From the NCBI GenBank assembly GCA_963700145.1, contig OY969474.1:2816001-2880000 (forward strand): a stretch of DNA of 64,000 nt, written 5' to 3'. The translations under genes and the position numbers were made by a program. The notes under the pieces were generated by a model that was not told the DNA's origin, ran no database searches, and saw nothing but the letters and a program-made list of their open reading frames with translations. The stretch comes from an uncultured Acidobacteriota bacterium. Lineage in GTDB: Bacteria > Acidobacteriota > Thermoanaerobaculia > Multivoradales > UBA5704. Positions 1 to 64,000 of the stretch are shown one piece after another; position 1 is the first letter of the stretch, and every line of letters begins with the position of its first letter.

Positions 1-1842
1 CTCCTCCGCTCGAGCGTCCTCTACGGCTTCGTGTTCGGCGTTTGTGCCGCTCGGGCGCACCCGGCGACGTGCGCGAGCGTCTTCAAGCCTCTGCCGCGCC
101 GTCTGCCACTCAGCGATCAGGTTTGGCGGAACTCCTTGGAGATCGATCCGGCGATTGCCGATCTGGTTTAGGAAGGCTCGGGCACGCGCCCGTTCTGCGA
201 ACTCGAATGCCCGGTCGGGCTGGTTGAGATCAACGGCCAGCTCGATGGCACGTGTGTAGAGGGGAGCCTGCCGGCCGGCAAACGAGGAAACGAGCTGATC
301 CAGCCGTATCTCTCCGAGGATCTCCTCAGTTGCATCGATGGCCTGGCGGTAGGCGTCGAGAGCTTCCTGTTTCTTGCCCTGCCGCTGGTAGATCGCGGCG
401 ATGCCGCTCAGAGCCAGAGGACGGGACTGATCAACTTCCTTTGCAGACGCGAGCCGGTAGGCTTCGAGCGCTCTTTCGTCTCTTCCCGCGGCAGAGAATA
501 AATCGCCCCACCAGAGATCCTGCCATCCGTCCCCCTGGATCCCGCAGGACTTGCCGAGTTGCGGAGGCGCTGGCAGCCTCAGCGCACGCGCTGCTCCGAG
601 CTCGCGCACCAAGTCGTATCTAGGGCCGGAAGCCGAGCTCTCTTCGTCGGTAGGGAACCAGAGCTGTATGAGCCTTAGATCGGTCGCCTCCACGATATCC
701 CACGCTTGCCGGTACTCTTCTGCTGCCCTTTCCGCGCTGCCGTCGAGCGCATAGATACGGCCCAGAAAGTCGTAGATCTCGACCTCACAAGGCAGGGCCG
801 CGATCGCGTCGGCGTTCACCTGCCCGATTCTCTTCACGGCCTCTTGGGTTTTCCGGAACTGCCCCCGAAGGAAACCCTCCATCCAAGGCCACTGGATCAA
901 GGGAGGAGAGCCGGCGAGCGATGCGGCTCTGAGACCGAAGCGTTCGGCCTCCTCCTTTTGCAGATCCTCCCAAACCATTTGCCGAAGGCGGGCGAGGTCA
1001 GGGTCAGTGGGCTCAGGGACCACAGTTACGGCAGGAGGTTGGTCCATTGCGGTGAGGGCCTGCTCACCGACGCGGCCGCTCTTGAAGTCCTCCACCAACG
1101 GGCGTATGGCTTCCAGATAGTGCTCGTAGGCGTGAGGGTCCGCGCGCTGGCGCAACGCGCGGAGGCCTGGAAGCGACGCCTCAAGGTGCTGGGCAGCCTC
1201 CCGGTAGCGCCCGAGGATATAGCTTAGACGGCCAAGGCGCAGGCTCTCTGCCACCTCTTGTAAGAACGGGAGGTTTGGGGGCCGCACCTCCCGCGCTCGT
1301 ATGAGATTAGCGAGAGCCTCTTCATAGAGCCCGAGCGGTTCCTGCGCCTTGGAGAGGAGGTCGAGGGCACCTGCCTGACCCCGAGGATCGCGCAGGCGAT
1401 GAAAGATCTCCGCCGAGCGCGCCAGTGGATCGAGGCCTTTGCGTGGCAGCCGGCGGTTCAGCTTGAGCTCGCCTAGAGCGAAAAGCGCCGCCGCCTCCGT
1501 TCGCTGATCGCCGAGGTCCAGGCTGATCTCCAGGGCTCGGCGGATGTGTGCCTCACCGGTGACAGGATCAATCAATAGTAGCCGCCCCAGGCGGGTACGG
1601 ACAGCGGCCTCGAGGCTACGGTCGCCGGAGCTGCGGGTCCGACGCAAGGCTGCGTTCAGCTCGTCCTGGAGGCCAGGATTCCAGGTCGTTCCATCGAAAG
1701 TGGCGTCAACTCGCTCGAGCAGCTCCTGGATGACATCCGCGGCCTTCCTCGCTGTGGCAAGCGGGGATTGACCCCGATCTGGAATAGCGGCAGAGAAGAC
1801 CAAGAAAACCATCCAGCACCAAGCCTTTCTCGGGATGCCCAC
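1..1842 (-). CDS. Secreted TPR-repeat protein, probably TPR-CHAT (3' end outside window)
   Basis: Absent from the ORF track because it has no stop in the window. GGAGGAGG RBS then GTG at 1842; MGIPRKAWCWMVFLVFSAA signal-like N-terminus, TPR-like helices, and LAVDLNQPDRAFEFAERARARAFL near 240-170, the motif that typically precedes a CHAT domain. Confidence 0.75.
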   Translation of the reverse strand, partial: MGIPRKAWCWMVFLVFSAAIPDRGQSPLATARKAADVIQELLERVDATFDGTTWNPGLQDELNAALRRTRSSGDRSLEAAVRTRLGRLLLIDPVTGEAHIRRALEISLDLGDQRTEAAALFALGELKLNRRLPRKGLDPLARSAEIFHRLRDPRGQAGALDLLSKAQEPLGLYEEALANLIRAREVRPPNLPFLQEVAESLRLGRLSYILGRYREAAQHLEASLPGLRALRQRADPHAYEHYLEAIRPLVEDFKSGRVGEQALTAMDQPPAVTVVPEPTDPDLARLRQMVWEDLQKEEAERFGLRAASLAGSPPLIQWPWMEGFLRGQFRKTQEAVKRIGQVNADAIAALPCEVEIYDFLGRIYALDGSAERAAEEYRQAWDIVEATDLRLIQLWFPTDEESSASGPRYDLVRELGAARALRLPAPPQLGKSCGIQGDGWQDLWWGDLFSAAGRDERALEAYRLASAKEVDQSRPLALSGIAAIYQRQGKKQEALDAYRQAIDATEEILGEIRLDQLVSSFAGRQAPLYTRAIELAVDLNQPDRAFEFAERARARAFLNQIGNRRIDLQGVPPNLIAEWQTARQRLEDARARRRVRPSGTNAEHEAVEDARAEE

Positions 1843-2019
1843 GGATTGACCCCCTCCTCCTGAAGCCTGAAGAGCCAACAGCTCTCACCGTGAAATGCGT
1901 GCCGTGCCTAGGACACAGCGGCTGTGCCGGTGTTTAGAAGTCGAGGCGGGCATTGGTAACTGCCGAAGGATAGATTACCGGCAGCTGGGAGCCGGCACCC
2001 GCGAAGGCTCAATTCGTTT

Positions 2020-3198
2020 TCACTTTAGAACGCGGCCCGCTGCTTTTTCTGCCGCCTGTCGTGCCGCGTCCTCCTCCTCCCCGAGCCTAAGCTGAGAGTA
2101 CAGCTCACGTGCCTCGCGGAAAGATGCTGCGGCATCCCAGTACGTGCCGCGGGCGTAAGCGATCCGGCCCAGTCCGAAGGCTGCCGCCGCGCGAATGGAA
2201 GGCGCGCCATCTGTATGCGCCTCTCGGTAGTACGGCTCCGCAAGGAAGTGCAGGCCCATGGCGAAATCGAGGTCGGCTAGGGTTATGCGCAATTCTGCGG
2301 TGGGAGCGGCAGCTAGAGCTCGCCGATACAGATCGACGGCGTCCGCGTACAGGCCTTTCTCGGCGAGCAGGCCCGCCCGAGCCGCGTCGAGGGCGGCACC
2401 TTCGAGGCCGATGCTCTCGAGATCGCGGAGCTGACGCTCCAGCGCGACGGCTTCCGCAATCTCTTGCGTTCGCACCTGCACCGGATCATTCGAGTGCCAG
2501 GGCTCTGCAACTCCACTCCGTGCCGCGATCCTGAGAAAAAAGATCTCTCCCGGCGGCAGATCCGGACGGTCCTCCGGCCATCGCAGCGAGCAGATGACCA
2601 TCCCCTTCGGCTCCTCAGTGCAGGTGACCTCTCCGGCCTGGAGGCGAACATCATGACCGCTGGCGCCGCGCCCGTTCCATCGCACTTCGTAGTCGGTCGC
2701 TGAAGTCACGCGGCTCCAGGAGGCCGTTGGACGTGGCGATCGCAGGACCGTATTGCGCGGTCTCAGCACGACCGGAGCGAGCGGGTCATCGCCATCGTCG
2801 CTCCGCATCTCCCGCTCGAGCACCAGGAGGCCCTCGACCACTTTGAAGCGCCCTCCTTGCGGTGCGATCAGGGAGTACTCGCCGGGCGTTAGCTCTTTGC
2901 CCGCGGCGCAGGCCGGCTCCGTCAGCGACCAGGAAGCAGGACCGCGGACATGAACGAAGTGGCGGTCGGAGCACACAATGCCGGCGGAGCCATCTTTGGG
3001 GACATAGATACTGACCCCCTCCTGGATCACCTGCCAGGGACTGGCCAGGGGAAGATCGCCGGCCCCAGGGCCAACGGCCTCGACAGCTCCCTGAATTTGG
3101 GTGATAACGCCGTGTAATGCCCTGGGCGGCGGTTGCTCCGCGCCGGCTGCCGCCAACCCGACCAAGAGGAACAACGCCGCCATGGATCTCAACGACAT
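2020..3198 (-). CDS. Secreted protein, FecR-like N-terminal beta domain plus C-terminal TPRs
   Basis: Likely start MSLRSMAALFLLVGLAAAGA (signal peptide); GVITQIQGAVEAV...IQEGVSIYVPKDGSAGIVCSD resembles FecR-type domains; C-terminal GLYADAVDLYRRAL/AAFGLGRIAYARG TPRs. Confidence 0.65.
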   Translation of the reverse strand: MSLRSMAALFLLVGLAAAGAEQPPPRALHGVITQIQGAVEAVGPGAGDLPLASPWQVIQEGVSIYVPKDGSAGIVCSDRHFVHVRGPASWSLTEPACAAGKELTPGEYSLIAPQGGRFKVVEGLLVLEREMRSDDGDDPLAPVVLRPRNTVLRSPRPTASWSRVTSATDYEVRWNGRGASGHDVRLQAGEVTCTEEPKGMVICSLRWPEDRPDLPPGEIFFLRIAARSGVAEPWHSNDPVQVRTQEIAEAVALERQLRDLESIGLEGAALDAARAGLLAEKGLYADAVDLYRRALAAAPTAELRITLADLDFAMGLHFLAEPYYREAHTDGAPSIRAAAAFGLGRIAYARGTYWDAAASFREARELYSQLRLGEEEDAARQAAEKAAGRVLK

Positions 3199-3214
3199 CA
3201 GTCTGGGCTCCTCA

Positions 3215-4447
3215 TTAGGAAGAACAATGATGCTTCGCGGCGACCGCCTCCACGTGTGGCGCCCAAGGAGTGACCTTTGCCCCATCCAAGCGGCGGAACT
3301 CGTAAACCTGCCGGCAGGCTGACGGCACATTGCCAAGCTGATCGTAAGCTTGAATCAGCAGCCAGAACGTCTCGATCCGGCCAAGATCTCCAAGAACATA
3401 ACGGTTGCGCGCCTCCTCTAGGTGCGGGATTGCCGCCTGCGGTTGCCCAGCCCGCAGCTCCAATTCTCCATAGAGCCGATGCAACGCAGGCCGATCTGGG
3501 TCCAGGCGCAAGCCAGTAGAAAGGGCTGCCCTCGCCCTACTCAGCATGTTGAGGGCGAGAGCCGCATGCGCCAACTCGCCATAGGCGTCGACCCGCTCGG
3601 GTTCACGCACGCTAGCCTGCAGGAGAAACGGATACGCATCGGCGAACCTTTCCCTGCCGTTGAGGTAATGTCCAAGGTTGAACAGGTGCTCTGCCGAGTC
3701 CGGCCGCTGTTTCACCGCCGCTCGGTAGTGATCCTCGGCAGCCCGGACATCCCCAAGCCTCTCCTCGGTCGCTGCGAGATTAGAAAGAATCTCCGCCTTT
3801 CCGGGCGCGAGCTTCAGGGCGTCGCGAAATTGTTTCCGGGCCTCGGACCATTGTCCATGCTCGAAGAACGCCACGCCTTGTGTGACCAGCCGCTCCTTCC
3901 ACCAGTTGCAGCCCGCTATCCCCATAATTGTAGCCAGCAGGAGGCTCAGCAAGGCTGCGGTCGGCCAACCGGCCCAGTGTTCGCTGCGCTTGATGAACGG
4001 CCCCGGCAGCAACTCGCCACCTTCCCCGGGGCCGGGCACTTTGCCTCGTATGCCAGCAAGGAGCCTTCGGAAGGCCTCTTCATCGTCGATGCCGGCGCGG
4101 AAGTCAACCCAGGCCAGGAGGCGGAGGAAACGGGGAACCTCACCTTTAGTGGTCCAACCGGGCAGCAGCACTGGGATCACCCGGATCGATTGGTCGCGGA
4201 CCCGTTCGGCTAGCGCCGAACGCATCTCTTGATTCTGCCAGGGCCCGAGCTCCTTGCCGAGAAAGACAGCGCAGGTGCGACTCTCGTCGAGTGCTTCCTC
4301 CAGCGCCTCCTCCCAAGGGTCTCCGGGAATAAGGTGCCATTTGTCGAGGAACGGCTCAAGTTTTTCCTCCCGAAGCTTGCGAGCAATGTGCTCAATGGCT
4401 GGCTTATCGGCGTTGGCATGGCTGAGAAAAACGTCGTAGCGGGGCAT
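3215..4447 (-). CDS. TIR domain - transmembrane helix - TPR protein
   Basis: YDVFLSHANADK...FLDKWHLIPGDPW...WQNQEMRSAL...VIPVLLPG is a TIR_2 signature with the catalytic-position Glu; TM segment AALLSLLLATIMGIAG; several TPRs follow. Confidence 0.9.
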   Translation of the reverse strand: MPRYDVFLSHANADKPAIEHIARKLREEKLEPFLDKWHLIPGDPWEEALEEALDESRTCAVFLGKELGPWQNQEMRSALAERVRDQSIRVIPVLLPGWTTKGEVPRFLRLLAWVDFRAGIDDEEAFRRLLAGIRGKVPGPGEGGELLPGPFIKRSEHWAGWPTAALLSLLLATIMGIAGCNWWKERLVTQGVAFFEHGQWSEARKQFRDALKLAPGKAEILSNLAATEERLGDVRAAEDHYRAAVKQRPDSAEHLFNLGHYLNGRERFADAYPFLLQASVREPERVDAYGELAHAALALNMLSRARAALSTGLRLDPDRPALHRLYGELELRAGQPQAAIPHLEEARNRYVLGDLGRIETFWLLIQAYDQLGNVPSACRQVYEFRRLDGAKVTPWAPHVEAVAAKHHCSS

Positions 4448-4694
4448 TCACAGTCCCCTTCCTGGGCTGTTGCAATCTTAGAGAATTACCTTGCCGTTTT
4501 GTACCCGACTCTCTCCTGCCAGTCCAGGGAAAGGCTTGTCGTGCGGCTAGCTCGACATGGTACGCACGCCGCGGTCGTGGTCTTACCTCTTGGCGGCTCC
4601 TCGAACGGCATGAGCTTTGTCGAACATCCGCTCCCGGAAGGAACGAGGGGGCCGCCGATGGGAGGAACGGAAAGAGGGATTGGCGGCAAGGAGT

Positions 4695-4709
4695 GGGCAG
4701 GTTGCCCAC
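4695..4709 (-). pseudogene. 5' remnant of hicA toxin (MGNLP only)
   Basis: GTG GGC AAC CTG CCC directly after the hicB stop resembles the usual HicA start (MxxLP), then the sequence loses HicA similarity. Confidence 0.4.
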
Positions 4710-4712
4710 GGA

Positions 4713-4922
4713 TCAGCCGGCAGTGACGAGCTGCGTATCGACGAAGTGGTCCTCCAGCTCGGGATCGCCGTCTTCGAGAAGCATGGCAATGACTTCCTGG
4801 AGGTTCTGCTGGAGCTCGTCGAGGCTTTCGGCTTGGGAGTGCGCGCCGGCGAAGCCGGGCACATACCCGACGTAGAAGCCGGTGTCGGGGCACTTCTCGA
4901 CCACCGCTGTATACGTTCGCAT
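4713..4922 (-). CDS. hicB: HicB-family (UPF0150) antitoxin
   Basis: MRTYTAVVEKCPDTGFYVGYVPGFAGAHSQAESLDELQQNLQEVIAMLLE, a short HicB fold. Confidence 0.85.
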   Translation of the reverse strand: MRTYTAVVEKCPDTGFYVGYVPGFAGAHSQAESLDELQQNLQEVIAMLLEDGDPELEDHFVDTQLVTAG

Positions 4923-4960
4923 GGCTCGGAAAGGATACACCCCTCGTCGGCCGAACGCCG

Positions 4961-5467
4961 TTAGACCACCACCCCGTTGAAGTGCACCGTGTTCCCGTTG
5001 AGGGTCACCGCGGCGCCTTGCCCGTTGTCGATGACGACCGTGGTGTCGATCAGGGAAATGCGCGCGCCGGCCGGCGTTTGCAAAGTGATGCCGCCCGCCG
5101 GACCCGGAACGTCGGAGATCACTAAAGCGTGGCCGCCTGGCGTCACGAGCGCGACCTGGCCGCTCCCCGGCGGCCCGGCCTGGACGACGGCGGGGAGCTC
5201 GGATGTCGCGCCCCACCAGCAGCCGCTCCAGATCGGGTAGTCGGGATCGCCCTGCTCGAACTCGATCCAGACGCCGGCGCCGGTTGGGGGAAGCGCGACG
5301 ATGCCGGCGCCGGTGCCGGCGTAGGGGACGGACGGCATCGCCCAGGTGGTGGGCGCGGCCCCCGCCACGTCCGGCACGACGGCCTGCAGCCGCGCCAGCC
5401 GCAGCGGATCGAGGGTGTTGACGACGGTCCCGCGGTACTTGCCAAAGTAGGGCGGCTCTGCGCTCAT
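4961..5467 (-). CDS. Phage baseplate assembly protein V / gp5-OB spike-like protein (eCIS type)
   Basis: YFGKYRGTVVNTLDPLRLARLQAVVPDV...WAMPSVPYAG...PPTGAGVWIEFEQGDPDYPIWSGCWW followed by short beta-helix repeats; ATG overlaps the upstream stop. Confidence 0.85.
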   Translation of the reverse strand: MSAEPPYFGKYRGTVVNTLDPLRLARLQAVVPDVAGAAPTTWAMPSVPYAGTGAGIVALPPTGAGVWIEFEQGDPDYPIWSGCWWGATSELPAVVQAGPPGSGQVALVTPGGHALVISDVPGPAGGITLQTPAGARISLIDTTVVIDNGQGAAVTLNGNTVHFNGVVV

Positions 5468-6567
5468 GGCTTCCCCCCGCCCGCCGCGCCGAGGCCGGCG
5501 CGCACGAGCTCGAGCTCCTGGTGATGGCTGCGCGCCGTCAGGGTGTCGCGCACGCGGCTGACGGCGTAAAGGCCGTCGAAGGGATCGGCGGCGCCGCGGA
5601 CCTCGACGATCTGGCCGGGGCGCAGCCGGCGCTGCCCCTGCACGATCTTGAGCGTGCCCAGCCCCGTCGTCGCCTCCGCCGAGCGGGCGGCCTCGGCGAG
5701 CAGCGCGGCGGCCGCCTGCAAGGCCGTGAGCTTCGCCGCCCCGGGCAGGCGTCGCTGCCGGTGGGCCGGCGGCACCACCGCCCCGAGCGGCGGCGCGAGG
5801 GCCGCGATGTCCGGCACGGGGATCGGGATCGCGACCTTCGTCGCGGGGTCGAGGATCACGGCCTGTGGCGCCACGCGTCCCATGGCGTCGAAGCGCAGCT
5901 GGAGCGTCTCGACGTTGCTGCGCCGCCCGAAGCGGACGAGGAGCGCCGGCTGCGCGCGGTCGCCGCGCGGCTCGGGCCCCCAATGCGCGACCGAGGCGCC
6001 GGGCGCCGGCCCCGGATCGAGCGTGAACCGGTAGCCGACGCCCTGGGCGAGCGCCTGCAGGTAGGCGTAGTCCGTGCCGTGCTGGAGGATGGGCGCGGAC
6101 GGCTCGGGCACGTTTACGAGCGGCGGCGGCACGACCGCGGCCGTCACGCCGAAGACCGAGTAGCCGGCGAGGATCACCGCGACGCGCGCCGCGACGGTCA
6201 TGCCGGGGAACGGGCGTCCGCTGCCGTCGCGGAGGTCCATCAAGAGCGTCAGGTCCTCGCCGCCGACGACCAGCTCGCCGTCCTCGGCGCCGGCCGCCAC
6301 CGCGTGGGTGACCGCGACGCCGTCCATCGCCACCACCTGCTCGCCGCACTCTTCGGTCAGCAGGACGACGCGCACTAGGTCGCCGGACTCGGGCAGGAAG
6401 CGGGCCGGCAGCATCGAGCCGCGATCGAGGCGGAAGGTCAGCCGGAAGGAGCCGCGCTCGCCGAGCGCCGCGACGATCTCGACCCTGCCGAGCGCCGCCG
6501 TCACGTCGGCCGGCACCGGCGCCGGCGCGCCGACGCCCGCCAGCAGCGAGAGCTTGCGCACGCTCAT
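5464..6567 (-). CDS. gp27/late-control-D-like baseplate hub protein (eCIS VgrG N-terminal part)
   Basis: GEDLTLLMD, QHGTDYAYLQALAQGVGY, LRPGQIVEVRGAADPFDGLYAVSRV motifs; translationally coupled to the spike gene. Confidence 0.7.
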   Translation of the reverse strand: MSVRKLSLLAGVGAPAPVPADVTAALGRVEIVAALGERGSFRLTFRLDRGSMLPARFLPESGDLVRVVLLTEECGEQVVAMDGVAVTHAVAAGAEDGELVVGGEDLTLLMDLRDGSGRPFPGMTVAARVAVILAGYSVFGVTAAVVPPPLVNVPEPSAPILQHGTDYAYLQALAQGVGYRFTLDPGPAPGASVAHWGPEPRGDRAQPALLVRFGRRSNVETLQLRFDAMGRVAPQAVILDPATKVAIPIPVPDIAALAPPLGAVVPPAHRQRRLPGAAKLTALQAAAALLAEAARSAEATTGLGTLKIVQGQRRLRPGQIVEVRGAADPFDGLYAVSRVRDTLTARSHHQELELVRAGLGAAGGGKP

Positions 6568-6586
6568 GCCGCGGGCGCTGCGCCGC

Positions 6587-6964
6587 TCACTTCTCGAAGA
6601 GGCCGAGAATGTTGCCGTCGGGGTCTTTGAACCAGGCGATGCGCTTGCCGTCCGAGCGGCGGGCGACGCCGTTCTCGGTCGTGAGCTCGGGCATGTCGTA
6701 CTCCTCGAAGACGACGCCGCGCTCGCGCAGGCCGGCGAAGACGCGATCGAAGTCGTCGACGACGAAGAAGGCGACGGTGTGCTCGGCGCGCGAGGGCGGG
6801 CGCTGGTAGACGAGGAGCACCGTGCCGCCGCCGGCGCGGAAGGTCAGTGCCCCTTCCTCCTCTTCGGGCTCGGCCTTCAGGCCGAGGGTGTGCTCGTAGA
6901 AGCCGCGGGAGCGGGCGAGGTCGGTGGTCGGCAATGAGGCGTAGACGGGTGCGTTGGCGAGCAT
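6587..6964 (-). CDS. VOC family (glyoxalase/bleomycin resistance) protein
   Basis: DLARSRGFYEHTLGL...AWFKDPDGNILGL. Confidence 0.9.
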   Translation of the reverse strand: MLANAPVYASLPTTDLARSRGFYEHTLGLKAEPEEEEGALTFRAGGGTVLLVYQRPPSRAEHTVAFFVVDDFDRVFAGLRERGVVFEEYDMPELTTENGVARRSDGKRIAWFKDPDGNILGLFEK

Positions 6965-6983
6965 GGGTCCCCCTTTCTCGTGG

Positions 6984-7661
6984 TCACCTCTCGTTCGCGC
7001 CGGGCGGCTGGACCAGGATCTTCGCGGCGGCGCGCCAGCCGAGGCTCACGTCCCGGCCGTCGGCGAGGCGGAGATGCACGGTCTCTGCCGTCTCGTCGCG
7101 GGACTCGACGCTCAGGACGCTCCCCGGCACCAGGCCGCTGCGCTCGACCAGGCGCAGGAACTCGGCGCTCTGGTCCCCCACCCGCGCCACCCGGACGGGC
7201 TCCCCGAGCGGGCAGAGCAGCAGGCTCGGCAGGTCGCGCTCGTGGACCAGGCCGGTGGGGCCGGGGATGGGGTCGCCGTGGGGATCCACGGCGGGGTGGC
7301 CGAGCAGCTCGTCGATGCGCTCGATGACCCGCTCGGAGACGGCGTGCTCGAGCTGCTCGGCCTCGCCGTGCACCTCGCTCCAGTCGAGCCCGACGACCTG
7401 CACCAGGAAGAGCTCGATCAGCCGGTGGCGGCGCAGCACGTGGGTGGCGAGCTCGCGGCCGGCGGAGGTGAGCCGCACGCCGCTGTAGGGCTCGTAGCTC
7501 ACCAGGCCGCTGTCGGCCAGGGCCTTGACCATCGCCGTCACCGTGCCGGGGGTGACGCCGAGGCTGGCCGCGATCTGCCCCATCGGCACCAGCGCGCCGG
7601 GCTGCCGGTGCTCCTCGAGCAGGATGCGCTTGAGGTAGTCCTCGACCGTGCTGGTGGGCAC
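6984..7661 (-). CDS. DtxR/MntR/TroR-family metal-dependent regulator with FeoA domain
   Basis: TVEDYLKRI, HTH, RRHRLIELFL, EAEQLEHAVS, PAVDPHGDPIP, SH3-like C-terminus. Confidence 0.93.
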   Translation of the reverse strand: MPTSTVEDYLKRILLEEHRQPGALVPMGQIAASLGVTPGTVTAMVKALADSGLVSYEPYSGVRLTSAGRELATHVLRRHRLIELFLVQVVGLDWSEVHGEAEQLEHAVSERVIERIDELLGHPAVDPHGDPIPGPTGLVHERDLPSLLLCPLGEPVRVARVGDQSAEFLRLVERSGLVPGSVLSVESRDETAETVHLRLADGRDVSLGWRAAAKILVQPPGANER

Positions 7662-7699
7662 GGCGGGAGCCTATCCCGAGGACTGCCGAGGCCCGCGGT

Positions 7700-7744
7700 T
7701 TGACATTTCGGTGTCATCTGCCTATCCTTTTTGACGACTCGAAA
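7700..7744 (+). promoter_or_regulatory. sigma70 promoter with candidate DtxR-family operator
   Basis: TTGACA (7700-7705), 17 bp, TATCCT (7723-7728), followed by imperfect palindrome TTTTGA-CGAC-TCGAAA (7729-7744). Confidence 0.65.
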
Positions 7745-7758
7745 TCAGGTCCTAGACC

Positions 7759-8808
7759 ATGCAAACCCCCCTCTCGCGCCGCGCCCTCCTCTACCTGGCG
7801 GGGGCAAGCGGCGTGGGAGCCGGCCTCGCCGCCGCGGCGTCGCCCCGCCCGCGCCCGGCGGCCGAGCACGGCCACGCGGCGCACGCGATGGCCCACGCGA
7901 TGGGGGTGGTCGGCCGGGTCTCGACGGACGCCTTCGACCCCGCCCTCTTCCTGCGCTCCTGGAACTTCTCGCACCTGCCGGAGGAGGAGCGCTCGCGCTA
8001 CTACCGCGCGACGCCGCGGCCCGACGGGTCGCTGCTGCGCGAGTACGACATCTTCGCCGTCGATCGCGAGGTCGAGATCGCCCCGGGGGTCTTCTTCCCC
8101 GGCTGGACCTTGAACGGCCAGGTGCCGGGCCCGACGATCCGCGCCACCGAGGGGGACCGGATCCGCATCCGGTTCCTCAACCAGGGCTCGCACCCCCACA
8201 CCCTGCACTTCCACGGCTGGCACCCGCCGGGGATGGACGGGTCGCTCCCCGACCAGCAGGTGGCGCCCGGCGACAGCTTCCTCTACGAGTTCGACGCCGA
8301 GCCCTTCGGCGTCCACCTCTACCACTGCCACGCGGTGCCGCTGAAGCGGCACATCCAGAAGGGCCTCTACGGCGCTTTCATCGTCGATCCCAAGACGCCG
8401 CGCCCGCCGGCCGACGAGCTGATCATGGTGATGAACGCCTTCGACACCAACTTCGACGGCGAGAACGAGGTCTACGCTGTCAACACGGTGGCGCACTTCC
8501 ACATGCACGCGCCGATCGCGGTCGAGGTCGGCCGGCTGGTGCGGATCTACGTCGTCAACGTCACCGAGCTCGACCCGATCAACAGCTTCCACCTGCACGG
8601 CATGTTCTTCAAGGTCTACCGCACCGGCACCTCGCTCGAGACGCAGGAGGTGACCGACACGCTGATGCTCTGCCAGGGCGAGCGGGCGATCCTCGAGACC
8701 ACCTTCCGCTACCCCGGCCAGTTCATGTTCCACGCCCACCAGAGCGAGTTCGCCGAGCTCGGCTGGATGGGGTTCTTCGACGCTAAAGGGGGGACCGGTG
8801 AAGCCTGA
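7759..8808 (+). CDS. Tat-exported two-domain multicopper oxidase (T1 site in domain 1, type C-like)
   Basis: SRRALL Tat motif; HTLHFHG, YHCHAVPLKRHIQKGL in domain 1; FHLHG and FHAH without T1 Cys in domain 2. Confidence 0.9.
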   Translation: MQTPLSRRALLYLAGASGVGAGLAAAASPRPRPAAEHGHAAHAMAHAMGVVGRVSTDAFDPALFLRSWNFSHLPEEERSRYYRATPRPDGSLLREYDIFAVDREVEIAPGVFFPGWTLNGQVPGPTIRATEGDRIRIRFLNQGSHPHTLHFHGWHPPGMDGSLPDQQVAPGDSFLYEFDAEPFGVHLYHCHAVPLKRHIQKGLYGAFIVDPKTPRPPADELIMVMNAFDTNFDGENEVYAVNTVAHFHMHAPIAVEVGRLVRIYVVNVTELDPINSFHLHGMFFKVYRTGTSLETQEVTDTLMLCQGERAILETTFRYPGQFMFHAHQSEFAELGWMGFFDAKGGTGEA

Positions 8809-9973
8809 GACCGGGCGCTCGCTCCTCCTCGCGCTGCTGCCGCTCGTCGTCCTCGCCGCGCTCCTGGTCTGGATCGTCCGCTCCCGCCCGAGCGAGACCC
8901 TGCGCGGCGACGCGCCGCCGGTCGAGGTCCTCCAGATCCAGCGCGTCGAGCTCCGGCCCAACGAGATGCTGGTCTCGGTCCTCAACGACGGCCCCGACCC
9001 CTCGACGATCGCGCAGGTGCAGGTGGACGACGCCTACTGGGCGTTCGAGCAGGACCCGGCCGGACCGCTCGGCCACCTCGACCGCGCGCGGCTGCGCATC
9101 CCCTACCCCTGGGTGCACGGCGAGACGCACGTCGTCCGCCTGGTCACCGCGACCGGGATCACCTTCGACCACGAGGTGGCGGTGGCGCTCGAGACGCCGC
9201 GGCCCGGCTGGCGCACCTTCGGGCTCTTCGCCCTGATCGGCCTCTACGTCGGGATCATCCCGGTGGCGCTGGGCCTGCTCTGGTACCCGCTCGCCCACCG
9301 CCTCTCGCCGCGGGCCATCGACTTTCTGCTGGCGCTGACGCTGGGCCTCCTGCTCTTCCTTCTCGTCGACACCCTGCACGAGGGGCTCGAGGCGGCGGGC
9401 GAGCTGCCGGGGAGCTTCCAGGGGGTGGCGCTCCTGGTCTTCGGCGCCGCGGCGGCCTACCTCGCGCTCGAAGCCCTGGGGGGATGGCTGTCGCGCCGGC
9501 GGAAGGGGTTGGCCGAGGCGGGGTGGGTGACGGCGCTCCTCCTCGCGATCGGCATCGGCCTGCACAACTTCGGCGAGGGGCTGGCGATCGGCGCCGCCCT
9601 GGCGCTCGGCGAGGTGGCGCTCGGCACGCTCCTCATCCTCGGCTTCACGCTGCACAACCTGACCGAAGGGCTGGCGATCGTCGCCCCGATCGCCCGGCTG
9701 CGCGTCGCCCTCGGCCGGCTCATCCTGCTCGGGTTGATTGCCGGCGCCCCGACGATCGCGGGCGCTTGGCTGGGCGGCTTCGTCTACTCGCCGGTCCTGG
9801 CGGTGCTCTTCCTGGCGCTCGGCGCGGGCGCCATCGCGCAGGTCGTGGTGCAGATCACCCGCGGCGTCGCCGGCCAGCGGCCGCTCGCCGCCTATCTCTC
9901 CAGCGCGCCGGTCGTGGCGGGCCTCTTCGCCGGCTTCGCCGTGATGTACGGCACGGGAATGCTCGTCCAGTGA
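8798..9973 (+). CDS. ZIP-family metal transporter with extracytoplasmic N-terminal domain
   Basis: GIGLHNFGEGLAIG and LHNLTEGLAI ZIP motifs; multiple TM helices. Confidence 0.9.
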   Translation: MKPETGRSLLLALLPLVVLAALLVWIVRSRPSETLRGDAPPVEVLQIQRVELRPNEMLVSVLNDGPDPSTIAQVQVDDAYWAFEQDPAGPLGHLDRARLRIPYPWVHGETHVVRLVTATGITFDHEVAVALETPRPGWRTFGLFALIGLYVGIIPVALGLLWYPLAHRLSPRAIDFLLALTLGLLLFLLVDTLHEGLEAAGELPGSFQGVALLVFGAAAAYLALEALGGWLSRRRKGLAEAGWVTALLLAIGIGLHNFGEGLAIGAALALGEVALGTLLILGFTLHNLTEGLAIVAPIARLRVALGRLILLGLIAGAPTIAGAWLGGFVYSPVLAVLFLALGAGAIAQVVVQITRGVAGQRPLAAYLSSAPVVAGLFAGFAVMYGTGMLVQ

Positions 9974-9983
9974 GGAACCGACG

Positions 9984-10379
9984 ATGACGAAACGCGCTCT
10001 GGTCCTGCCGCTCCTGGCCCTGCTCGCGACCGGCGGCGGTATCGCTCTCGCCCTGCAGGCCCCCGACCCGGCGCCGCGCACGCTGACGCTCGCCGCGCGC
10101 GGCATGTCGTTCTACCTCCCCGGCGACCCCACCCCCAACCCGCGCCTCGTCGTCGGCCGCGCCGAGGCGGTGCGGCTGGTGCTGCGCAACGAGGACAGCG
10201 GCATCCCGCACGACGTCGCGGTCCCGGACAAGAACGGCGAGCGCAAGGCCACCCGCCTCCTGCGCCGCGAGGGCGAGTCGGCAGCTCTCACCTTCCGCGC
10301 CCCCGCGACGGCGGGCGAGTACGAGTACGTCTGCACGTCCCACTCGCGGATGATGCGCGGCGTGCTGGAAGTGCGGTAG
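9984..10379 (+). CDS. Exported cupredoxin-domain protein
   Basis: Signal peptide; IPHDV...GEYEYVCTSHSRMMRG type-1 copper ligands. Confidence 0.85.
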   Translation: MTKRALVLPLLALLATGGGIALALQAPDPAPRTLTLAARGMSFYLPGDPTPNPRLVVGRAEAVRLVLRNEDSGIPHDVAVPDKNGERKATRLLRREGESAALTFRAPATAGEYEYVCTSHSRMMRGVLEVR

Positions 10380-10393
10380 TGCGGTAAGGCGCC

Positions 10394-11947
10394 CTACGGG
10401 TGGCGCCGCCGCCACCACCACCAGAAGACCGAGCCGAGAAGCGGCACCACGACGACCGCCACCGCGGCGATCAGGCGCCCGGGGACCGCGGGCGGCCGCG
10501 GGCCGCCGTCCGGCGCGCCCGGCGCGCCCGGCGTCGCCGCGGCGGCGACGCCGGCGCAGGGGACGGGGTCGAGCGCCGCCAGCTCCTGCGGCGGCCGGAA
10601 CTGCCAGGCCGTGCCGGCCACGGCGAGGAGCGGCCGCCCCTGCGCCGGCGTCCCCTTGAGCAGGCAGTAGATGTCGCCGAGCATCGAGCCGTGGTTGGCG
10701 TAGTAACCGTGGCCGAGGAAGTCGCTCTCGAGCGTCGAGGCGTTGATCGCGTCGAAGCGCTCGACGCCGCGGCTCGCCTCGAGCAGCCCGCCCGCGACCT
10801 GGCCGGCGCGCGGCTCGTCGCTGCGGATGCGGCTCGAGGCGAGCAGCGCCCGGTCGTGGTCCGAGACGTAGAGCGTGACCCGCGACGCCAGCTTCGGCAG
10901 CCTGCGCAGGAAGCGGTTCTTGAAGCGGCTCGCCCAGACGTCGGGGGCCGCCAGGACGAGCTGGTCGACGAGGGGCTCGGGCCGGTCGCCGCGGGCGTAG
11001 AGCGCCTCGGTGACGACGCGGTTGCCCATGCTGTGGGCGATGACGTGGACGCGGCGGATGCCGGCCTCTCTCTTCACCAGGTCGAGGAAGCGGTTGAAGG
11101 CGTCGATCGACTCGAACGAGACGTCGTAGTCGACCCCGTAGGCGTCGAGCGCGCCGCGCGACGGCCAACTGAACAGCATCGGCACGCCGCGGAAGTCCGC
11201 CTCGAGGTCGAAGTCGAGGTCGTAGGCGAGCTGCGCCGCGCGCCGCGCGGCTTGGTCGAAGCTGGTCTGGAAGCCGTGGACGTAGATGAACGCCTGGTCG
11301 CGCCCGGTCGCCTTGAGGTCGCGGGCCCAGGCCGCGGCGTCGGCGTACGACCGCAGCTCGGAGATCACCACGTCGCGGTCCGGGTCCTCGTCGCGCAGGC
11401 TGATGCTGAAGACCTGGAACGGCCGCTCGATCTTCCCGGCCTGGTGGCCGGGCGGGAAGGTGACCTTCAGCGTCCCGACCTCCAGCCCCTCGCTGCCGTC
11501 GGCCGGGAAGCCGCCGTAGTAGGCGCCCGGCTGGCACTCGCCGGGCTCGTCCCACCGCGCCGCCGCCTGCCGCACGCAGGGTCCCGTGCGCGCTCGGTTG
11601 GTGCCGTAGAAGAGCCGGACGAAGCGCAGGGTCTTGTCGACCAGCGGCGGCGGCGCCCCCCGGGCCCGGTCCAAGTCCGGGGGCGCCGTCACCCAGACCG
11701 GAGGCCGCTCCTCCATCGTCGCCTCGACGTCGTCGTCGTCGCCGGGGAGCGCCATGGCCATGTCGTCGTCCTCCCTCTCCGGCGGGGGCGGCGGGGGCGG
11801 CGGCGGGGGTGGAGGGGGAGGAGGAGGAGGCTCCGCCTCCACAGCGCCGGGCGGCGGCGCGGCGCTATCCGGCGCTTGGCTGGAGCACGCCAGCGCCAGG
11901 CAGACCAGCGCCAGGATCGTCAGCGGGCGCACCGCGGAGCTGGACAT
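10394..11947 (-). CDS. Alpha/beta hydrolase (DUF900-like) lipoprotein with poly-Pro linker and C-terminal TM
   Basis: LALAC lipobox; FYGTNR, YVHGF, FSWPS, AHSMG nucleophile elbow, LAAPD, GHGYY. Confidence 0.85.
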   Translation of the reverse strand: MSSSAVRPLTILALVCLALACSSQAPDSAAPPPGAVEAEPPPPPPPPPPPPPPPPPEREDDDMAMALPGDDDDVEATMEERPPVWVTAPPDLDRARGAPPPLVDKTLRFVRLFYGTNRARTGPCVRQAAARWDEPGECQPGAYYGGFPADGSEGLEVGTLKVTFPPGHQAGKIERPFQVFSISLRDEDPDRDVVISELRSYADAAAWARDLKATGRDQAFIYVHGFQTSFDQAARRAAQLAYDLDFDLEADFRGVPMLFSWPSRGALDAYGVDYDVSFESIDAFNRFLDLVKREAGIRRVHVIAHSMGNRVVTEALYARGDRPEPLVDQLVLAAPDVWASRFKNRFLRRLPKLASRVTLYVSDHDRALLASSRIRSDEPRAGQVAGGLLEASRGVERFDAINASTLESDFLGHGYYANHGSMLGDIYCLLKGTPAQGRPLLAVAGTAWQFRPPQELAALDPVPCAGVAAAATPGAPGAPDGGPRPPAVPGRLIAAVAVVVVPLLGSVFWWWWRRRHP

Positions 11948-12022
11948 TTCTTCCCTCGATCTTAAGCCAGGACGCGACGAGCCGCCCCGGGAGCGAACCT
12001 CGCCCCCGGGGCGGTCCGGCGG

Positions 12023-12727
12023 CTACTTGAAGGTGACGAGCACCCGCCGCGCGCCGCAGCCCCGGCGGTCGGCCCGGCCGGTGATCACCTGGTTGAGGCC
12101 CAGGTAGATCGTGCGGCCGTCGCCGGTGCCCGGGATCGCGAACAGGTCCTTCGTCGCCAGGGCTTGCACGCTGTTGTAGGGCTGGCCCCAGCTCACGTAC
12201 TCGTTTCTCACCACGAACTTGAGCGCCCCGTCGGTCAAGGCGAGGTGGTCTTTCACGAGGGGATTGTTGATCGCGGCGGCGTTGCTGCTCCCGTTTACCA
12301 CCGACAGGTCCTCGGCGAGCACCCACAGCTCGGCGTTGTCCGGGGCGTGGGTGCCGGCGTCGCCCGCGAAGCCGTCGTTGGTCGCCGAGTCGCCGACGTT
12401 GACGCTCCAGCCGGCGGGGAGGCCTTCGTACTCGACGACCATGTTGGCCTGCGTGCAGCCGGCGGGGATCGCGATCCGCAGCGTCGCCCGCTTCCAGTTG
12501 GCGGCGGGCGGACAGGCCGCGATCGCCGGTACGGGCGCGATCGCGGTGCAGGCGACCAGGAAGCTGACGTGCGGCGCGAAGGTCGCAGTCGTGCAGTTCT
12601 TGAGGTCGAGGTAGAACTGCCCCGTGGGGCACTGGGCCTCGCCGGCAGCCGGCAGGCCCAGGCCGGCGACGAGGGCGGTGAACAGACACACGACGGTCGT
12701 GCGAATCGATGGCATGGCTCTCTCCAT
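12023..12727 (-). CDS. Secreted hypothetical protein
   Basis: Signal peptide ending AGEA; normal codon usage; hairpin downstream at about 11982-12013. Confidence 0.65.
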   Translation of the reverse strand: MERAMPSIRTTVVCLFTALVAGLGLPAAGEAQCPTGQFYLDLKNCTTATFAPHVSFLVACTAIAPVPAIAACPPAANWKRATLRIAIPAGCTQANMVVEYEGLPAGWSVNVGDSATNDGFAGDAGTHAPDNAELWVLAEDLSVVNGSSNAAAINNPLVKDHLALTDGALKFVVRNEYVSWGQPYNSVQALATKDLFAIPGTGDGRTIYLGLNQVITGRADRRGCGARRVLVTFK

Positions 12728-12784
12728 TCGTTAGGGGTTACCTCCCTTGAACGAACGCGAGAGCGGAATCCCCTCACACCGCGT

Positions 12785-15139
12785 CTAGAGTTCCAGCCGC
12801 CGCAGCCGCAGGGCGTTGCCGAGGACGGAGAGCGAGCTGAAGCTCATCGCCGCCGCGGCGATCATCGGCGAGAGCAGGAGGCCGGTGAACGGGTAGAGGA
12901 CGCCGGCGGCGATCGGCACGCCGAGGGCGTTGTAGACGAAGGCGAAGAAGAGGTTCTGGCGGATGTTGCGCATCGTCGCCTCGGAGAGGCGGCGGGCGCG
13001 CAGGATGCCGCGCAGGTCGCCCTTGACGAGTGTCACGCCGGCGCTCTCCATCGCCACGTCGGTGCCGGTGCCCATCGCGATCCCCACCTCCGCCTGCGCC
13101 AGGGCCGGCGCGTCGTTGACGCCGTCGCCCGCCATCGCCACCTTCCGCCCCTCGCCCTGCAGGCGCTTGACGACCTCCACCTTCTGCTCCGGCAGCACCT
13201 CGGCGATCACCTCCTCGATCCCCAGCCGCCGCGCCACCGCCTCGGCCGTCGTCTTGCTGTCGCCGGTCACCATCATTACCCGCAGGCCCTGCTCGCGCAG
13301 GGCGCGGAGCGCCTCCTCCGTTCCCTCCTTGATCGGGTCGGCGACGCCGAGGAGCCCGGCCGGACGGCCGTCCACGGCGACGAACATCACCGTCTGCCCG
13401 TCGCGCCGCAGTTCTTCGGCGCGGTCGCCGGGCGCGCCGAGCGCGACGCCCAGCTCGTCCATGAGCGCGCGGTTGCCGAGCGCCACCTGCCGTCCCTCGA
13501 CGGTGCCGCGCACCCCCTTGCCGGTCGCCGATTGGAACTCCTCGGCGCGCCCCGGCTCGACGCCGCGCTCCTCGGCGCCGGCGACGATCGCCGCCGCCAG
13601 CGGGTGCTCGCTGCCGCGCTCCAACCCGGCGGCCAGACGCAGCAGCTCGCGCTCGTCGAAGCCCGCGGCGGGCTCGACCGTCACGAGCCGCGGCTTGCCG
13701 AGGGTGAGCGTGCCGGTCTTGTCCACGACGAGGGTATCCACCTGCCGCAGCACCTCGATCGCCTCGGCGTCGCGGAAGAGGACGCCGGCGGTGGCGCCCT
13801 TGCCGGTCGCCACCATGATCGAGACCGGCGTCGCCAGCCCCAGCGCGCAGGGGCAGGCGATGATGAGGACCGCCACCGCGTTGACGACGGCGTAGGCCAG
13901 CCGCGGCTCGGGCCCGACCAGCGCCCAGACCGCGAAGGTGACGACGGCCGCCAGCACGACGGCCGGCACGAACCAGCCCGACACCTGGTCGGCCAGCCGC
14001 TGGATCGGCGCCCGGCTGCGCTGCGCCTCGCCGACCATGCGGACGATCTGCGCCAGGAGCGTCTCGGCGCCGACGCGCTCGGCGCGGACGACGAGCGCGC
14101 CGGTGCCGTTGACGGTGGCGCCGACGACGCGGTCGCCGGGGTTCTTTTCGACCGGCATCGGCTCGCCGGTCACCATCGACTCGTCCACCGCGCTCGCCCC
14201 CTCCTCGACGACGCCGTCGACCGGCACCTTCTCGCCGGGGCGGACGCGGAGGCGGTCGCCGACCTGCACCTGATCGAGCGGCACGTCCTCCTCGCCGCCG
14301 TCGGGACGGAGGCGGCGCGCGGTCTTGGGCGCCAGGCCGAGGAGGGCCTTGATCGCGGCGCCGGTGCGGCTCCGCGCCCGCAGCTCGAGGACCTGGCCCA
14401 GGAGGACGAGGGTGACGATCACCGCCGCCGCCTCGAAGTAGGCACCGACCTGGCCGTGCGCGTCGCGGAAGGCGGCCGGGAAGAGGCCGGGCGCGAGCCG
14501 CGCGGCGAGGCTGTAGAGGTAGGCCACGCCGACCCCGAGGGCGATCAGCGTGAACATGTTGAGGGCGCGGTGGACGAGCGAGTACCAGCCGCGGATGAAG
14601 AAGGGCCAGCCCCCCCAGAGCACGACCGGCGTGGCGAGGAGGAGCTCGAGCCAGCCGAGGGCCCGGTGCGGCAGGAGCCGCGCGAAGGGGTCGCCCGGCA
14701 GCATCATCCCCATCGCCAGGACGACCAGCGGCAGGGTGAGCACGGCGCTCACCCAGAAGCGCCGCGTCATGTCCCGCAGCTCGGCGTTCTCCTCCTCCCC
14801 GGCCGCCCCCGTCGCCACCCGCGGCTCGAGGCCCATGCCGCAGATCGGGCAGAACCCCGGCCGATCGCGCACGACCTCGGGGTGCATGGGGCACGTCCAC
14901 TCCGTCCCTGCCGCGGGGGCCGCTGCCGCGGGCGGCGGCGGAGACGGCCGGTGGGCGACCGGATGCACGGCGTGCTCCGCTGCGGCCGCACCGCCGCCGA
15001 CATACCGCTCCGGCTGCGCGCGGAACTTCTCCAAACAGCCGGCGCTGCAGAAGAAGTACGTCTTCCCCCCATGTTGGGCGCGGAACCGCGCCTTCTCCGG
15101 ATCCACCGTCATGCCGCAGACCGGATCGAGCGCTGTCAT
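12785..15139 (-). CDS. copA: Copper/silver-translocating P1B-type ATPase with YHS and CPMH metal-binding domains
   Basis: Start [10 protein letters not shown]; [38 protein letters not shown] and MSFSS motifs. Confidence 0.95.
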
Positions 15140-15630
15140 TCGATCTCCTCGAGCTTGGCCTTCATCCAGTCGATTTCGGTCTGCTGCGAGGCCACGATGC
15201 CGGCGCACAGCTCCTTGATCTCGGGGTCGCGGATCGGCGCTTGCTCGCACATGAGGAGCGCGCCCGCGTGGTGCGGGATCATCGACTTCAGGAACTGGCG
15301 GTCCGAGATGGCCGACTGCTGCCGGATCAGGAACCAGAAGGCCAGCAGCGCCACCGCGCCGGCGGCGAGGATCAGGCCGTTGAGCTTCGCATTGGGATAC
15401 ATGCCCCACATGAGCGCCAGCTCGAGGACCGCCATGGCGGCGGTCATGAGCCCCGCCATGTAGAACTGGTTGGTGTTGGGCAGCGCGTTGGCGAACCTGT
15501 CGACCATCGCGTACATCAGGACGTACATGCTCGCGAACGACAGCGCGAGCATCGCCAGCAGGCGGACGTAGTGCCCTCCTCGCTGCGCCTTGTCATGCTT
15601 GTCATGTTTGTCCTGCTTCGCGTGCTCCAT
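15136..15630 (-). CDS. DUF305 (CopM-like) Met-rich membrane protein
   Basis: [16 protein letters not shown]...SQQTEIDWM. Confidence 0.85.
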
Positions 15631-15658
15631 GTCGCACCTCCGGCGCCCATCCGGCGCC

Positions 15659-16198
15659 TCAGTGGGCGTGCGCTTCGCCGGTCTCGAGCGCTTCCATCGC
15701 CGCGATCTCTTCGGGCGTCAGCCGCGGCAGGTGCCGGATCAGGTGGACCAGCGACCAACTGCCGTAGCCGGACTCCGCCGTGCCGTTGCCCCATCCCGGC
15801 ATGCCGGTCAAGCGGATGCCGTTCTCGATGATCGCGAACAGCTCACCGTCGGAGAGCTCCTGTGTCGCGGGCAAGGTCATGTCCGGCGCCCGCGGGTACA
15901 GGTGCTCGCCGATGGTCGTCCGTCCTTTGCCGTCGTTACCGTGGCAGGTCGCGCAATGGTCTGCCCAATGCGCGCGGGCGTCGGTGAGGACGGCAGGGGT
16001 GAGGCCCAGAGGGTTCTTCTCGCCGCGCAGATCGGCGGGCACCGCCCAGCTCCGGACCGTGCGCGCGACGAAGGCCTCGATCGCCGTCGGCTCGTCGTGG
16101 GCGCTGAAGCCGCGGCGCAGCAGCCGCGCGAAGCCGCCGACCGCGAGCACGACGAGCGCCGCGCCCACGGCGATGCCGATCTTCAGGGGACGGAGCAC
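15659..16198 (-). CDS. Membrane-anchored c-type cytochrome
   Basis: GTG start two bases after the MCO stop; CATCH heme motif, GIRLTGMPGW. Confidence 0.85.
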   Translation of the reverse strand: MLRPLKIGIAVGAALVVLAVGGFARLLRRGFSAHDEPTAIEAFVARTVRSWAVPADLRGEKNPLGLTPAVLTDARAHWADHCATCHGNDGKGRTTIGEHLYPRAPDMTLPATQELSDGELFAIIENGIRLTGMPGWGNGTAESGYGSWSLVHLIRHLPRLTPEEIAAMEALETGEAHAH

Positions 16199-16199
16199 G

Positions 16200-17588
16200 T
16201 CACCTTCCCCGGGCGCCGGCAAGAGCGCCGCAGCTCCCCGCCTTGACCGCCTGGAAGGTCGCGGCAGGCCGCTCCGCCGGACGCCGTGCGCCGGCCTCCG
16301 GGCGGGGAGCGGCCGCGGCATGATGCTCGCCGACCGGCGAGGCCACCGTCCCCGCCGGGTGCTCGTACCACCCCGGGTCCTCGTCGTAGCTCGCCAGCCC
16401 CTCGCGCACCTTGAGGACGGTGAACATGCCGCCCATGAAGATCTCGCCGAAGGGCCCGTCGCCGCCGCCCATGAAGAGCGAGTTGCGCGGCGTCCCCATG
16501 TGCATCATGTCGCCCATGCCGGTGTCGCCCATCGGCATGTAGCCGGGCACGAGCTGCTCCAGCTTCTCGGCCACGCCGGTCTGATCGACGCCGGTCATGA
16601 TCGGCAGGCCGTGCCCCATCTGGTTCATCGTGTGGTGCACCTTGTGGCAGTGCAGCGCCCAGTCCCCCGGGTTGTCGGCCACGAACTCGACGTCGCGCGT
16701 CGTCCCCGGCGGTACGTTGATGCTGGTCTCGGGAATCCAGGCGGTCTCCGGCAGCGGCCCGCCGTCGCTCGCCGTCCAGCGGAAGTTGTGGCCGTGGACG
16801 TGGATCGGGTGCGAGTCCATCGAAATGTTGGCGATGCGGAGGCGCACCCGGTCGCCGAGCCGAGCGAGGAGCGGCGCGGTGCCCGGGAAGACGCGGCTGT
16901 TGAAGGTGAAGACGTTGAAGTCGAGCATCACCGTCGGGTCCGGGGTCGAGGTCCCCGGCTTGATGAACCACTCGTTGAGGAAGATGGCGAAGTCGCGGTC
17001 GACGCGGCGCCGCGGCTGGCGCGGATGGAAGACGAGGAAGCCCATCATCCCCATCGACTGCTGCACCATCTCGTCGAAGTGCGGGTGGTACATCTGCGTG
17101 CCGTGCTGGCGGACCCGGAACTCGTACTTGAAGGTCTCGCCCGGCTCGATGCGCCGCTGGTTCAAGCCGGCGACGCCGTCCATGCCGTTGGGGAGCAGGA
17201 CGCCGTGCCAGTGGACCGACGTCGGCTCCGGCAGCCGGTTCTCGACGTAGATCCGCACCCGCTCCCCTTCCACGGCCTCGATGGTCGGCCCGGGCGTCTG
17301 GCCGTTGTAGCCCCAGCAGTTGACGCGCAGCCCCGGCGCGAACTCCCGCACCAGCGGCTCGGCGACGAGATGGAAGGTCTTGTGCCCGTCCTCCCACCGC
17401 CACGGGAGGGACGACCCGTTGGGGGTGACGACGGGGAGATAGCCGCCGGCGCCGCGGCGAGCGGGCTGGGCGCCGTGCGCGGCGCCGTGCGGCTCGGCGG
17501 CGAGCAGCGGGACGCGCCGCAGCAGGCCGGCCGCGCCGGCGGCCGCCGCCGCCAGGCCGGAGGTGAGCACTTTGCGTCGCGAGATCAT
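16200..17588 (-). CDS. Tat-exported two-domain multicopper oxidase (copper resistance, type B-like)
   Basis: SRRKVL Tat motif; HWHG, YHPH, HPIHVHG, HCHKVHHTMNQM; Met-rich tail. Confidence 0.92.
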   Translation of the reverse strand: MISRRKVLTSGLAAAAAGAAGLLRRVPLLAAEPHGAAHGAQPARRGAGGYLPVVTPNGSSLPWRWEDGHKTFHLVAEPLVREFAPGLRVNCWGYNGQTPGPTIEAVEGERVRIYVENRLPEPTSVHWHGVLLPNGMDGVAGLNQRRIEPGETFKYEFRVRQHGTQMYHPHFDEMVQQSMGMMGFLVFHPRQPRRRVDRDFAIFLNEWFIKPGTSTPDPTVMLDFNVFTFNSRVFPGTAPLLARLGDRVRLRIANISMDSHPIHVHGHNFRWTASDGGPLPETAWIPETSINVPPGTTRDVEFVADNPGDWALHCHKVHHTMNQMGHGLPIMTGVDQTGVAEKLEQLVPGYMPMGDTGMGDMMHMGTPRNSLFMGGGDGPFGEIFMGGMFTVLKVREGLASYDEDPGWYEHPAGTVASPVGEHHAAAAPRPEAGARRPAERPAATFQAVKAGSCGALAGARGR

Positions 17589-19018
17589 CGTTCGTCCTCC
17601 ATGGTCTCCTGTTGCCGGGCGGGCTCGAACAGCTCCAGGCGGGGCAGGCGCGGCCGCTCGGGCCGCGCCGAGAAGCCGGTCACGCCGCTCAGCGCCGCAT
17701 CGAGCTCCGTACGCGCCAGCCAGTAGTCGCGGATGGCGAGGAGCCGCTCGCGCTCCGCGTCGGCCAGGTTCTGGCGGGCGCGCAGCAGGTCGAACGGCCC
17801 GCGCAGCATCGCGTTGTACTCGAGCTGGGTCAGGGCGAGGATCCGCTGCCGGCGCGGCACCACGACGGTGCCCAGGTACTCGGCGCGCGCCCGCGCCTCG
17901 AGCAGCCGCTCGCGCGCGGTGCGCGCCTCGGAGCGGGCGGTCACCGTCAGCGCGTGCAGCCGCTGCTCGGCGCGGCGCAGCGTCGCCACCGCGCGCGTCC
18001 GCCCCGCCAGGCCGCGGTCGAAGAGGGGGATGGGGACGGTCGCGGCGGGGCCGGTCGTCCGCTTGCCGTCCGGCTCCCGCTCCCGGTGCACGCCGGCCGC
18101 GAGCTCGTCCCAGACCTCGGAGCGCGCCAGCGGCAGCGCCCGCCGGGCCGCCTCCACCTCCGCCTGGGCGAGCGACAGGTCGATGCGGCGCGGCAGCGAA
18201 GCCTCCACCTCGTCGAGCGACCGCTCCGCGCCTTCGCCCGGCGGCGTCTGCGGCGGCAAGACCAGGGGCATCGCGTCGGGCGCGCCGAGATCGGCCAGCA
18301 GACGCTCGCGCGCCTGCAGCTCGTCGAGCTGCGCCCGGGCGAGGTCGAGCTTCGCGCCCTCGTAGCGCGCCTGCTCGGTCTCGAGGTCGAGGTCCGAGAC
18401 GTTGCCGGCCTCGTGCTGCCGCCGCGCCAGCTCGGCCGACGCCTCGGCGGCGGCGGCGATCGCCTGCTGCTGCGCGAGGGCCTGCTGCGCCGCCTGCAGG
18501 GTGTAGTAGTCGGCCCGCACCTCGGCGGCGAAGCCGAGCACGGCGCCGGCCACCCGCAGCCGCGCCGCCGCGAACTCGGCTTGGCCGAGAGCGCGCCGCC
18601 GGCCGAGCTGGAAGAGGTCGATGAGGGTCTGGGTGAGGACCACCTCGAACGGCCGCGCCGGGCTCCCGGGGAACCGCACTTCCCCCTCGAACAGGGGGTT
18701 GCGGACTGTGCTCGCCGCGATCAGCTCCGCGCGCGCGATCCCTAGCTCTTCAAGCGCGGCGAGGAGGTCGCGGTTTTGGGCGAGCGCCGTCTCGACCGCG
18801 CGCTCGACGGTGAGCTCGCCGACGAGGAGCGGCCGCAGCGGCTCGCCCGTGGGCGGCGCGATCGGCTGCGCCGGGTCCCAGGCGAGACGCTGGCCGCCGC
18901 GCTCCTCGACCAGCGTCCGCACCTCGCCGACGCCGGCGTCGCGCGGCACCGAGGCGCAGCCCGCCGCGGCGAGGGCGGCGATGACGGCGGCGAGAGACAG
19001 GAAGCGGCGCGCTCTCAT
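17585..19018 (-). CDS. TolC-family outer membrane lipoprotein (copper operon)
   Basis: AAAGC lipobox; OEP repeats; PIPLFD; DYWLARTELD. Confidence 0.9.
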   Translation of the reverse strand: MRARRFLSLAAVIAALAAAGCASVPRDAGVGEVRTLVEERGGQRLAWDPAQPIAPPTGEPLRPLLVGELTVERAVETALAQNRDLLAALEELGIARAELIAASTVRNPLFEGEVRFPGSPARPFEVVLTQTLIDLFQLGRRRALGQAEFAAARLRVAGAVLGFAAEVRADYYTLQAAQQALAQQQAIAAAAEASAELARRQHEAGNVSDLDLETEQARYEGAKLDLARAQLDELQARERLLADLGAPDAMPLVLPPQTPPGEGAERSLDEVEASLPRRIDLSLAQAEVEAARRALPLARSEVWDELAAGVHREREPDGKRTTGPAATVPIPLFDRGLAGRTRAVATLRRAEQRLHALTVTARSEARTARERLLEARARAEYLGTVVVPRRQRILALTQLEYNAMLRGPFDLLRARQNLADAERERLLAIRDYWLARTELDAALSGVTGFSARPERPRLPRLELFEPARQQETMEDER

Positions 19019-19788
19019 CCGTCGTCCCTCCCGTCGTCGGGGTGGTCGTGCTCCTCGGCAGGCTTCGGCTCCGGCCCCTGCGGCGCCCGGCCGGCGTCGC
19101 GTTGCCGGTAGGTGGCGGTGCCGTGACCGTGGCCGCCGGCCATCTCGCCGGCGAGCGCGGCCGCGCGCGCGGCTTCCGCGACCGCGGTCGCCGCCGGCGC
19201 GTCTACCGGGCCGGGCGCGAGCGTCGCCGCCGGCTGCCCCGGCTCGGCCGCGACGGCGGCCTCGACGAACGGCACCGCGCCCGCGTGCTCGCCGGCCGCG
19301 GCCGGCGCCGCCGGCTTCGCGTGCGTCGCGTGGCCGCCTGCTTGGGGCGCCGCCGCCGCCTCATGACCGGCATGGGAATCCGCCGGCGCCCCTGGGGGCG
19401 GGCTCGCGCCGTGCCCCGGGTGGCCGCCGCCGCGAGGCGCGGATGCCATCTGATGACCGGCGTGGGGGCCGGCCGCCGGCCCTGGTGCCCGGCGGCCGTG
19501 TCCTGCGTGTCCCTCTGGCTGAGCCGCCGCCGGCGCGGCGTGGCCCTCGTGCTCCTCGGCAACCCCGTGCGCATGAGCGCCGCCCGGCTCCTCGCCGGGC
19601 CCTCCGGGGGCGACCGCTCCGTGGCCGTGCGCGTGGCTGTCGCCGCCGAGCGGCTCGCCGCGCTCCTGCGCTTCGCGAAAGGCCGCGGCGCTGCGGCTGG
19701 CGGCGGTGTCGTCGCCGCCGCAACCGGAAAGGGCGAGCGCGAGCGCGGCCGCCGCCACCGCGCAGGCGAGAAGTGTCCTGGTTCTCAT
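19015..19788 (-). CDS. His/Ala/Gly-rich lipoprotein, putative metal buffer
   Basis: GGAGG RBS; LSGC lipobox; repeated HAGH/HAHG motifs; stop overlaps the TolC ATG. Confidence 0.75.
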   Translation of the reverse strand: MRTRTLLACAVAAAALALALSGCGGDDTAASRSAAAFREAQERGEPLGGDSHAHGHGAVAPGGPGEEPGGAHAHGVAEEHEGHAAPAAAQPEGHAGHGRRAPGPAAGPHAGHQMASAPRGGGHPGHGASPPPGAPADSHAGHEAAAAPQAGGHATHAKPAAPAAAGEHAGAVPFVEAAVAAEPGQPAATLAPGPVDAPAATAVAEAARAAALAGEMAGGHGHGTATYRQRDAGRAPQGPEPKPAEEHDHPDDGRDDG

Positions 19789-19888
19789 CTGCCGTACCTC
19801 CGTGCCGCAACTCTCGGCAGCGCCGACGCGCCGCCGCCGCGGCGATCCGCCGCGGAGATGGAGACCTCAGTCGTGGAGCTGCGGGAAG

Positions 19889-20263
19889 CTAGGCGAGAGG
19901 GACGTGGTCGAGACCGTGAGGCAGGGGCGCAAGGAGGTGCTCGCTGTCGGGCATGCGCGCTTCGGCGGCGAGCTCGACCGCCGCGAGATGCGCCGCGAAC
20001 GCGAGCACCGCCGCGCCCTGGCAGGCGTGCTCGCAGAGGGCGTCGCTGCCGTCTGCGCAGCAGTCGTCCTGCGGCGCGGCGTCGCGGCTGGCGAGCGCCG
20101 GGCCGCCGGCTGCATGCTCCTCGTGGCACGGCGCCTCCGTTTCGGGAGGAGCCGCCTGCGCCCGGCACGGATAAGGACCCGCGAGCAGGATCAGCCCGGA
20201 GAGGGCGAGGAGGGCGAGGGCGGTGAGACGGTGCGTCATCGCGACGAAGGCGGCCGCGGCCAC
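19889..20263 (-). CDS. Exported Cys/His leader protein (CopL/DUF2946-like) upstream of the cop operon
   Basis: Hydrophobic N-terminus; PCHEEH, DDCC, CEHAC; ends LDHVPLA; extended -10 TGcTAAGCT 7 nt before the GTG. Confidence 0.7.
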   Translation of the reverse strand: MAAAAFVAMTHRLTALALLALSGLILLAGPYPCRAQAAPPETEAPCHEEHAAGGPALASRDAAPQDDCCADGSDALCEHACQGAAVLAFAAHLAAVELAAEARMPDSEHLLAPLPHGLDHVPLA

Positions 20264-20291
20264 CGGGTGAAGCTTAGCACCTCGCGGGAAA

Positions 20292-20336
20292 CGGCCCGGC
20301 CCTCGAGCGAGGCGCTTCGGGGAGGCGCCGGGGCCG
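20292..20336 (-). terminator. Hairpin downstream of the Cys-rich peptide gene
   Basis: CGGCCCGGC...GCCGGGCCG inverted repeat followed by TTT on the minus strand. Confidence 0.4.
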
Positions 20337-20350
20337 CTCCGCTCTTCAGC

Positions 20351-20668
20351 CTAGGTCTGGGAGCAGACGCACCGCCGGCAGCAGGAGTTGACCTGGACGC
20401 ACTGGCCCGGGCCGCCGCAGATCGCGGTGCACTGGGCGTCGCTCGAGCAGCGGTTGCCGCAGCAGGCCATCTCCAGCCAATCCGGGGTGGTGTCGCGCAC
20501 CGCCGGCGTGGCGGTCTCGCCGCAGGTCGGCCCCGCGGCAGGGGTGGACAGCACTTCGGCGACGACAAGGTCCGCGGCCGGCGCGGGAAGCGGTGCCTCC
20601 CCGGCGGCGGCCGCCCCGGTACAGAGGGCGAAGGCGAGGACGAGGCAGGTCAGAGTGGGCTTGATCAT
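20351..20668 (-). CDS. Secreted Cys-rich defensin-like prepropeptide
   Basis: AGGAGG RBS; signal peptide; Pro/acidic spacer; C-terminal CCGNRCSSDAQCTAICGGPGQCVQVNSCCRRCVC with 10 Cys. Confidence 0.75.
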   Translation of the reverse strand: MIKPTLTCLVLAFALCTGAAAAGEAPLPAPAADLVVAEVLSTPAAGPTCGETATPAVRDTTPDWLEMACCGNRCSSDAQCTAICGGPGQCVQVNSCCRRCVCSQT

Positions 20669-20801
20669 CGCGTGCCTCCTTTCACCCTTTGGGGTGTTCC
20701 AGCGGTCCCCGTCTGGGACAGGCGCAGGCTTCACCCACTGCACGGCCGCGTTCTCTGTGCTCGGTTTGACCGGTCATTCAGGCGTGGGACACAATCCGGC
20801 T

Positions 20802-21167
20802 GTGCTCGTCTGCCGTCGCCTCGCCGCCGCTCTTCTCCTCGTCGCCGTCACCTCTGCGCCCGGGCTGCTCCAGCTCGGAGCGGCCGTGTGGGATGGTCAC
20901 AGCCATCCCGAGACGCTCGCCGAGGCGCTGGTGCACGGGCACGACCATCCCGAAGGCACGCCGCCGCACGCCCACGACCTCACTCCCGCGCCCTCCGCTC
21001 GGCAGGATCCGCCGCGCAGCGTCCAGTCCCCCGCCTTCTCGCCGCTCCGGCCCGGCCCCCCGGCGCAGCTCGCGCTCGCGACGGCGCCCCTCCGCGGGCG
21101 CCCGCCTGCCGGCCCGTCCGGCTGCGGCCCGCCGCGGCTCGCGCTGCTCTGCAGTCTGCTGATCTGA
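20802..21167 (+). CDS. Exported His-rich leader protein upstream of the czcCBA-like operon
   Basis: TTGACC (20766) and CACAAT (20790) then GTG 6 nt later; signal-like N-terminus; HSHP...HGHDH...PHAH; ends GPPRLALLCSLLI. Confidence 0.7.
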   Translation: MLVCRRLAAALLLVAVTSAPGLLQLGAAVWDGHSHPETLAEALVHGHDHPEGTPPHAHDLTPAPSARQDPPRSVQSPAFSPLRPGPPAQLALATAPLRGRPPAGPSGCGPPRLALLCSLLI

Positions 21168-21260
21168 ACCCCGCCTCCTAGCGCCGGCGCTCGCCCGGCC
21201 CCTTGCGGTGCCCTCTCGCGGCGCCGCGCACCCTGTTTGTTCCGCGCGAACGGAGTCGCC

Positions 21261-22490
21261 ATGTCCAGAACCTGGTTTGCCTTGCTGCTTCTGCTCGCTG
21301 TCGCGCCGGCCGGCGCGCAGGAGGAGGCGGTCCTCACCGAGGCGGAGCTCCTCGCCGCGGTGGGCGAGGACCACCCGGCCGCCGCCGCGCTCCTGGCGGA
21401 GCGCGAGGTGGCCGCCGCCGAGGTGGTGCGCGCCGCGCTGCTGCCCAACCCGGCCGTCGAGGTCACCCGCGAGGAGCCGGACCCGAGCGCGCGCGAGACG
21501 GCCGCCGTCGCCACCTGGACGCCGCCGTTCGGCGGGCGCCGCGCCCTGCGCCGCGAGGCGGCGGAGCGCGGGCTCGCGGCCGCCGAGGGGCGCCTCGCTG
21601 CGGGCCGGCTGCGGCTGCGGCTGGCGCTGCGCGCCGCCTACGCCGGCTGGGCGCTCGCCGCCGAGCGCCGGGACCTCGCGGCGGCGCACCTCGCCCGCGT
21701 CGGCGAGCTGGCGCGGCGGGCCCGCGCCCGCGCCGAGGCGGGGGAGATCCCCGGCCTGGCCGCCCGGCGCCTGACGCTCGAAGAGGGGCAGGCGCGCGCC
21801 GACCTCGCCCTCGCCGAGGCGGAGCTGGCCGGCCGGCGGGCGGAGGTGGCGGCTTGGCTGCCCGCGCTGTCCGCCGGCGCCCGCCCCGCCTCGCCAACCC
21901 TGCCGGCCGCCGCCGAGATCGCCCCGGCGGCCGCCCTCGCGGCGCGGGCGGACCTCCTCGCCCGCGAGCGGGAGGTCGAGCGCGCCGAGGCCTTGCGGCG
22001 GCTCGCCGGCCGCGTCGTCGATCCCCCGGCGCTCGGCCTCGGCTGGAAGCGGGTGGAGCAGGAGGGGGACGCCCACGCCGGGCCGGTCGCCTCGGTCGGC
22101 TGGACGGTGCCGCTCTTCGACCGCCGCCAGGCCGACCGCCGCGAGGCCGAGGCCCGCCTCGCCGGCGCCCGCGCCGAGCTGTCTCTGGCCCGCGCCCGCG
22201 CCGAGGCCGAGCTGGCCGGCGCGCTCGCCGCCTACGAGCGCCTGAGCCGCGAAGCCGGGGCGGCCGAAGCGGCCGCCGCCGAGACCGACGCGGTGCTGGC
22301 CGGCGCATCCGCCGCGTTCGAGCTCGGCGAGGCCGACCTGACCGACTTCCTCGACAGCCTGCGCGCGGCCCTCGCGTCGCGCACGACTTCACTCGCGTTG
22401 CGCGAGGCGGCGCTCGCCGCCGAGCGCGCCCTCGAGGCCGCCGCCGGCCGCCCCGTCGGATCGACTCCCGCACCTGGAGAGCTGCCATGA
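21261..22490 (+). CDS. TolC-family outer membrane factor (CzcC-like)
   Basis: Signal peptide; LPNP, VPLFDRRQ, AFELGEADL motifs; first gene of the RND operon. Confidence 0.88.
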   Translation: MSRTWFALLLLLAVAPAGAQEEAVLTEAELLAAVGEDHPAAAALLAEREVAAAEVVRAALLPNPAVEVTREEPDPSARETAAVATWTPPFGGRRALRREAAERGLAAAEGRLAAGRLRLRLALRAAYAGWALAAERRDLAAAHLARVGELARRARARAEAGEIPGLAARRLTLEEGQARADLALAEAELAGRRAEVAAWLPALSAGARPASPTLPAAAEIAPAAALAARADLLAREREVERAEALRRLAGRVVDPPALGLGWKRVEQEGDAHAGPVASVGWTVPLFDRRQADRREAEARLAGARAELSLARARAEAELAGALAAYERLSREAGAAEAAAAETDAVLAGASAAFELGEADLTDFLDSLRAALASRTTSLALREAALAAERALEAAAGRPVGSTPAPGELP

Positions 22491-24055
22491 CCCGTGCCGC
22501 GACGCCGCTCCTTCCCCTTGCCGTCCTGGCGCTCGCCCTTCTGCCGGCTTGCCGCGACGCCGGCCCTGAGGGCGACGAGCACGCCGGCGAGGCCGAGCCC
22601 TGGTCCGTCACCGCCTGGAGCGAGCACTACGAGCTGTTCGCCGAGACCGACCCCCTGATCGCCGGCCGCGAGGCCCCGTCGCACGCCCACTTCACCGTGC
22701 TGGAGGACTTCTCGGCGCTCGACCGCGGCGCCGTCACCGGCATCCTGCGCGGCGCCGGCCGGGAGGAGACGTTCCACGCGCCCTCGCCGCTCCGCCCCGG
22801 CATCTTCCGCGTCGTCTTCCGCCCGGCGCGCGAGGGCACCTTCGACCTTGTCTTCCGCGTCGAGGAGCCGGGCCGCCGCGAAGAGATCGCCGCCGGCCGC
22901 GTGCGGGTCGGGACGGCGGAGTCGCCGGGCGGGCTGGTCGCACCGCCGCCCGGGACGCCGGCCGCCGCGGCCGCTGCCGGCGAGCCGATCGGGTTCTTGA
23001 AGGAGCAGCAGTGGCGCACGGAGTTCGCCACTGCCTGGGCCGGGACCGGCACTCTGCGGCGGACGCTGCGGGCGCCCGCCACCGTGCGGCCGGCGGCCGG
23101 CGGCGAGGTGACGCTCACCGCGCCGACCGACGGTGTCGTCAGCTCGGCGCGGTGGCCGCACGTCGGCCTCGACGCGGCGCGCGGAACGCCGCTCTTCTCG
23201 ATCGCGCCGCGCGTTCAGAGCGACCGCAGCCTCTCGGAGCTCGGCGCCGACGTGACGGCGCTCGAGGCGGAGCTGGGCGCGGCACGGGCGCGCCTCGCGC
23301 GCCTGCGGGAGCTGATCGCGGTCGAGGCGGCGAGCCGCCGCGAGGTCGAGGAGGCGGAGGCGGCGGTGCGCTCGCTCGCGGCGCACCTCGAGGGGGCCCG
23401 CCGCGGCCGCGCGGCGGTGGGCGCGGTGCGGCGGGGCGGCGCCAGCCCGGAGAGCTTCCGCATCGCCGCGCCCATTGCCGGCCGGGTGGCGGAGGTGGCG
23501 GTGAGCCCAGGACAGTTCGTAGAGGCCGGGGCGCCGCTCGCGCGTCTGGTCCAGACCTCGCCGGTCTGGCTGGAGCTAGCCCTCCAGCCGGCCCAGGCGG
23601 CGCTCCTCACCGCCGCGCCGGCGGGCCTCTACGTCCGCCGCTGGGCGGAGGAGGAGCCGTTCCCGGTCCCCGGCAGCGAGCTGCGGCTCGTGGCGCGCGC
23701 CCCGGAGGTGGACGCCGGGACCGGCATGGTGCCGCTGGTCCTCGAGGTCCGCCGCGGCGTCGACGTGCTGCGCCTCGGCAGCCGGGTCGAGGCCGAGCTG
23801 CTGCTGCCGGAGGAGCTCCGCGGCGTCGTCGTGCCGGCTTCGGCGCTGGTGGACGACGACGGGGTCGAGGTCGTCTACGTCCAGCTCGAGGGCGAGAGCT
23901 TCGACCGGCGCGAGGTGCGGATCGAGGCCCGCCAGGGCCCGCACGTCCTGGTGCGGGGGGTCGCCCCCGGCGAGCGCATCGTGACCCGCGGCGGCAATGC
24001 CATCCGCCGCAGCTCCCTCCTCGGCGCCGGTGCCGTCGAAGGCCACGTCCACTGA
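22487..24055 (+). CDS. RND periplasmic adaptor lipoprotein (CzcB-like)
   Basis: LPAC lipobox; IAAPIAGRV; VVPASAL; ends GHVH. Confidence 0.9.
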   Translation: MTRAATPLLPLAVLALALLPACRDAGPEGDEHAGEAEPWSVTAWSEHYELFAETDPLIAGREAPSHAHFTVLEDFSALDRGAVTGILRGAGREETFHAPSPLRPGIFRVVFRPAREGTFDLVFRVEEPGRREEIAAGRVRVGTAESPGGLVAPPPGTPAAAAAAGEPIGFLKEQQWRTEFATAWAGTGTLRRTLRAPATVRPAAGGEVTLTAPTDGVVSSARWPHVGLDAARGTPLFSIAPRVQSDRSLSELGADVTALEAELGAARARLARLRELIAVEAASRREVEEAEAAVRSLAAHLEGARRGRAAVGAVRRGGASPESFRIAAPIAGRVAEVAVSPGQFVEAGAPLARLVQTSPVWLELALQPAQAALLTAAPAGLYVRRWAEEEPFPVPGSELRLVARAPEVDAGTGMVPLVLEVRRGVDVLRLGSRVEAELLLPEELRGVVVPASALVDDDGVEVVYVQLEGESFDRREVRIEARQGPHVLVRGVAPGERIVTRGGNAIRRSSLLGAGAVEGHVH

Positions 24056-24076
24056 TCGCCGCCGAGGAGACCCGCC

Positions 24077-27000
24077 ATGCTCGACGCCGTCATCCGCTTT
24101 TCGCTCCGCTACCGCGGCCTGATCCTGCTCGCGACCGGGCTCCTTCTGATCATCGGCTCGCTCTACGTCGTCCGCCTGCCGCTCGACATCTTCCCCGACG
24201 TCAGCGCCCCCACCGTCACCGTCGTCGCCGAGGCCCGCGGCATGGCGCCGGAGGAGGTGGAGCTGCTGGTGACCTTCCCGATCGAGTCGGTGCTCAACGG
24301 CGCCCCCGGCGTGCGCCGGGTGCGGTCGGTGTCGGCCGCCGGCATCGCGGTCGTCTGGGTGGAGTTCGGCTGGGGCGAGGACGTCTACCGCGCCCGCCAG
24401 GTGGTCTCCGAGCGCCTGCAGGGGGCGCAGCTGCCGGCGAGCGTCGATCCGCCGCAGCTCGGCCCGATCAGCTCGGTCATGGGCGAGATCACCTTCATCG
24501 CCATCACCGCGAAGACGATCTCGCCGATGGAGCTGCGCCTGCTCGCCGAGAGGGTGGTGCGGCGGACGCTGCTGTCGGTTCCGGGGATCTCGCAGGTCGT
24601 GCCGATCGGCGGCGACGTGCGCGAGTACCAGGTCGAGGCCGACCCCGTCGCCCTCGCCCAGCGCGGGATCACCGTCGACGACCTCACCGACGCCCTGGAG
24701 CGGTCGAGCCGCAGCGCCGCGGCCGGCTTCCACGTCGACCGCGGGCAGGAGTATCTCGTGCGCGGCCTCGGGCGCGCCCGCGGCGCCGCGGACCTGGCGG
24801 CGACCGTGCTGCGGGTCGACGGCGGCGTGCCGGTCAGGGTGGGGGACGTGGCCGCCGTGCGCGAGGGGGCCGAGGCCAAGCGCGGGACCGCTTCCTACAA
24901 GACCCGGCCGGCGGTCATCCTCTCCGTCCAGAAGCAGCCGGACGCCAACACCCTCTCGCTCACCCGCGAGATCGACCGCCTCCTCGCCGGCCTCGCCCGC
25001 TCGCTCCCGCCGGGAGTGACCATCGAGACCGAGAACTTCCGCCAGGCCGACTTCATCGAGGTGGCGATCGCCAACGTCGTGGCGGCGCTACGCGACGGCG
25101 CCCTCCTGGTCGTCGTAGTGCTCTTCCTCTTCCTCGGCAACCTGCGGACGACGCTGATCACGGCGCTTGCCATCCCGCTCTCGCTGGTCGCCGGCGTGCT
25201 CGTCATCTCGCTCTTCGGCCAGGGCCTCAACACGATGACGCTGGGCGGCTTGACGATCGCCATCGGCGCCCTGGTCGACGACGCGATCATCAACGTCGAG
25301 AACGTCTTCCGCCGCCTCAAGCAGGAGCGGACGCGCCCCGAGGCCGACCGGCGCCCGCCCTTCGAGACGGTCTTCCGTGCCTCCTCCGAGGTGCGGGGAC
25401 CGATCCTCTTCGCGACGCTGATCATCGTCCTGGTCTTCCTGCCGCTCTTCGTGCTCCCCGGCATGGAGGGGCGGCTGCTGCGCCCGCTCGGCTTCGCCTA
25501 CGTCGCGGCGCTCGCCGCCTCGCTCGTCGTCTCGCTCACCGTGACGCCGGTCCTCTGCTATCTCCTGCTGCCGCGCTCGAAGGTCCTCGACCGGCCCGAG
25601 CCCTGGCTGCTGCGGGCCTTCCACCGCGCCTACCGGCCCGCCCTCGCGTGGTCGCTGGCGAACCGCGGCAAGGTCGTCGCGACGACCGTCCTGGCCACGG
25701 CCGCGGCCGGCGCCGTCCTCTTCTTCGTCGGCCGCAGCTTCCTGCCGCCGTTCAACGAAGGGGCCCTCACCATCTCCGTCGTCAGCCCGCCCGGCATCAC
25801 CCTGGAGGAGAGCGACGCGCTCGGGCGGCAGGTCGAGGCGAGCCTCCTCGCCTTTCCCGAGGTCGTCTCGACCAGCCGGCGCACCGGCAGGGCCGAGAAG
25901 GACGAGCACGTTCAGGGGGTCAACGCCTCCGAGATGGAGGTGGTGCTGCGCGAGGGGCGCGAGAAGGACGAGCTGCTCGCCGAGATGCGCCAGGCGGTGT
26001 CCACGATCCCCGGCGCCCAGGTGACGTTCGGACAGCCGATCAGCCACCGCATCGACCACATGATCTCCGGCAGCAAGACCAACCTGGCGGTCAAGATCTT
26101 CGGCCCCGACCTGGCGGTCCTGCGCGGCCTGGCGGCACGGGCGCAGTCGCTCCTCTCCGGGGTCCCGGGGTTGGTGGACGTCTCCAACACCGAGCAGGCC
26201 AGCGTGCCGCAGCTCGTCGTCGACTTCGACCGCCGCGCCCTGCCGCTCCACGGCCTCACGCCGGCCGGCCTCTCGCGCTCGGTCGAGGCGCTCTTCCAGG
26301 GCACCGAGGCCGGCGAGATCGTCGAGGGGGGCGTCGTCTCGCGCGTCGTCGTCCGCCTGCCCGAGCGCCTGCGCGCCGCGCGCGAGGAGCTCGCCGCGCT
26401 GCCGGTGCCGACCCCGTCCGGCCACACCGTGCCGCTGGGCGAGGTGGCGCGCGTGCGCTTCGACTTGGGGCCCGGCCTGGTGCGGCGGGAGAACGTCGAG
26501 CGCGTGGCGATGGTCACGGCCAACATCGCCGGCGCCGACCTCACCGGGACGGTCGAGCGGGTCCGCCGCCGGCTGGACGCCGGGCTCGAGCTGCCGGCCG
26601 GCTACCGCATCGCCTACGGCGGGCAGTTCGAGGAGGCGGCGCGCAGCCTGCGTAACCTGACGACGCTGTCGGGGCTGGTGCTGCTCGGCATGTACGCCAT
26701 CCTCTTCTTCGCCTTCCGCAACCACCGCCACGCGCTGATCGTGCTCGTCAACCTGCCGCTGGCGCTGGTCGGCGGCGTCTTCGCGGTCGCCTTGGGCGGC
26801 GGCGTCCTGTCGGTCGCCTCGCTGGTCGGCTTCATCACCCTCTTCGGCATCGCCACGCGCAACGGCGTGCTGCTCGTCTCGCACTACCAGCACCTGATGG
26901 CCGAGGAGGGGCTGGGGCTCCAGGAGGCGGTGGTCCAGGGCTCGCGCGAGCGGCTCGCGCCGGTGCTGATGACGGCGCTGACCGCCGGGCTCGCCCTGAT

Positions 27001-27166
27001 CCCCCTGGTCCTCGCCGGCGGCAAGCCCGGCAACGAGATCCAGAGCCCGATGGCGCAGGTGATCCTGGGGGGCCTGCTGACCTCGACCTTCCTCAACCTC
27101 GTCCTCGTGCCGGTGCTCTTCGCGCGCTGGGGAGGGGTTCGGGCGCCGGTGGGCGAGCGGGCGTGA
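24077..27166 (+). CDS. Heavy-metal efflux RND permease (CzcA/CusA family)
   Basis: 1029 aa; PLDIFPD, GALVDDAIINVEN, FLPPFNEG, RLAPVLMTA. Confidence 0.95.
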   Translation: MLDAVIRFSLRYRGLILLATGLLLIIGSLYVVRLPLDIFPDVSAPTVTVVAEARGMAPEEVELLVTFPIESVLNGAPGVRRVRSVSAAGIAVVWVEFGWGEDVYRARQVVSERLQGAQLPASVDPPQLGPISSVMGEITFIAITAKTISPMELRLLAERVVRRTLLSVPGISQVVPIGGDVREYQVEADPVALAQRGITVDDLTDALERSSRSAAAGFHVDRGQEYLVRGLGRARGAADLAATVLRVDGGVPVRVGDVAAVREGAEAKRGTASYKTRPAVILSVQKQPDANTLSLTREIDRLLAGLARSLPPGVTIETENFRQADFIEVAIANVVAALRDGALLVVVVLFLFLGNLRTTLITALAIPLSLVAGVLVISLFGQGLNTMTLGGLTIAIGALVDDAIINVENVFRRLKQERTRPEADRRPPFETVFRASSEVRGPILFATLIIVLVFLPLFVLPGMEGRLLRPLGFAYVAALAASLVVSLTVTPVLCYLLLPRSKVLDRPEPWLLRAFHRAYRPALAWSLANRGKVVATTVLATAAAGAVLFFVGRSFLPPFNEGALTISVVSPPGITLEESDALGRQVEASLLAFPEVVSTSRRTGRAEKDEHVQGVNASEMEVVLREGREKDELLAEMRQAVSTIPGAQVTFGQPISHRIDHMISGSKTNLAVKIFGPDLAVLRGLAARAQSLLSGVPGLVDVSNTEQASVPQLVVDFDRRALPLHGLTPAGLSRSVEALFQGTEAGEIVEGGVVSRVVVRLPERLRAAREELAALPVPTPSGHTVPLGEVARVRFDLGPGLVRRENVERVAMVTANIAGADLTGTVERVRRRLDAGLELPAGYRIAYGGQFEEAARSLRNLTTLSGLVLLGMYAILFFAFRNHRHALIVLVNLPLALVGGVFAVALGGGVLSVASLVGFITLFGIATRNGVLLVSHYQHLMAEEGLGLQEAVVQGSRERLAPVLMTALTAGLALIPLVLAGGKPGNEIQSPMAQVILGGLLTSTFLNLVLVPVLFARWGGVRAPVGERA

Positions 27167-27396
27167 GGCGGCGGTTCGCTCCGGCGCTGCGCTTCCCGGC
27201 GCTCACCCGGTTCTACGACACGCTCGCGGAGCGCTTCTTCCGCGACGCGGAGCGGAAGCGGCGTCTGGTCGCCCTCGGCCCGCCGCGCGCGGGCGAGGTC
27301 GTGCTGGACGTCGGCGGCGGCGCCGAGCTGCGTGTCGAACGCACGCCGTTCGGCATTCTCGTCTACCACTGCGCGCGCCGCGGCCGAGCGGCGTAG
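27163..27396 (+). pseudogene. Internally deleted class I SAM methyltransferase remnant
   Basis: LTRFYD...VVLDVGGG motif I, then only about 25 residues before the stop. Confidence 0.55.
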
Positions 27397-27435
27397 ACTT
27401 CAGAGAAGAACCATCTGACACGAGGGGGATATCCG

Positions 27436-27780
27436 ATGTTCTACCGCTCTCGCCGAATCGTGCTGACCCTCGCCCTGGCTCTGTTCGCCGTCCTTCCGGT
27501 CCTGGCGGGCGGTGAAAACGGCCAGCCCACCACCACCGCGGCCGCCGCGGCCGTCGAGCACGTGACGGTCGTGTCGGGCACTTTCAACGTCGGCATGGGG
27601 GACACGTTCGACGCGGCGAAGGGGATGACGCTGCCGACAGGCACCTTCGCCTTCCTGGCGCCCGGCATGCACCACTACGCCTGGGCGAGCGGCGACACCG
27701 TCATCCAGCTCCACGGCGTCGGACCCTGGCAGATCAACTACGTGAACCCGGCCGACGACCCACGGAAGAAGACCCAGTAG
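27436..27780 (+). CDS. Exported cupin (DUF4437-like), apparently shortened
   Basis: EHVTVVSGTF...GMHHYAW...IQLHGVGPWQINYVNPADDPR; first cupin His motif is not visible. Confidence 0.65.
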   Translation: MFYRSRRIVLTLALALFAVLPVLAGGENGQPTTTAAAAAVEHVTVVSGTFNVGMGDTFDAAKGMTLPTGTFAFLAPGMHHYAWASGDTVIQLHGVGPWQINYVNPADDPRKKTQ

Positions 27781-27785
27781 CACTG

Positions 27786-28892
27786 ATGCTCCGGGCTCCC
27801 CTCCTCGCCGCGCTCCTCGGCCTGGCCGCCGCCGCGCCGGGGTGGGCGTTCGCCGACGACGCTGGCGCCGTCCTCTGGCACTTCGACACCGGCGGCTGAC
27901 TCTTCACCGCCCCCGCGGTCGCGGAGGACCTCCTCTACACCGGCGCCTGCCCCGGCAACTTCTACGCTCTCGAGCGCGCCACTGGGCGGGTGCGCTGGCA
28001 GTTCGACACCGCGCGCGGCGGCGGCCCCAAGGCGCTCTTCCACGGGCACCCGGTGGTCGCGGGCAACCTGGTCATCACTCCGTCCGACGGCCGGCCGATC
28101 TCGTCCGTCTACGCCTTCGACCGCGCCACCGGAGCGCTGCGCTGGGAGTGGCCGGCCGAGGGCGGGGTGGAGGCCGACCTCGTGCTAGCCGGCGGCCGCG
28201 TGCTCGCCCTCACCGGCACCGCCGAGCTTGCGGCGCTCGACGCGCGGACCGGCAAGGAGCTGTGGCGACTGGCCCCGGACGGCCCGCAGCCGCGGCAGGA
28301 GCTCCACAAGAGCGCGCCGGCGGCCGGGGAGGGCCGGGTGTTCTTCGAGAGCGCCGTCGGCCGCCTCTACGCCGCCGACCTCGGCACCGGCAGGGTGCTC
28401 TGGCAGCGCGACTTCGGACTCGACGTCACGACCTCGCTCCTGCTCACCAAGCGAGGCTTGTTGATCGGCCTCGCCGACGGGCGAATCGTCCGGCTCGACC
28501 CGAAGACCGGTGACGTCGAGACCGCCCTGGCGGTGGACGGCGTGCCGCGCGGCCCGCTGGTGCTCGCCGAGGGCGTTCTCCTCGTCCTGCTCGACAGGGA
28601 AGGGACGCTGCTGGCGGTGGAGGAATCGCTCGCCAAGACCCTCTGGCGGCGCGAGCAGGTGGGCAAGTGGAGCGCACCGCGGCCGACCGTGCGGGGCGAC
28701 AGCGTGCTGATGGGCACCGCGCAGGGGGAGCTCCAAGCCTACGCGCTACGCGACGGCGCGCCGCGCTGGCGTTCTGCCTTCGAGGGCGTGCTGCGCGGGA
28801 TCGGCGTCGCCGGCGACGCGCTCTACGTCGGCACCGAGGGCGGCCGCCTGTACGCCTACCGGCCCGATGCTGGCTCGCCTCGCTCTCGCTAG
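27786..28892 (+). CDS. Exported PQQ-like (BamB-like) beta-propeller with in-frame UGA at codon 38, candidate selenoprotein
   Basis: ATG 27786, signal peptide, LWHFDTGG-TGA(27897)-LFTAPAV...GACPG...RWQFDT in frame with the 27990 ORF; CCGC-GGTC-GCGG hairpin at 27913-27924. Confidence 0.75.
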
Positions 28893-29177
28893 CGGCGCGG
28901 TCGCGCTTCTGCTGTTCCGCCGAGCAGCGGTGGCCGCTGCGGCACCCGACCGCGGCCTTGCTGGCGCGCCTGGCGGTCAATCTGATCCTCGCCGCGGGAG
29001 CGTTGGGGGTGCCGGCCTACGCCGCGCCCGCCGACAACTGGCGGCGGCCCGACGGCGCACCGGCCCGGCGCAGCGAAGCGCTCCCAGGGCGGCCGGAGGA
29101 CTTGGCGGAGTGACGCAGAACGCCCCGGCGTCAGACGGTCTTTAGAATTAGGAGCGCGACCCACAGGAGATAAGGAC

Positions 29178-30923
29178 ATGACTCGATCTTCGGATCCATT
29201 CCCGACAGACGCCGCCGGTCTGCCCGAGGCGCGCCCCTCCGAGCCGGTCGACCTCGGCGACGGGGACCAGTTCGACCTTCGCATCGCGCCGGTGGCGAAG
29301 CAACTCGGCGGCGCGACCGTGCGGATGCTGGCCTACAACGGCTCGATTCCCGGCCCGACGCTGCGAGTGCGGCAGGGGTCGAGGCTCGTGGTCGACGTCG
29401 CCAACGAGGGCGACCTCGAAGCGACGGTGCACTGGCACGGGCTGCGCCTGGAGAACCGCTACGACGGGACGGCCGAGACGCAACCGCCGATCCCCATCGG
29501 CGGCAGCTTCACCTACGAGATCGAGTTCCCGGACCCGGGCGTCTACTGGTACCACCCGCACATCCGCGAGGACTACGGCCAGGAGATGGGCCTGTACGGC
29601 AACATCGTGGTCGTGCCGGCTGAGCCGGACTACTGGCCGCCGGTCCACCGCGAGCTCACCCTCACTCTCGACGACATCCTGCTGGAGGACGGCACGGTCG
29701 CCCCGTTCGACCGGTCGCACCCCACGTACACGGCGATGGGCCGGTTCGGCAACGTGCTGCTGGTCAACGGCGAGCCCGAGCTGGCGCTCGCGGCGCGGCA
29801 GGGCGAGGTCCTGCGGCTCTACCTGACCGACACCGCGAACACGCGGGTCTTCAACGTCGCCGTGCGCGGCGCGCGCATGAAGCGCGTCGGCGGCGACAGC
29901 GGGCACTACGAGCGGGAGGAGCTGGTCGAGAGCGTGGTGCTCGCGCCCTCGGAGCGGACCGTGGTCGACGTCCTGTTCGACCGGCCCGGCCAGGCGACCC
30001 TCGAGCACCGCACGCCCGGCCGGACGTACACGCTGGCCACGATCGCCGTGAGCGACGAGCAGGCGGAGCCGTCGCTGGCGCCGCGCTTCGCGGACCTCCG
30101 CACCAACCCCGACCTGGCGGCCGAGCGCCAGCGGATCGCGCCCTATCTCGAGGCCGCGCCGGACAAGACGCTCGCCCTGGTCGCCGAAATGGACATGGGC
30201 GCGCCGGAGCTGCCGGCGGGCGCGGCGGTCGAGTACTACTGCCCCATGCACGCGGAGGTGGTCAGCGCCGAGCCGGGCCGGTGTCCGAAGTGCCACATGA
30301 AGCTGCTCCCCCGCGAGGCCGCGGCACCGGCATACGCGTGCCCGATGCATCCCGAGGTGCGGAGCGCCGAGCCCGATCGCTGCCCCAAGTGCGGCATGAA
30401 GCTGGTGCCGGCGCAGCTCGTGCCCGAGCCCGGGCACGGCGAGCACCAGCACGGGCCTTCCCACGGCGATGACGGCGGGCACCCGCACGAGCACGACGGG
30501 GACCAGGCGCCCGAGCACCTCGGCATCGAGTGGGAGGACGACATGGTCGAGGTAAACCGCATGACCACCCCGGCCAACATGCGCTGGAAGCTGATCGACC
30601 GGGCGACGGGCGCCGAGGGCGCGGCGATCGACTGGCGGTTCCGCGTCGGCGAGCGGGTGAAGATCCGGCTGGTCAACGAGATGGACTCGGATCACCCGAT
30701 GCACCATCCCTTCCACCTCCACGGGGCGGGGCGTTTCCTGGTCCTCGCCCGCGACGGAGCCCTCGAGCCCAACCTCGTCTGGAAGGACACGGTCCTGGTG
30801 CGCACCGGCCAGACGGTGGACATCCTCCTCGAGGTCACCAACCCCGGCGTGTGGATGGCGCACTGCCACATCGCCGAGCACCACGAGAGCGGGATGATGT
30901 TCTGCTTCCTCGTCGAGCCGTAG
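29178..30923 (+). CDS. Three-domain multicopper oxidase with two inserted CPMH heavy-metal-binding domains
   Basis: HWHG, YHPH, HPFHLHG, HCHIAEHHESGM; YYCPMH...CPKCHM and YACPMH...CPKCGM; His-rich linker; no signal peptide visible. Confidence 0.92.
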   Translation: MTRSSDPFPTDAAGLPEARPSEPVDLGDGDQFDLRIAPVAKQLGGATVRMLAYNGSIPGPTLRVRQGSRLVVDVANEGDLEATVHWHGLRLENRYDGTAETQPPIPIGGSFTYEIEFPDPGVYWYHPHIREDYGQEMGLYGNIVVVPAEPDYWPPVHRELTLTLDDILLEDGTVAPFDRSHPTYTAMGRFGNVLLVNGEPELALAARQGEVLRLYLTDTANTRVFNVAVRGARMKRVGGDSGHYEREELVESVVLAPSERTVVDVLFDRPGQATLEHRTPGRTYTLATIAVSDEQAEPSLAPRFADLRTNPDLAAERQRIAPYLEAAPDKTLALVAEMDMGAPELPAGAAVEYYCPMHAEVVSAEPGRCPKCHMKLLPREAAAPAYACPMHPEVRSAEPDRCPKCGMKLVPAQLVPEPGHGEHQHGPSHGDDGGHPHEHDGDQAPEHLGIEWEDDMVEVNRMTTPANMRWKLIDRATGAEGAAIDWRFRVGERVKIRLVNEMDSDHPMHHPFHLHGAGRFLVLARDGALEPNLVWKDTVLVRTGQTVDILLEVTNPGVWMAHCHIAEHHESGMMFCFLVEP

Positions 30924-30928
30924 GCTCC

Positions 30929-31951
30929 CTACGGGCAGAGCCCGCAGGTCGAGCTGGTCTTCGTCACCGTCCCCTGGCAGGCGACGTCCGCTCCCGTGGC
31001 GCAGGCGACGGTGCCGACCGTCGAGTCCGCGATCACCCCGTTGGCGAAGGTCTGCAGGTCGAGCGGGCGGGCGAGGCTCGAGCCGGCGACCGTCAGGGTC
31101 GAGTTGGTGAGCACGAAGTTCGTCCCCGCCCCCGCCGGCTGCGTCACGTCCGCGAGGTTGATCTGGCTCTTCGTGTCGGCGATGACGCGGCCGTCGAGCG
31201 TCCCGGTCTCCCAGTTGACGACCGACTCCAGGTCGGCGCGCAGCGCCGGCCCGGTCGTCGCCGCGACGTCGGTGTCGAAGCCGTCGATCCGGCCGCCGCC
31301 GAACGCCCGGAAACCGATCGGCCCGGAGACGTTCGAGGTCTCGAGGAACAGCTCCCCGGCGGCGTCGACGATCCCGGCCGCGCCGGCGTTGCCGTGGATC
31401 TCGCAGTCGGTGCAGCCGATGCGCGCGACGCGCGCCACCGAGAGCGCCGCCTGGCCGTTGTTCTCCAGGCGGCAGTCGCGCAGCAGCGCGAAGGTGCCGC
31501 CGGAGAAGCGGGCGCCGATGCCGGCGTTGCCGCTGATCCAGACGTTGGTCAGGCTGACGTTCGCCTCGTAGGCCACGAGGCCGCCGGCGGCGCCGTTCTC
31601 GAGCGACAGGTTCTCGAAGTTGACCGAGAGCTGCCCCTGGACCGCGACCGGGCCGCTGAAGGCCGAGTCCGAGACCACCACCAGCGCGTCGGCGCTCGTC
31701 GGCCCGACGATGCCGTCGAGGGCGGGGTCGGTGCCGCGGATCGTGACGCCGGAGCGCCGGATCCACAGGCCCTCCTGGCACTTCCCCTGGACCTCGACGA
31801 CCAGGGGATCGGCCTTGTCTTCCAGGGCGGCCTGGATGCTGTCGCCCTTGGCGCACTTGACGACCACGGTCTTGGCGACCGCCGGCGATGAAACGGAGGC
31901 GGCGAGCGCCGCCCAGAGCACGGCCACGAGGAAACCCCTCGTCCAACGCAT
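30929..31951 (-). CDS. Secreted right-handed beta-helix repeat protein
   Basis: AAGGAGG RBS; signal peptide; GDSIQAAL; repeated ISGN/LENN/IHGN coils. Confidence 0.75.
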   Translation of the reverse strand: MRWTRGFLVAVLWAALAASVSSPAVAKTVVVKCAKGDSIQAALEDKADPLVVEVQGKCQEGLWIRRSGVTIRGTDPALDGIVGPTSADALVVVSDSAFSGPVAVQGQLSVNFENLSLENGAAGGLVAYEANVSLTNVWISGNAGIGARFSGGTFALLRDCRLENNGQAALSVARVARIGCTDCEIHGNAGAAGIVDAAGELFLETSNVSGPIGFRAFGGGRIDGFDTDVAATTGPALRADLESVVNWETGTLDGRVIADTKSQINLADVTQPAGAGTNFVLTNSTLTVAGSSLARPLDLQTFANGVIADSTVGTVACATGADVACQGTVTKTSSTCGLCP

Positions 31952-32019
31952 GACGACCTCCTTTCGCTGTGGGTAAGCAGGACGATTGTACGCCCCCGCC
32001 GGCAGCGCACGAGTTATCT

Positions 32020-32590
32020 CGGACCGTCCGAGATGGATCCCGGGGTGCCGGAGATTCATTGCCGGACCCTGGAGACCTGTCTCGGGGCTCCGGAGATGAA
32101 TTGGCCATGGCCCGGGATCTCTCGCCGTGCCGCCGCAACTCATCTTCCATAGCCGGAGATCTATCTCTCACCCTCGGAGACCTCCCTCCGGGCATCCGAG
32201 ATGTCCCTCCGGCGACCCACAACCTCTGGCCGTGGTGATGGTCGGCGGCCCGAGAGGAGCTCGTTGCGGCCCTGGAGTGGCGTAACGCCCGCCGGAACTC
32301 CGGAATGTCCTCGCGCGACCTGCAGACGCCCCGGTGGAGCCTCCCGATGTCCTCCCGGGACCTTCGGAACCTCCTGCGCGCCCTCCGGAACCTCCTGCGC
32401 GACGCCGGGAATCGATTGCGCAACGCCGGGAACTGGTTGCGCGCGCTGCGGAACCTCCTCCGAGCCGCTCGGAAAGGATTCCCGGCGCTCCGCAACCTGT
32501 TCCCCGGCCCGCGCAACCCATTCCCACGCTCCGGGAAAGGGTTCCGAAGCCGCCGCAGGACGTTCCACGCCTCCCGCAGGCCATTGGGCG
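32020..32590. repeat. Degenerate 21-bp tandem repeat array
   Basis: GGAGAT-containing units at 21-nt spacing, then CGGAACCTCCTGCGCGCCCTC-type units. Confidence 0.75.
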
Positions 32591-32666
32591 CCGCGCGGAG
32601 GCCGGTCGCCGCCGCTCGGCGGGCGTCGCGGAGTTCCCCCTGGGAAGGCCGAGTACAATTCCGACG

Positions 32667-33029
32667 ATGAACTCGCGGCGCCGCTTCCCCACCGTCGCCT
32701 TCGCCCTAACGGCGTGGACGCTGGTGGTGGGCCTGAGCGGTCCCCCCTGCCGCGAGCCGGCTTCCTGCCCGATGGACGAGACCGCCGCGGCGCCGACGTG
32801 CGACGGCCTCTCGTCGGACTGCTGCCAGCCGGCCGGTGAGAAGGCGCCGCAGTTGCCGGGGCCGGTCGCGCCGGCGGCGGCACCGCTGGCCATCGCGCCG
32901 AGCGCGGCCACCGAGCTGGTCGCCCTCCGCGACGCGCCCCGGCTCCTCGCGGCCGTCGAGCACCCGCCGCCCCTCGCGGTCGTCCGGGGCACCGGCCTCC
33001 ACACCCTCCTCGCCGTCTTCCTGATCTAG
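32667..33029 (+). CDS. Exported Cys-rich leader protein upstream of the merT-like operon
   Basis: TACAAT 7 nt before the ATG; signal-like N-terminus; PC...SCPM...TC...DCC; ends HPPP...GLHTLLAVFLI. Confidence 0.75.
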   Translation: MNSRRRFPTVAFALTAWTLVVGLSGPPCREPASCPMDETAAAPTCDGLSSDCCQPAGEKAPQLPGPVAPAAAPLAIAPSAATELVALRDAPRLLAAVEHPPPLAVVRGTGLHTLLAVFLI

Positions 33030-33096
33030 CGCTCCCCCCGGGAGAGGTGCGCCCCGCCGCCGTCGCGGCGTGGGTTCTCTCGCCAAGGAGGAGCGC
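33029..33096 (+). promoter_or_regulatory. Shine-Dalgarno-sequestering hairpin
   Basis: GCGCTCC (33029-35) pairs with GGAGCGC (33090-96); inner GGGAGAG/TTCTCTC and CGCCGC/GCGGCG stems. Confidence 0.65.
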
Positions 33097-33534
33097 ATGC
33101 GAGCTGGATCTCAGAGTCTGCCACCGCCCGGAGCGGCCTCGCCGAAGGTGACGGCGTCGTCGCTGCTGTCTCTCTTCACCTCGCTCGGGACGCTGGTCTG
33201 TTGCGCGCTGCCGTCGCTGCTCGTGCTCGCCGGCCTGGGCGCGACGGTGGCCTCGACGCTCTCGGCCCTCCCCTGGCTCGTCGCCCTGTCGCGGCACAAG
33301 GCGTCGACCTTCGCCGTCGCCGGCGTCCTCATCGCCGGCAACCTCGGCTACGTCTACTGGCTCGCGCCCCGATTGCGCGCCCGGGCCCTCGGCTGCCCAA
33401 TCGACGACCCGGCCGCCTGCCAGGTGGCGAGCCGCTTCAGCCGCCGCGTGCTCTGGCTCTCGGCCGCGCTCTACGGGATCGGCCTCTTTGCGGCGTACCT
33501 GCTCGGGCCCCTGCTCGCGAGGTTCGCGTCGTGA
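33097..33534 (+). CDS. MerT/MerC-like heavy-metal transport membrane protein
   Basis: LVCCALPSLLVLAGLG Cys pair in TM1; second pair CPIDDPAAC; three TM helices. Confidence 0.8.
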   Translation: MRAGSQSLPPPGAASPKVTASSLLSLFTSLGTLVCCALPSLLVLAGLGATVASTLSALPWLVALSRHKASTFAVAGVLIAGNLGYVYWLAPRLRARALGCPIDDPAACQVASRFSRRVLWLSAALYGIGLFAAYLLGPLLARFAS

Positions 33535-34400
33535 GCGCGCGAGTGCGCACGACGCTCGCCGCGGCGCTCGGTCTCGCGCTCGCCGCCTCCCCGCTCGCCG
33601 CCGCCGGACACGGCCCGGTGTACGGGCTCGCCACGCCGACGCTCGGGCAGGGGCTGTGGAGCCTGGACGTCGCCGCCATGGGGCGCTCGGGGGGCGCGGG
33701 CGAGATGGCGATGGTGCGGCCGATGCTCGGCTACGGCTTGACCGAGGACCTCCAGGTCTCCGTCTCGCTGCCGCTGTCGCTCGACGACGACCCGGGGGTG
33801 CCGCCGGCGCGGATGATGGCGATGATGCCGGGGGTCCGCGACGCCGAGCTCCTCCTCGGCTGGCGCTTCCACCGCCGGGCGCTCGGCGTCGGCGCGCGCT
33901 TCGAGTCGACCGCCTACCTCGGCCTCGAGGTCCCGACCGACGACGTCCGCGCCGGCGTGCGCACCGCGCCGGGGATCCTCGGCGGCCTTGCCACCGGCTA
34001 CGCCTCGCGCAGCCACTACGCCTGGGGCGGCGCCCAGGTCCAGCGCGCGGCGAGCGCGCGCGGCGGCGACCGCACCGGCGACATGGCGATCTGGAGCCTG
34101 GTCTACGGCTACCGGCCGCAGCGCTTCCGCGAGGAGCTCCCACACGCCGACTGGCGCTGGTTCGTCGAGCTGGTGGGCGAATACCGCGGGCGCGACGAGA
34201 TCGCCGGCCGCGCGCTGGCCGACACCGGCGGCCACGAGGTCTTCCTCGGCCCGACGGTGCTCGGGCTCTTCGGGCCCTGGGGCGTCTCCGGCGGCCCGCT
34301 CTTCCCCGTCCACAGCGACCTCCACGGCGACCAGCCGGAGGAGGACGTCCGCTTCGTCGTCAACTTCAGCTACTGGTTCGTACCGAGGAGCACGCCATGA
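33531..34400 (+). CDS. Outer membrane beta-barrel-like protein
   Basis: Signal peptide; mature N-terminal GHGP; Met-rich loop; amphipathic strands; FVVNFSYWF near the C-terminus. Confidence 0.65.
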   Translation: MSARVRTTLAAALGLALAASPLAAAGHGPVYGLATPTLGQGLWSLDVAAMGRSGGAGEMAMVRPMLGYGLTEDLQVSVSLPLSLDDDPGVPPARMMAMMPGVRDAELLLGWRFHRRALGVGARFESTAYLGLEVPTDDVRAGVRTAPGILGGLATGYASRSHYAWGGAQVQRAASARGGDRTGDMAIWSLVYGYRPQRFREELPHADWRWFVELVGEYRGRDEIAGRALADTGGHEVFLGPTVLGLFGPWGVSGGPLFPVHSDLHGDQPEEDVRFVVNFSYWFVPRSTP

Positions 34401-34909
34401 AACGACTCGTTCTGCTCTCGCTCCTGCTCACCTTGCTCGCCCCCGCCGCCGCGGCGCGCGCCGAGCTGCTGCGCATGCAGCAGGTCCTCTTCGGCATGGA
34501 CTGAGCGGTCTGCGCCCACGCCGTGCGCGTGGCGATGCAGAAGATCAAAGGCGTGGAGAAAGTCGAGGTCTCGCTCAACCGCGGCGTCGTCGACCTCACC
34601 TTCCGCCCCGGCAACACCGCGACGGTCGAAGCGGTGCGGCAGGTGGCGATCGACGGCGGCTTCGCGCCCAAGGACGCCGAGGTGCGGATCGCCGGCACGA
34701 TCGTCCACCGCGGCCAGCCCGGGCTCGCGGTCAAGGGCCTCGACGTCGTCTACCTGCTCGTCGACCACCCGAGCGCCAAGGGCCTCGCCAAGCGCCTGCA
34801 CGGCGAGCACGCCGGGAAGGACGTGGTGCTGCGCGGCGTGGTTCCGGAAACCCGGAAGGCAGGGGAGCCGCGCGTGCTGCAGGTCCAGGAACTGGTGCGG
34901 CGCGATTAG
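34397..34909 (+). CDS. Exported HMA/MerP-like protein with UxxC motif (candidate selenoprotein)
   Basis: GAGGAG RBS; signal peptide; FGMD-TGA(34502)-AVCAHAVRVAMQKIKGVEKVEVSL is the HMA GMxCxxC motif with UGA at the first Cys; hairpin immediately 3'. Confidence 0.85.
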
Positions 34910-35112
34910 CGGAAGACCACCTGCCGGAGGCTCTTGTCCTTGTCCTCGAGCAGGATCTTGTTGCCCTTCTCGACCTCGTCGTGGAGGAACTTCTCGGTGG
35001 CGATCGCCTGGCGGACGACTTCGGCCATCGTCACGCCGCGTTTGGCGGCGATCTGCTTGAGGGCCTCGACGGCGGGTTCGGGGAGGTTGAGCGAGGTCTT
35101 GACGTAGCTCAT
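34906..35112 (-). CDS. Ribbon-helix-helix (CopG-like) DNA-binding protein
   Basis: KTSLNLPEPAVEALKQIAAKRGVTMAEVVRQAI. Confidence 0.8.
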   Translation of the reverse strand: MSYVKTSLNLPEPAVEALKQIAAKRGVTMAEVVRQAIATEKFLHDEVEKGNKILLEDKDKSLRQVVFR

Positions 35113-35210
35113 GGGCGGTACTGTAGGCACCTAATAGCCGCCCGTCAATGTGGGGATCCGCGTTGACTCCTCCTATGCATGGGACTACACTCCGGACTCG
35201 TAGGACCAGA

Positions 35211-37127
35211 ATGCCGATGACCCCCCTCCGGCACAGCGCCACCGTCCTCGCTCTCCTCCTCGCAGGAGCGGCGAGCGCCGCGGCGGCGGAGCCGGCGCGA
35301 CAGGCGGCGGTGGCCGGGCGGGTGGTCGGCAAGACCGCCCCGCTTTCCGCGGCCGGCGTCTACGCCTATCAGCTCGCCGATCTCAGCCTGCGCAAGGTGA
35401 CGACGGACGCGCAGGGCAATTTCCTCTTCCGCGATCTCCCCGCGGGCCTCTACAAAGTCATCGCCCACAAGGCCGGTTTCCTGCCGGCGGTCGTGCTGCT
35501 GACCCGCACGACGGCGCAGACCTATCAGTTCGTCGAGCTGAACCTCGCCGCGAACGACCCCGGCGAGCGGCTGGCCGGCGAGGACTTCTGGTCGCTGCGC
35601 GCGCGCATCCCGGCCGACGTGCTGCACGAGATCGAGATGGAAGAGGTGCAGCGCCTGGCCTTCGCCGCCAGCTCCGACGGCGCCAGCGCCTCGTTCGAGG
35701 ACGCGCCCTTCGCCGCCGAGATGACGGCGATGACCGGCGTCGATCAGGGCGCCGGCATGGCCGAGGGCACGATCAGCGGCGGGCGCGTCGGGGTCGAGGG
35801 GCGGCTCGGCGAGATCCGCGTCGGCCTCTCCGGCGACTTCTGGACGCTCGGCCCGACCGCGGCCGGCGGCGCGCGCGGCACGGCCATGGCCGACGCCGAG
35901 GCGAGCGTCGTCTCGCTGGAGGTGGCCGCCGGGCCCGACAGCCGCGTCGCGCTGATGACCCGCAGCAACCGCCTGGTGCCGTCGCGCGACGGCAACGGCC
36001 TCGAGGCGCCGGTCGGGCTCGACCAGTACCAGGTGAGCTGGTCGCAGGCGCTCGGCGAACGCGGCCACTCCGAGGTTTCGGCGAACTACACCAGCGAGAA
36101 CAACTACCACCGCCACGGCGGCCTCGGCCCGATCGGCATCCCGCGCGCCTCGCGCACCTGGGGCTTCGAGGGCTCCTACGCGACGGCGCTCGGCGAGCGC
36201 TCCCACCTCGACACCGGCCTGCGCTACCGCGAGCGGCAGGCGGCGGGCTTCGAGGGCCTGGTGATGCCCGAGGTGGACCAGCGGGTGGACGTCTTCGGCA
36301 GCGGCGGCGTGCGCCTGCAGCCGGCGGTGCTCGTCGAGTACGGCCTCTACACGACGCTGCGCGACGGCAGCGTCTCGCTGACCCCGCGCGGCGGCGTCGT
36401 CGTCCAGCTCGGCCCCTCCTGGCAGGCCGAGGGCTCGGTCTCCCAGCGCGTCTACGAGGACCCGGCGCTCACCGGCCTCCAGGACTTCGTGCCGACGATG
36501 TACCAGGAGCCCGAGACCTGCGAGCAGTCGGGCGACGCCTGCTACGAGCTGTCGCTCTCCCGCCAGGCGAGCGAAGAGGACCTCTTCACGGTCTCGGCGG
36601 TGCAGCGGACGCTCGGCGAGACGCTGCGGCTCTACTTCAGCGAGGACTTCTTCGACCGGCTCGACAGCCTCTATCTCGTCGGCGGCGACACCCTGCGCGA
36701 GGTGCAGATGGCCTGGAGCCACCGCGTCGCGCCGCAGGTCGTGACCCGCTTCGAGTCGAGCGTCGCCGAGGGCGGCGGCGGCATCTTCCACGCCACCGAC
36801 GACCAGCCCTACGAGAACCGCGTGCGCTGGTCGGTGTCGTCGCTCGACACGCAGTTCCAGGCCACCTCGACCGGCGTCTTCCTCGCCTTCCACCAGCTCG
36901 CCCAGGAGCTGCGCCCGGCGGGCAGCGGCGCGCCCCCGGCGCCGCGCAAGATGGAGCGGCTGCAGGTGCTCCTCTCCCAGGACCTCAACGTCCTGCTCGA
37001 CCTCGCGGCCGACTGGGCCGTGCAGCTCAACATGGAGCTCTCCCGCGGTGCCACCTCGGCCGCCGCCCCGCCGGACGAAGAGAGCCTCCGCCGCCGCATC
37101 ATGGGCGGCATCGCAGTTAAGTTCTAG
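35211..37127 (+). CDS. Carboxypeptidase-regulatory-like domain plus probable outer membrane beta-barrel
   Basis: Signal peptide; TTDAQGNFLFRDLPAGLYKV; ends GGIAVKF. Confidence 0.75.
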   Translation: MPMTPLRHSATVLALLLAGAASAAAAEPARQAAVAGRVVGKTAPLSAAGVYAYQLADLSLRKVTTDAQGNFLFRDLPAGLYKVIAHKAGFLPAVVLLTRTTAQTYQFVELNLAANDPGERLAGEDFWSLRARIPADVLHEIEMEEVQRLAFAASSDGASASFEDAPFAAEMTAMTGVDQGAGMAEGTISGGRVGVEGRLGEIRVGLSGDFWTLGPTAAGGARGTAMADAEASVVSLEVAAGPDSRVALMTRSNRLVPSRDGNGLEAPVGLDQYQVSWSQALGERGHSEVSANYTSENNYHRHGGLGPIGIPRASRTWGFEGSYATALGERSHLDTGLRYRERQAAGFEGLVMPEVDQRVDVFGSGGVRLQPAVLVEYGLYTTLRDGSVSLTPRGGVVVQLGPSWQAEGSVSQRVYEDPALTGLQDFVPTMYQEPETCEQSGDACYELSLSRQASEEDLFTVSAVQRTLGETLRLYFSEDFFDRLDSLYLVGGDTLREVQMAWSHRVAPQVVTRFESSVAEGGGGIFHATDDQPYENRVRWSVSSLDTQFQATSTGVFLAFHQLAQELRPAGSGAPPAPRKMERLQVLLSQDLNVLLDLAADWAVQLNMELSRGATSAAAPPDEESLRRRIMGGIAVKF

Positions 37128-37163
37128 CAAGGTCTCGCCTTCGGCTCGACCTCGCTGCGGTCG

Positions 37164-37191
37164 CTTGAGCGGGCGCACTGGCCCGCTCAAG
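37164..37191. terminator. Perfect 11-bp hairpin (terminator or REP-like)
   Basis: CTTGAGCGGGC-GCACTG-GCCCGCTCAAG. Confidence 0.45.
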
Positions 37192-37250
37192 GGAGCTAAC
37201 CGCGCGCGGTATCATCCGCTCCCGTCCCGCCAACGGAGAAAGAGCCCAGG

Positions 37251-39371
37251 ATGACGCGAGCCCCCCAGGACGACGTGGTGCGCAAGCTGCGCGAGCTGGC
37301 GCACAACCTCTGGTGGACCTGGCAACCCGACATCCGCGCCCTCTTCCGCGAGCTCGAGCCCGAGCTCTGGCGCATCGGCCACCACAACCCGGTGGCCATC
37401 CTCTCCCGGCTCGAGCCCGACGACATCGAGCGGCGGGTGCACGACCTCGAGATGCTCACCCGCGTCAACCAGGCGCACCGCCGCCTCGGCGACTACCTGG
37501 CGGGGGACGCCTGGGGCCTCATCCACGCCGGGCCGCTGCGGGCGCGGCCGGTGGCCTACTTCTCGGCCGAGTTCGGCATCCACCAGTCGCTGCCGATCTA
37601 CTCGGGCGGCCTCGGCGTGCTGGCCGGCGACCACCTGAAGAGCATGAGCGACCTCGGGATCGGCGTCGTGGGGGTGGGGATCCTCTACCACGAGGGGTAC
37701 GTGCACCAGCACCTCGACGCCGCCGGCTGGCAGCAAGACAGCTACGAGCCGATCGCCGCACACGAGATGCCGCTCGATGCGGTGGCCGACGAAGCCGGCG
37801 CGCCGGTGCGGGTGACGGTCGGGCTGCCGGGGAGGGACGTGGCGCTGCGCGTCTGGCGGGTCTGGGTGGGGCGGAGCCAGCTCCTCCTTCTCGACGCGCG
37901 CGACGACGCCAACGCGCCGGCCGACCAGGAGCTCACCGCGCGGCTCTACGGCGGCGACCAGGAGACCCGCATCCAGCAGGAGATGCTCCTGGGCGTCGGC
38001 GGCTACCGCGCGCTGCGCGCGGTGGGGCATACGCCGTCGGTGCTGCACCTGAACGAAGGGCACTCGGCCTTCGCCCTCCTCGAGCGGGCGCGCGAGATCG
38101 TCGAGCTGCAGGGCCTTTCGGCCGCCGACGCGCTGCGCGAGGTGGCGGCGGCGAGCGTCTTCACCACGCACACGCCGGTCGAGGCCGGGCACGACCGCTT
38201 CCTCTCCGAGCTGGCGGGCCGCCACCTGGAGGGGCTGGCGCGCGGCCTGGGGCTCGACTTGGAGGCGCTCCTCGCCCTCGGCCGCGAGCGCCCGGCCGAC
38301 CCCGCCTCGCCCTTCTGCCCCACCGTCCTGGCGCTCAACCTGTCGCGCAAGGCCAACGGCGTCTCGGCCATCCACGGCCGGGTGGCGCGGCGCATGTGGC
38401 GGCACCTCTGGCCGGAGCGCAGCGAGGAGGAGGTGCCGATCGGCCACGTCACCAACGGCATTCACGTCAAGACCTGGCTCGCCGCCGACATGCAGCAGCT
38501 CTACGAGCACTACCTGTCGCCGGCCTGGGCCGACTCGCTCACCCGCCCCGACCTCTGGCGGGAGATCGAGAAGGTGCCGGACGCCGAGCTGTGGGAGGTC
38601 CACCAGGTGCTCAAGGCGCGCCTCTTCGCCTTCGTCGAGCGGCGGCGCGCCGAGCGCTGGGAGCGGCTGGGGCTGCCGGCGGGCCGGCCGCTCGACCAGG
38701 ACGCCCTGACCCTGGGCTTCGCCCGCCGCTTCGCCACCTACAAGCGGGCCGACATCCTCTTCCGCGACCTGGAGCGTCTGGCGCGGCTGGTCGGCGACCC
38801 CGAGCGACCGGTGCAGATCATCTTCGCCGGCAAGGCCCACCCCGCCGACGGCGCCGGCAAGGAGCTGGCGCAGCGCGTCTCGCAGCTCGGCCAGGACCCG
38901 CGCTTCGCCGGGCGCATCGTCTTCGTCGAGAACTACACGATGCACGTCGGCCGGCAGCTCGTGCAGGGCGTGGACGCCTGGCTCAACACCCCGCGCCGGC
39001 CGCAGGAGGCGTGCGGCACGAGCGGCCAGAAGGTGATCTTGAACGGCGGGCTCAACGTCTCGATCCTCGACGGCTGGTGGGCCGAGGCCTTCGAAGGCGG
39101 CAACGGCTTCGCCATCGGCGGCGGCGAGGTGCACGCCGACCCGGCGGTCCAGGACCGGAACGACGCCGAGGCGCTCCTCGCGGTCCTGGAGAAGGAGGTC
39201 GTGCCGCTCTACTACGCGCGCGACGAGGAAGGCATCCCCCGCGGCTGGATCGCCCGCGTCAAGCGGGCCATCCAGACCCTCGCCTGGCGCTACAACGCCG
39301 ACCGCATGGTCAAGGACTACGTCGGGCAGGCCTACCTGCCCGCCGCCGGGGGGAGCACCTGCCGGATGTAG
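37251..39371 (+). CDS. glgP: Alpha-glucan (glycogen/maltodextrin) phosphorylase
   Basis: YSGGLGVLAGDHLKS, HLNEGH, ARRFATYKR, EACGTSGQK PLP-lysine motif. Confidence 0.96.
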   Translation: MTRAPQDDVVRKLRELAHNLWWTWQPDIRALFRELEPELWRIGHHNPVAILSRLEPDDIERRVHDLEMLTRVNQAHRRLGDYLAGDAWGLIHAGPLRARPVAYFSAEFGIHQSLPIYSGGLGVLAGDHLKSMSDLGIGVVGVGILYHEGYVHQHLDAAGWQQDSYEPIAAHEMPLDAVADEAGAPVRVTVGLPGRDVALRVWRVWVGRSQLLLLDARDDANAPADQELTARLYGGDQETRIQQEMLLGVGGYRALRAVGHTPSVLHLNEGHSAFALLERAREIVELQGLSAADALREVAAASVFTTHTPVEAGHDRFLSELAGRHLEGLARGLGLDLEALLALGRERPADPASPFCPTVLALNLSRKANGVSAIHGRVARRMWRHLWPERSEEEVPIGHVTNGIHVKTWLAADMQQLYEHYLSPAWADSLTRPDLWREIEKVPDAELWEVHQVLKARLFAFVERRRAERWERLGLPAGRPLDQDALTLGFARRFATYKRADILFRDLERLARLVGDPERPVQIIFAGKAHPADGAGKELAQRVSQLGQDPRFAGRIVFVENYTMHVGRQLVQGVDAWLNTPRRPQEACGTSGQKVILNGGLNVSILDGWWAEAFEGGNGFAIGGGEVHADPAVQDRNDAEALLAVLEKEVVPLYYARDEEGIPRGWIARVKRAIQTLAWRYNADRMVKDYVGQAYLPAAGGSTCRM

Positions 39372-39374
39372 CGG

Positions 39375-40139
39375 TCAGCTCGGGCGCGCGAAGAGCGCCG
39401 GCTCGAGCGGCGGGTTGACCTCCGCTTTCGTGATCGTCGCGGTCTGGAGCACCTGGCCGGTCGCCAGGTCGATCTGGATCGAGCGGAACGGCTTGAGCGT
39501 GCCGCCGAGCGGCCGGTAGTCGCTCCAGACGGTCTCCAGCCGCTTGACAGTCGGGTCGAGGTCGGGGTGGAGCGCCCGCTCGTCCTGCGCGCGGGTGATG
39601 AGGTGGGTCGCCGGATCCAGGGTGTACCGCATCTCCCAGCCGTCGCTCAGCACCAGGCGGAGCGCGTGGCCGCCGGCCAGCTCGACCCGGTGGCCGCGCG
39701 CGGCCATCTCGTGCAGGCCGAGGATGTTGGTGGGGTACTGCGTGCCGTGCCAGAGAGCTGCACTCCCTTCCGGAGTGGCGTCGCGCGCCGGCTCGCCGTC
39801 GCCGCCGAGCTGCCAGCCGCTCCGGCCGTCGAAGGCCTCGGTGAAGACCCGCTCCTCGCCGGAGTACACGTCGATCCGCATCCGGCCCAGGCGGTCCACA
39901 ACATAGGTGGCGCGGACGGTGAACGCCGGCTCGACGATGTCGAGCTCGTAGCGCAGGCTGTCGATCCCCTCGATGGCCGCGGCGCCGCCCAGCGCCCGCG
40001 TGTGCCGCGCGACGACCTCGGCGAGCGACGGCTCAGGGACGCGGCGCGCGCTCGCGGGGCCGGCAGCGGCACAGTCAAGGGCGAGCGGAAGGAGAAACAG
40101 AGGCAGAAACCGGACAAGGGCACAACGCGACGTGCGCAT
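39375..40139 (-). CDS. Exported hypothetical protein (LolA-like sorting-protein fold)
   Basis: Signal peptide; ALGGAAAI, AFDGRSGW, WSDYR, VNPPLEPALF. Confidence 0.6.
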   Translation of the reverse strand: MRTSRCALVRFLPLFLLPLALDCAAAGPASARRVPEPSLAEVVARHTRALGGAAAIEGIDSLRYELDIVEPAFTVRATYVVDRLGRMRIDVYSGEERVFTEAFDGRSGWQLGGDGEPARDATPEGSAALWHGTQYPTNILGLHEMAARGHRVELAGGHALRLVLSDGWEMRYTLDPATHLITRAQDERALHPDLDPTVKRLETVWSDYRPLGGTLKPFRSIQIDLATGQVLQTATITKAEVNPPLEPALFARPS

Positions 40140-40174
40140 GCCGCATTAGACGTGCGGATGCAGCGCCAGTTGGG

Positions 40175-40582
40175 CTAGCAGCGCGCCCGCACGGCGCTGG
40201 CGAAGGCGAGGAGGTCGTCGAGGCGGTTGATGACGACCGACTCGACGATCCCGAGGTTCAGCGAGTCGTAGTCGTGGACCAGGACGTTGCGGAAGCTGGC
40301 CATCTCCTGAAGCGCCGCGGCCAGCTCGGGGGCGAGCCAGCCGGCGCGGCGCAGGAGATCGAAGAGGTCGCGGTTCGCGCCGGGCTCGCCCAGGCGCTCG
40401 TCGGAGACGACGTGCGAGGCGACGTCGAGCGCCGCTTCGATCGCCAGATGCAGGGTGCGAGTCACGAACCGCTCTTCGCGGACGTCCTCGTGCAGGCGGT
40501 CCAGCCGCGACATGGTGCGCAGCTCGCGCACGTACGTCTCGACCGCAGCCAGCTTCTTGAAGACCAGGTCGCGGTCGGTCAT
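40175..40582 (-). CDS. hepT: HepT/DUF86 HEPN ribonuclease toxin
   Basis: FRNVLVHDY Rx4H motif with the adjacent Tyr. Confidence 0.88.
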   Translation of the reverse strand: MTDRDLVFKKLAAVETYVRELRTMSRLDRLHEDVREERFVTRTLHLAIEAALDVASHVVSDERLGEPGANRDLFDLLRRAGWLAPELAAALQEMASFRNVLVHDYDSLNLGIVESVVINRLDDLLAFASAVRARC

Positions 40583-40989
40583 CCCTCGGCGGGCATGCGG
40601 CGGTAGCGGCGCAGGATGGGCTGGAGGTCGAAGAACTCGCGGCGGGCCTTGACCTCGAAGGCGATGCGGCGCGAGGGGTTGCGGTCGAGGAGCAGGCGGC
40701 CGTCCCGCAGCACGCGGTGGATCAGGTCGACCGGGGCGCGGTCGAGGACCGTCACTTGGATCGGGACACCTAGGCGGCGTTCCAGCTCGCCCTGGAGGCG
40801 CAGGTAGAGGCCCGCGAGGCCCGGCGGCGGCCCGGCCGCCGTGAGCACCGCGACGTCGACATCGCTCGCAGCACCTGCCTCGCCGCGCGCCACGCTGCCG
40901 AAGAGGTAGGCCGTGACGATCCCCTCCGCCGCCGCGGGCGAGGCGGCGAAGAAGTCACACAGGCGGCGCTCGATCGTCGCGGCGTCCAC
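40579..40989 (-). CDS. mntA: MntA minimal nucleotidyltransferase antitoxin
   Basis: YLFGSVARG...SDVDVAV; TATACT -10 box 6 nt upstream of the GTG. Confidence 0.88.
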   Translation of the reverse strand: MDAATIERRLCDFFAASPAAAEGIVTAYLFGSVARGEAGAASDVDVAVLTAAGPPPGLAGLYLRLQGELERRLGVPIQVTVLDRAPVDLIHRVLRDGRLLLDRNPSRRIAFEVKARREFFDLQPILRRYRRMPAEG

Positions 40990-41036
40990 GACGGCAGTAT
41001 ACGCGCCGGTCCCGGCCGCCCCGAGGCGCCCGCTGC

Positions 41037-41855
41037 TCAGCGCAGAAGCTGTGCCGCGCGGTCGAGGAAGGTCTTGGTCTGGTGGGGGCCGAGGGCGGCG
41101 GAGACGACTTTTTCTTCGGCGCGGACGAGGTCGAGGATGGCTTCGGTGCCGCGGCCGGCTTCGAGCTCGGCCTTGCTCATGCGCAGGTTGATGTCGAGCT
41201 CGCCCTGGCGGTCGTGGCCGGAGAGGAGCTCGCGGGCGTGGCCGTGGATCGCCTCGGCCAGGCGCGCCAGCTCCTCGTGGCTCATGCGGTGGAGGCGCTC
41301 GGTGTTGAGGCGCGAGAGGTCCTCCTTGAGCGCCACGAGGCCCGAGGTGATGAGGCCGTAGAGGAGCTTGCAGGCCTCGAAGGGGCTGGTGTTGAGCCCG
41401 ATCGCGATCTCCTCGATCGAGCGCCGCTCGTCGATCTTGCAGATCAGGCCCCACTCCTGCGGCGTGAAGGAGACGGAGGTGGTGGCGGCCTGGGAGGTGA
41501 AGACCGGCACCAGGCGCGTCGAGGGGATGCGCTTCGACAGGATCTGCCATTCGTCGATCCGCCGCGCCGCTTCCATGAGGAGGTTGGTGTTGGACTTCTG
41601 GATCGTCGTCGTGTCGGTCTCCTGGCCGGGAGTGAAGACGAACTCCCCCTCGGGCCAGATGGCCAGCTCGTAGACCGCCTCCTCGCCGCGCAGCTCGCCC
41701 AGCGTGGCGTGCACGATGTGGCCGCCGCGCAGGTAGATCTCCCCCGAGCCCTCGCCGGCGCGGCGGAGCGCGAAGACTCCCGTCTTCCCCGACACCGACA
41801 CGAGCTGGATGATGTCGGGGAGCGGCAGCTCTTTGAGAGAGCCTTGGAAAGCCAT
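41037..41855 (-). CDS. DUF4388 (PatA-N-like) domain protein
   Basis: MAFQGSLKELPLPDIIQL...KTGVF...LLMEAARRIDEW. Confidence 0.88.
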   Translation of the reverse strand: MAFQGSLKELPLPDIIQLVSVSGKTGVFALRRAGEGSGEIYLRGGHIVHATLGELRGEEAVYELAIWPEGEFVFTPGQETDTTTIQKSNTNLLMEAARRIDEWQILSKRIPSTRLVPVFTSQAATTSVSFTPQEWGLICKIDERRSIEEIAIGLNTSPFEACKLLYGLITSGLVALKEDLSRLNTERLHRMSHEELARLAEAIHGHARELLSGHDRQGELDINLRMSKAELEAGRGTEAILDLVRAEEKVVSAALGPHQTKTFLDRAAQLLR

Positions 41856-41908
41856 TGATCTCTCTATGTTTAAAACCGATCCGACGCCAAAAAGGATGCT
41901 ACCACGCG

Positions 41909-42400
41909 CTATCTCCCGGCCAGGGTGTCGAGGCGCGCGCGCTGCGCCGCGCAGATGGCGAGAGCGAGGGCGTCGGTGGCGTCGGTGGCCCAGCCGTCAC
42001 CCTGGAGAGCGAGAAGCAGCTTGACCATGTGCGCGACTTGCCGCTTGTCGGCGCGGCCGTTGCCGGTGACCGCCGACTTGACCTCGGCCGGGCTGTACTC
42101 GCGCAGCAGGATGCCGCGCCCCGAAAGCGTCGCGAGGAGTGCGCCGCGCGCTTCGGCGAGCACGATGAGCGAGCGGCTGTTGAGGCCGTGGAAGGGGGTC
42201 TCGAGCGCCACCGTCTCGGGGCGCCAGCGGTCGAGGAGCGCGGCCAGGCAGCTCGCGAGGTGGGCGAGGCGGTCGGGGAGCGGCTGGCTGCGCGAGCAGG
42301 AGAAGCGGCCGAGGTCGAGCGCCGCGAGCGCCGAGCCGCGCCGCTCCACCACTCCGTAGCCGGTGTGGAGGCTGCCGGGGTCGAGCCCCAGGATGAGCAT
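41909..42400 (-). CDS. ruvC: Holliday junction resolvase RuvC
   Basis: ILGLDPG, EVKSAVTGNGRADK, DATDALA. Confidence 0.95.
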   Translation of the reverse strand: MLILGLDPGSLHTGYGVVERRGSALAALDLGRFSCSRSQPLPDRLAHLASCLAALLDRWRPETVALETPFHGLNSRSLIVLAEARGALLATLSGRGILLREYSPAEVKSAVTGNGRADKRQVAHMVKLLLALQGDGWATDATDALALAICAAQRARLDTLAGR

Positions 42401-42433
42401 CGCAGGGCGCTCGGCGAAGGCGGCGCCGGGCGG

Positions 42434-43177
42434 CTACCCTTCCTGCGCCGCCAGCACGCCCTCGTCGACCTCGAGGTTGGCCCAGACGTGCTGCACGTCG
42501 TCCTGGTCCTCGAGGGCGTCGATCAGGCGCAGGACCTGGGCGGGGTTGGCGACCCCGATCGTCGAGTCGGGGACCATCGCCAGCTCCTTGGCGGCGAGCG
42601 GCAGCTCCCGCCGCTCGAGCTCCTCGCGCACCCGGTTGTAGTCCTCGACGGCGGTGTAGATCTCGAGCTCGCCGCCTTCGGTCGAGACGTCGTCGACGCC
42701 GAGGTCGAGGGCGAGCTCGAGGAAGGCCTCCTCGTCCATCGCGCCGGGCTCGAGCGCGAAGTAGCCGCGGCGCTTGAACATCCAGGCGACGCAGCCGTTC
42801 TCGCCGAGGTTGCCGCCGTGGCGGGAGAAGAGGTGGCGGACCTCGGAGGCGGTGCGGTTGCGGTTGTCGGTCAGGCCCTCGACGATCATCGCCACGCCGC
42901 CGGGGCCGTACCCTTCGTAGGTGAACTCCTCGTAGGACTCCCCTTCGAGCTCGCCGGTGCCCTTCTTGATCGCCCGGTCGATGTTGTCGCCGGGGACGCT
43001 GTTGCCGCGCGCCTCGAGCATCGCGGCGCGCAGGCGCGGGTTGCCGCGCGGGTCGCCGCCGCCGAGCCGCGCCGAGACGGTGATCTCGCGCAGGAGCTTG
43101 GTGAAGAGCTTGCCGCGGCGGTGGTCGGTGGCCGCCTTCTTGTGCTTGATCGTGCTCCACTTGCTATGGCCGGACAT
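42434..43177 (-). CDS. yebC: YebC/PmpR family protein
   Basis: MSGHSKWSTIKHKK, YEGYGPGG, TDNRNRT. Confidence 0.96.
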   Translation of the reverse strand: MSGHSKWSTIKHKKAATDHRRGKLFTKLLREITVSARLGGGDPRGNPRLRAAMLEARGNSVPGDNIDRAIKKGTGELEGESYEEFTYEGYGPGGVAMIVEGLTDNRNRTASEVRHLFSRHGGNLGENGCVAWMFKRRGYFALEPGAMDEEAFLELALDLGVDDVSTEGGELEIYTAVEDYNRVREELERRELPLAAKELAMVPDSTIGVANPAQVLRLIDALEDQDDVQHVWANLEVDEGVLAAQEG

Positions 43178-43342
43178 GGAACGGGCTCCCTCTCGGACGG
43201 TGGCGCAGGCGGCGATTTTACAGGAGGCCGGCGCGCGACCCGGGGCGGCCTCCGTAAGTGCAAGAATCGGCGAAGTTTCCGGTTGACTGGGCGGGGCGCG
43301 GGGTGCTAGAAACGACCCCTCAGTCCCCCGAGGAGTCGCCGT

Positions 43343-46501
<3,159 letters not shown>

Positions 46502-46526
46502 GCCGCGCCCAGTCACGGAGGGGACG

Positions 46527-46760
46527 ATGAGCCTGACCGATCAGCAGCGGAAGTTCTACGAGAACACTCTCGCCGTGACCAAGCAGGAGATGGAGGACCT
46601 CGACCGGCAGATCGAGGAGGAGCTGGCCAAGGTCAAGGACCGCCTGGCCGAGCTGCAGAACGCCAAGAAGGCCTCCCGGCAGATGTACGACGCCGCCTGC
46701 ATGCGGCTCGGGGTCGCCAACGACCTCGAGGCCGAGGAGAACCAGGCCGCCGAGGCCTGA
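46527..46760 (+). CDS. Small coiled-coil hypothetical protein
   Basis: GGAGGG RBS; heptad pattern; GC hairpin after the stop. Confidence 0.75.
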   Translation: MSLTDQQRKFYENTLAVTKQEMEDLDRQIEEELAKVKDRLAELQNAKKASRQMYDAACMRLGVANDLEAEENQAAEA

Positions 46761-46839
46761 CCCCTTCCGGAGCGGCGCCCTCGGCGCCCGCTCCGGCCCG
46801 CCGCCGCCCCGGTGAGGGGCGCGGGCACATCCCTCCGCG

Positions 46840-47691
46840 ATGGCCTGGTTCCGCAAAACCAAGCAACCCAAGGCGCTGCGCCAGGACCGGGCGCGCTCGA
46901 CCGTGCCCGAAGGGCTGTGGGTCAAGTGCGAGGGGTGCAAGGAGGTCATCTACTCGCGCGAGCTCGACAAGAACCTCCGCGTCTGCCCCAAGTGCGGCTA
47001 CCACTTCCGCATCGACGCCCGCGGCCGCATCGCCCTGCTCCTCGACGACGAGCCCGAGCCCAAGGAGCTCTTCGCCGGCGTCAGCCCGAGCGACCCGCTC
47101 GGCTTCCGCGACACCAAGCGCTACCGCGAACGGCTCAAGACCTACCAGCAAGCGGTCGGCGAGCGCGACGCGGTCGTCGTCGTCCAGGGAGAGATCGAGG
47201 AGATCCCGGTGGTGCTGGCGGCGCTCGAGTACCGCTTCATGGGCGGCTCGATGGGCTCGGTCGTCGGCGAAAAGGTGACCCGCGCCGCCGAGCGCGCGCT
47301 CGACCGTAGCTGGCCGTTGGTCGTCGTCTCCGCCTCGGGCGGCGCGCGCATGCAGGAGGGGGTGCTGTCCCTGATGCAGATGGCGAAGATCGCCGGCGCC
47401 CTGGCGCGGCTGCGCGACGCGAAGGTGCCCTACCTCTCGGTCCTGACCGACCCGACGACCGGCGGCGTCACGGCTTCGTTCGCCATGCTCGGCGATCTCA
47501 ACATCGCCGAGCCCGGCGCCCTCATCGGCTTCGCCGGCCCGCGCGTCATCGAGCAGACCATCCGCCAGAGCCTCCCCGAAGGCTTCCAGCGCAGCGAATT
47601 CCTCCTCGAGCACGGCTTCCTCGACATGATCGTCCCGCGGGCCGAGATGAAGGCGACGCTGGCGACGTGTCTGCGGCACTTCGCGGGCTGA
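46840..47691 (+). CDS. accD: Acetyl-CoA carboxylase carboxyltransferase beta subunit
   Basis: WVKC..C zinc finger, GGSMGSVVGEK, SGGARMQEG, GFAGPRVIEQT. Confidence 0.96.
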   Translation: MAWFRKTKQPKALRQDRARSTVPEGLWVKCEGCKEVIYSRELDKNLRVCPKCGYHFRIDARGRIALLLDDEPEPKELFAGVSPSDPLGFRDTKRYRERLKTYQQAVGERDAVVVVQGEIEEIPVVLAALEYRFMGGSMGSVVGEKVTRAAERALDRSWPLVVVSASGGARMQEGVLSLMQMAKIAGALARLRDAKVPYLSVLTDPTTGGVTASFAMLGDLNIAEPGALIGFAGPRVIEQTIRQSLPEGFQRSEFLLEHGFLDMIVPRAEMKATLATCLRHFAG

Positions 47692-47729
47692 CGGCTGCTA
47701 AGCTCGACAGGGGGACTGGAGATCGAGCC

Positions 47730-47945
47730 ATGAAAGTCGTCACCTACGAGGCCACTGTCGAAGATGGTCAGGTAAGGCTGCCTGAAGCAGTATACCTGCC
47801 CGAGAAGGCGAAGGTGTACGTGGTGGTGCCCGGTACCGAGGAGGCGCCGCCGTATCGCATCTGGAGTCCTCGCCTCGTCCACCCGGAGCAGGCGTCCGCC
47901 TTCGCGATGGAGGTGCTTGAGGACGAGCCAGATGCCGGCCTATGA
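47730..47945 (+). CDS. Small AF2212/AbrB-like antitoxin-type protein
   Basis: TYEATVEDGQVRLPEAVYLPEKAKVYVVVP. Confidence 0.65.
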   Translation: MKVVTYEATVEDGQVRLPEAVYLPEKAKVYVVVPGTEEAPPYRIWSPRLVHPEQASAFAMEVLEDEPDAGL

Positions 47946-48324
47946 CGACCGGCTCTACTCGCCGCCAGCGCCCGTTCTCCACGCCACGCTTCGCAACCCC
48001 CAGACAGGAGCAGCGGTTTCCGATGTGCTGCTGTTGATCGACACAGGCTCCGACGTGACTTTTCTTCCGGTGTCGGCAGCCGATTCGATCCGTATCGAGC
48101 GATCCGGGACGCGCTACGAGCTGGCGGCTTTCGATGGCACGAAGAGTATTGCCGAGGCGATTCGAGCGGACCTATCGTTGCTGGGGCGCAACTTCCGCGG
48201 CCAATTCCTTCTGATTGACGCCACGGTCGGAATCTTGGGTCGCAACGTCCTGAACCGTCTCTCGCTCGTGCTGGACGGGCCTCGCTTGACTTGGGAGGAA
48301 AACAGACCGTTAAGGGGCGCCTGA
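47932..48324 (+). CDS. Retropepsin-like aspartyl protease
   Basis: LIDTGSD catalytic motif; ILGRNVLN. Confidence 0.8.
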   Translation: MPAYDDRLYSPPAPVLHATLRNPQTGAAVSDVLLLIDTGSDVTFLPVSAADSIRIERSGTRYELAAFDGTKSIAEAIRADLSLLGRNFRGQFLLIDATVGILGRNVLNRLSLVLDGPRLTWEENRPLRGA

Positions 48325-49641
48325 GTGCTCGAGCGTGGCGATCCCGATGTCGTCCTCGCCCGCCTCGAGGCTCTCGGCATCCGCCTGGGGCTCGACCGGC
48401 TGCGCGTGCTGCTCGCGGCGCTGGGCGAGCCGCACGAGCGGTTCCCTTCGGTCCTCGTCGCCGGCAGCAACGGGAAGGGGTCGACGTCGGCGCTTCTCGC
48501 CGCGATGGCCGGGGCGGCCGGCTACCTGGTGGGGCACTACACCTCGCCGCACCTGGAGACCGTGGAGGAGCGGATTCGGATCGACGGGCGGGCGATCGAG
48601 CGGGGCCGGCTCGCGGGGTTGATCGAGCGCGTGGTGGCGGCGGCGGAAGCCGACGGCGGCGAGCTGCCAACCTACTTCGAGGCGCTCACGGCGGCCGCCT
48701 TCCTAGCCTTCGCCGAGGACGCGGTGGAGCTGGCGGTCCTGGAGGTCGGGATGGGCGGGCGGCTGGACGCCACCAACGTCGTCGAGCCAGTCCTCTCCGT
48801 CATCACCCCGATCAGCCTCGAGCACCGCGAGTACCTGGGACCGACCCTGGCCGCGATCGCGCGCGAGAAGGCCGGCATCCTGCGCCGTGGGCGGCCGGCG
48901 GTCGCCTGGGTCGACGAGCCGGCGGCGGAGAGCACGCTGCTGATCGCGGCCGAAGAGATCGGCACCGAGCTGAGCACCGTCGATCCGGAGGTGTGGATCG
49001 AGTCCGTCGAGCCGCTGGGCTGGGCGGGCCAGGACGTGCACCTAGTAGCCGCCGGCGAGCGCCGCGTCCTGCGGCTCCACCTCCTCGGCGAACACCAGGC
49101 AGGCAACCTCGTGCTCGCCATGGCCGCGGCGGCGGCACTGCAAGGCGCAGGCTTCCCCCGGCTGACCCCCGCCGCCATCGCCGCCGGTGCCGAAGCCTGC
49201 CGCTGGCCCGGCCGCCTCGAGCCGGTAGAGCTCCCCGACGGCCGCCGCGTCCTCCTAGACGCCGCCCACAACCCCGCCGGCGTCGCGACCCTCACCGCTT
49301 TCCTAGATCAGCAAGGCGAGCCCTTCGACCTCCTCTTCGGCGTCCTAGGCGATAAGCAGGCCGACGAGATGCTCCTCCCCCTAGCCTCCCGCGCGCGCCA
49401 GATCGTCCTCACCCAACCCTCGTCCCCCCGCGCCCGCCCCGCCGCCGAGCTGGCCGCACTTCTCCCGGACAAGGCGGCCGCAGTCGAGACGAAACCATCG
49501 AGGGCACTGGACCGCGCGCTCGTCAGTAGTGGGCCCCCGCTCGTTATCTGTGGTTCAATGATCCTGGTAGGAGAGCTGAGGAAAGCCATTCACGTGCGTT
49601 TCGGCGTCCCGCCACCCGCGGCACAGCCTCTGTTGCTCTAG
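48325..49641 (+). CDS. folC: Folylpolyglutamate synthase/dihydrofolate synthase
   Basis: AGSNGKGS, YTSPHL, EVGMGGRLDATN, WPGRLE, LDAAHNP. Confidence 0.95.
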   Translation: MLERGDPDVVLARLEALGIRLGLDRLRVLLAALGEPHERFPSVLVAGSNGKGSTSALLAAMAGAAGYLVGHYTSPHLETVEERIRIDGRAIERGRLAGLIERVVAAAEADGGELPTYFEALTAAAFLAFAEDAVELAVLEVGMGGRLDATNVVEPVLSVITPISLEHREYLGPTLAAIAREKAGILRRGRPAVAWVDEPAAESTLLIAAEEIGTELSTVDPEVWIESVEPLGWAGQDVHLVAAGERRVLRLHLLGEHQAGNLVLAMAAAAALQGAGFPRLTPAAIAAGAEACRWPGRLEPVELPDGRRVLLDAAHNPAGVATLTAFLDQQGEPFDLLFGVLGDKQADEMLLPLASRARQIVLTQPSSPRARPAAELAALLPDKAAAVETKPSRALDRALVSSGPPLVICGSMILVGELRKAIHVRFGVPPPAAQPLLL

Positions 49642-49784
49642 GAACTCGCTCCCTCGGATCTGCTGTCTCGCCGATGTCAACCTCCAGTTTTGCTGCCCAA
49701 GCCAGAAGCTACGAAAGACAGCCACGAGAGCCGAGCCACCCCTCGCGACCTTTGGAGGTTGTTTATGACTGCTAGAGTACCCCT

Positions 49785-50561
49785 ATGAGGAGCCTAGCTG
49801 ATTTGGCAGCAGATCTCCTTGTTGATGTCGGCCGGACGAAAAAACCTCGTGCTTACGGCTTCACAATAACACTTGATAAGGGTATACCGCAGGCCGACAT
49901 TCGGCAGCTAGCAGAGGTTGCCGGTCCTTGGTGGGATTTTGCCAAGCTGGCATGGGGGAGCATTCTGATAACGCGCGACATTGAAAAGCGTCTTGCCACC
50001 TATGATGAAGTGCTCGTCACTCCAATTCTCGGCGGTACGCTATTCGAATATGCGTGGCTCCATGGCCGCATGAACGAGATGCTTGCTCTCGCACGAGCCG
50101 CCCAAGTCCATATTGAGATCTCGGATGGGGTTGTCGCTTTGCCCCGGGCAGAGAAGCTCCGTGCGATTGAGCGATTTGCTGAATATGTACCGGTTTTCTC
50201 TGAGATTGGTAACAAGGCGGTGCCTATTGTCGCCGACTGGCCGACCCTCGTGAAGGAGGAGTTAGATGCAGGTGCGAAGCACGTCGTAATCGAAGATAGA
50301 GAACTAGGGCCTGAAGGCAGGGAGATCCGCGGTGATCTCGTTGAAACGCTCCTCGACTCTATACCGATGAATCGTCTTGTTTTCGAGGCGATTGAGCGAA
50401 AGCAGCAAACCTGGCTGATACGGCATCTCGGATCGAATGTCAATTTGGGCAATACGCTACCTATGGACCTGATGACAGTCGAGTGCATCAGACAAGGCTT
50501 GAATCACGACACCGTTGATCCGCGATGCTGGAACGTATACAAGCATCGGCCTAGTAAGTAG
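49785..50561 (+). CDS. ComA (phosphosulfolactate synthase)/HSA32-family protein
   Basis: LDKG, DFAKLAWGS, GGTLFE, EISDG, SEIGNK, FEA...QQ, NVNLGN; low-GC codon usage. Confidence 0.8.
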   Translation: MRSLADLAADLLVDVGRTKKPRAYGFTITLDKGIPQADIRQLAEVAGPWWDFAKLAWGSILITRDIEKRLATYDEVLVTPILGGTLFEYAWLHGRMNEMLALARAAQVHIEISDGVVALPRAEKLRAIERFAEYVPVFSEIGNKAVPIVADWPTLVKEELDAGAKHVVIEDRELGPEGREIRGDLVETLLDSIPMNRLVFEAIERKQQTWLIRHLGSNVNLGNTLPMDLMTVECIRQGLNHDTVDPRCWNVYKHRPSK

Positions 50562-50579
50562 CTACGCACCGAGTGCGCG

Positions 50580-52739
50580 CTATTCATCACGCCTTCGTCG
50601 GCGTAGCTCCTCTGCTTGGGTGGCATGAAACGAGATGCGACTCCCCGCGATGCCGGAGGCGAGAAGCGCCAAGAGCGACTTAGGATATTTGTCGAAGGCC
50701 GCCGACCATAGCGGCCCTTCGACATCCTGCGCGAACCTTCCCGCTATATCCAAGAGCTCTTGTGTAAGATAGTTCCCGGTAGGCGATCGTAGCGTCTGGA
50801 ACAACTGCGCGACGACTTCGCGAAGATCATCATAATGTCGTTCCTGCCGACGGCCATAGCGACTGCTGTTCCAGCCATCAGGGTCGAACCAATCCTGATC
50901 GACAAACTCACTCAATCCGTGACCTGAGAGTGCTTCCGCTGTTCGCTCGAAAAAGGACTGCCAGGCTGACGCAGCGGCTCTCGCCGCACAGGGGTGATCG
51001 CTACCTTCCCAAGCGCAAGTGGCGGCGAAAGCACCGTACTGGCAAAATTGAAGGTCGTAAATAAATAGGAAGTCCAGTCTCTTGCCTGCGCCGGCCCGGC
51101 TTTCAGTTCCAGGGACATCCAACAGGTCGCTAACGCCTCCGCCAGCGATAATGGACCCCACCGACCGCCCCTCGATGTGGACTGACGCGGTCTGAGCGCT
51201 CAAGGACGGCGGAAGATAGCGCCCGTACTCGACGGCGGCGATGAGATGAGCGTAACGGAAGGAGTCCACAGCCAATGAGACCTGCTTCACGACGCCAGGA
51301 ATTCGAGAACGCAGCGGCGGGATATAGGACTCCCAGCTGTGATGCACTCCTGCGTGTACCCAAGGATATCCGAGCCCGTAGCCGCGGAAGTCTCCTCCCT
51401 CTTTGTTTGGGAAGCGGATGCGCGCCCTCGCGTCCCAAAGGCGCAGACCTATCGTGGGTAGAGTGCCTGCCGCGACGTCTTCTTTGACAAGGTAGCTGAT
51501 GACCGCCGGTGGAAGCAATGAGATAGCCGCTAATACTGGCTGCTCGTGACGTTCCGCGAGCGCCACGAGACTGCGCCATGCCGACAAAGGAGGCCTCTCC
51601 TGCCAGAGCGTGCTTGCAAGCGCCGAGATGACTGCGGGGGTCTCGACCTTAAGAGAACTGAGTTCAAGTGCGGATGTCAGTCGGACTGATAAGTCGGGAT
51701 CGTGAAGGCCGACACCTAGCCAAGTAATCTTGCTTCGGGCGCCGCCGCGAGCACGGGTTAGCTCTCTATAGGCGGCGCTTCTTACTGACGCGTCAGGGTC
51801 TCCAAGGCTGCGTTGCAGAAGCGGTAGCCCCGTGGCATCGCGATGAGCGATATAGCCGATTGCCTCCACGGCGCTCTTCCGCACCTCCGGTCGAGAATCG
51901 CGCGCGCAGAGCTCCAGCGCCCCGCGGGCACGCTTGTAACGGACAGGAAGACCGTGGCGCGCTACAAGATTCGCGGTATGCTGCCTTACACGAGCGTCAG
52001 GATCCCAGAGTCCAACTACGAGGGCGCGCAGGGTTTTTCGATCGAGGTGTTCCTGTGCCGCTAGTAACCGAAGCGCATAGCTGCGAACCGCGGCATTGGT
52101 CGCCTTAGTCGCATAAGGAGGTAGAAGCGCCTGCAGCAGGTCCCGATCAATCGTTTCTTTCAAGACCCGGTCTGCATGCCAGCGTACCCAGTGATCGTCG
52201 TCGGCCGAGGCTCGCACGAGTGCTTCAGCCCTCTCGTCTGATGGCATTGAAGTGGCGGCGAGTGCCTCAGCTGCGCGCCAGCGAACGGAGCGACAGGGAT
52301 CAGACTGTAGTACTCCCGCGAGAGCCGGAAGGGTGTACGGGGGAGGGCCAATTTTCCTAAGGGCTTCAACGGCACGCCATCGCACAGAGGCGAGTTTGTC
52401 TCCAGTCATGGCCGACAGGAGTGCGGGTATAGCAGCATCAGCTTCGCGCCCCAGGCTCAGAATGGCGCTTGCGGCCCGCAGGCGATCCATTGCCCCGGCT
52501 GAGCCCAGCAGCGCAGCAAATCCAGCGACCGATTCTCCCACCGGTAGGCCGGGGGGCACACGAGGCTCCTCCGGCGGCGCCGCGAAATGCCATCTCTTTA
52601 GGAATCGCGGCGGCAAGACCAGGCGGACACGGTCACCCTCCACAGTGGCCACAGCCCCCAGCTGACGGGGACGTCGGAGGCCCTCAAACCAGTTTGGCGT
52701 CGCTACCCGAAGGGTCATACCACTAGGCTCAGTCCCCAT
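50580..52739 (-). CDS. HEAT-repeat protein with unknown C-terminal domain
   Basis: Repeated D...VRW.A.EAL / DPDARVR / DPDASVR units; start codon uncertain (52775, 52739 or 52718). Confidence 0.8.
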   Translation of the reverse strand: MGTEPSGMTLRVATPNWFEGLRRPRQLGAVATVEGDRVRLVLPPRFLKRWHFAAPPEEPRVPPGLPVGESVAGFAALLGSAGAMDRLRAASAILSLGREADAAIPALLSAMTGDKLASVRWRAVEALRKIGPPPYTLPALAGVLQSDPCRSVRWRAAEALAATSMPSDERAEALVRASADDDHWVRWHADRVLKETIDRDLLQALLPPYATKATNAAVRSYALRLLAAQEHLDRKTLRALVVGLWDPDARVRQHTANLVARHGLPVRYKRARGALELCARDSRPEVRKSAVEAIGYIAHRDATGLPLLQRSLGDPDASVRSAAYRELTRARGGARSKITWLGVGLHDPDLSVRLTSALELSSLKVETPAVISALASTLWQERPPLSAWRSLVALAERHEQPVLAAISLLPPAVISYLVKEDVAAGTLPTIGLRLWDARARIRFPNKEGGDFRGYGLGYPWVHAGVHHSWESYIPPLRSRIPGVVKQVSLAVDSFRYAHLIAAVEYGRYLPPSLSAQTASVHIEGRSVGSIIAGGGVSDLLDVPGTESRAGAGKRLDFLFIYDLQFCQYGAFAATCAWEGSDHPCAARAAASAWQSFFERTAEALSGHGLSEFVDQDWFDPDGWNSSRYGRRQERHYDDLREVVAQLFQTLRSPTGNYLTQELLDIAGRFAQDVEGPLWSAAFDKYPKSLLALLASGIAGSRISFHATQAEELRRRRRDE

Positions 52740-54108
52740 CCTGGATCTCAACAAGCATGTCGCTACGCCAGCCATGCTTCTGGGTCGATCTGAAGATTGG
52801 AGACGACCTCAAATATTCGTCCGGGCGGAGCGCGCGCGGAATGAAAGCGACATCCGACTCCCTGATATGGCTGCCACGCACCGCTGTAATTTTGTGAACG
52901 AGATGGCGCACTCTCCGCATTTCCACTCCAGGAGAGATCCGCCAGAAGGTGCGAAGTACACCGAGGCTGATGTGCGTCACATGAGGGAATCGTTGGTGCA
53001 ACAACGTGACTGCCACATACACGCGTTCAAGGCGCTCAAGCTGCTCGTCAGCCTCACGGCCGCCAACCGCTGCGAGTGTCAGTTCACCATCCGTCAACCT
53101 CGACTTGAAATCATCAAATTTACTTCCCTGCGCGGGCTGCTTTCCACTTCCGGCAAAAACCCAAACACAAGGCCTAAGGTAAACTGCATTACCTTCACGG
53201 ACATACATGCTCGCTTCCAGGGGAAGAAGAAACTGCCCATACCAATTACCCCCGTCATCATCAATCTCGTCCACGAAAACGAGAAGTGGTCGAGGGGAGT
53301 TAGCTTGATCTGTCGCGAGCGCGTCGAGGCGAGTAATAAGGTCTGCTCGCTGGGCCATCTGGCTAAGGTCAATCTTCCGCCAATCAGCGTTGAGACTCGT
53401 TGCAATTCCCTCGATCAAGGCAGATTTGCCTGAGCCTGGCTTGTCAACAAGCAGACAACTTATACTCCTCTCGGGAGCGGATTGTCTGTTGATAAAGCTG
53501 TCGACGAGTCGATACAAATAAGAGGCGGCGTCGCGCCGTTGCTTCGTGAGGGCTATGTAGTTGCGCGCAGCTGACAGCCCTCGCCAGGACTGGAACACAG
53601 GGCGACTGTCATTATTCTCCGTAATGATCGTTATGATGCCGAGGCCCGTTCGGCTCTCAGTCCATTCTCGCTCGCATTGCTTCCATTCGGCTGGTCGGAT
53701 TGTATAAGAAGCTGATTCCTTGACGTCTTCATCTTCGCGCAGGTCTGGCCCGTAGCTCACTTCGGACGGCTGATTAGGCCCGCTCAATCGCCGCTCCTCG
53801 TTGCATCGCCACTTGTACGCCTTTCGAGCGGCTTGGCAGAGTGTATGATCGAACCTCGACCTCGGGCTAGGGAAAAGGGTTCTAGCTACAAGGCTAGCAA
53901 AAAATACGCTTGCCTTACCAACTCGCCCGCTCATTGCCGCGAGCTCTTCAGAGCCACTACTGACGTGAATGTGGCCCTTCGCTGGCCCACTTTCGGAAGC
54001 ACACAGAGAGAGCCCGCTCGGCATCGCGACGATCGCGCCGAGTTGTCCCAGAACTGGCTTATGAGCGGCACGTACAGCGGAGAGGTACTGGTATGCCTCC
54101 AGTGAAAT

Positions 54109-55567
54109 GGGGTTGTCCCTCCCGCTGTTGAAAGAGCAATGAGGTGAAGGCGGCTCCTCGGCCCACCTGATCGAGAATCGGGTTGGTCGAATAACCGGCC
54201 CCGCCAGGGGGCCAAGGAGCCGTGATGAAGACGAGAGCAGAAAGGCGGGTGGTGTGGCAAGGGGGCCGTGCGGCGCGCATCAGCCACGGGCTACAAGCGC
54301 TGCTGCGGCCGATGGTCGAGGGCATCGAGGCCAGCCGCCAGGGGCTGCTGGAGCTGTTTCACGCCGCGGGCGTCGAGGCCCTGGGGCGGCAGCTCGCGGA
54401 CGAGGTCGAGGCCGTCGTCGGTCCGAAGCGTCGGCGCAATCCGACCCGCGAGGCGTACCGCTGGGGCTCGACGGCGAGCGAGTTCGTGCTGGGTGGCCGC
54501 CAGGTGGCGCTGCCGCGACCGCGCGTCCGGCGACGCGACGGTGGCGAGATGAGCTTGCCTTCGGTGCGCGCCTTTCAGGACGAAGATCCCTTCACGGAGC
54601 GGGTGATCGAGCAGGCGCTGGTCGGCGTCTCGCAGCGCCGCTACGGTCGGAGCTTGGAGCCGCTCGCAGAGTCGGTGCCGGAGCGCGCGACGAGCAAGAG
54701 TGCGGTCCAGCGCCGGCTGGTGGCGGGGACGCGTCGTCTGCTGGGCGCGTGGCTGCGCCGAGACCTGTCGGACTTCCAGCCCCTGATCCTGATGATCGAC
54801 GGGCTGGAGGTGGCCGGCCACACCCTGGTGGTGGCACTCGGCATCGCGCGCGACGGGACCAAGCGGGTGCTCGGCCTGCGTGAAGGCGCGACGGAGAACG
54901 CGGCGCTCTGTACCGGCCTGCTCCAGGAGCTGTTGGAGCGAGGCCTCGCGATGCCGCCGCGCTTCTTGGCGGTGCTCGACGGCGGCAAGGGGCTGCGCAA
55001 GGCCGTGCGCGCCGTCTTCGGGGACGCAACCCACGTCCAGCGCTGCCAGCTCCACAAGCGCCGCAACGTCCGCGACCACCTGCCCAAGCAGCTCCAAGCC
55101 CGGGTCGACCGCCTGATGGTCGAGGCCTACCAGAGCGCTCGCTTCGACCTCGCCAAGCGTCGCCTCGAGCAGCTTGCCCGCTGGCTCGAGCACGCAGGCC
55201 ACGCGGGCGCCGCGGGCAGCCTGCGCGAGGGCCTCGACGAGACCCTCACCGCCTTGCGGCTGAAGCTGCCCGACGCTCTGCGCCGGTTGCTCGCCTCGAC
55301 CAACGCGATCGAGAACACGATCGGCTCGATCCGTACGACGACGCGCAACGTCAAGCGCTGGCGCGGCGGCGACATGGTGCTGCGCTGGGTCGCCCTGGCG
55401 CTGTGTGACGCGGAGGCTGGCTTCCGGCGTGTCAAGGGACATCGGCACCTCGGGGCTCTCGAGCTCGCGCTCGCGGCGATCGAGGAACCGACGAACACCA
55501 AGGCCGTGGCATGATCAACCGAGCCGCTTTCCCTCTTTCGGCTTTCAACAGGGAACGGGGCATCCCC
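54109..55567 (+). mobile_element. Complete IS256-family insertion sequence (1459 bp)
   Basis: Imperfect TIRs GGGGTTGTCCCTCCCGCTGTTGAAAG / CTTTCAACAGGGAACGGGGCATCCCC; 8-bp TSD AGTGAAAT at 54101-54108 and 55568-55575. Confidence 0.95.
54222..55514 (+). CDS. IS256-family (mutator-type) transposase
   Basis: LMIDG, VLDGGKGL, QRCQLHKRRN, STNAIE DDE motifs. Confidence 0.95.
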   Translation: MMKTRAERRVVWQGGRAARISHGLQALLRPMVEGIEASRQGLLELFHAAGVEALGRQLADEVEAVVGPKRRRNPTREAYRWGSTASEFVLGGRQVALPRPRVRRRDGGEMSLPSVRAFQDEDPFTERVIEQALVGVSQRRYGRSLEPLAESVPERATSKSAVQRRLVAGTRRLLGAWLRRDLSDFQPLILMIDGLEVAGHTLVVALGIARDGTKRVLGLREGATENAALCTGLLQELLERGLAMPPRFLAVLDGGKGLRKAVRAVFGDATHVQRCQLHKRRNVRDHLPKQLQARVDRLMVEAYQSARFDLAKRRLEQLARWLEHAGHAGAAGSLREGLDETLTALRLKLPDALRRLLASTNAIENTIGSIRTTTRNVKRWRGGDMVLRWVALALCDAEAGFRRVKGHRHLGALELALAAIEEPTNTKAVA

Positions 55568-56473
55568 AGTGAAATCGCCCCGGTGGCAGCTCGCCACGTT
55601 GCCACACCCGACTCTTTGAGAGAAGAGGGGGGGAGATACAGAAGTCGGAGACAACTCCTGGGAATGAATCGTAACCACGTAGCCTTCGTCCCCAAAACGC
55701 TACTGACGAACCAAGGGACCTTGCCAACCGCGGCGCCGATTAACGTTACAAGTTCCTCAGAGACCGTGCCCTGCCCTAGGCACTTGACGACGACCGCGTC
55801 AAACCGCTTTCCTTCTATGAGATCTCGGAGGTCGCCGCTTCGGTCTCGCTCGAGGCGCCACACGCGGTGGCCACGAGAATCTACGTCAATCTCTGGGTAG
55901 TTCCACGCAATACGAAGGGAGAGCCTCAGCTTCTTTCCGGTGCTCTCGAAGACGTGGTAGCTGTGAAATGTGCTGAGTGCGCTGCGGTCGCCGTTCGGGG
56001 CAACGACGCAGCCAGATAGATTCCAGAGTTGTGGTGTGTCGTATTGGTCTCCATCTGTGAAAAGCTTGCTTCGAAGCTGGTAAGGATTAGCGGATTTAGT
56101 GATGTCAGGAATAAAAAGCCGGGGGAGGATCTCGTCATCGGTCTCAGCCCAGAGACCGAGGCCAAAGACGTTGAATCTAGGGCCCTGAGAATTTGCTTGT
56201 ACGGCCTCCTCTTTATCATCGAGCTCCCAACGATTCATCCAGTGAAGGGCACGAGCTACCCTGCCGGCTCCGGAGAGGCCATAAACGCTCTGTTTGCGGC
56301 CGATTATGGAACGATAATAGCGCTCTAGCGGTTCGATAGAAGTGTCGGAGTAGTCGGGAGCAACTGTCCAATTCTCATCGATGATCCAATCGCCGACTAC
56401 GAGAATATTTTTTGTGTCCATTGGTCATAGAACAAATCTATTCAACGCCGGGTAGGCAGGTCCGAGGGGCAAA

Positions 56474-57727
56474 CTAGCCCAGCGGGTCATAGAGCGGGAA
56501 CCGCCGGCAGAGTTCGCGGACTTGCTCGCGCACTCGTCCCTGCACGGTCACATCTTCCGGCGCCCCCAGCACGTCCGCCATGAAGTCACCGACCAGGTCC
56601 ATCTCCGGCTCCCTCATAGCGCGGGTGGTCAGGGCGGGGGTCCCGACGCGGATCCCCGAAGCCACCAGCGGAGGGTTGGCGTCGTAAGGAATGGTGTTCT
56701 TGTTGACCGTGATCCCCGCGGCTTCGAGCGCCTTCTCCGCCACCTTCCCCGTCGTCCCCCCCGCCGCCACGTCCACCAGAAAGACGTGATTGTCCGTCCC
56801 CCCCGACACGATGCGGAACCCCCGCTCCGCCAACCGCCCCGCCAGCCGCCGGGCGTTCGCCACGATCTGCTGCTGATAGCCGCGGAACCCCTCCGACAGC
56901 GCCTCCTTGAGCGCCACCGCCTTCGCCGCGACCACGTGCATCAGCGGCCCGCCTTGGATGCCGGGGAACACCGCCCGGTCGATCTCCTTCGCGTGCTCCG
57001 CCGTGCACATCACCATTCCGGCGCGCGGCCCGCGCAGCGTCTTGTGCGTCGTCGTCGTGACGAAGTGGCAGTGCGGCACCGGCGACGGGTGGAGCCCCGT
57101 CGCCACCAGCCCCGCGATGTGCGCGATGTCGGCCATGAGAAGCGCCCCCGCCGCGTCCGCGATCTCGCGGAAGCGGGCGAAGTCGATCACCCGGCTGTAG
57201 GCCGAGGCGCCGCAGACGATCAGCCGCGGCCGCTCCGCCACCGCCTGCGCCTCGACCGCCTCGTAGTCGATCCGCTCGCTCTCGCGGTCCACGCCGTAAG
57301 CCACCACCTCGAAGTCGCGCCCCGAGTAGGAGAGCCGGTGCCCGTGCGTCAGGTGCCCGCCGCACGAAAGGTCCATCCCCATCAGCTTGTCGCCGGGCTT
57401 CAGCATGGCGAAGTAGACCGCCATGTTCGCCGACGTGCCGCTGTGCGGCTGGACGTTCACGTGCTCGGCGCCGAAGAGCTCCTTGGCGCGCTCGATCGCC
57501 AGCCGCTCGGCGACGTCCACGAACTCGCAGCCGCCGTAGTAGCGGCGGCCGGGGTAGCCCTCCGCGTACTTGTTGGTGAGGACGCTGCCGGTCGCCTCGA
57601 GGACGGCGCGGCTGACGAAGTTCTCCGAGGCGATCAGCTCGAGCCCGTCGTTCTGGCGCGAGCGCTCGTCGGCGATGGCCTGGTAGATCTCGGGGTCGAC
57701 GGCCTTGAGCGGGCTGTAGTCCGGCAT
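56474..57727 (-). CDS. glyA: Serine hydroxymethyltransferase
   Basis: [35 protein letters not shown]. Confidence 0.97.
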
Positions 57728-57739
57728 CGGCGCCCGGCC

Positions 57740-58255
57740 TCAGGCGCCGCCGCCCTCGCTGCCTTCTCCCTCGGCCGGCGCCTCGGCGGCGGGCGGGGCC
57801 TCCGCGGCGGGCTTCTTCTTGGCGGCGGTCTTTCGAGCGGGGGCCTTGCGCGCGGGCTTCGCGGGCGCGGCCTCGGCCGGGGCCTCGGGGGCGGGAGCGG
57901 CTTGGCCGGCAGCCTCCTGGGTGTCGAGCGAGGGCTTCTGCTTGCCGGTTGCGGCCGGCGCGCCGCCGCTGTCTATGCCGCCTTCCGTCGCCGCCGCCGG
58001 CGGCGCCGCGGCCGCCTTCGGCGCGCGCGTCCGCTTCGGCTTGGCCGGCGCCTCGCCGGGGGTCTTCGTCGCCGCGGCGGCCGACGTGGTGACCGCGGTC
58101 GGCGCCGTCTCCTCGGCGTGGGCGGGCTTGCGCACCGGGCGCTTCGACGCGGTCGGGCGCTCGGGCTTCCTCGACAGCTCCTCCTGACGGCGCTTCTGCA
58201 GGCGCTTGCCGCGGCGTTGGCGGCGGCGCCGTAATTCCCGGTCTTTCTCTCTCAT
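57740..58255 (-). CDS. Basic low-complexity (Arg/Lys/Ala/Pro) protein
   Basis: Fills the gap in the operon with RBS spacing; RRRRQRRGKR N-terminus; PARKAPARKTAAKKK. Confidence 0.6.
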   Translation of the reverse strand: MREKDRELRRRRQRRGKRLQKRRQEELSRKPERPTASKRPVRKPAHAEETAPTAVTTSAAAATKTPGEAPAKPKRTRAPKAAAAPPAAATEGGIDSGGAPAATGKQKPSLDTQEAAGQAAPAPEAPAEAAPAKPARKAPARKTAAKKKPAAEAPPAAEAPAEGEGSEGGGA

Positions 58256-58264
58256 GTCCCCATC

Positions 58265-59839
58265 CTACAGTGGAATGTTGCCGTGCTTCTTGGGCGGCAG
58301 GCTGGCGCGCTTGCTGCCGAGTTGGTGCAGCGCGCGGATGACCATCGGCCGCGTCTCGCGCGGCTCGATGACGGCGTCGAGGAAGCCGCGCTCGGCGGCG
58401 ATGTAGGGGTTCGAGAACTTGGCGCGGTACTCGGCGACCTTCTGCTGGCGCAGCGCCGGGGCGCCGGCGCCGGCGGCGTCGAGCTCGCGCTTGTAGAGGA
58501 CGTTGACCGCGCCCTCCGGGCCCATGACGGCGATCTCGGCCGTCGGGTAGGCGTAGTTGACGTCGGTGCGCAGGTGCTTCGAGGCCATGACGCAGTAGGC
58601 GCCGCCGTAGGCTTTGCGGGTGATGACGGTGATCTTCGGCACCGTCGCCTCGGCGTAGGCGTAGAGGAGCTTGGCGCCGTGCTTGATGATGCCGCCGAAC
58701 TCCTGCTGCGTGCCGGGCAAAAAGCCGGGGACGTCCTCGAAGGTGACGAGCGGGATGTTGAAGGCGTCGCAGAAGCGGACGAAGCGGGCGCCCTTGAGCG
58801 AGGCGTCGATGTCGAGGACGCCGGCCAAGTACGCGGGCTGGTTGGCGACGACGCCGACGCTGCGGTTGCCCAGCCGCGCGAAGCCGACGACGATGTTCTT
58901 GGCGTACCGCGCGTGAACCTCGAGGAACTTGCCGTCGTCGACGACCAGGGCGAGGAGCTGTTTGATGTCGTAGGGCTTGTTGGGGTCTTCGGGGACCAGG
59001 CTGTTGAGCCGCTCGTCGGCGCGGTCGGGGTCGTCCTCGCTGTGGCCGGCCGGCGGCTCGTCGAGGTTGTTGCTCGGCAGGTACGAGAGGAGGTCGCGGA
59101 CCGCCGCCAGGCAGGCGGCGTCGTTGGGCTCGGTGAAGTGGCAGACGCCGCTCTTGGTGGCGTGGGTCGAGGCGCCGCCCAGCTCTTCCTTGGAGACCTC
59201 TTCGTGGGTGACGGTCTTGATGACGTCGGGGCCGGTCACGAACATGTAGCTCGTGCCTTCGACCATGAAGACGAAGTCGGTGATGGCGGGCGAGTAGACG
59301 GCGCCGCCGGCGCAGGGGCCCATGATGGCGCTGATCTGGGGCACGACGCCGGAGGCCAGGGTGTTGCGCAGGAAGATGTCGGCGTAGCCGCCCAGGGAGG
59401 CGACGCCTTCCTGGATGCGGGCGCCGCCGGAGTCGTTGAGGCCGATGACGGGGGCGCCGTTCTCGACGGCGAGGTCCATGAGCTTGCAGATTTTCTGGGC
59501 GTTGGTTTCGGACAGGGAGCCGCCGAAGACGGTGAAGTCCTGGGCGAAGACGTAGACGAGGCGGCCGGCGACGGTGCCGTAGCCGCCGACGACGCCGTCG
59601 CCGGGGACGCGTTTGCCGTCCATGCCGAAGTCGCGGCAGCGGTGGGTGACGAGGGCGTCGATTTCTACGAAGGAGGCGGGGTCTAGGAGGAGCTCGACGC
59701 GCTCGCGGGCGGTGAGTTTGCCGGCTTCGTGCTGGCGGGCTACGCGGTCGGTGCCGCCGCCTTCGGTGGAGGCGCGCATGCGCGCTTGCAGCTCGGCAAG
59801 GGCCTGTTGCTGCGCGCTGATGGTGGGGGACGAAGACAT
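58265..59839 (-). CDS. pccB: Acyl-CoA (propionyl/methylmalonyl-CoA) carboxylase beta subunit
   Basis: [34 protein letters not shown]. Confidence 0.93.
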
Positions 59840-59891
59840 GAGATGAGGGGCGATCTTACCTTAGGGGTGTTCGGGGGTTGGGGAAAGGGGA

Positions 59892-60045
59892 CCGTTCGGG
59901 GGGACTCGCCCGGGGACCGGCGCGCGCTTTGAAGACTGCCGAGGGTGGCGCGCGCCTGCGCTCCGCTGCGCGCGGGGTCGCTGGGGGACTGCGGTGGGGT
60001 TGCCGGCGCTTGCGGAGAGCTCCCCGGGCGAGTCCCCCCGAACGG
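59892..60045. repeat. MITE-like element with 25-bp perfect terminal inverted repeats
   Basis: CCGTTCGGGGGGACTCGCCCGGGGA (59892-59916) and its reverse complement at 60021-60045. Confidence 0.75.
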
Positions 60046-60085
60046 CCCCCTGGCACCGTCGGTGGTGGGGAGGAGGGGCCCCCCG

Positions 60086-60168
60086 CCCAGATCCTTCGCT
60101 GCGCTCAGGATGACAAGGCAGGGGTACACCGCTTCGCACGTCATCCTGAGCGCAGCGAAGGATCTGGG
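60086..60168. repeat. REP-like inverted pair
   Basis: CCCAGATCCTTCGCTGCGCTCAGGATGAC (60086-60114) and GTCATCCTGAGCGCAGCGAAGGATCTGGG (60140-60168), a 29-bp perfect inverted repeat. Confidence 0.85.
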
Positions 60169-60195
60169 GGCGGAAAGATAGCCGACTAGAATCCG

Positions 60196-61506
60196 ATGGT
60201 GCCCTTCTCCCACGTAGACACCGCCGCCGTAGCCCGCCTGCTGTCGCAGCTCGCGGAGCGGGAGGAGGACATCGCGGACGCATTTTTCGAGCGGGTGGAG
60301 GAGGTGGAGGTGGCGCCTGAGGGCGAGGCGCCGCGGGTTCGGGTGCGGCGGGAGGAGGGGTTTGCGGTGCGGCTGGTGCGGGAGGGGCGGACTTGGCTGG
60401 CGGCGCGGGACGAGCTGGCGCCGCGGGCGTTTGCGGAGGCGCTGCGGCAGGTGGCGCGGGCGTTGGCGCCAGCCTCTTATCCGGAGCCGGCGCTCTCGGG
60501 GGTGCCACCGGGGGCGGCGGGGGCGCTGGAGCTGCTGGAGCTGCCGGGGGCGGTGGAGCGGGCGGTGCGGGCGGAGCACGTGGGGTTTCCGCTGCGGGTC
60601 GGGGTGCGGCGGCACCGGCGGTGGGTGCAGGTGGTGGGGCCGCGGCTGGTGCCGGCGGCGGAGAGCGAGACGTTTTACAGCGCCGTCGTCGAGACGCCGT
60701 GGGGGCGGCACGGGGCGCTGCTGCCGGAGCTGGGGGTCGCGGCGGCGGCGGGGCTCGCGGCGGCGGCGGTGGCGCTCTTCCGCGCCCGCGAGGCGCCGCC
60801 GCCGGCACCGGACCGGATGACCGCCGTGCTCGGGCCCGGCGCCGCGGCGGTGCTTCTCCACGAGGCGGTGGCGCACGCTCTCGAGAGCGACACGCTGGCG
60901 CTCGGCGGCCCGGTCGAGGCGGCGGTGGGGGTGGCGCTCGCGGCGCCGGCGCTCGACGTCCTCGACGACCCGTCCGCGGCGCCGCCCGGCGTGCGGCGGA
61001 CGACCGACGACGAGGGGATGCCGGTCTGCCGGCGGTGGCTGCTGCGCGGGGGGATCGTCGAGCAGCCGCTCGCGGACGCCCTCGCCGCCCGTGCCTCGCC
61101 GGCCCTGGTGCCGGGCGCGGCGCGGCGCGGCAGCCGGCACCTGCCGCCCGGCCCGCGCTCGCACCACCTGGAGCTCCTCCCCGGCACGCTCGACGACGCC
61201 GCGCTCCTGGCCGGCGCCGAGGGCGGGCTCTACGTCGCCGAGGCGGTGCGCGGCGCGCTTGACGCGCTCTCCGGCGAGTTCCGCCTCGAGGTGGCGGCGG
61301 CGCGGCGCATCCGCCGGGGCGCCCTCGCCGAGCCGGTCGGCGCGTTCACCCTCGCCGGCCGCGTCGCCGACCTCCTGGCGCGGGTCTCCGGCGTCGGCGC
61401 CCGGGCGGTGCCCGCAGGCGCCGGCTGGTGCGCCAAGGGAGGCGCGAAGCTCCCGGTCTGGGCGACGACGCCGGCGCTGCGGCTCGACGGCGTTGACGTG
61501 GCGTAG
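60196..61506 (+). CDS. tldD: TldD-family metalloprotease subunit
   Basis: LLHEAVAHALE HExxxH motif, DDEG, C-terminal WCAKGG Cys. Confidence 0.85.
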   Translation: MVPFSHVDTAAVARLLSQLAEREEDIADAFFERVEEVEVAPEGEAPRVRVRREEGFAVRLVREGRTWLAARDELAPRAFAEALRQVARALAPASYPEPALSGVPPGAAGALELLELPGAVERAVRAEHVGFPLRVGVRRHRRWVQVVGPRLVPAAESETFYSAVVETPWGRHGALLPELGVAAAAGLAAAAVALFRAREAPPPAPDRMTAVLGPGAAAVLLHEAVAHALESDTLALGGPVEAAVGVALAAPALDVLDDPSAAPPGVRRTTDDEGMPVCRRWLLRGGIVEQPLADALAARASPALVPGAARRGSRHLPPGPRSHHLELLPGTLDDAALLAGAEGGLYVAEAVRGALDALSGEFRLEVAAARRIRRGALAEPVGAFTLAGRVADLLARVSGVGARAVPAGAGWCAKGGAKLPVWATTPALRLDGVDVA

Positions 61507-61553
61507 GCTGGTATCCTTGCGTCGAGCAAGGAATCGCAAGTGAGGTAAGGAAA

Positions 61554-61793
61554 ATGGCAGCCAGCACGCTCACGAGCAAGGGCCAGCTCACCATGCCCAA
61601 AGCGATCCGGGAGCGCCTGGGTCTGCGCGAGGGAGACAGAGTGGAGTTCCGGGTGACGGAGAACGGCCAGGTGCTGGTCGAGGCCGTCACCGTCGACCTG
61701 CGTGAGTTGCGGGGAGCCCTCAAGACCCAGGGCCGGCCGGTGTCGGTCGAGGAGATGGAGGAGGCGGTGCGGAGCGCAGGGACGCGCTTGTGA
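61554..61793 (+). CDS. vapB: AbrB/MazE-type antitoxin
   Basis: TLTSKGQLTMPKAIRERLGLREGDRVEF. Confidence 0.9.
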   Translation: MAASTLTSKGQLTMPKAIRERLGLREGDRVEFRVTENGQVLVEAVTVDLRELRGALKTQGRPVSVEEMEEAVRSAGTRL

Positions 61794-62185
61794 TCGGCCT
61801 CGACACCAACGTCCTCGTTCGCTACCTCGTCGAGGATGACCCCGATCAGGCGCCGCGCGCCGCGGCGCTCATTGAGCAAGCCTCCGAGGCGGGCGAGCGC
61901 CTGTTCGTGCCGCAGATCGTACTGTGCGAGATCGTGTGGGTCCTGGAGAGCGCCTTCCGCTTCCCGCCAGAAAAAATCGTCTCGGTCCTCGCCGCCCTCC
62001 TGCGCTCCCGCCAGCTCGTCATCGAAGACGTCGGCACGTCGCGGCTTGCCCTCGAGCGCTACGCGGCGCGCGGCGGTGATTTCGCGGACTACCTCATCAT
62101 CGAGCGCTGCCGCGCCGCAGGCTGCGAACGCGTGGCCTCCTTCGATGGAGGACTGGCCTCGGAGGAGGGCGTCTTCGCGCCTTGA
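61790..62185 (+). CDS. vapC: PIN-domain toxin
   Basis: GLDTNVLVRYL, E...WVL, DFADYLI, SFD. Confidence 0.92.
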   Translation: MIGLDTNVLVRYLVEDDPDQAPRAAALIEQASEAGERLFVPQIVLCEIVWVLESAFRFPPEKIVSVLAALLRSRQLVIEDVGTSRLALERYAARGGDFADYLIIERCRAAGCERVASFDGGLASEEGVFAP

Positions 62186-62198
62186 GCGCCGGCGATCC

Positions 62199-63506
62199 GT
62201 GCAGTCCCTTCTCGACGAAGTGCTGGTCGCGCTCACCCGCCAGGGCCTGACGCGCGCCGAGATCTACGCCAAGCGCGGGCGCTCGCGGCGGCTGGAGCTG
62301 GGGCCCGGCGGCGAGATTGCGAGCTTCCACGAGGAGCGCGGCTGGGCGGTGCGCGCCGGCACCGGGCGCGGCGCCTTCTTCACCGCCGCGACCGGCGAGC
62401 CCGACCCCGGCGCCACCTGGCCGGCGATCGACGGCCCGGCGTTGGAGCTGCCGGAGGCGGCGGCGCCGGCGCCGTGGAGCGAGCCGTCCGACTTCGAGAC
62501 GCCGCTGGTCGGCGAGAGCGAGGGGCTGCGCCTCCTCGCCGGCCTGGCGCGCGAGCTGGAGAGTGAGCTGCCCGGCGCGCGGCTCCTCACCGCCGTCCTG
62601 GAGGACGGCTCCAGCGAGGCCGAGCTGGCCAGCTCGCGCGGCGTGCGGGCGCGGGTGCGCGGGCGGGTGGCGGCGCTGCGGCTGGAGGCGGCGCTGCCCG
62701 CCCGCGGCACGGCGCGGGACGGGGCACGCGCCAGCGTCTACCTCGCGGCGCGGGAGGCGCGCCGCTTCGCCCCGAGCGCGCTCGCCCGGCGGCTCGCCGA
62801 CGCCCTCTCGGTGCGCGCCGGCGGCGCTCCCCCGCCGCCCGAGAGCGGCGGCGAGCTGCTGCTGGCGCCGGCGGTCGGGGCGCGCCTCCTGGCCGCGCTC
62901 CTGCCGCTCTTCGTCGGGCCGGAGGCGCCGGCGCGCACCGCGGCGCTGCGCGACCGCCAGGGGCGGCTCGGCTCGGCCGCGCTGACGCTGATCGACGACG
63001 GGCGCCTGCCGGGCGGGGTCTTCGAGGCGGCGGTGGACGGCGAGGGAGTGCCCTGCCGCGCGGCGACGCTGGTCGAGCGCGGCGTCTTCCGCGGCCCGCT
63101 CCTCGCCTGGCGTCAGGCGCGCGGCGGCGAGGGCGCCGCCGGTTGCAGCCGCCGTCCGAGCTGGCGCGACCTGCCGGCCCCCGGCCCGACCCACCTCTAC
63201 CTCCAGCCCGACCCGAAGCTCGCGGTGGCGGCGCTCCTCGGCGGCATCGACCGCGGCGCCTACCTGATCGAGCCGACCGGCGCGCCGCGCATCGACTGGG
63301 CCGGCGGCCGCTTCGCCCTGCCGGTCTGCGGCCTGGCGGTGGCCGGCGGGCGGGCCGAGGCGCCGCTCGCCGGAGCGTGGCTCTCGGGCGAGATCGGCGC
63401 GCTCCTCCAGGGGGTACGCGCCGCGGCGCGGGACCTCACCTTCTTCCCCTTCGACGGCATGCTCGGCGCGCCGACGCTCCTGGTGACCGGGCTGGAGCTG
63501 CGGTAG
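62199..63506 (+). CDS. pmbA: PmbA/TldE-family subunit
   Basis: GTG start at 62199; AEIY, DDGRLPGG...DGEG, APTLLV; lacks HExxH. Confidence 0.8.
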   Translation: MQSLLDEVLVALTRQGLTRAEIYAKRGRSRRLELGPGGEIASFHEERGWAVRAGTGRGAFFTAATGEPDPGATWPAIDGPALELPEAAAPAPWSEPSDFETPLVGESEGLRLLAGLARELESELPGARLLTAVLEDGSSEAELASSRGVRARVRGRVAALRLEAALPARGTARDGARASVYLAAREARRFAPSALARRLADALSVRAGGAPPPPESGGELLLAPAVGARLLAALLPLFVGPEAPARTAALRDRQGRLGSAALTLIDDGRLPGGVFEAAVDGEGVPCRAATLVERGVFRGPLLAWRQARGGEGAAGCSRRPSWRDLPAPGPTHLYLQPDPKLAVAALLGGIDRGAYLIEPTGAPRIDWAGGRFALPVCGLAVAGGRAEAPLAGAWLSGEIGALLQGVRAAARDLTFFPFDGMLGAPTLLVTGLELR

Positions 63507-63930
63507 TCCCCGCCGGGCCCGCGGCAGTCCCCGCCGGTCCCGCGGTAGTCGCCGCCGAGCCCGCGGTGATCGCCGCCGTCCGAAAAGAGACCGCCGCGGT
63601 CCGAAAAGCGTACGCCGCCGGCCTCGCGGTGTTCGCCGCCAAGCCCGCGGCGATCGCCGCCGTCCGAAAAGAGACCGCCGCGGTCCGAAAGGCGACCACC
63701 TCCGTCCGAAAGGTGACCGCCGCCAGCCCCGCGGCGCTCGCCGCCAAGCCCGCGGCGATCGCCGCCGTCCGAAAGGCGTACGCCGCGGTCCGAAAGGCGA
63801 CCACCTCCGTCCGAAAGGTAACCGCCGCCAGCCCTGCGGCGATCACCGCCGAGCCCGCGGCGCTCGCCGACGTCCGAAAGGCGCACGCCGCGGTCCGAAA
63901 GGCGACCACCTCCGTCCGAAAAGGCGACCG
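63500..63930. repeat. 21-bp tandem array with about 105-bp higher-order period
   Basis: CCGAAAGGCGACCACCTCCGT-type and GCCCGCGGCGATCGCCGCCGT-type monomers alternating in 3+2 blocks. Confidence 0.85.
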
Positions 63931-64000
63931 CGGCCGGTCCCGCGGCGGGCTCTCCCTCCCCGGCGGGCTCAAACCGCTCGGATCACCAGCCTCCCGGAGC

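Follow-up and report, generated by a model that had tools for sequence, protein, structure and literature searches.

A 120-aa open reading frame (ORF3, 32667..33029, plus strand) in the metal-resistance region of the window, the 64,000-nt stretch of Acidobacteriota DNA analyzed here, encodes what we take, with moderate confidence, to be a cis-acting leader peptide that regulates the next gene by the logic of CutF but with a different, non-proline tail. Comparison of relatives supports the view that the ORF3 family has every anatomical feature to be expected of an exported leader peptide of the CutF type, and the novelty here lies in a stop-adjacent tail without proline, in Acidobacteriota. The source genome is very GC-rich, and Thermoanaerobaculia (Acidobacteriota) are its nearest kin. 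ORF3 is one of three unrelated small genes in the region that lie 5' of metal-export or metal-binding genes, and a first-pass annotation had interpreted all three as members of one metal-sensing leader family. Its observation was partly confirmed and its interpretation partly supported; the strong leader-peptide case is limited to ORF3.

The ORF3 product begins with a hydrophobic helix, followed by the cysteine cluster C28-x5-C34PM-x10-C45-x6-C52C53Q, a Pro/Ala linker, and the tail GTGLHTLLAVFLI-stop. Searches found 20 related proteins at E<=0.01 among 150 candidates, and the family comprised 38 representatives at 50% identity (E<=1e-3). The N-terminal hydrophobic helix, the five Cys residues, and a linker of variable sequence are shared by the family, in which the tail (...QGVGLxTLxAVFLI-stop), unlike the linker, is nearly invariant. 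Of 55 sequences, 51 carried the tail with its end exactly at the stop codon, and in these 51 the distance from the CC pair to the C terminus was 59-71 aa (median 65, sd 2.2). DNA was compared for six family loci, namely the window (W) and L001-L005, of which W and L001 are close kin. Their last 11 codons held 6 synonymous versus 3 amino-acid variants, implying conservation of the tail at the peptide level, and all three stop codons were in use (TAG 3, TAA 2, TGA 1), which argues against a single release factor as the target. Neither proline nor a proven RAPP-like arrest motif occurs in the family tail. AlphaFold2 predicted only helices 7-24 and 111-118 of ORF3 (pLDDT 61, pTM 0.28), with no fold between these two terminal helices.

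The start of ORF3 appears to be leaderless, and this arrangement is conserved in the six family loci. A TACAAT -10 box (32654..32659, plus strand) lies 7 nt 5' of the ORF3 ATG, and a TANNNT box was found 6-7 nt 5' of the ATG in all six loci, a placement with a joint chance of ~6e-18 as reckoned from hexamer frequency over loci that include the close kin W and L001.

The 67-nt spacer between ORF3 and the next gene folds into a hairpin (z -5.2) that none of 200 shuffled sequences equaled. In both the MFE and centroid structures, the 5' arm of its outer helix, P1 (33029..33037, plus strand), consists of the last base of the TAG stop codon and the 8 nt after it (GCGCUCCCC); the 3' arm (33087..33096, plus strand; GG-A-GGAGCGC) is the SD together with the bases through -1 of the next ATG. 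Enclosed between them are the inner helices, P2 (GGGAGAGG / UUCUCUC) and the P3 hairpin (33040..33082, plus strand), within which a GU[GC][UC]G[CU] motif begins 19-22 nt past the stop codon in all six loci. P1 was present in the MFE structure of five of the six loci, with z scores of -3.2 to -5.2. Its arms are GCGCUCC/GGAGCGC in the window and L001, GCGCUCU/AGAGCGC in L002, GCGUCUCC/GGAGGACGC in L003, and AGCCUCC/GGAGGCU in L004; being complementary though different, they suggest that the helix is kept across relatives by compensatory changes. In a duplex control, only 57 of 5,900 control windows paired the SD as well as the stop-proximal 14-mer of the window did, and the matching fractions were 0.010, 0.026, 0.004, 0.049, and 0.002, with 0.643 for L005. 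P1 was absent from L005, where the SD instead pairs with the last codons (UCUUCCUG) and the spacer has a z score of -0.6. A covariance model built from three loci did not recover L003-L005.

The kind of gene that follows an ORF3-family leader differs between loci (it is MerT-like in 2, encodes an OEP in 2, and encodes a TGA-containing metal-binding protein, probably with selenocysteine, in 2), which argues for a role in cis and against a fixed protein partner. In the window, ORF3 is followed by a gene for a 145-aa membrane protein with a VCCALP motif (33097..33534, plus strand), which had no Pfam match and matched MerT-type NCBIfam models only at E values of 0.029 and 0.13, well short of the cut-offs. 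Beyond it lie genes for a 289-aa exported protein of no assigned family (33531..34400, plus strand; start uncertain, end ...FVVNFSYWFVPRSTP) and for an exported CopZ/MerP-like heavy-metal-binding protein (34397..34909, plus strand). The latter carries an in-frame TGA (34502-34504) inside GMD-U-AVC, and the part after this TGA weakly matches the NCBIfam models CopZ and UxxU_metal_bind; the gene probably encodes a selenoprotein.

Sequence comparison thus points to a conserved leaderless start, a conserved peptide architecture, a compensated P1 helix, and a changing downstream gene. From these we infer export of ORF3, pausing at termination, metal dependence, and a direction of regulation, and with them metal sensing by the family. 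The mRNA would begin at or beside the ORF3 ATG, and the N-terminal helix would direct the growing peptide to the Sec translocon. As long as the RNA is free, the SD of the next gene would be hidden by pairing, through P1, with bases of the stop codon and those right after it, and a ribosome at the stop codon would cover the 5' arm, freeing the 3' arm and allowing the next gene to be initiated. The invariant last 14-19 residues, lying within the exit tunnel at that point, would determine the dwell time of the ribosome, which would also depend on whether the five-Cys cluster was metal bound or disulfide bonded. With ~65 residues between this cluster and the end of the peptide, about what is needed to span the tunnel and the translocon, the cluster would just have arrived in the periplasm.

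Equilibrium folding was used to model a ribosome parked on the stop codon, and it gave mixed results on release of the SD. When the upstream coding RNA was left free to pair, the SD region was predicted to be equally paired in the window, L001, L002, and L005, because it re-paired with CUCC-rich codons. When folding was confined to RNA 3' of the ribosome, predicted SD-core accessibility rose clearly in L003 (0.17 to 0.55) and L004 (0.00 to 0.51), with little or no rise in the window (0.20 to 0.29), L001 (0.40 to 0.32), L002, and L005.

The four of six loci without a clean SD switch would fit an explanation that we regard as possible but doubt, namely that the products of the three ORFs are ordinary metal-binding proteins, small and either periplasmic or anchored in the membrane, that function in their mature form as chaperones, buffers, or CzcI-like modulators. 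The helix after ORF3 would then reflect plain translational coupling, without sensing by the nascent chain, and the tail would serve for partner binding, membrane association, or recognition by a protease or PDZ domain. The ligand-rich segments are indeed conserved at the protein level in all three, the hydrophobic ORF3 tail is predicted to form a short helix, and CzcI, the positional counterpart of ORF2, is described in PMC9973294 as a suggested metal-sensing regulator that lacks a proline motif. Against this explanation, the three unrelated kinds of downstream gene leave no constant partner, the length of the linker is kept when its sequence is not, ORF3 has no predicted fold, and both the end of the tail (51/55) and the beginning of the RNA helix fall at the stop codon.

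The closest precedent for a cis-acting ORF3 is CutF of the Rhodobacter capsulatus cutFOG operon (PMC9973294; bioRxiv 10.1101/2025.02.05.636593). It, too, is a small exported ORF heading a metal operon, with exported Cys ligands, a conserved C-terminal segment, and a spacer of <100 nt whose stem-loop is reported to shield the SD of the next gene, and it needs no adjacent transcription factor. ORF3 differs in its hydrophobic tail (QGVGLxTLxAVFLI), which ends at the stop codon and is not PPP or RAPP-like, in its ligands (C-x5-CPM...C...DCC in the family versus CxxxC in CutF), in its ligand-to-end distance (~65 aa in the family versus 45 aa), in its leaderless start, and in its phylum, Acidobacteriota. 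Ozturk et al. (2023, mBio; PMC9973294) grouped 5,334 CutF-like proteins into 29 clusters whose motifs are of Cys, of His, or mixed; these proteins are most often located upstream of OEP/RND efflux genes, and CzcI was counted as a member without a proline motif. The proposal of a wider family with ligands matched to the operon is therefore largely published already. The published filter for CutF-like proteins (PP in the last 15 residues) would leave out ORF3 and ORF1.

CruR (Bp2923) of Bordetella pertussis (Roy et al. 2022, PMC9426467), which heads a copper-regulated operon, shares with ORF3 its upstream position, its Cys ligands, and a conserved C terminus. It had been cited as acting through an SD hairpin, but its published mechanism is Rho-dependent transcription termination once copper relieves arrest at its C-terminal RAPP motif (PMC9426467). 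Unlike ORF3, it is a DUF2946 member with this motif and mechanism, has a 162-nt spacer, and is reported to act independently of its signal sequence (PMC9973294). No DUF2946 match was found at E<=10 in 31 ORF3-family members, and none was found for ORF1 or ORF2. In termination-site arrest peptides of the TnaC type, as proposed for ORF3, the last residues act in the tunnel with the stop codon in the A site (PMC8450073, PMC8429421, PMC11890864); in contrast to TnaC, stalling on ORF3 is only inferred, the sequences are not similar, and the ORF3 family uses all three stop codons.

As in CruR or TnaC, a ribosome at the end of the leader could instead decide between Rho or hairpin termination in the spacer, SD pairing being secondary. 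The Rho dependence of CruR, a DUF2946 leader, gives this idea a precedent, and 3' of the GC-rich inner spacer hairpins lies a stretch that is in part U-rich (UUCUCUC, AAUUUCUC, CCUUUCUC). We nevertheless think it improbable, as that stretch is the 3' strand of P2, no terminator-like sites were found in 32200-33200 or 19700-21300, the spacers are 66-100 nt versus 162 nt in cruR (PMC9973294), and the SD itself lies within the most conserved pairing.

Alignments indicate that ORF1, ORF2, and ORF3 are genuine conserved genes. Each lies where it had been annotated, with spacers of the lengths given (100, 93, and 67 nt), and in each alignment conservation extends over the hydrophobic segment at the N terminus, the middle part with its many ligands, and the C terminus, the linker before the C terminus being variable. 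None matched a Pfam or NCBIfam model. They do not form a single family, for profile-profile comparison (hhalign) gave probabilities below 2% for every pair (0.4%, 1.6%, and 0.7%). Nor is LxxLLxxxLI a common tail. An HMM built from 51 ORF3-family tails recovered the 6 family members among 1,103 ORF C termini, placed ORF2 at rank 838 of 856, and gave no match for ORF1.

ORF2 (20802..21167, plus strand; 121 aa) has a hydrophobic N terminus, a His-rich block (HSHP...HGHDHPEGTPPHAHD), a Pro-rich linker, and the tail SGCGPPRLxLLCSLLI-stop, and 3 relatives were found among 392 candidates at E<=0.01. Its promoter, TTGACC-18 nt-CACAAT (20766..20795, plus strand), was the sole promoter-like scanner match in 19700-21300 (0.0 expected) and ends 6 nt 5' of GTG 20802 (an alternative GTG start lies at 20784). 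In its 93-nt spacer (21168..21260, plus strand), a CUCC 11-14 nt past the stop codon can pair with the SD GGAG, a hairpin within chance (z -0.45; 62/200 shuffles and 75-99% of controls as good). Downstream are Pfam-assigned genes for an outer-membrane efflux protein, a membrane-fusion protein, and a CusA/CzcA-family RND pump (21261..27166, plus strand), the pump scoring 771 bits against a TIGR00914 cut-off of 701. ORF2 thus occupies the position of CzcI, 5' of czcCBA in Cupriavidus metallidurans, and is CzcI-like in being small and His-rich with a signal-like N terminus; no sequence relation to CzcI was detected by Pfam at E<=10 or by tblastn against 72,556 plasmids. Its peptide architecture (His-rich, GPP near the end) suggests that it may work like ORF3.

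ORF1 (19889..20263, minus strand) encodes 124 aa from GTG 20263 or 116 aa from the conserved ATG 20239, with a signal-like N terminus ending in AQA, six Cys including DDCC and CEHAC (CxxxC, 43 residues from the C-terminal end), and the tail LLAPLPHGLDHVPLA-stop. Seven relatives, ORF1 itself counted, were found among 721 candidates at E<=0.01. A TAAGCT -10-like box preceded by TGc (20271..20276, minus strand) lies 7 nt 5' of the GTG, but in relatives P0025 and P0026 its Val is Ala and only the ATG is conserved, so a leaderless start is doubtful. In the MFE structure of the 100-nt spacer (19789..19888, minus strand), GCUUCC, from the G of the stop codon, pairs with the next SD, GGAGGU. The helix has the same shape as that of ORF3 but appears no better than chance (z -1.94; 10/200 shuffles as good; 16%-53% of control windows pairing the SD region as well). 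Deletion of the first 13 nt in folding raised the unpaired SD core from 0.16 to 0.80. Contrary to the claim that each leader heads its operon, ORF1 is preceded on the same strand by an overlooked gene with a strong SD, AAAGGAGG (20351..20668, minus strand), whose 105-aa product has a signal-like N terminus and a C-terminal block with 12 Cys and matched no known family. ORF1 is followed by a His-rich lipoprotein with an LSGC lipobox (19015..19788, minus strand) and then by an OEP, a multicopper oxidase, a cytochrome c, a DUF305 protein, and a Cu-type P-type ATPase. Its CxxxC-bearing peptide architecture suggests that it may also work like ORF3. A language-model look-alike search placed near ORF1, as a lead only, a protein cluster in which 20% of the members are labeled CzcI (score 0.94).

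The chance-level hairpins of ORF1 and ORF2 raise the question of whether the three units are alike by coincidence, with no common mechanism and with ORF1 and ORF2 as plain small genes without an assigned function. High-GC DNA yields many ORFs, Pro/Ala-rich translations, and stable folds; 118 ORFs of at least 50 aa were counted over 23 kb, the three ORFs are unrelated in sequence, and 8 window ORFs of at least 50 aa begin 6-7 nt past TANNNT, so that the leaderless-type arrangement is not special to the three leaders. We give this explanation little credence, as every ORF has conserved relatives with conserved ends, all three lie directly 5' of metal genes, and the features of ORF3 go far beyond chance. 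By Pfam, no metal-responsive transcription factor is adjacent to any of the three clusters, as had been claimed. The nearest regulators are a ribbon-helix-helix gene (34906-35130, minus strand) and a DtxR/MntR-family gene (6984-7670, minus strand).

The G+C content of the window ranges from 58 to 78% and stands at 72 to 78% across the region of interest, and because it is so high open frames are abundant, with 118 ORFs of at least 50 aa overlapping positions 15000 to 38000. We chose genes by codon-position G+C and named them via Pfam and NCBIfam. The minus-strand cluster starts with a Cys-rich exported gene of 105 aa (20351 to 20668), absent from the first-pass annotation, and continues on the same strand with ORF1 (19889 to 20263) and genes for a His-rich lipoprotein (19015 to 19788), an outer-membrane efflux protein (OEP; 17585 to 19018) and a multicopper oxidase (16200 to 17588), closing with a cytochrome c, a DUF305 protein and a copper-type P-type ATPase. 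The P-type ATPase at 12785 to 15409 (minus strand) has N-terminal YHS and HMBD domains rather than classical HMA domains. In the first plus-strand cluster, ORF2 (20802 to 21167) is followed by an OEP, a membrane-fusion protein and a CusA/CzcA-family RND pump (TIGR00914, 771 bits, exceeding the cutoff), and the cluster ends with an unknown gene, a beta-propeller protein and a second multicopper oxidase; the multicopper oxidase at 29178 to 30923 (plus strand) carries two HMBD heavy-metal-binding inserts. The second plus-strand cluster comprises ORF3 (32667 to 33029), a 145-aa membrane protein with only subthreshold similarity to the MerT type, a 289-aa exported protein and a CopZ/MerP-like gene with an in-frame TGA (34397 to 34909). 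It had been claimed that no metal-responsive transcription factor is adjacent to these genes, and we likewise found no MerR, ArsR, CsoR, CopY or two-component gene in or beside the three clusters; the nearest regulators are a ribbon-helix-helix gene (34906 to 35130, minus strand) and a DtxR/MntR-family gene (6984 to 7670, minus strand).

ORF1, ORF2 and ORF3 are real genes. ORF3 has 20 relatives at an E value of ≤0.01, ORF2 has 3 and ORF1 has 7, including itself. The named relatives are proteins from metagenome-assembled genomes (MAGs), namely P0009 and P0012 from Thermoanaerobaculia for ORF3 and P0030 from "Anaerolineales bacterium" for ORF1. All three alignments show conservation of the ligand block and of both ends, the hydrophobic N-terminal one included, with drift in the linker that leads to the C-terminus. 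The N-terminus of each putative exported protein is basic and then hydrophobic; ORF1 has an AQA-A site, and in ORF3 a proline follows the hydrophobic segment, which may be an uncleaved anchor. The putative metal ligands are a CEHAC motif in ORF1, histidines only in ORF2 and five conserved cysteines without a CxxxC motif in ORF3.

The first-pass annotation had treated the three as one family, but the likeness among them is architectural only. BLASTP among them gave nothing significant, and profile-profile comparison of the three families returned probabilities of 0.4%, 1.6% and 0.7%. Pfam (E ≤ 10) and NCBIfam (E ≤ 1) scans of ORF1, ORF2 and ORF3 produced no match, HMMs of the three families found no further copies among all ORFs of the window and the five related loci (L001 to L005), and tblastn of the three against 72,556 plasmids matched nothing. 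The proposal that two of the leaders share a C-terminal LxxLLxxxLI motif fared no better: an HMM built from the C-terminal 20 residues of 51 ORF3-family proteins, searched against 1,103 ORF C-termini from the window and loci, found only the six ORF3-family genes, ranking the end of ORF2 838th of 856 and not reporting that of ORF1.

ORF3 and its relatives make up a well-defined, unnamed family, and we found no prior description of it in the literature. A 16-relative profile searched against 1.84 billion representatives retrieved 38 proteins at E ≤ 1e-3; for 23 the E value was ≤1e-10. The family alignment has 31 rows, made up of the window protein and 30 of the 38; omitted were P0002, which nearly duplicates the clade of the window protein, and seven predictions that are short at the N-terminus (P0018, P0033, P0046, P0049, P0050, P0056 and P0060). 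The family pattern consists of a basic N-terminus, a hydrophobic helix, P-x-C, five residues, CPM, C and G-x-DCCQ, then a Pro/Ala-rich stretch in which almost no residue is conserved, and finally the end APAV(L/I)QGVGL(H/F/Y)TL(F/L)AVFLI, directly followed by the stop codon. This tail is present in 51 of 55 sequences, the exceptions (P0059, P0061, P0062 and P0065) ending early or differently. Among the 51 tailed sequences the CC pair and the C-terminus lie 59 to 71 residues apart (median, 65; standard deviation, 2.2), a near constancy implying that the length of the linker is kept and its sequence is not. Across the six loci (the window and L001 to L005), the last 11 codons show six synonymous codon variants versus three amino acid variants, so selection acts on the peptide that the tail encodes and not on its RNA alone, and all three types of stop codon occur. 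None of the 31 family members matched DUF2946 (PF11162) or another plausible Pfam family at E ≤ 10. In an Atlas search with ORF3, unnamed Acidobacteriota-type clusters ranked first; one look-alike cluster has DUF2946 on 23% of its members (score, 0.93) and is a lead only, with few shared features. AlphaFold2, run with the 31-row alignment, gave a low-confidence model of ORF3 (pLDDT, 61; pTM, 0.28) containing only helices 7 to 24 and 111 to 118.

We considered four other roles for these sequence elements and rejected each. As a C-terminal transmembrane anchor, the tail would offer just 13 to 14 hydrophobic residues after R/Q; as an outer-membrane beta-signal, it is predicted to be helical and ends in Ile; and it lacks the basic end of a sortase- or exosortase-type sorting signal. 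ORF3 is not a credible lipoprotein, its first Cys having no lipobox before it.

A profile search of genome contigs with the 16-sequence alignment gave 39 pattern matches and five confirmed loci, all in Thermoanaerobaculia or Acidobacteriota MAGs. In all six loci, a TANNNT hexamer (TACAAT, TAGAAT, TAGGAT, TATCAT, TACCAT and TAGAAT in the window and five loci) ends 6 to 7 nt before the ATG of the ORF3-family gene, without room for an SD sequence. Since the hexamer occurs at a frequency of 0.0001 to 0.0014 per position, the joint chance is ~6e-18, an overstatement, given the close kinship of the window and L001. The ORF3-family start is accordingly placed among predicted leaderless starts, with the position of the −10 hexamer kept in six of six loci. 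The gene that follows varies: the window and L001 have the MerT-like membrane protein there, L002 and L003 have an OEP, and L004 and L005 have an exported metal-binding protein with CxxU (TGA).

The spacers between the ORF3-family member and the next gene are 66 to 100 nt long, and in five of six loci they fold well below shuffled controls: the z score is −5.2 in the window (0 of 200 shuffles as good), −4.4 in L001, −3.4 in L002, −3.2 in L003 and −3.7 in L004 (1 of 200 in each), and −0.6 in L005 (44 of 200). A stem-loop that would shield the SD sequence of the next gene lies in this interval for ORF3 and four of its five relatives. Its outer helix, P1, begins in these five loci with the final base of the stop codon or the one after it, and its partners are the SD sequence and the bases up to the next ATG. 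The arms differ by lineage while their complementarity is kept (GCGCUCC/GGAGCGC, GCGCUCU/AGAGCGC, GCGUCUCC/GGAGGACGC and AGCCUCC/GGAGGCU). To control for chance, we let every other 14-mer within 3 kb compete with the 14 nt from the stop codon in pairing to the 16 nt that precede the ATG; the proportion of these 14-mers doing as well was 0.010, 0.026, 0.004, 0.049 and 0.002 in the window and L001 to L004 and 0.643 in L005, where the SD sequence instead has the last codons (UCUUCCUG) as its partner rather than post-stop bases. Inner elements occur in all six loci, namely a second helix, P2 (GGGAxxxG with xxUCUC), and a GU[GC][UC]G[CU] motif 19 to 22 nt after the stop codon. No Rfam family matched 19600 to 33400 at E ≤ 1 or the whole window at gathering thresholds. 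A MAFFT alignment of the six spacers put the 3′ arms of L004 out of register, and a covariance model trained on the window, L001 and L002 detected those three only, the next best hits (E = 0.0015 to 0.3) lying in the wrong places. No intrinsic terminators were found around the ORF3 spacer or the ORF1 and ORF2 spacers.

A ribosome with a stop codon in its A site covers ~12 nt further downstream. At the ORF3 locus this footprint takes in the whole 5′ arm of P1, so a ribosome reaching the stop codon must open P1; such opening is what the anatomy of the locus predicts. By analogy with known leaders, the ribosome would linger at the ORF3 stop codon, the tail inside the exit tunnel would cause the lingering, and the Cys cluster would modulate it from the periplasmic side. 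The ~65-residue spacing from the Cys cluster to the end fits the tunnel plus translocon. The part of the model in which a ribosome at the stop codon opens P1 has its counterpart in the arrangement described for cutF-cutO (PMC9973294; bioRxiv 10.1101/2025.02.05.636593).

Equilibrium modeling did not give clean support for an SD switch of this kind and counts against an easy reading of it. When positions −15 to +12 around the stop codon were held unpaired to represent a parked ribosome, the SD region re-paired with upstream CUCC-rich codons in the window, L001, L002 and L005. With only the RNA 3′ of the ribosome considered, in a model that is at equilibrium and has no kinetics, trailing ribosomes or 30S subunits, accessibility of the SD core rose in L003 (0.17 to 0.55) and L004 (0.00 to 0.51) and changed little in the window (0.20 to 0.29), L001 (0.40 to 0.32), L002 (0.45 to 0.59) and L005 (0.22 to 0.29).

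To our knowledge, nascent-peptide sensing of periplasmic metal is known for two proteins only, CutF and CruR, each of them a DUF2946 protein whose arrest motif is proline based. The ORF3 family differs from them in having no detectable DUF2946 homology, another ligand set and a different tail, one that abuts the stop codon, and its ligand-to-end spacing is ~65 residues, compared with the 45 residues between motifs reported for CutF (PMC9973294). CruR had been cited as a system with an SD hairpin; according to PMC9426467, it acts by Rho-dependent termination instead, and its arrest at RAPP was later demonstrated in vitro (PMC12992588). A wider family with ligands matched to the operon had been put forward and is already in print as the CutF-like set, which groups 5,334 proteins into 29 clusters, their motifs being Cys, His or mixed, has OEP/RND genes as its commonest neighbors and spacers mostly of <100 nt, and counts CzcI among the members without a proline motif (PMC9973294). 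The rule for that set specifies <150 aa, a next gene on the same strand, a spacer of <1,000 nt, PP in the last 15 residues and a Sec signal peptide by SignalP (PMC9973294). CutF-like proteins are also marked by a metal-binding motif, CxxxC or another, within the exported part. ORF1 to ORF3, with 120 to 124 aa, spacers of 67, 93 and 100 nt and a next gene on the same strand, lie within the rule on size, spacer and strand. Only ORF2 of the three has PP within the last 15 residues (GPP at −12/−11); ORF1 (tail, LLAPLPHGLDHVPLA) has none, and ORF3 has PPP at −21 to −19, the wider ORF3 family being without PP near the end.

The anatomy of the ORF3 family is that of CutF-type exported leaders, except that the tail is of a new kind. 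What appears to be new here is an Acidobacteriota family outside DUF2946 that combines this tail with this set of ligands; our literature search found no family with the ORF3 tail and ligands, and overlap with the 29 clusters of PMC9973294 is possible. If the family works as proposed, periplasmic-metal sensing by a nascent peptide arose more than once, and motif searches for PP or RAPP near the C-terminus miss part of such leaders. It would also help to explain how metal clusters might be regulated in poorly studied Acidobacteriota that have no nearby MerR-, ArsR- or two-component-type regulators, and with ~120 codons, a 66- to 100-nt spacer and natural compensatory variants it offers a compact test system. 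A bolder proposal, which we entertain with more doubt than conviction, is that the ORF3 family represents a hitherto undescribed class of arrest peptides that are exported and respond to metal, and that ORF1 and ORF2 are two more independently evolved solutions in one genome. A thiophilic metal would then bind the five-Cys cluster ~65 residues upstream, just out of the translocon; in the metal-bound state the hydrophobic, nonproline tail QGVGLxTLxAVFLI would keep the ribosome on the stop codon; and the stalled ribosome would open the conserved multihelix RNA element, turning on the downstream resistance gene (a MerT-like transporter, an RND outer-membrane factor or a selenocysteine metal-binding protein). 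Were this so, metal resistance in the lineage would run largely without dedicated transcription factors.

ORF1 departs from the ORF3 pattern in several respects. It is not the first gene of its cluster, which disagrees with the idea that a leader heads each one: the Cys-rich gene at 20351 to 20668 precedes it on the same strand, between the ORF2 promoter and ORF1. The SD sequence of this Cys-rich gene (AAAGGAGG) is strong; its product is signal-like at the N-terminus and has 12 Cys in a block at the C-terminus (…ACCGNRCSSDAQCTAICGGPGQCVQVNSCCRRCVCSQT), and Pfam, NCBIfam and PDB sequence searches with it matched nothing. The sequence TGcTAAGCT lies 7 nt upstream of the ORF1 GTG at 20263, but leaderless initiation there is doubtful because the codon is not conserved: P0025 and P0026 have Ala at that position, and only the Met of MTHRL (ATG at 20239) is kept. 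The ORF1 transcript may have a short SD-less leader instead. The CEHAC motif (CxxxC) is 43 residues from the end, a spacing near the 45 of CutF, and the cluster includes a multicopper oxidase. The minimum-free-energy fold of the ORF1 spacer is shaped like that of ORF3, with a helix running from the G of the stop codon and covering GGAGGU, and removing the first 13 nt raised SD-core accessibility from 0.16 to 0.80; the fold has a z score of −1.9, with 10 of 200 shuffles as good and 16 to 53% of control windows equal. Atlas look-alikes of ORF1 carry DUF2946 on 22% of members (score, 0.96) and CzcI on 20% (score, 0.94), as leads only.

For ORF2, a scanner found one sigma-70-like promoter in 19700 to 21300 (TTGACC, 18 nt, CACAAT), 6 nt before the GTG at 20802. 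The relatives' predicted N-termini (…GHNPAV…) are the exact translation of this promoter DNA, consistent with a conserved promoter and a start at GTG 20802, with GTG 20784 as an alternative. ORF2 has a His-rich block and the invariant end SGCGPPRLxLLCSLLI. It holds the position of CzcI in Cupriavidus and had no match at E ≤ 10 in the Pfam copy used, which may lack the CzcI model (PF28244). The 93-nt spacer is no more stable than its shuffled versions (z = −0.45), and 75 to 99% of controls pair with the SD region as well as the stop-proximal bases do. Of the picture of three operons with leaders and hairpins, then, the three genes and the ORF3 hairpin stand, whereas the hairpin after ORF2 is not above chance and that after ORF1 not clearly so. 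The CutF-type interpretation suits the anatomy of the ORF3 family, whereas ORF1 and ORF2 are conserved small exported proteins with putative metal ligands in leader position, to which a regulatory role might be given purely by analogy. A 93-aa protein, P0021, is 95% identical to ORF2; it represents another assembly or a second copy at a different place in the genome, and the 64-kb window itself contains no second copy.

Leaderless starts had been ascribed to all three genes; the −10 hexamer position that would predict them is kept in six of six loci for the ORF3 family and belongs to a full promoter for ORF2, and such a start is doubtful for ORF1. Eight ORFs of at least 50 aa start 6 to 7 nt after one of the 164 TANNNT hexamers on both strands of the window. 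They include a ribbon-helix-helix gene, a DtxR-family gene and a PmbA/TldD-family gene; examples lie at 34906 to 35112, 6984 to 7661 and 40579 to 40989 on the minus strand and 60199 to 61506 on the plus strand. Many first genes thus look leaderless, which suggests that leaderless initiation is common in the source organism, and since such starts are frequent in the window, the feature is real without being diagnostic of a leader peptide.

The CopZ/MerP-like exported gene at 34397 to 34909 has its in-frame TGA (34502 to 34504) at a ligand position, with counterparts in L004 (4391 to 4888) and L005 (2493 to 2987). The context is GMD-U-AVC in the window and GYLCGL-U in L004 and L005. These proteins are probably selenoproteins, because the frame runs ~125 to 135 codons beyond the TGA. 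A hairpin follows each TGA, and a ACGGCCGUG-GCCGU stem is kept in L004 and L005; the fold z scores are not significant.

At 32366 to 32566, 100 to 300 nt upstream of ORF3, lies an array of GGAAYNNNNTGCGC sequences with 21-nt spacing, four on the plus strand and then three on the minus strand, representing 7 of the 19 matches (≤1 mismatch) in 64 kb. A comparable array occurs in L001 (2136 to 2294; four forward, one reverse), but ~1.8 kb from the ORF3 homologue there. The array may serve as a binding array for an unlinked regulator. Elsewhere, the window contains a TIR-domain and TPR protein (3215 to 4447, minus strand) and a Mutator-family transposase (54195 to 55514, plus strand), and G+C falls to 58% in the 50- to 54-kb stretch, possibly a mobile insertion.

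Follow-up and report, generated by a model that had tools for sequence, protein, structure and literature searches.

BamB proteins carry, as their defining feature, a lipoprotein signal peptide with a lipobox Cys, and in the SECIS element of the E. coli fdhF gene two bases, G23 and U24, contact SelB. Mis-annotation of selenoproteins is systematic, and new families alter the picture of the microbial selenium economy. The May 2026 review of the field (PMC13188914) lists in its Table 1 119 families and subfamilies of prokaryotic selenoproteins, and gives in the legend of its Fig. 2 a consensus for the bacterial SECIS element (bSECIS), consisting of a loop of 3-9 nt with a G in its first two bases, a stem of at least 4 bp, a spacing of 16-37 nt and an energy of -7.5 kcal/mol or lower. 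At least one Acidobacteriota species figures among the Sec users in Table 2 of PMC12013277 (deep-Sep), and Sec-type hydrogenases have been reported from Acidobacteriota (PMC13582414); Table S1 of BSepDB (PMC13326102) comprises all genomes analysed, not Sec users, and is silent on this lineage.

Here we describe a gene for an exported PQQ-like propeller that is interrupted by a single in-frame TGA, a candidate selenocysteine (Sec) codon. It lies in a 64-kb stretch of bacterial genomic DNA which was analysed as a whole and which we call the window.

Results

A propeller gene with one in-frame TGA

The gene occupies positions 27786-28892 of the forward strand and comprises 368 codons followed by the stop TAG (28890-28892), and when this frame is read with TGA as U its sole internal TGA is codon 38 (27897-27899), the proposed Sec position. 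Its ATG lies 5 bases past the stop of the preceding small gene (27436-27780). Codons 1-37 encode a hydrophobic, signal-peptide-like stretch followed by LWHFDTGG; as read from the sequence the signal peptide covers residues 1-21 (27786-27848) and ends in ...APGWA at the predicted cleavage site, and similar hydrophobic N-termini are present in four relatives described below, namely the Gemmatimonadota locus L001 and three Cys-form proteins. On the 3' side of the TGA the frame continues with LFTAPAVAEDLLYTGACPG and then with a PQQ_2 propeller (Pfam, E 9e-42). Coding signal and a strong codon bias were found on both sides of the TGA, and the gene is otherwise intact.

Three further codons are of interest. 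Cys55 (TGC, 27948-27950), which is the only Cys of the protein and is proposed as the partner for Sec38, follows the TGA at a distance of 17 residues. His86 (28041-28043) belongs to an FHG motif in the loop before model strand 90-92 and may be a member of an active or metal site, and Asp101 (28086-28088), which follows model strand 95-99, is invariant in the family.

The codon directly after the TGA is CTC, and the first in-frame start is the GTG at codon 69 (27990), from which the longest ORF under translation table 11 yields 300 aa; the protein database entry for the window gene (P0002) is this truncated 300-aa form. The first-pass annotation of this DNA had described a signal peptide and LWHFDTGG-UGA in frame with the propeller, an N-terminus lost by gene callers and a lone Cys 17 residues downstream, and the translation, the ORF and the database entry bear out each of these statements.

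The TGA column in a large family of propellers

Among 80 related loci retrieved from genome contigs only one was a true member of the family, the remainder being generic PQQ propellers such as L002, which has Ser at the TGA column. This member, L001, lies on a 3.7-kb contig of a Gemmatimonadota MAG, and it has a TGA at the same column (1286-1288; 1/1 homologous locus with DNA). The gene runs from an ATG through a signal peptide, ERLWSRDTEG and the TGA into IFVTPAVAGDTVYVGSCSG, with a GSC motif downstream of the TGA, and the gene itself ends in TGA. The position of the internal stop is thus identical in the two genes, despite an identity of 35-37% between the proteins and the different phylum of the host.

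Family proteins were collected by a profile search of 1.84 billion representatives, together with a word-based search seeded with a Cys form, and the counts given here refer to the 140 proteins obtained when all single-domain family matches were aligned, the family comprising at least 140 database clusters. Left out of the count were about 95 long multi-propeller proteins among the 150 matches listed, P0271 (697 aa, generic), P0344 (also generic, and lacking both Cys and His in the family columns), P0345 (unaligned over its first 48 residues, which are seemingly out of frame) and P0348-P0370 from the word-based search.

Start sites in this collection lie beyond the TGA column almost without exception: 137 of the 140 proteins begin at or after the codon that follows it, 32 of them exactly there, the TGA having been read from DNA in two genes and the stop being deduced from the gene-caller starts for the other 137 proteins. 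No protein begins before the column without spanning it. The three that do span it (P0247, P0273 and P0274; 379-392 aa, each with a signal peptide) all have Cys there. Every one of the closest relatives in the database (82-87% identity) is 299-300 aa long and shares the late Val/Met start of the window ORF, the five closest homologues being called from the same late start as the GTG at codon 69, and more distant relatives (36-43% identity) start immediately downstream of the TGA column, with M/V-F-x-T-P-x-V-x-G. Being conserved across the family, the in-frame TGA is well beyond chance. Downstream of it, 102 family proteins cover the Cys55 column, of which 101 have Cys and one has Arg; the His86 column has His in 133/134 and the Asp101 column has Asp in 137/137.

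In a FastTree phylogeny of 134 rows (rows shorter than 280 aa were omitted, and support values are SH-like only) the three Cys forms made up one clade with a support of 100 nested inside the family, so a single change from Sec to Cys is the simplest account of them. The window gene and L001 fell in the same subclade of 21 rows, and the TGA evidence at the DNA level therefore does not bracket the whole family. Judged from these alignments, the family is most likely a large one, found mostly in Acidobacteriota-like and Gemmatimonadota-like soil bacteria, with UGA in almost every member and Cys in a small derived clade. TGA or Cys at this column in homologues was the pattern that the first-pass annotation had looked to as a check of its proposal, with Trp or assorted residues as the pattern that would count against it; what the family holds is TGA in L001, Cys in 3/3 spanning proteins and, in 137/140, a start after the column.

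The three nearest protein-atlas clusters of the window ORF have 58-89 members with truncated lengths of 327-343 aa, and for the table-11 ORF the atlas supplied generic names only, together with a pointer to Acidobacteriota. NCBIfam release 20 contains no model specific to the family, all matches falling below their cut-offs, and a tblastn search of plasmids for the family returned only generic propellers (21 records, 25-35% identity). One family member is fused at its C-terminus to a TlpA/Redoxin-like domain with a CPFC motif. Separately, DUF6265, ChaN-like or SnoaL-like domains occur in other members.

A candidate SECIS hairpin

Downstream of the propeller TGA lies a candidate bSECIS hairpin (27911-27927, forward strand) with a GGUC loop at 27917-27920, so that 17 bases separate the TGA from the loop. 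Its core, CCGC-GGUC-GCGG, covers 27913-27924, and the first loop base is the 18th after the TGA. With the U of UGA taken as base 1, the pairs are C15-G31 and C16-G30, then, past a bulged A29, C17-G28 through C20-G25, with G21, G22, U23 and C24 in the loop. The core stem of 4 bp is worth -6.5 kcal/mol, and the bulged A with the two additional pairs brings this to -9.3. In the predicted ensemble the hairpin is outside the minimum-energy fold, with a pair probability of about 0.01, two other small hairpins winning at -12.5 kcal/mol. Measured against the limits of PMC13188914 its geometry fits, its energy does so only with the bulge and it is not the minimum-energy fold; moreover, the base rate is about 23%: of 1500 random positions 342 have an ungapped bSECIS-like hairpin, as do 59 of the 260 TGA triplets of the window, whose DNA is 73% GC. 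The window hairpin alone is not more than chance; what speaks for it is the comparison with other genes.

In L001 the hairpin carries this loop at identical bases, on a stem of 7 bp with an energy of -16.0 kcal/mol; it is the dominant fold, with a probability of 0.997, and lies inside the bSECIS limits of PMC13188914. When the two genes were compared (overall nucleotide identity 52.7%), the longest identical run, 15 nt, fell on the hairpin, and fourfold-degenerate codons were identical in 4/4 cases at the hairpin versus 26/61 elsewhere, a difference for which a rough estimate from the counts gives p of about 0.03 and which a conserved P-A-V-A peptide partly explains. A search of Rfam with positions 27700-28100 gave zero matches at E values up to 10. 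Folding z-scores of the candidate hairpins ranged from -0.2 to -1.5 and were non-discriminating, given that the genuine fdhF element scores -1.40.

The first-pass annotation had placed the loop at +18 from the UGA and likened the element to the SECIS of fdhF, with GGUC at nearly the same distance. The position is exact, and in E. coli K-12 fdhF the GGUC occupies bases 22-25 as against 21-24 here. The likeness holds for the loop and, to within one base, for its position; the hairpin is strong in L001, but in the window itself it is marginal (-9.3 kcal/mol, with the low pair probability given above).

A second TGA gene in a metal-resistance island

The propeller gene stands among genes for metal handling. 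Upstream on the same strand lies an RND efflux pump of the CusA/CzcA type (24077-27166; Pfam ACR_tran, E 9e-264), a gene that ends in TGA, followed by the small gene that adjoins the propeller gene, whose secreted product of 114 aa matches no family (27436-27780). Downstream, again on the forward strand, is a multicopper oxidase with two HMBD motifs (29178-30923; Pfam Cu-oxidase_3, Cu-oxidase_2 and HMBD). The larger island around these genes includes a P-type ATPase, a second multicopper oxidase, a cupredoxin, a DUF305 protein and outer-membrane factors. The neighbours of L001 are a cytochrome c-TPR gene and an M61 peptidase gene, and the copper context was seen only in the window.

The same island contains a second candidate selenoprotein gene, 5.5 kb downstream of the propeller gene, which encodes a secreted protein with an HMA domain (34397-34909, forward strand; Pfam HMA, 31.3 bits versus a cut-off of 24.8). 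With its TGA (34502-34504) read through, the gene gives GMD-U-AVC, which puts the TGA on the first Cys of the HMA metal-binding motif GMxCxxC, and alignment to the solved ATP7B, MerP and CopZ domains likewise placed it on the first Cys. The best NCBIfam match, below its cut-off, was the UxxU metal-binding (seleno)protein model. The hairpin of this gene (34509-34541) is the minimum-energy fold at -18.7 kcal/mol, its loop taking up bases 21-25 after a 17-base spacer; this is the geometry of the propeller gene, with G and U at bases 22 and 23 in both. A scan of the window for TGA triplets with coding signal on both sides gave three only, at 24053, in the propeller gene and at 34502, and the first of these is an ordinary gene junction that we do not regard as a selenoprotein candidate.

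Neither selA, selB, selD nor a tRNA-Sec was found in the 64-kb window (40 ORFs scanned), which contains no tRNAs at all. As to the host, the SHMT of the window shares 84-90% identity with proteins that carry the label of the Acidobacteriota class Thermoanaerobaculia. Since two independent genes have TGA in place of Cys, with matching hairpin geometry and in one metal-resistance island, decoding of Sec is likely, and from these sequence features we conclude that the organism probably decodes it. UGA otherwise serves as a stop, as the first-pass annotation had remarked: 17 of the 43 high-GC3 ORFs of the window end in TGA, and among them are genes with Pfam support, including the RND pump, a DtxR regulator, a multicopper oxidase and a Ser/Thr kinase.

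The upstream strand is modelled as part of the propeller

The AlphaFold2 model, built from an alignment of 58 sequences with U modelled as C, had a mean pLDDT of 91.7 and a pTM of 0.88. Confidence was low at the extreme N-terminus (pLDDT <50 for residues 1-16) and rose to averages of 84 over residues 21-30 and 96 over residues 31-40. The model, together with Foldseek, indicated an eight-bladed, PQQ-like and BamB-like fold, the latter matching BamB (TM 0.77-0.82 at about 20% identity), designed propellers with eight blades, and tetrathionate hydrolase. Upstream of the TGA, residues 27-34 were predicted as a confident strand built into the propeller, and its place in the strand order suggests that it closes the last blade. 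A product started after the TGA would be devoid of the signal peptide and of this closing strand, and one started at codon 69, as in the window, would also be missing Cys55 and most of blade 1. Sec38, Cys55, His86 and Asp101 were modelled in loops that precede strand A or follow strand B in blades 1 and 2, and by standard propeller topology all four would lie on the same face of these blades.

How the TGA is read

The alternative that survives best is that the UGA is read through with no involvement of Sec, either by a near-cognate tRNA (for Trp, Cys or Arg) or by leaky termination at UGA-C, leaving an ordinary residue at position 38. The Sec machinery was not seen in the 64-kb window, and the window hairpin is weak and matches nothing in Rfam, all of which suits this explanation; however, the members that have no stop contain Cys, the sulphur analogue of Sec, in 3/3 cases, the hairpin with its fdhF-like loop is conserved in L001 despite its low protein identity, and the HMA gene exchanges a metal-binding Cys for TGA in front of a strong hairpin of the same geometry. 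A leaky process would also be inefficient for a protein kept in more than 100 lineages, and we consider read-through of this sort unlikely.

Still less probable, to the point of being very doubtful, is that the TGA is a true stop throughout the family, with a short upstream peptide and a shorter, separately initiated propeller as the products, which would make the locus a conserved split gene or one with a leader peptide. The 32 of the 137 truncated proteins that begin with a start-type codon directly after the column are what such an arrangement would give. In the window, however, that codon is CTC, and a start at codon 69 would sacrifice Cys55 and most of blade 1; the five closest homologues are called from the same late position. 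The downstream product would also be without the signal peptide that is present in the Cys forms, and the strand upstream of the TGA is part of the fold in the AlphaFold2 model.

That a pseudogene or a sequencing error is involved, with a single change from TGG, TGC or CGA to TGA in the window genome, we hold to be highly improbable: one in-frame stop in GC-rich DNA, known to the first-pass annotation from a single genome, could have arisen in that way, but an unrelated MAG from a different phylum has TGA in the same column, the start pattern extends across the family (137/140) and the gene, apart from the TGA, is intact and shows strong codon bias to either side of it. A genetic code with UGA as a sense codon has practically nothing to recommend it beyond the open frame itself and can be dismissed, given the 17/43 high-GC3 ORFs ending in TGA, Pfam-supported genes included, the TGA at the end of the L001 gene and a total of three in-frame TGAs with two-sided coding signal, one of which is an ordinary junction.

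We return to Sec at codon 38, which we judge likely, and with good confidence. Sec insertion was the central proposal of the first-pass annotation, and it gains support from the TGA in L001, the Cys in the three spanning proteins, the truncation of 137/140 family proteins and the conservation of Cys55 (101/102).

A proposed role in the periplasm

If the gene is decoded in this manner, the ribosome would read the UGA at codon 38 as Sec with the aid of the short GGUC-loop hairpin 17 bases downstream, and the product would be an exported, soluble, eight-bladed propeller of the PQQ-like (BamB) fold. Sec38 and Cys55, with His86 and Asp101, might then form either a selenenylsulfide redox centre or a site for soft metals of the Cu(I) type. 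The protein would work in the periplasm as part of a copper-resistance operon that runs from the RND pump through the small secreted protein and the propeller to the multicopper oxidase.

These parts of the proposal differ in their strength. Whether the Sec/Cys pair is a functional redox or metal site we regard as an even call, and copper as the substrate of the protein is a tentative suggestion that we think rather unlikely to be right as it stands. We lean cautiously towards the broader reading, in which this gene would be the founding example of a large, almost exclusively Sec-containing family of exported propellers, with a Sec/Cys/His/Asp site on one face used for periplasmic redox chemistry or Cu(I) handling, in Acidobacteriota, Gemmatimonadota and other soil lineages.

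Discussion

None of the 119 families and subfamilies in Table 1 of PMC13188914 is a PQQ-like or BamB-like propeller, and the candidate therefore stands as a new family, in agreement with the first-pass annotation, for which BamB-like propellers were not an established selenoprotein family. The main texts of PMC13188914, PMC13326102 (BSepDB) and PMC12013277 (deep-Sep) use none of the words PQQ, propeller and quinoprotein, and neither do the accessible portions of the supplements of the latter two. BamB appears in PMC13188914 only as a surname in the reference list, and in the accessible portion of the BSepDB supplement the string 'bamb' has five matches, the two displayed being species epithets in the Species column. 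A full-text search of the literature returned no publication connecting selenocysteine to a propeller of the PQQ-like or BamB-like kind. What we propose is thus a candidate new selenoprotein family that would use the known bacterial mechanism of Sec insertion.

Should this be correct, the family would be invisible in current annotation, every gene call being truncated, and the present annotations of its fragments of about 300-330 aa as 'BamB' or 'serine/threonine kinase' would be wrong. Sec would be used in nearly all members and not in a minority of them, in a fold new to the 119-family list, and the use of selenium in aerobic soil bacteria and in metal resistance would be wider than the catalogues show. 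The position of the propeller gene beside a copper pump, a multicopper oxidase and a second gene with Sec in place of Cys offers a testable link between selenium and periplasmic copper.

Among described proteins BamB is similar in its eight-bladed PQQ-like fold (the Foldseek TM range being that given above), in its PQQ_2 match and in the N-terminal strand, which appears to close the ring. The window protein is only about 20% identical to it, however, and scores 157.1 bits against a cut-off of 285.2 for TIGR03300 and 94.7 bits against 423 for NF008351; it has no Cys in residues 1-37, so that its signal peptide has no lipobox Cys, and its gene lies in a metal-resistance operon and not with the BAM genes. 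The Sec/Cys, His and Asp set of the family also sets it apart, being absent from the generic relative L002. Because the protein is below the equivalog cut-offs and has no lipobox Cys, we reject its identity as BamB. Assignment to the PQQ-dependent dehydrogenases was likewise rejected, the protein scoring 70 bits against a cut-off of 480 for TIGR03075 and having 368 residues against a model length of 530.

With the SECIS of E. coli fdhF the hairpin shares an identical GGUC apical loop, one base closer to the UGA (21-24 versus 22-25), and a modest folding z-score, between -1.3 and -1.5 in both. It differs in its short stem, with 4 bp and a further 2 bp beyond the bulge, which other folds out-compete in isolation.

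Tetrathionate hydrolase of Acidithiobacillus ferrooxidans is an eight-bladed propeller with no cofactor and has a TM of 0.75-0.77 to the window protein, an instance of the same fold in an enzyme that acts on chalcogen compounds without PQQ; it is, however, a larger protein, of 16-18% identity, and Sec is not mentioned in the titles of these matches. A further comparison is with the HMA-type selenoproteins (the UxxU metal-binding protein, NF041115, and the UxxC cation-transporting ATPase) and the other metal-resistance selenoproteins in Table 1 of PMC13188914, in which Sec replaces a Cys that is paired with a second Cys and whose genes, like the propeller gene of the window, are found in heavy-metal resistance loci. 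In those families, though, the fold is ferredoxin-like or thioredoxin-like and the members of the pair stand 2-3 apart, whereas in the propeller family they are 17 apart and are carried by a beta-propeller.

Genomic context of the propeller gene

The candidate selenoprotein gene encoding the PQQ-like beta-propeller (27786-28892, + strand) lies in a large metal (copper) resistance island spanning 6987-32167, which encodes a DtxR-type regulator, two multicopper oxidases and a cupredoxin, together with a P-type ATPase bearing YHS and HMBD domains, an RND pump and two outer-membrane efflux proteins, as well as a DUF305 protein and a beta-helix protein. Directly before the propeller gene, a gene on the same strand (27436-27780) encodes a secreted protein of 114 aa, for which no family was found in Pfam or NCBIfam. 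Since the propeller gene starts only 5 bases past the stop of this small gene, the two are probably co-translated, as part of one operon.

Between 18000 and 24000 the GC content reaches 78%, with long open ORFs on either strand as well as in several frames; here ORFs alone are insufficient to fix the gene boundaries, including those of the membrane-fusion protein whose gene precedes that of the RND pump.

Another candidate selenoprotein

A further gene (34397-34909, + strand) encodes a secreted protein with an HMA domain that reads GMD-U-AVC, the first Cys of the GMxCxxC motif being replaced by a TGA (34502-34504). Downstream of this TGA, after a spacer of 17 bases, lies a strong hairpin (-18.7 kcal/mol) whose loop contains G22 and U23. 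The gene is the second candidate in the window for encoding a selenoprotein. The roughly 100 residues C-terminal of the HMA domain had no family match.

Variation among the propeller relatives

Several database relatives of the propeller carry an extra C-terminal domain: Redoxin/TlpA-like with CPFC in P0251, DUF6265 in P0181 and P0225, ChaN-like haem-binding in P0189 and P0202, and SnoaL-like in P0237. The column of the proposed partner Cys (Cys55 of the propeller) holds Cys in all family proteins covering it except P0340, which has Arg. In P0345, set aside before the family counts, the N-terminal 48 residues cannot be aligned with the family and resemble another reading frame, suggesting that its contig carries a frameshift.

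Other features of the window

The GC content falls to 58% at 50-54 kb, directly adjoining a Mutator-family transposase gene (54195-55511), and this drop beside the transposase suggests that 50000-55511 is an inserted mobile segment. GC is also lower (~64%) in the stretch that holds the gene at 3218-4447 (- strand), whose product has TPR repeats behind an N-terminal TIR domain, and which adjoins the genes of two more TPR proteins. Finally, the C-terminal half of the ORF at 40178-40954 (- strand) contains a HepT-like ribonuclease domain, the toxin of a HepT/MNT-type pair.

Follow-up and report, generated by a model that had tools for sequence, protein, structure and literature searches.

A MerP-like gene with a conserved in-frame TGA, very probably a selenocysteine codon, in its metal-binding loop

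Bacterial selenoproteins are mostly redox enzymes, and their Cys relatives are far commoner than the Sec forms. The protein MerP (TIGR02052; PDB 1afi, 1osd) consists of a signal peptide and a single HMA domain with a GM.C..C loop, and the mer operon comprises MerT, MerA and MerR as well. Sec in HMA/MerP proteins has already been predicted and is not new, since the row 'Mercuric transport protein MerP' of the GOS survey reports 2 Sec sequences from ocean samples (PMC2398784). This row gives neither motif nor domain and might include members of the UxxC HMA family described here. The family 'UxxU_metal_bind' (NF041115, a 74-position profile) comprises small HMA-type proteins with two Sec in the metal loop (UxxU) and is listed as 'putative mercuric reductase'-like (PMC13188914 Table 1). 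The same table contains the cation-transporting P-type ATPase selenoprotein (TIGR01525, UxxC), a metal-transport family with HMA-type N-terminal domains. For Acidobacteria, Table 2 of PMC1794560 gives 3 selenoprotein families with 4 proteins.

In the window, i.e. the whole 64-kb stretch of DNA analysed here, a gene of this kind is interrupted by one in-frame TGA and shows the following features:

34385..34390, + strand: GAGGAG resembling a Shine-Dalgarno sequence, at a distance of 6 nt from the ATG; identified by inspection
34397..34909, + strand: full putative selenoprotein gene, 170 codons with a single in-frame TGA and a TAG stop
34397..34462, + strand: signal peptide, residues 1-22, ending in ARA before E and without lipobox Cys; cleavage site placed by eye
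34466..34708, + strand: HMA domain, residues 24-104 (Pfam, AF2, Foldseek)
34502..34504, + strand: UGA of codon 36, very probably read as Sec and opening the metal-binding U-x-x-C; TGA or TGC in homologous loci
34709..34906, + strand: C-terminal beta-rich domain, residues 105-170 (AF2), without Pfam family and without sequence relative in the PDB search

From the ATG at 34397 the frame continues through the TGA to the TAG at 34907-34909, the sole remaining stop. The translation begins with MKRLVLLSLLLTLLAPAAAARA-ELL... and later reads FGMD-TGA-AVCAHAVRV. In the metal loop FGMD-U-AV-C (residues 32-39), Sec would stand where GM.C..C has its first Cys. Pfam HMA (PF00403) matches residues 32-73 with 30.9 bits (cut-off 24.8, E 3.7e-7). 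The AF2 model (pLDDT 90.5, pTM 0.82) exhibits the beta-alpha-beta-beta-alpha-beta ferredoxin-like HMA fold for residues 24-104 and an extra beta-rich domain at residues 105-167. The beta-1 strand of the HMA domain (residues 24-32), modelled with high confidence, precedes the TGA. Foldseek TM values against solved HMA domains ranged from 0.74 to 0.87, with about 0.83 for Cu-ATPase HMA domains such as that of HMA7 (3dxs), for MerP (1osd) and for CopZ. A profile search of the PDB yielded HMA domains exclusively, and the best sequence matches were HMA domains of Cu-ATPases. Whole-model Foldseek matches come from the HMA half, and conserved Cys, His or Met are absent from the C-terminal domain in the homologue alignment. 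Full-length orthologues of 161-174 aa are present in 10 loci, all 10 with a similar hydrophobic N-terminal leader. Signal peptide, FGMD-UGA-AVC, HMA fold and additional beta domain had all been described in an earlier note made from the letters of this DNA, and translation, Pfam and AF2 bear them out.

We compared the Sec column across the 13 best related loci. It contains TGA in 7 of them (L001-L006 and L009, as in the window; 6 distinct sequences) and Cys in the other 6, encoded by TGC in L007, L008, L010 and L011 and present as Cys in L012 and L013. Cys also occupies this column in the homologues P0061, P0076, P0097, P0114, P0126 and P0137 and in a paralogue in L003. The check for Sec/Cys pairing suggested by the earlier note thus turned out positive, and close homologues do not uniformly carry TGC or TGT, the case it had named as refuting its proposal. 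The TGA loci belong to Thermoanaerobaculia, Gemmatimonadota and Vicinamibacterales, and their proteins are 36-94% identical to that of the window. Upstream of the TGA, TGA and Cys forms alike have the signal peptide and the conserved AEL..RQ.IFGMD, while the Gly and Asp codons right before the TGA vary synonymously only; both observations indicate that the region 5' of the TGA is translated. Furthermore, TGA is the stop of 11 of the 25 Pfam-supported ORFs of the window, so it ordinarily terminates genes here and a recoded genome is excluded. Genes for selA, selB, selD and tRNA-Sec were not found within the 64-kb window (Pfam on all sizeable ORFs), which contains no tRNA gene, or within the 13 related loci. 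Judging from the sequence comparison, the TGA at 34502-34504 is very probably a selenocysteine codon.

In the databases the family appears in shortened form. The word search gave 18 homologues, all of 125-139 aa and all beginning past the U column, which agrees with the earlier suggestion that standard annotation splits the gene; among them is P0007, annotated by NCBI as the ORF of L004, whose DNA carries the TGA. A search with the family profile gave 2148 matches at E <= 1e-3 and 638 at E <= 1e-10. Among the best 150 cluster representatives, 142 begin past the U column, 2 are full-length with W and 6 are full-length with Cys. In these closest 150 representatives the ratio of TGA to Cys forms appears to be about 20 to 1; the TGA was seen directly in the 7 loci with DNA and is deduced from the start position for the 142 shortened proteins. 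A divergent subgroup of the family would read U-M-T-C-A-H-V-V. The records, comprising hundreds of clusters, are mostly of Acidobacteriota and Gemmatimonadota type. With signal peptide and metal site cut off, the proteins end up in the databases as short cytoplasmic 'HMA domain proteins', a systematic annotation error that the conserved TGA exposes. None of the NCBIfam selenoprotein models was matched above cut-off. The HMA entries of the 2026 catalogue of 119 selenoprotein families do not include the UxxC family seen here. A literature search, with the GOS and BSepDB supplements outside its scope, yielded no paper on a periplasmic HMA UxxC selenoprotein family. The earlier opinion that the novelty lies mainly in the context is too modest, as the family is large, dominated by Sec forms, distinct in architecture and partners and absent from the catalogues examined.

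Downstream of the UGA the mRNA can form a hairpin resembling a SECIS element:

34516..34532, + strand: SECIS-like upper hairpin of 6 bp (CCACGC/GCGUGG) with loop CGUGC, -9.5 kcal/mol, 11 nt after the UGA
34509..34541, + strand: extended stem with the lower helix UCUGCG/UGCAGA, found only in the window and L001

Bacterial SECIS elements have a loop of 3-9 nt on a stem of 4-16 bp with a G within the first two loop positions, a spacing of 16-37 nt and a folding energy of at most -7.5 kcal/mol (PMC13188914, Fig. 2 legend). The hairpin satisfies these rules 4/4 with a 5-nt loop, 6 bp, a distance of 17 nt from UGA to loop and -9.5 kcal/mol. In the MFE fold of the window sequence the upper hairpin occurs together with the lower stem UCUGC.../...GCAGA. 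The hairpin CCACGC-CGUGC-GCGUGG and its lower stem are thus present where they had been reported; the lower stem, however, is not conserved, its sole other carrier being L001, a 95% relative of the window. Folded singly, L002 and L004 favour an MFE pairing different from the upper hairpin. An equally stable SECIS-legal hairpin follows 140 of the 1041 TGA triplets in the window, and because 13% of the triplets have one as good, the hairpin by itself is no evidence. Its folding significance is weak (z -1.1 to -1.4), with 20-26 of 200 shuffles equally stable. Rfam gave zero families at gathering score for the whole window. Around the hairpin we observed a sub-threshold match to an Rfam sRNA on the opposite strand.

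The sequence TGCGCCCACGCCGTG[C/A]GCGTGGC is unchanged in all 7 TGA loci. Since the stem is invariant, no compensatory changes could be counted in these loci, and covariation was replaced by synonymous-site conservation as the test of the hairpin. In the TGA forms, 6 of the 8 degenerate codons of conserved residues at U+1..U+10 are invariant compared to 3 of 25 elsewhere (Fisher one-sided p = 0.0017), demonstrating a constraint on the nucleotides of the hairpin. The four Cys forms do not exhibit this pattern (3/10 invariant at U+1..U+10, 36/84 elsewhere). In them GGC replaces GCC at U+6, a change that disrupts the stem, and the hairpin is degenerate or lost.

The putative selenoprotein gene closes a conserved row, in which it follows the genes for a MerT-like membrane protein and a 12-strand barrel:

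32667..33029, + strand: first ORF of the gene row, small and rich in Cys, shared with L001 alone and without family; its membership in the unit is uncertain
33097..33534, + strand: membrane protein distantly similar to MerT (hhalign), with CC in the first of its three helices and a C-x7-C loop
33522..34400, + strand: partner gene for an outer-membrane 12-strand beta-barrel of 292 aa (AF2, Foldseek), directly upstream of the putative selenoprotein gene in 11/11 loci

The stop codon TGA of the barrel gene overlaps the ATG of the putative selenoprotein gene (ATGA). The barrel model (AF2 pLDDT 90) matches FapF and the COG4313 channel 4rl8 in Foldseek, and of its 622 homologues not one has a functional name. 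The likeness of the membrane protein to MerT is a distant one, suggested by hhalign against bona fide MerT (probability 80.8%, E 1.3e-5), while the NCBIfam matches (E 0.029 and 0.13) are far below the cut-offs. Its gene is a direct neighbour in the window as well as in all 6 Sec-type loci with flanks; L002 begins inside the barrel gene.

The unit lies in a copper island with two multicopper oxidases, a Cu P-type ATPase and an RND/OEP set. MerA and MerR were not detected in the window (Pfam, all sizeable ORFs). In L004 a MerR and a full merTPAB row stand next to the unit, beside rather than inside it, and an ordinary Cys MerP is present as well. Furthermore, L009 has a MerR-family regulator nearby, L004 and L005 have RND/OEP genes, and a thioredoxin-fold gene is part of the gene row of L003. 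The four Cys-form loci contain neither the MerT-like gene nor metal genes in their neighbourhood, so that a role in metal relay may fail for the family as a whole. A second gene of the island, encoding a propeller (27786-28892), exhibits a TGA (27897-27899) past the signal peptide, with a hairpin downstream whose loop is GGUC. The spacing there is 17 nt as well, confirming that it is the same in both genes.

Contact between barrel and carrier was addressed by complex prediction for the Cys-form pair of L007 (barrel residues 23-285, carrier residues 23-168) using purpose-built alignments. The median ipSAE was 0.48 (0.48, 0.43 and 0.57 in the individual runs), compared to 0.00 for the best of 3 controls; partner pLDDT was at least 86, the runs agreed in at least 91% of contacts, and the verdict was weak support. 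In the calibration, 116 of 157 solved complexes attained the mark, as did 2 of 215 mismatched pairs. Scores of up to 0.60 comprise only 18 of the 157 solved complexes and both passing mismatches, and for this reason we do not count the prediction as evidence.

Could the TGA simply be a stop? A 35-residue leader peptide would then be made and the downstream ORF (GTG 34523 to 34909) translated independently. Gene callers give this picture for 142 of the best 150 representatives and 18/18 word-search matches, and TGA is an ordinary terminator in the window. The downstream ORF, however, would be left without signal peptide, beta-1 strand and first metal ligand of the HMA fold. The called starts range from 1 to about 12 codons past the TGA; as they differ, there is no conserved start for such an ORF. 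The peptide encoded by the 35 codons before the TGA is conserved between phyla and continuous with full-length Cys homologues, so that we regard true termination as very unlikely. Alternatively, it might be that the TGA is read as Trp, Cys or Gly by a near-cognate or suppressor tRNA with the hairpin as a mere stimulator. This would agree with the lack of Sec machinery within the window, with W at the column in two database entries and with the frequency of stable hairpins after TGA in the window. The W entries, however, most simply reflect gene callers applying code 4, and 11/25 confident window genes end in TGA. All examined homologues without the TGA have Cys at the column, as is classic for Sec/Cys pairs, and the hairpin combines bacterial SECIS spacing with a G-U loop. 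We consider non-Sec read-through improbable.

A pseudogene, or a TGC or TGT misread as TGA in sequencing or assembly, has practically no chance of being right. A bare stop codon in a metagenome-type assembly speaks for it and nothing else, whereas the TGA recurs in 7 independent assemblies from at least 2 phyla, which refutes this explanation; moreover, the frames are otherwise intact and under purifying selection, and the cut point is identical in 142/150 cluster representatives. A different objection concerns function: the protein may be a real selenoprotein in which U-x-x-C serves as periplasmic thiol/selenol-disulfide centre instead of carrying metal. Most known UxxC selenoproteins are oxidoreductases (PMC13188914), the gene row of L003 includes the thioredoxin-fold gene, and the Cys-form loci are without metal genes nearby. 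Yet the fold is that of HMA and not of thioredoxin, and GMDUxxC occupies the position of the metal-binding loop. The Sec-type loci, furthermore, accompany MerR-family regulators, mer, RND/OEP and copper genes and the MerT-like protein. A redox role has a small chance of being correct.

We thus prefer to read the gene as encoding one 170-residue exported MerP-like Sec protein within a soft-metal unit instead of a 35-residue peptide and a 128-residue ORF, and consider this quite likely from the comparative data. The selenocysteine metallochaperone put forward in the earlier note is supported by Sec/Cys pairing in the homologues, the conserved frame and the HMA fold. Sec insertion, the identity of the metal, the direction of transport and the contact between partners are inferred from sequence and might be connected as follows. 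UGA codon 36 would be decoded as Sec, aided by the hairpin 11 nt downstream inside the codons of helix alpha-1, and this would require SelB and tRNA-Sec encoded elsewhere in the genome. After signal cleavage, the mature protein would be a periplasmic MerP-like HMA domain with Sec-x-x-Cys replacing Cys-x-x-Cys, whose C-terminal beta-rich domain of about 65 residues, which has no conserved metal ligands, probably serves docking or as a scaffold. The gene is probably co-transcribed and translationally coupled with that of the barrel, which belongs to the COG4313/FapF structural class, and in Sec-type loci it is accompanied by the gene for the distantly MerT-like inner-membrane protein with its Cys-Cys pair. 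A soft metal ion may be captured in the periplasm by the selenolate/thiolate pair, presumably Cu(I) or Ag(I) in the copper island and Hg(II) in the relatives beside mer operons; no ligand pattern distinguishing Cu from Hg was found. The ion might then be passed on via ligand exchange, in MerP-to-MerT fashion, with the barrel as outer-membrane passage. Selenium as ligand would be fully deprotonated, softer and faster-exchanging.

More tentatively, with slightly less than an even chance in our view, the gene may be a founding example of an uncatalogued Sec-dominant family in which Se acts as metal ligand instead of redox centre, with the protein as periplasmic member of a soft-metal relay that spans the envelope in three parts (outer-membrane barrel, Sec-HMA carrier and MerT-like membrane protein); the family would comprise hundreds of 50%-identity clusters, mainly of soil-type Acidobacteriota and Gemmatimonadota, with nearly every public annotation cut at the Sec codon. 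Sec in a metal-transfer site together with the dominance of the Sec form would offer a system for testing what selenium buys in metal binding, candidate gains being affinity, exchange rate and resistance to periplasmic oxidation. Selenium use would thereby be linked to copper/mercury handling in abundant, mostly uncultured soil phyla. Furthermore, two widespread families without functional annotation, the barrel and the MerT-like protein, would receive a first functional handle.

Among the known systems, MerP shares the succession of signal peptide and HMA domain with the protein described here, and both are encoded beside a MerT-type membrane protein. The TIGR02052 match spans residues 1-89, leader included, and stays below the cut-off (40.9 bits vs 92.55). 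Unlike MerP, the protein has Sec in place of the first Cys, an additional 65-residue C-terminal domain and an outer-membrane barrel as partner, and of the mer operon genes the window contains the distantly MerT-like gene only. The best NCBIfam match was NF041115 (E 1e-10, 41.6 bits vs a cut-off of 95), from which the protein differs by UxxC, signal peptide and second domain. In NF045683, a MerT/CopZ fusion-like selenoprotein, profile positions 134-225 are matched by our protein (E 6.3e-6) and positions 19-109 by the MerT-like neighbour (E 0.029). Both halves of this fusion and of the 'putative mercuric transport protein' selenoprotein (PF02411) are thus echoed in the unit, here as separate genes with the barrel gene between them and with 25.8 and 13.8 bits vs a cut-off of 375. 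In the P-type ATPase selenoprotein the UxxC domain is a cytoplasmic part of a large pump, whereas the protein described here is free, exported and composed of two domains. The CopZ/Atx1 chaperones have the HMA fold and the loop in common with it, with 39.3, 34.0 and 28.6 bits for NF033795, NF047957 and NF033794 compared to cut-offs of 91, 85 and 95, respectively; CopZ, however, is a cytoplasmic single domain, in contrast to a protein with signal peptide and second domain. In the CopABCD system, a multicopper oxidase, an outer-membrane protein, a periplasmic carrier and an inner-membrane protein act together. Barrel and membrane protein gave no Pfam match to CopB or CopD; the parts list of the island nevertheless parallels all four roles of CopA-B-C-D.

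The gene for the putative MerP-like carrier is the last of three adjoining genes.

Carrier gene and its partner genes in the window
33097-33534, + strand: MerT-like membrane protein (145 aa, three helices), upstream of the barrel gene
33522-34400, + strand: barrel gene, directly upstream of the carrier gene, its TGA overlapping the carrier ATG as ATGA
34397-34909, + strand: carrier gene

The carrier frame starts with ATG 34397 (+), has GAGGAG six bases upstream, reads MKRLVLLSLLLTLLAPAAAARA followed by ELLRMQQVLFGMD-TGA-AVCAHAVRV... and continues to the next stop, TAG 34907-34909. Residues 32-73 match the Pfam HMA domain (30.9 bits, gathering cut-off 24.8), and TGA 34502-34504 occupies the first Cys position of the GM.C..C metal loop. 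The leader, the FGMD-TGA-AVC stretch, the HMA part and the hairpin which an earlier note had described from the bare sequence are all present. A ribbon-helix-helix (CopG/FitA-like) gene (34906-35130, - strand) converges on the carrier gene and overlaps the TAG with its end. It is 100% identical in L001, a related locus of another genome, where about 2.8 kb (6445-9277; window 34904-34907) are inserted between the two genes. The insert encodes a 909-aa ORF without Pfam match, and another 1.6 kb are extra upstream in L001.

Searching 5.8 billion proteins by word index yielded 18 homologues of the carrier. All 18 comprise 125-139 aa and start just past the TGA column (MCAHAVRV..., VCAHAVRV..., MTCAH..., MRVA...). 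By scanning one genome per species we obtained 33 related loci, the best 13 of which were read in frame.

Metal-loop column in the best 13 of 33 related loci
TGA: L001 (Thermoanaerobaculia, 95% identical); L002; L003-L006 (Gemmatimonadota; L005 and L006 nearly identical); L009 (Vicinamibacterales)
TGC: L007, L008, L010, L011 (Acidobacteriota)
Cys: L012, L013 (more distant)

The Sec/Cys pairing proposed in the earlier note as a check is therefore found among these loci, with TGA in seven and Cys in six. Full frames, built for the 10 closest loci, are 161-174 aa long; before the column they contain a signal peptide as well as a conserved stretch that ends in ...FGMD or ...YGMD; the Gly and Asp codons directly before the TGA exhibit synonymous differences only. 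These features indicate that the part upstream of the TGA is translated in the frame of the carrier. The predicted splitting of the gene by standard annotation was seen, too: NCBI's 'heavy-metal-associated domain-containing protein' P0007 (133 aa) is exactly the ORF downstream of the TGA in L004.

Sequencing error or gene decay is ruled out by the recurrence of the TGA in seven assemblies. Were the TGA a true stop, the remaining ORF would lack the leader, the beta-1 strand and the first metal ligand, and no start codon is conserved for it; we regard this reading as extremely improbable. Alternatively, the UGA might be read through by another tRNA and not as Sec, which is rather unlikely as well. 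Since 11 of the 25 Pfam-supported ORFs in the window terminate with TGA, the organism does not generally read this codon as an amino acid. Judged from these sequence comparisons, the carrier gene very probably encodes a genuine selenoprotein.

The hairpin CCACGC/CGUGC/GCGUGG (34516-34532; 6 bp, loop CGUGC, 17 nt past the UGA, -9.5 kcal/mol) is part of the minimum-energy fold. In the E. coli fdhF element the upper hairpin likewise starts 11 nt after the UGA and carries G-U in its loop. The carrier hairpin agrees with all four constraints of the bacterial SECIS model quoted in the Fig. 2 legend of PMC13188914. Folding z-scores are just -1.1 to -1.4, in DNA of 71% G+C. When uninterrupted hairpins with the published bacterial SECIS geometry were scanned for after the 1041 TGA triplets of the window, -7.5 kcal/mol was reached after 240 and the -9.5 kcal/mol of the carrier hairpin after 140 (13%). 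The hairpin taken alone is thus not more than expected by chance, and the case for Sec rests on the comparison with relatives.

The seven TGA sequences share a stretch of 23 bases, TGCGCCCACGCCGTG[C/A]GCGTGGC, save one loop base, with proteins only 36-94% identical to the carrier of the window. Among degenerate codons with conserved amino acid, 6 of 8 in the first ten codons past the TGA (U+1 to U+10) are invariant at nucleotide level in the TGA forms, compared to 3 of 25 elsewhere (Fisher one-sided p = 0.0017). For the four Cys forms the counts are 3 of 10 and 36 of 84, respectively, despite their closer mutual relationship. These forms vary at TGT/TGC, GCA/GCG, CAT/CAC, CGA/CGG and GTC/GTG, and at U+6 Gly GGC replaces Ala GCC, breaking the stem. 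Because the stem is invariant, no covariation was found in it among the seven TGA sequences. The upper stem-loop described in the earlier note is hence conserved in the TGA loci, but the lower stem exists just in the window and L001. The same note had pointed to a shared hairpin spacing in a PQQ/BamB-like beta-propeller gene (27786-28892, + strand), and a GGUC-loop hairpin does start there at the same distance after an in-frame TGA (27897-27899), which directly follows the signal peptide (WHFDTGG-U-LFTAPAV). Close database homologues of the propeller all start past this column, in three cases by exactly one codon; in distant full-length relatives the column holds not Cys but S, A, K or T.

An AlphaFold2 model of the carrier from a 72-row alignment (pLDDT 90.5, pTM 0.82) exhibits both the HMA fold and the extra C-terminal beta domain anticipated earlier. 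Residues 24-104 form the beta-alpha-beta-beta-alpha-beta fold, whose last strand continues in the model into a second domain (residues 105-167) that adds four strands and a helix. Foldseek matches (HMA7 copper domain 3dxs, MerP 1osd, TTHA1718, CopZ; target TM about 0.8) cover the HMA half only, and a profile search of PDB sequences returned HMA domains only. The second domain belongs to no Pfam family, and none of its Cys, His or Met residues is conserved in the alignment; it presumably serves for docking or as a scaffold.

In all 11 of 11 loci, whether of Sec or Cys form, the barrel gene immediately precedes the carrier gene. None of the 622 homologues of the barrel (about 285 aa each) has a functional name or Pfam domain. 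Conserved features are the mature N-terminus GHGPVYGLATPTLG (GHGP), a MAMMP motif and the C-terminal ...NFTYWF, beyond which the barrels of the window and L001 have a 6-residue tail. The model (pLDDT 90.0), a 12-strand-type barrel with FapF (E 6e-8, TM 0.55-0.63) and the COG4313 channel 4rl8 as closest structures, identifies a predicted outer-membrane family. An atlas pointer gives as a lead that it may relate to PF13557. L003 contains barrel-plus-carrier modules in tandem (1362-2903 and 5072-6525), the first pairing a barrel called PF13557 by Pfam with a Cys-type carrier (DGLSCAFCAYG) that shares the two-domain architecture, the second with a TGA-type carrier; between them lie a thioredoxin-fold gene, a MerT-like gene and an MFS transporter.

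The MerT-like protein has an LVCCALP motif in its first helix and a loop with C-x7-C, and matches NCBIfam models weakly (MerT/CopZ-fusion selenoprotein, E 0.029; MerTP, E 0.13). A profile of six orthologues matched the bona fide MerT of L004 (probability 80.8%, E 1.3e-5), pairing CC and the loop Cys. By sequence, the product of 33097-33534 thus appears distantly MerT-like, an unannotated type of membrane protein. Its gene accompanies the unit in L001, L003, L004, L005, L006 and L009 and was not found in the four Cys-form loci. Further upstream, a small ORF (32667-33029, + strand), whose hydrophobic leader is followed by a stretch of 25 residues containing five Cys, has no family match and is common to the window and L001 only. 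At 32168-32660, direct repeats of about 21-nt periodicity (core CGGAACCTCCTGCGCG) and GGAA/TTCC-type inverted repeats, which may represent either a regulatory array or an ORF of heptad repeats, separate a divergently oriented beta-helix gene from the gene row ending in the carrier.

The window is a copper island.

Copper-island genes in the window
DtxR-type regulator
two multicopper oxidases, one with HMBD repeats (28986-30923)
cupredoxin
copper-type P-type ATPase (12788-15592, - strand) with N-terminal YHS and HMBD domains and no HMA domain
DUF305
two OEP genes
RND pump

In L004 (Gemmatimonadales, 3400-9670) the unit stands behind genes for a MerR regulator and a MerC-like protein and ahead of a complete merR-merT-merP-merA-merB row, so this genome has both an ordinary Cys MerP and a Sec-type carrier. 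A MerR-family regulator stands in front of the unit in L009, and RND/OEP genes occur in L004 and L005. Around the Cys-form carriers, CotH, DUF4956, VTC and FAD-oxidase genes stand in place of metal genes. The neighbouring genes thus tie the Sec form to soft-metal genes (copper and mercury), but not the Cys form in those four genomes. Elsewhere in the window, 50000-54000 and 54195-55511 form a 58% G+C stretch within 71% G+C, probably acquired DNA, with HEAT-repeat, AAA and ComA-like genes adjoining a Mutator-family transposase. A TIR-domain protein fused to TPR repeats (3218-4447, - strand), an architecture occurring in defence-type genes, is flanked by more TPR proteins.

A profile from the first 19 sequences matched 2148 proteins at E <= 1e-3 among 1.84 billion cluster representatives (638 at E <= 1e-10, 28 at E <= 1e-30).

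Metal-loop column in the best 150 of 2148 matches
full length, C.xC: 6
full length, W in this column (TGA translated as Trp by a caller): 2
start one or two codons past the column: 44 (second Cys missing in one)
start a few codons further, within helix alpha-1: 98

DNA was seen for just seven TGA members, so that for other family members we infer the TGA. The carrier passes no model of NCBIfam release 20; its best match is NF041115 (41.6 bits, cut-off 95), and the MerP model gives 40.9 (cut-off 92.55). Table 1 of a 2026 review (PMC13188914) comprises 119 selenoprotein families and no PF00403 entry; the nearest are a P-type ATPase (UxxC), the NF041115 metal-binding protein (UxxU) and a MerT-type 'putative mercuric transport protein'. 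A MerP-type protein with Sec has already been predicted, as the earlier note had remarked of HMA-type proteins: one entry in the table of the GOS survey, 'Mercuric transport protein MerP', counts 2 Sec sequences (PMC2398784). The main text of the BSepDB paper lacks the words heavy, HMA, MerP, copper, Acidobacteri- and Gemmatimonad-, and no account of the family turned up in the literature searched. Selenoproteins are recorded for Acidobacteria in Table 2 of PMC1794560. The carrier is very probably a new, large, Sec-dominant variant of a known idea, Sec in HMA/MerP-type metal sites, and its family is distinguished by its own second domain and conserved partners.

Sec would be inserted at codon 36 in a SelB-dependent manner, and the carrier would then be exported and its leader cleaved. 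The Se/S pair may capture Cu(I), Ag(I) or Hg(II). The metal might then move on to the CC pair in the MerT-like protein, or the carrier might exchange it with the barrel as donor or recipient, the direction being either uptake for cytoplasmic handling or export. The hand-over would be the same as in the MerP-to-MerT scheme, but extended here by outer-membrane passage. The gene set in the window also parallels CopA/B/C/D.
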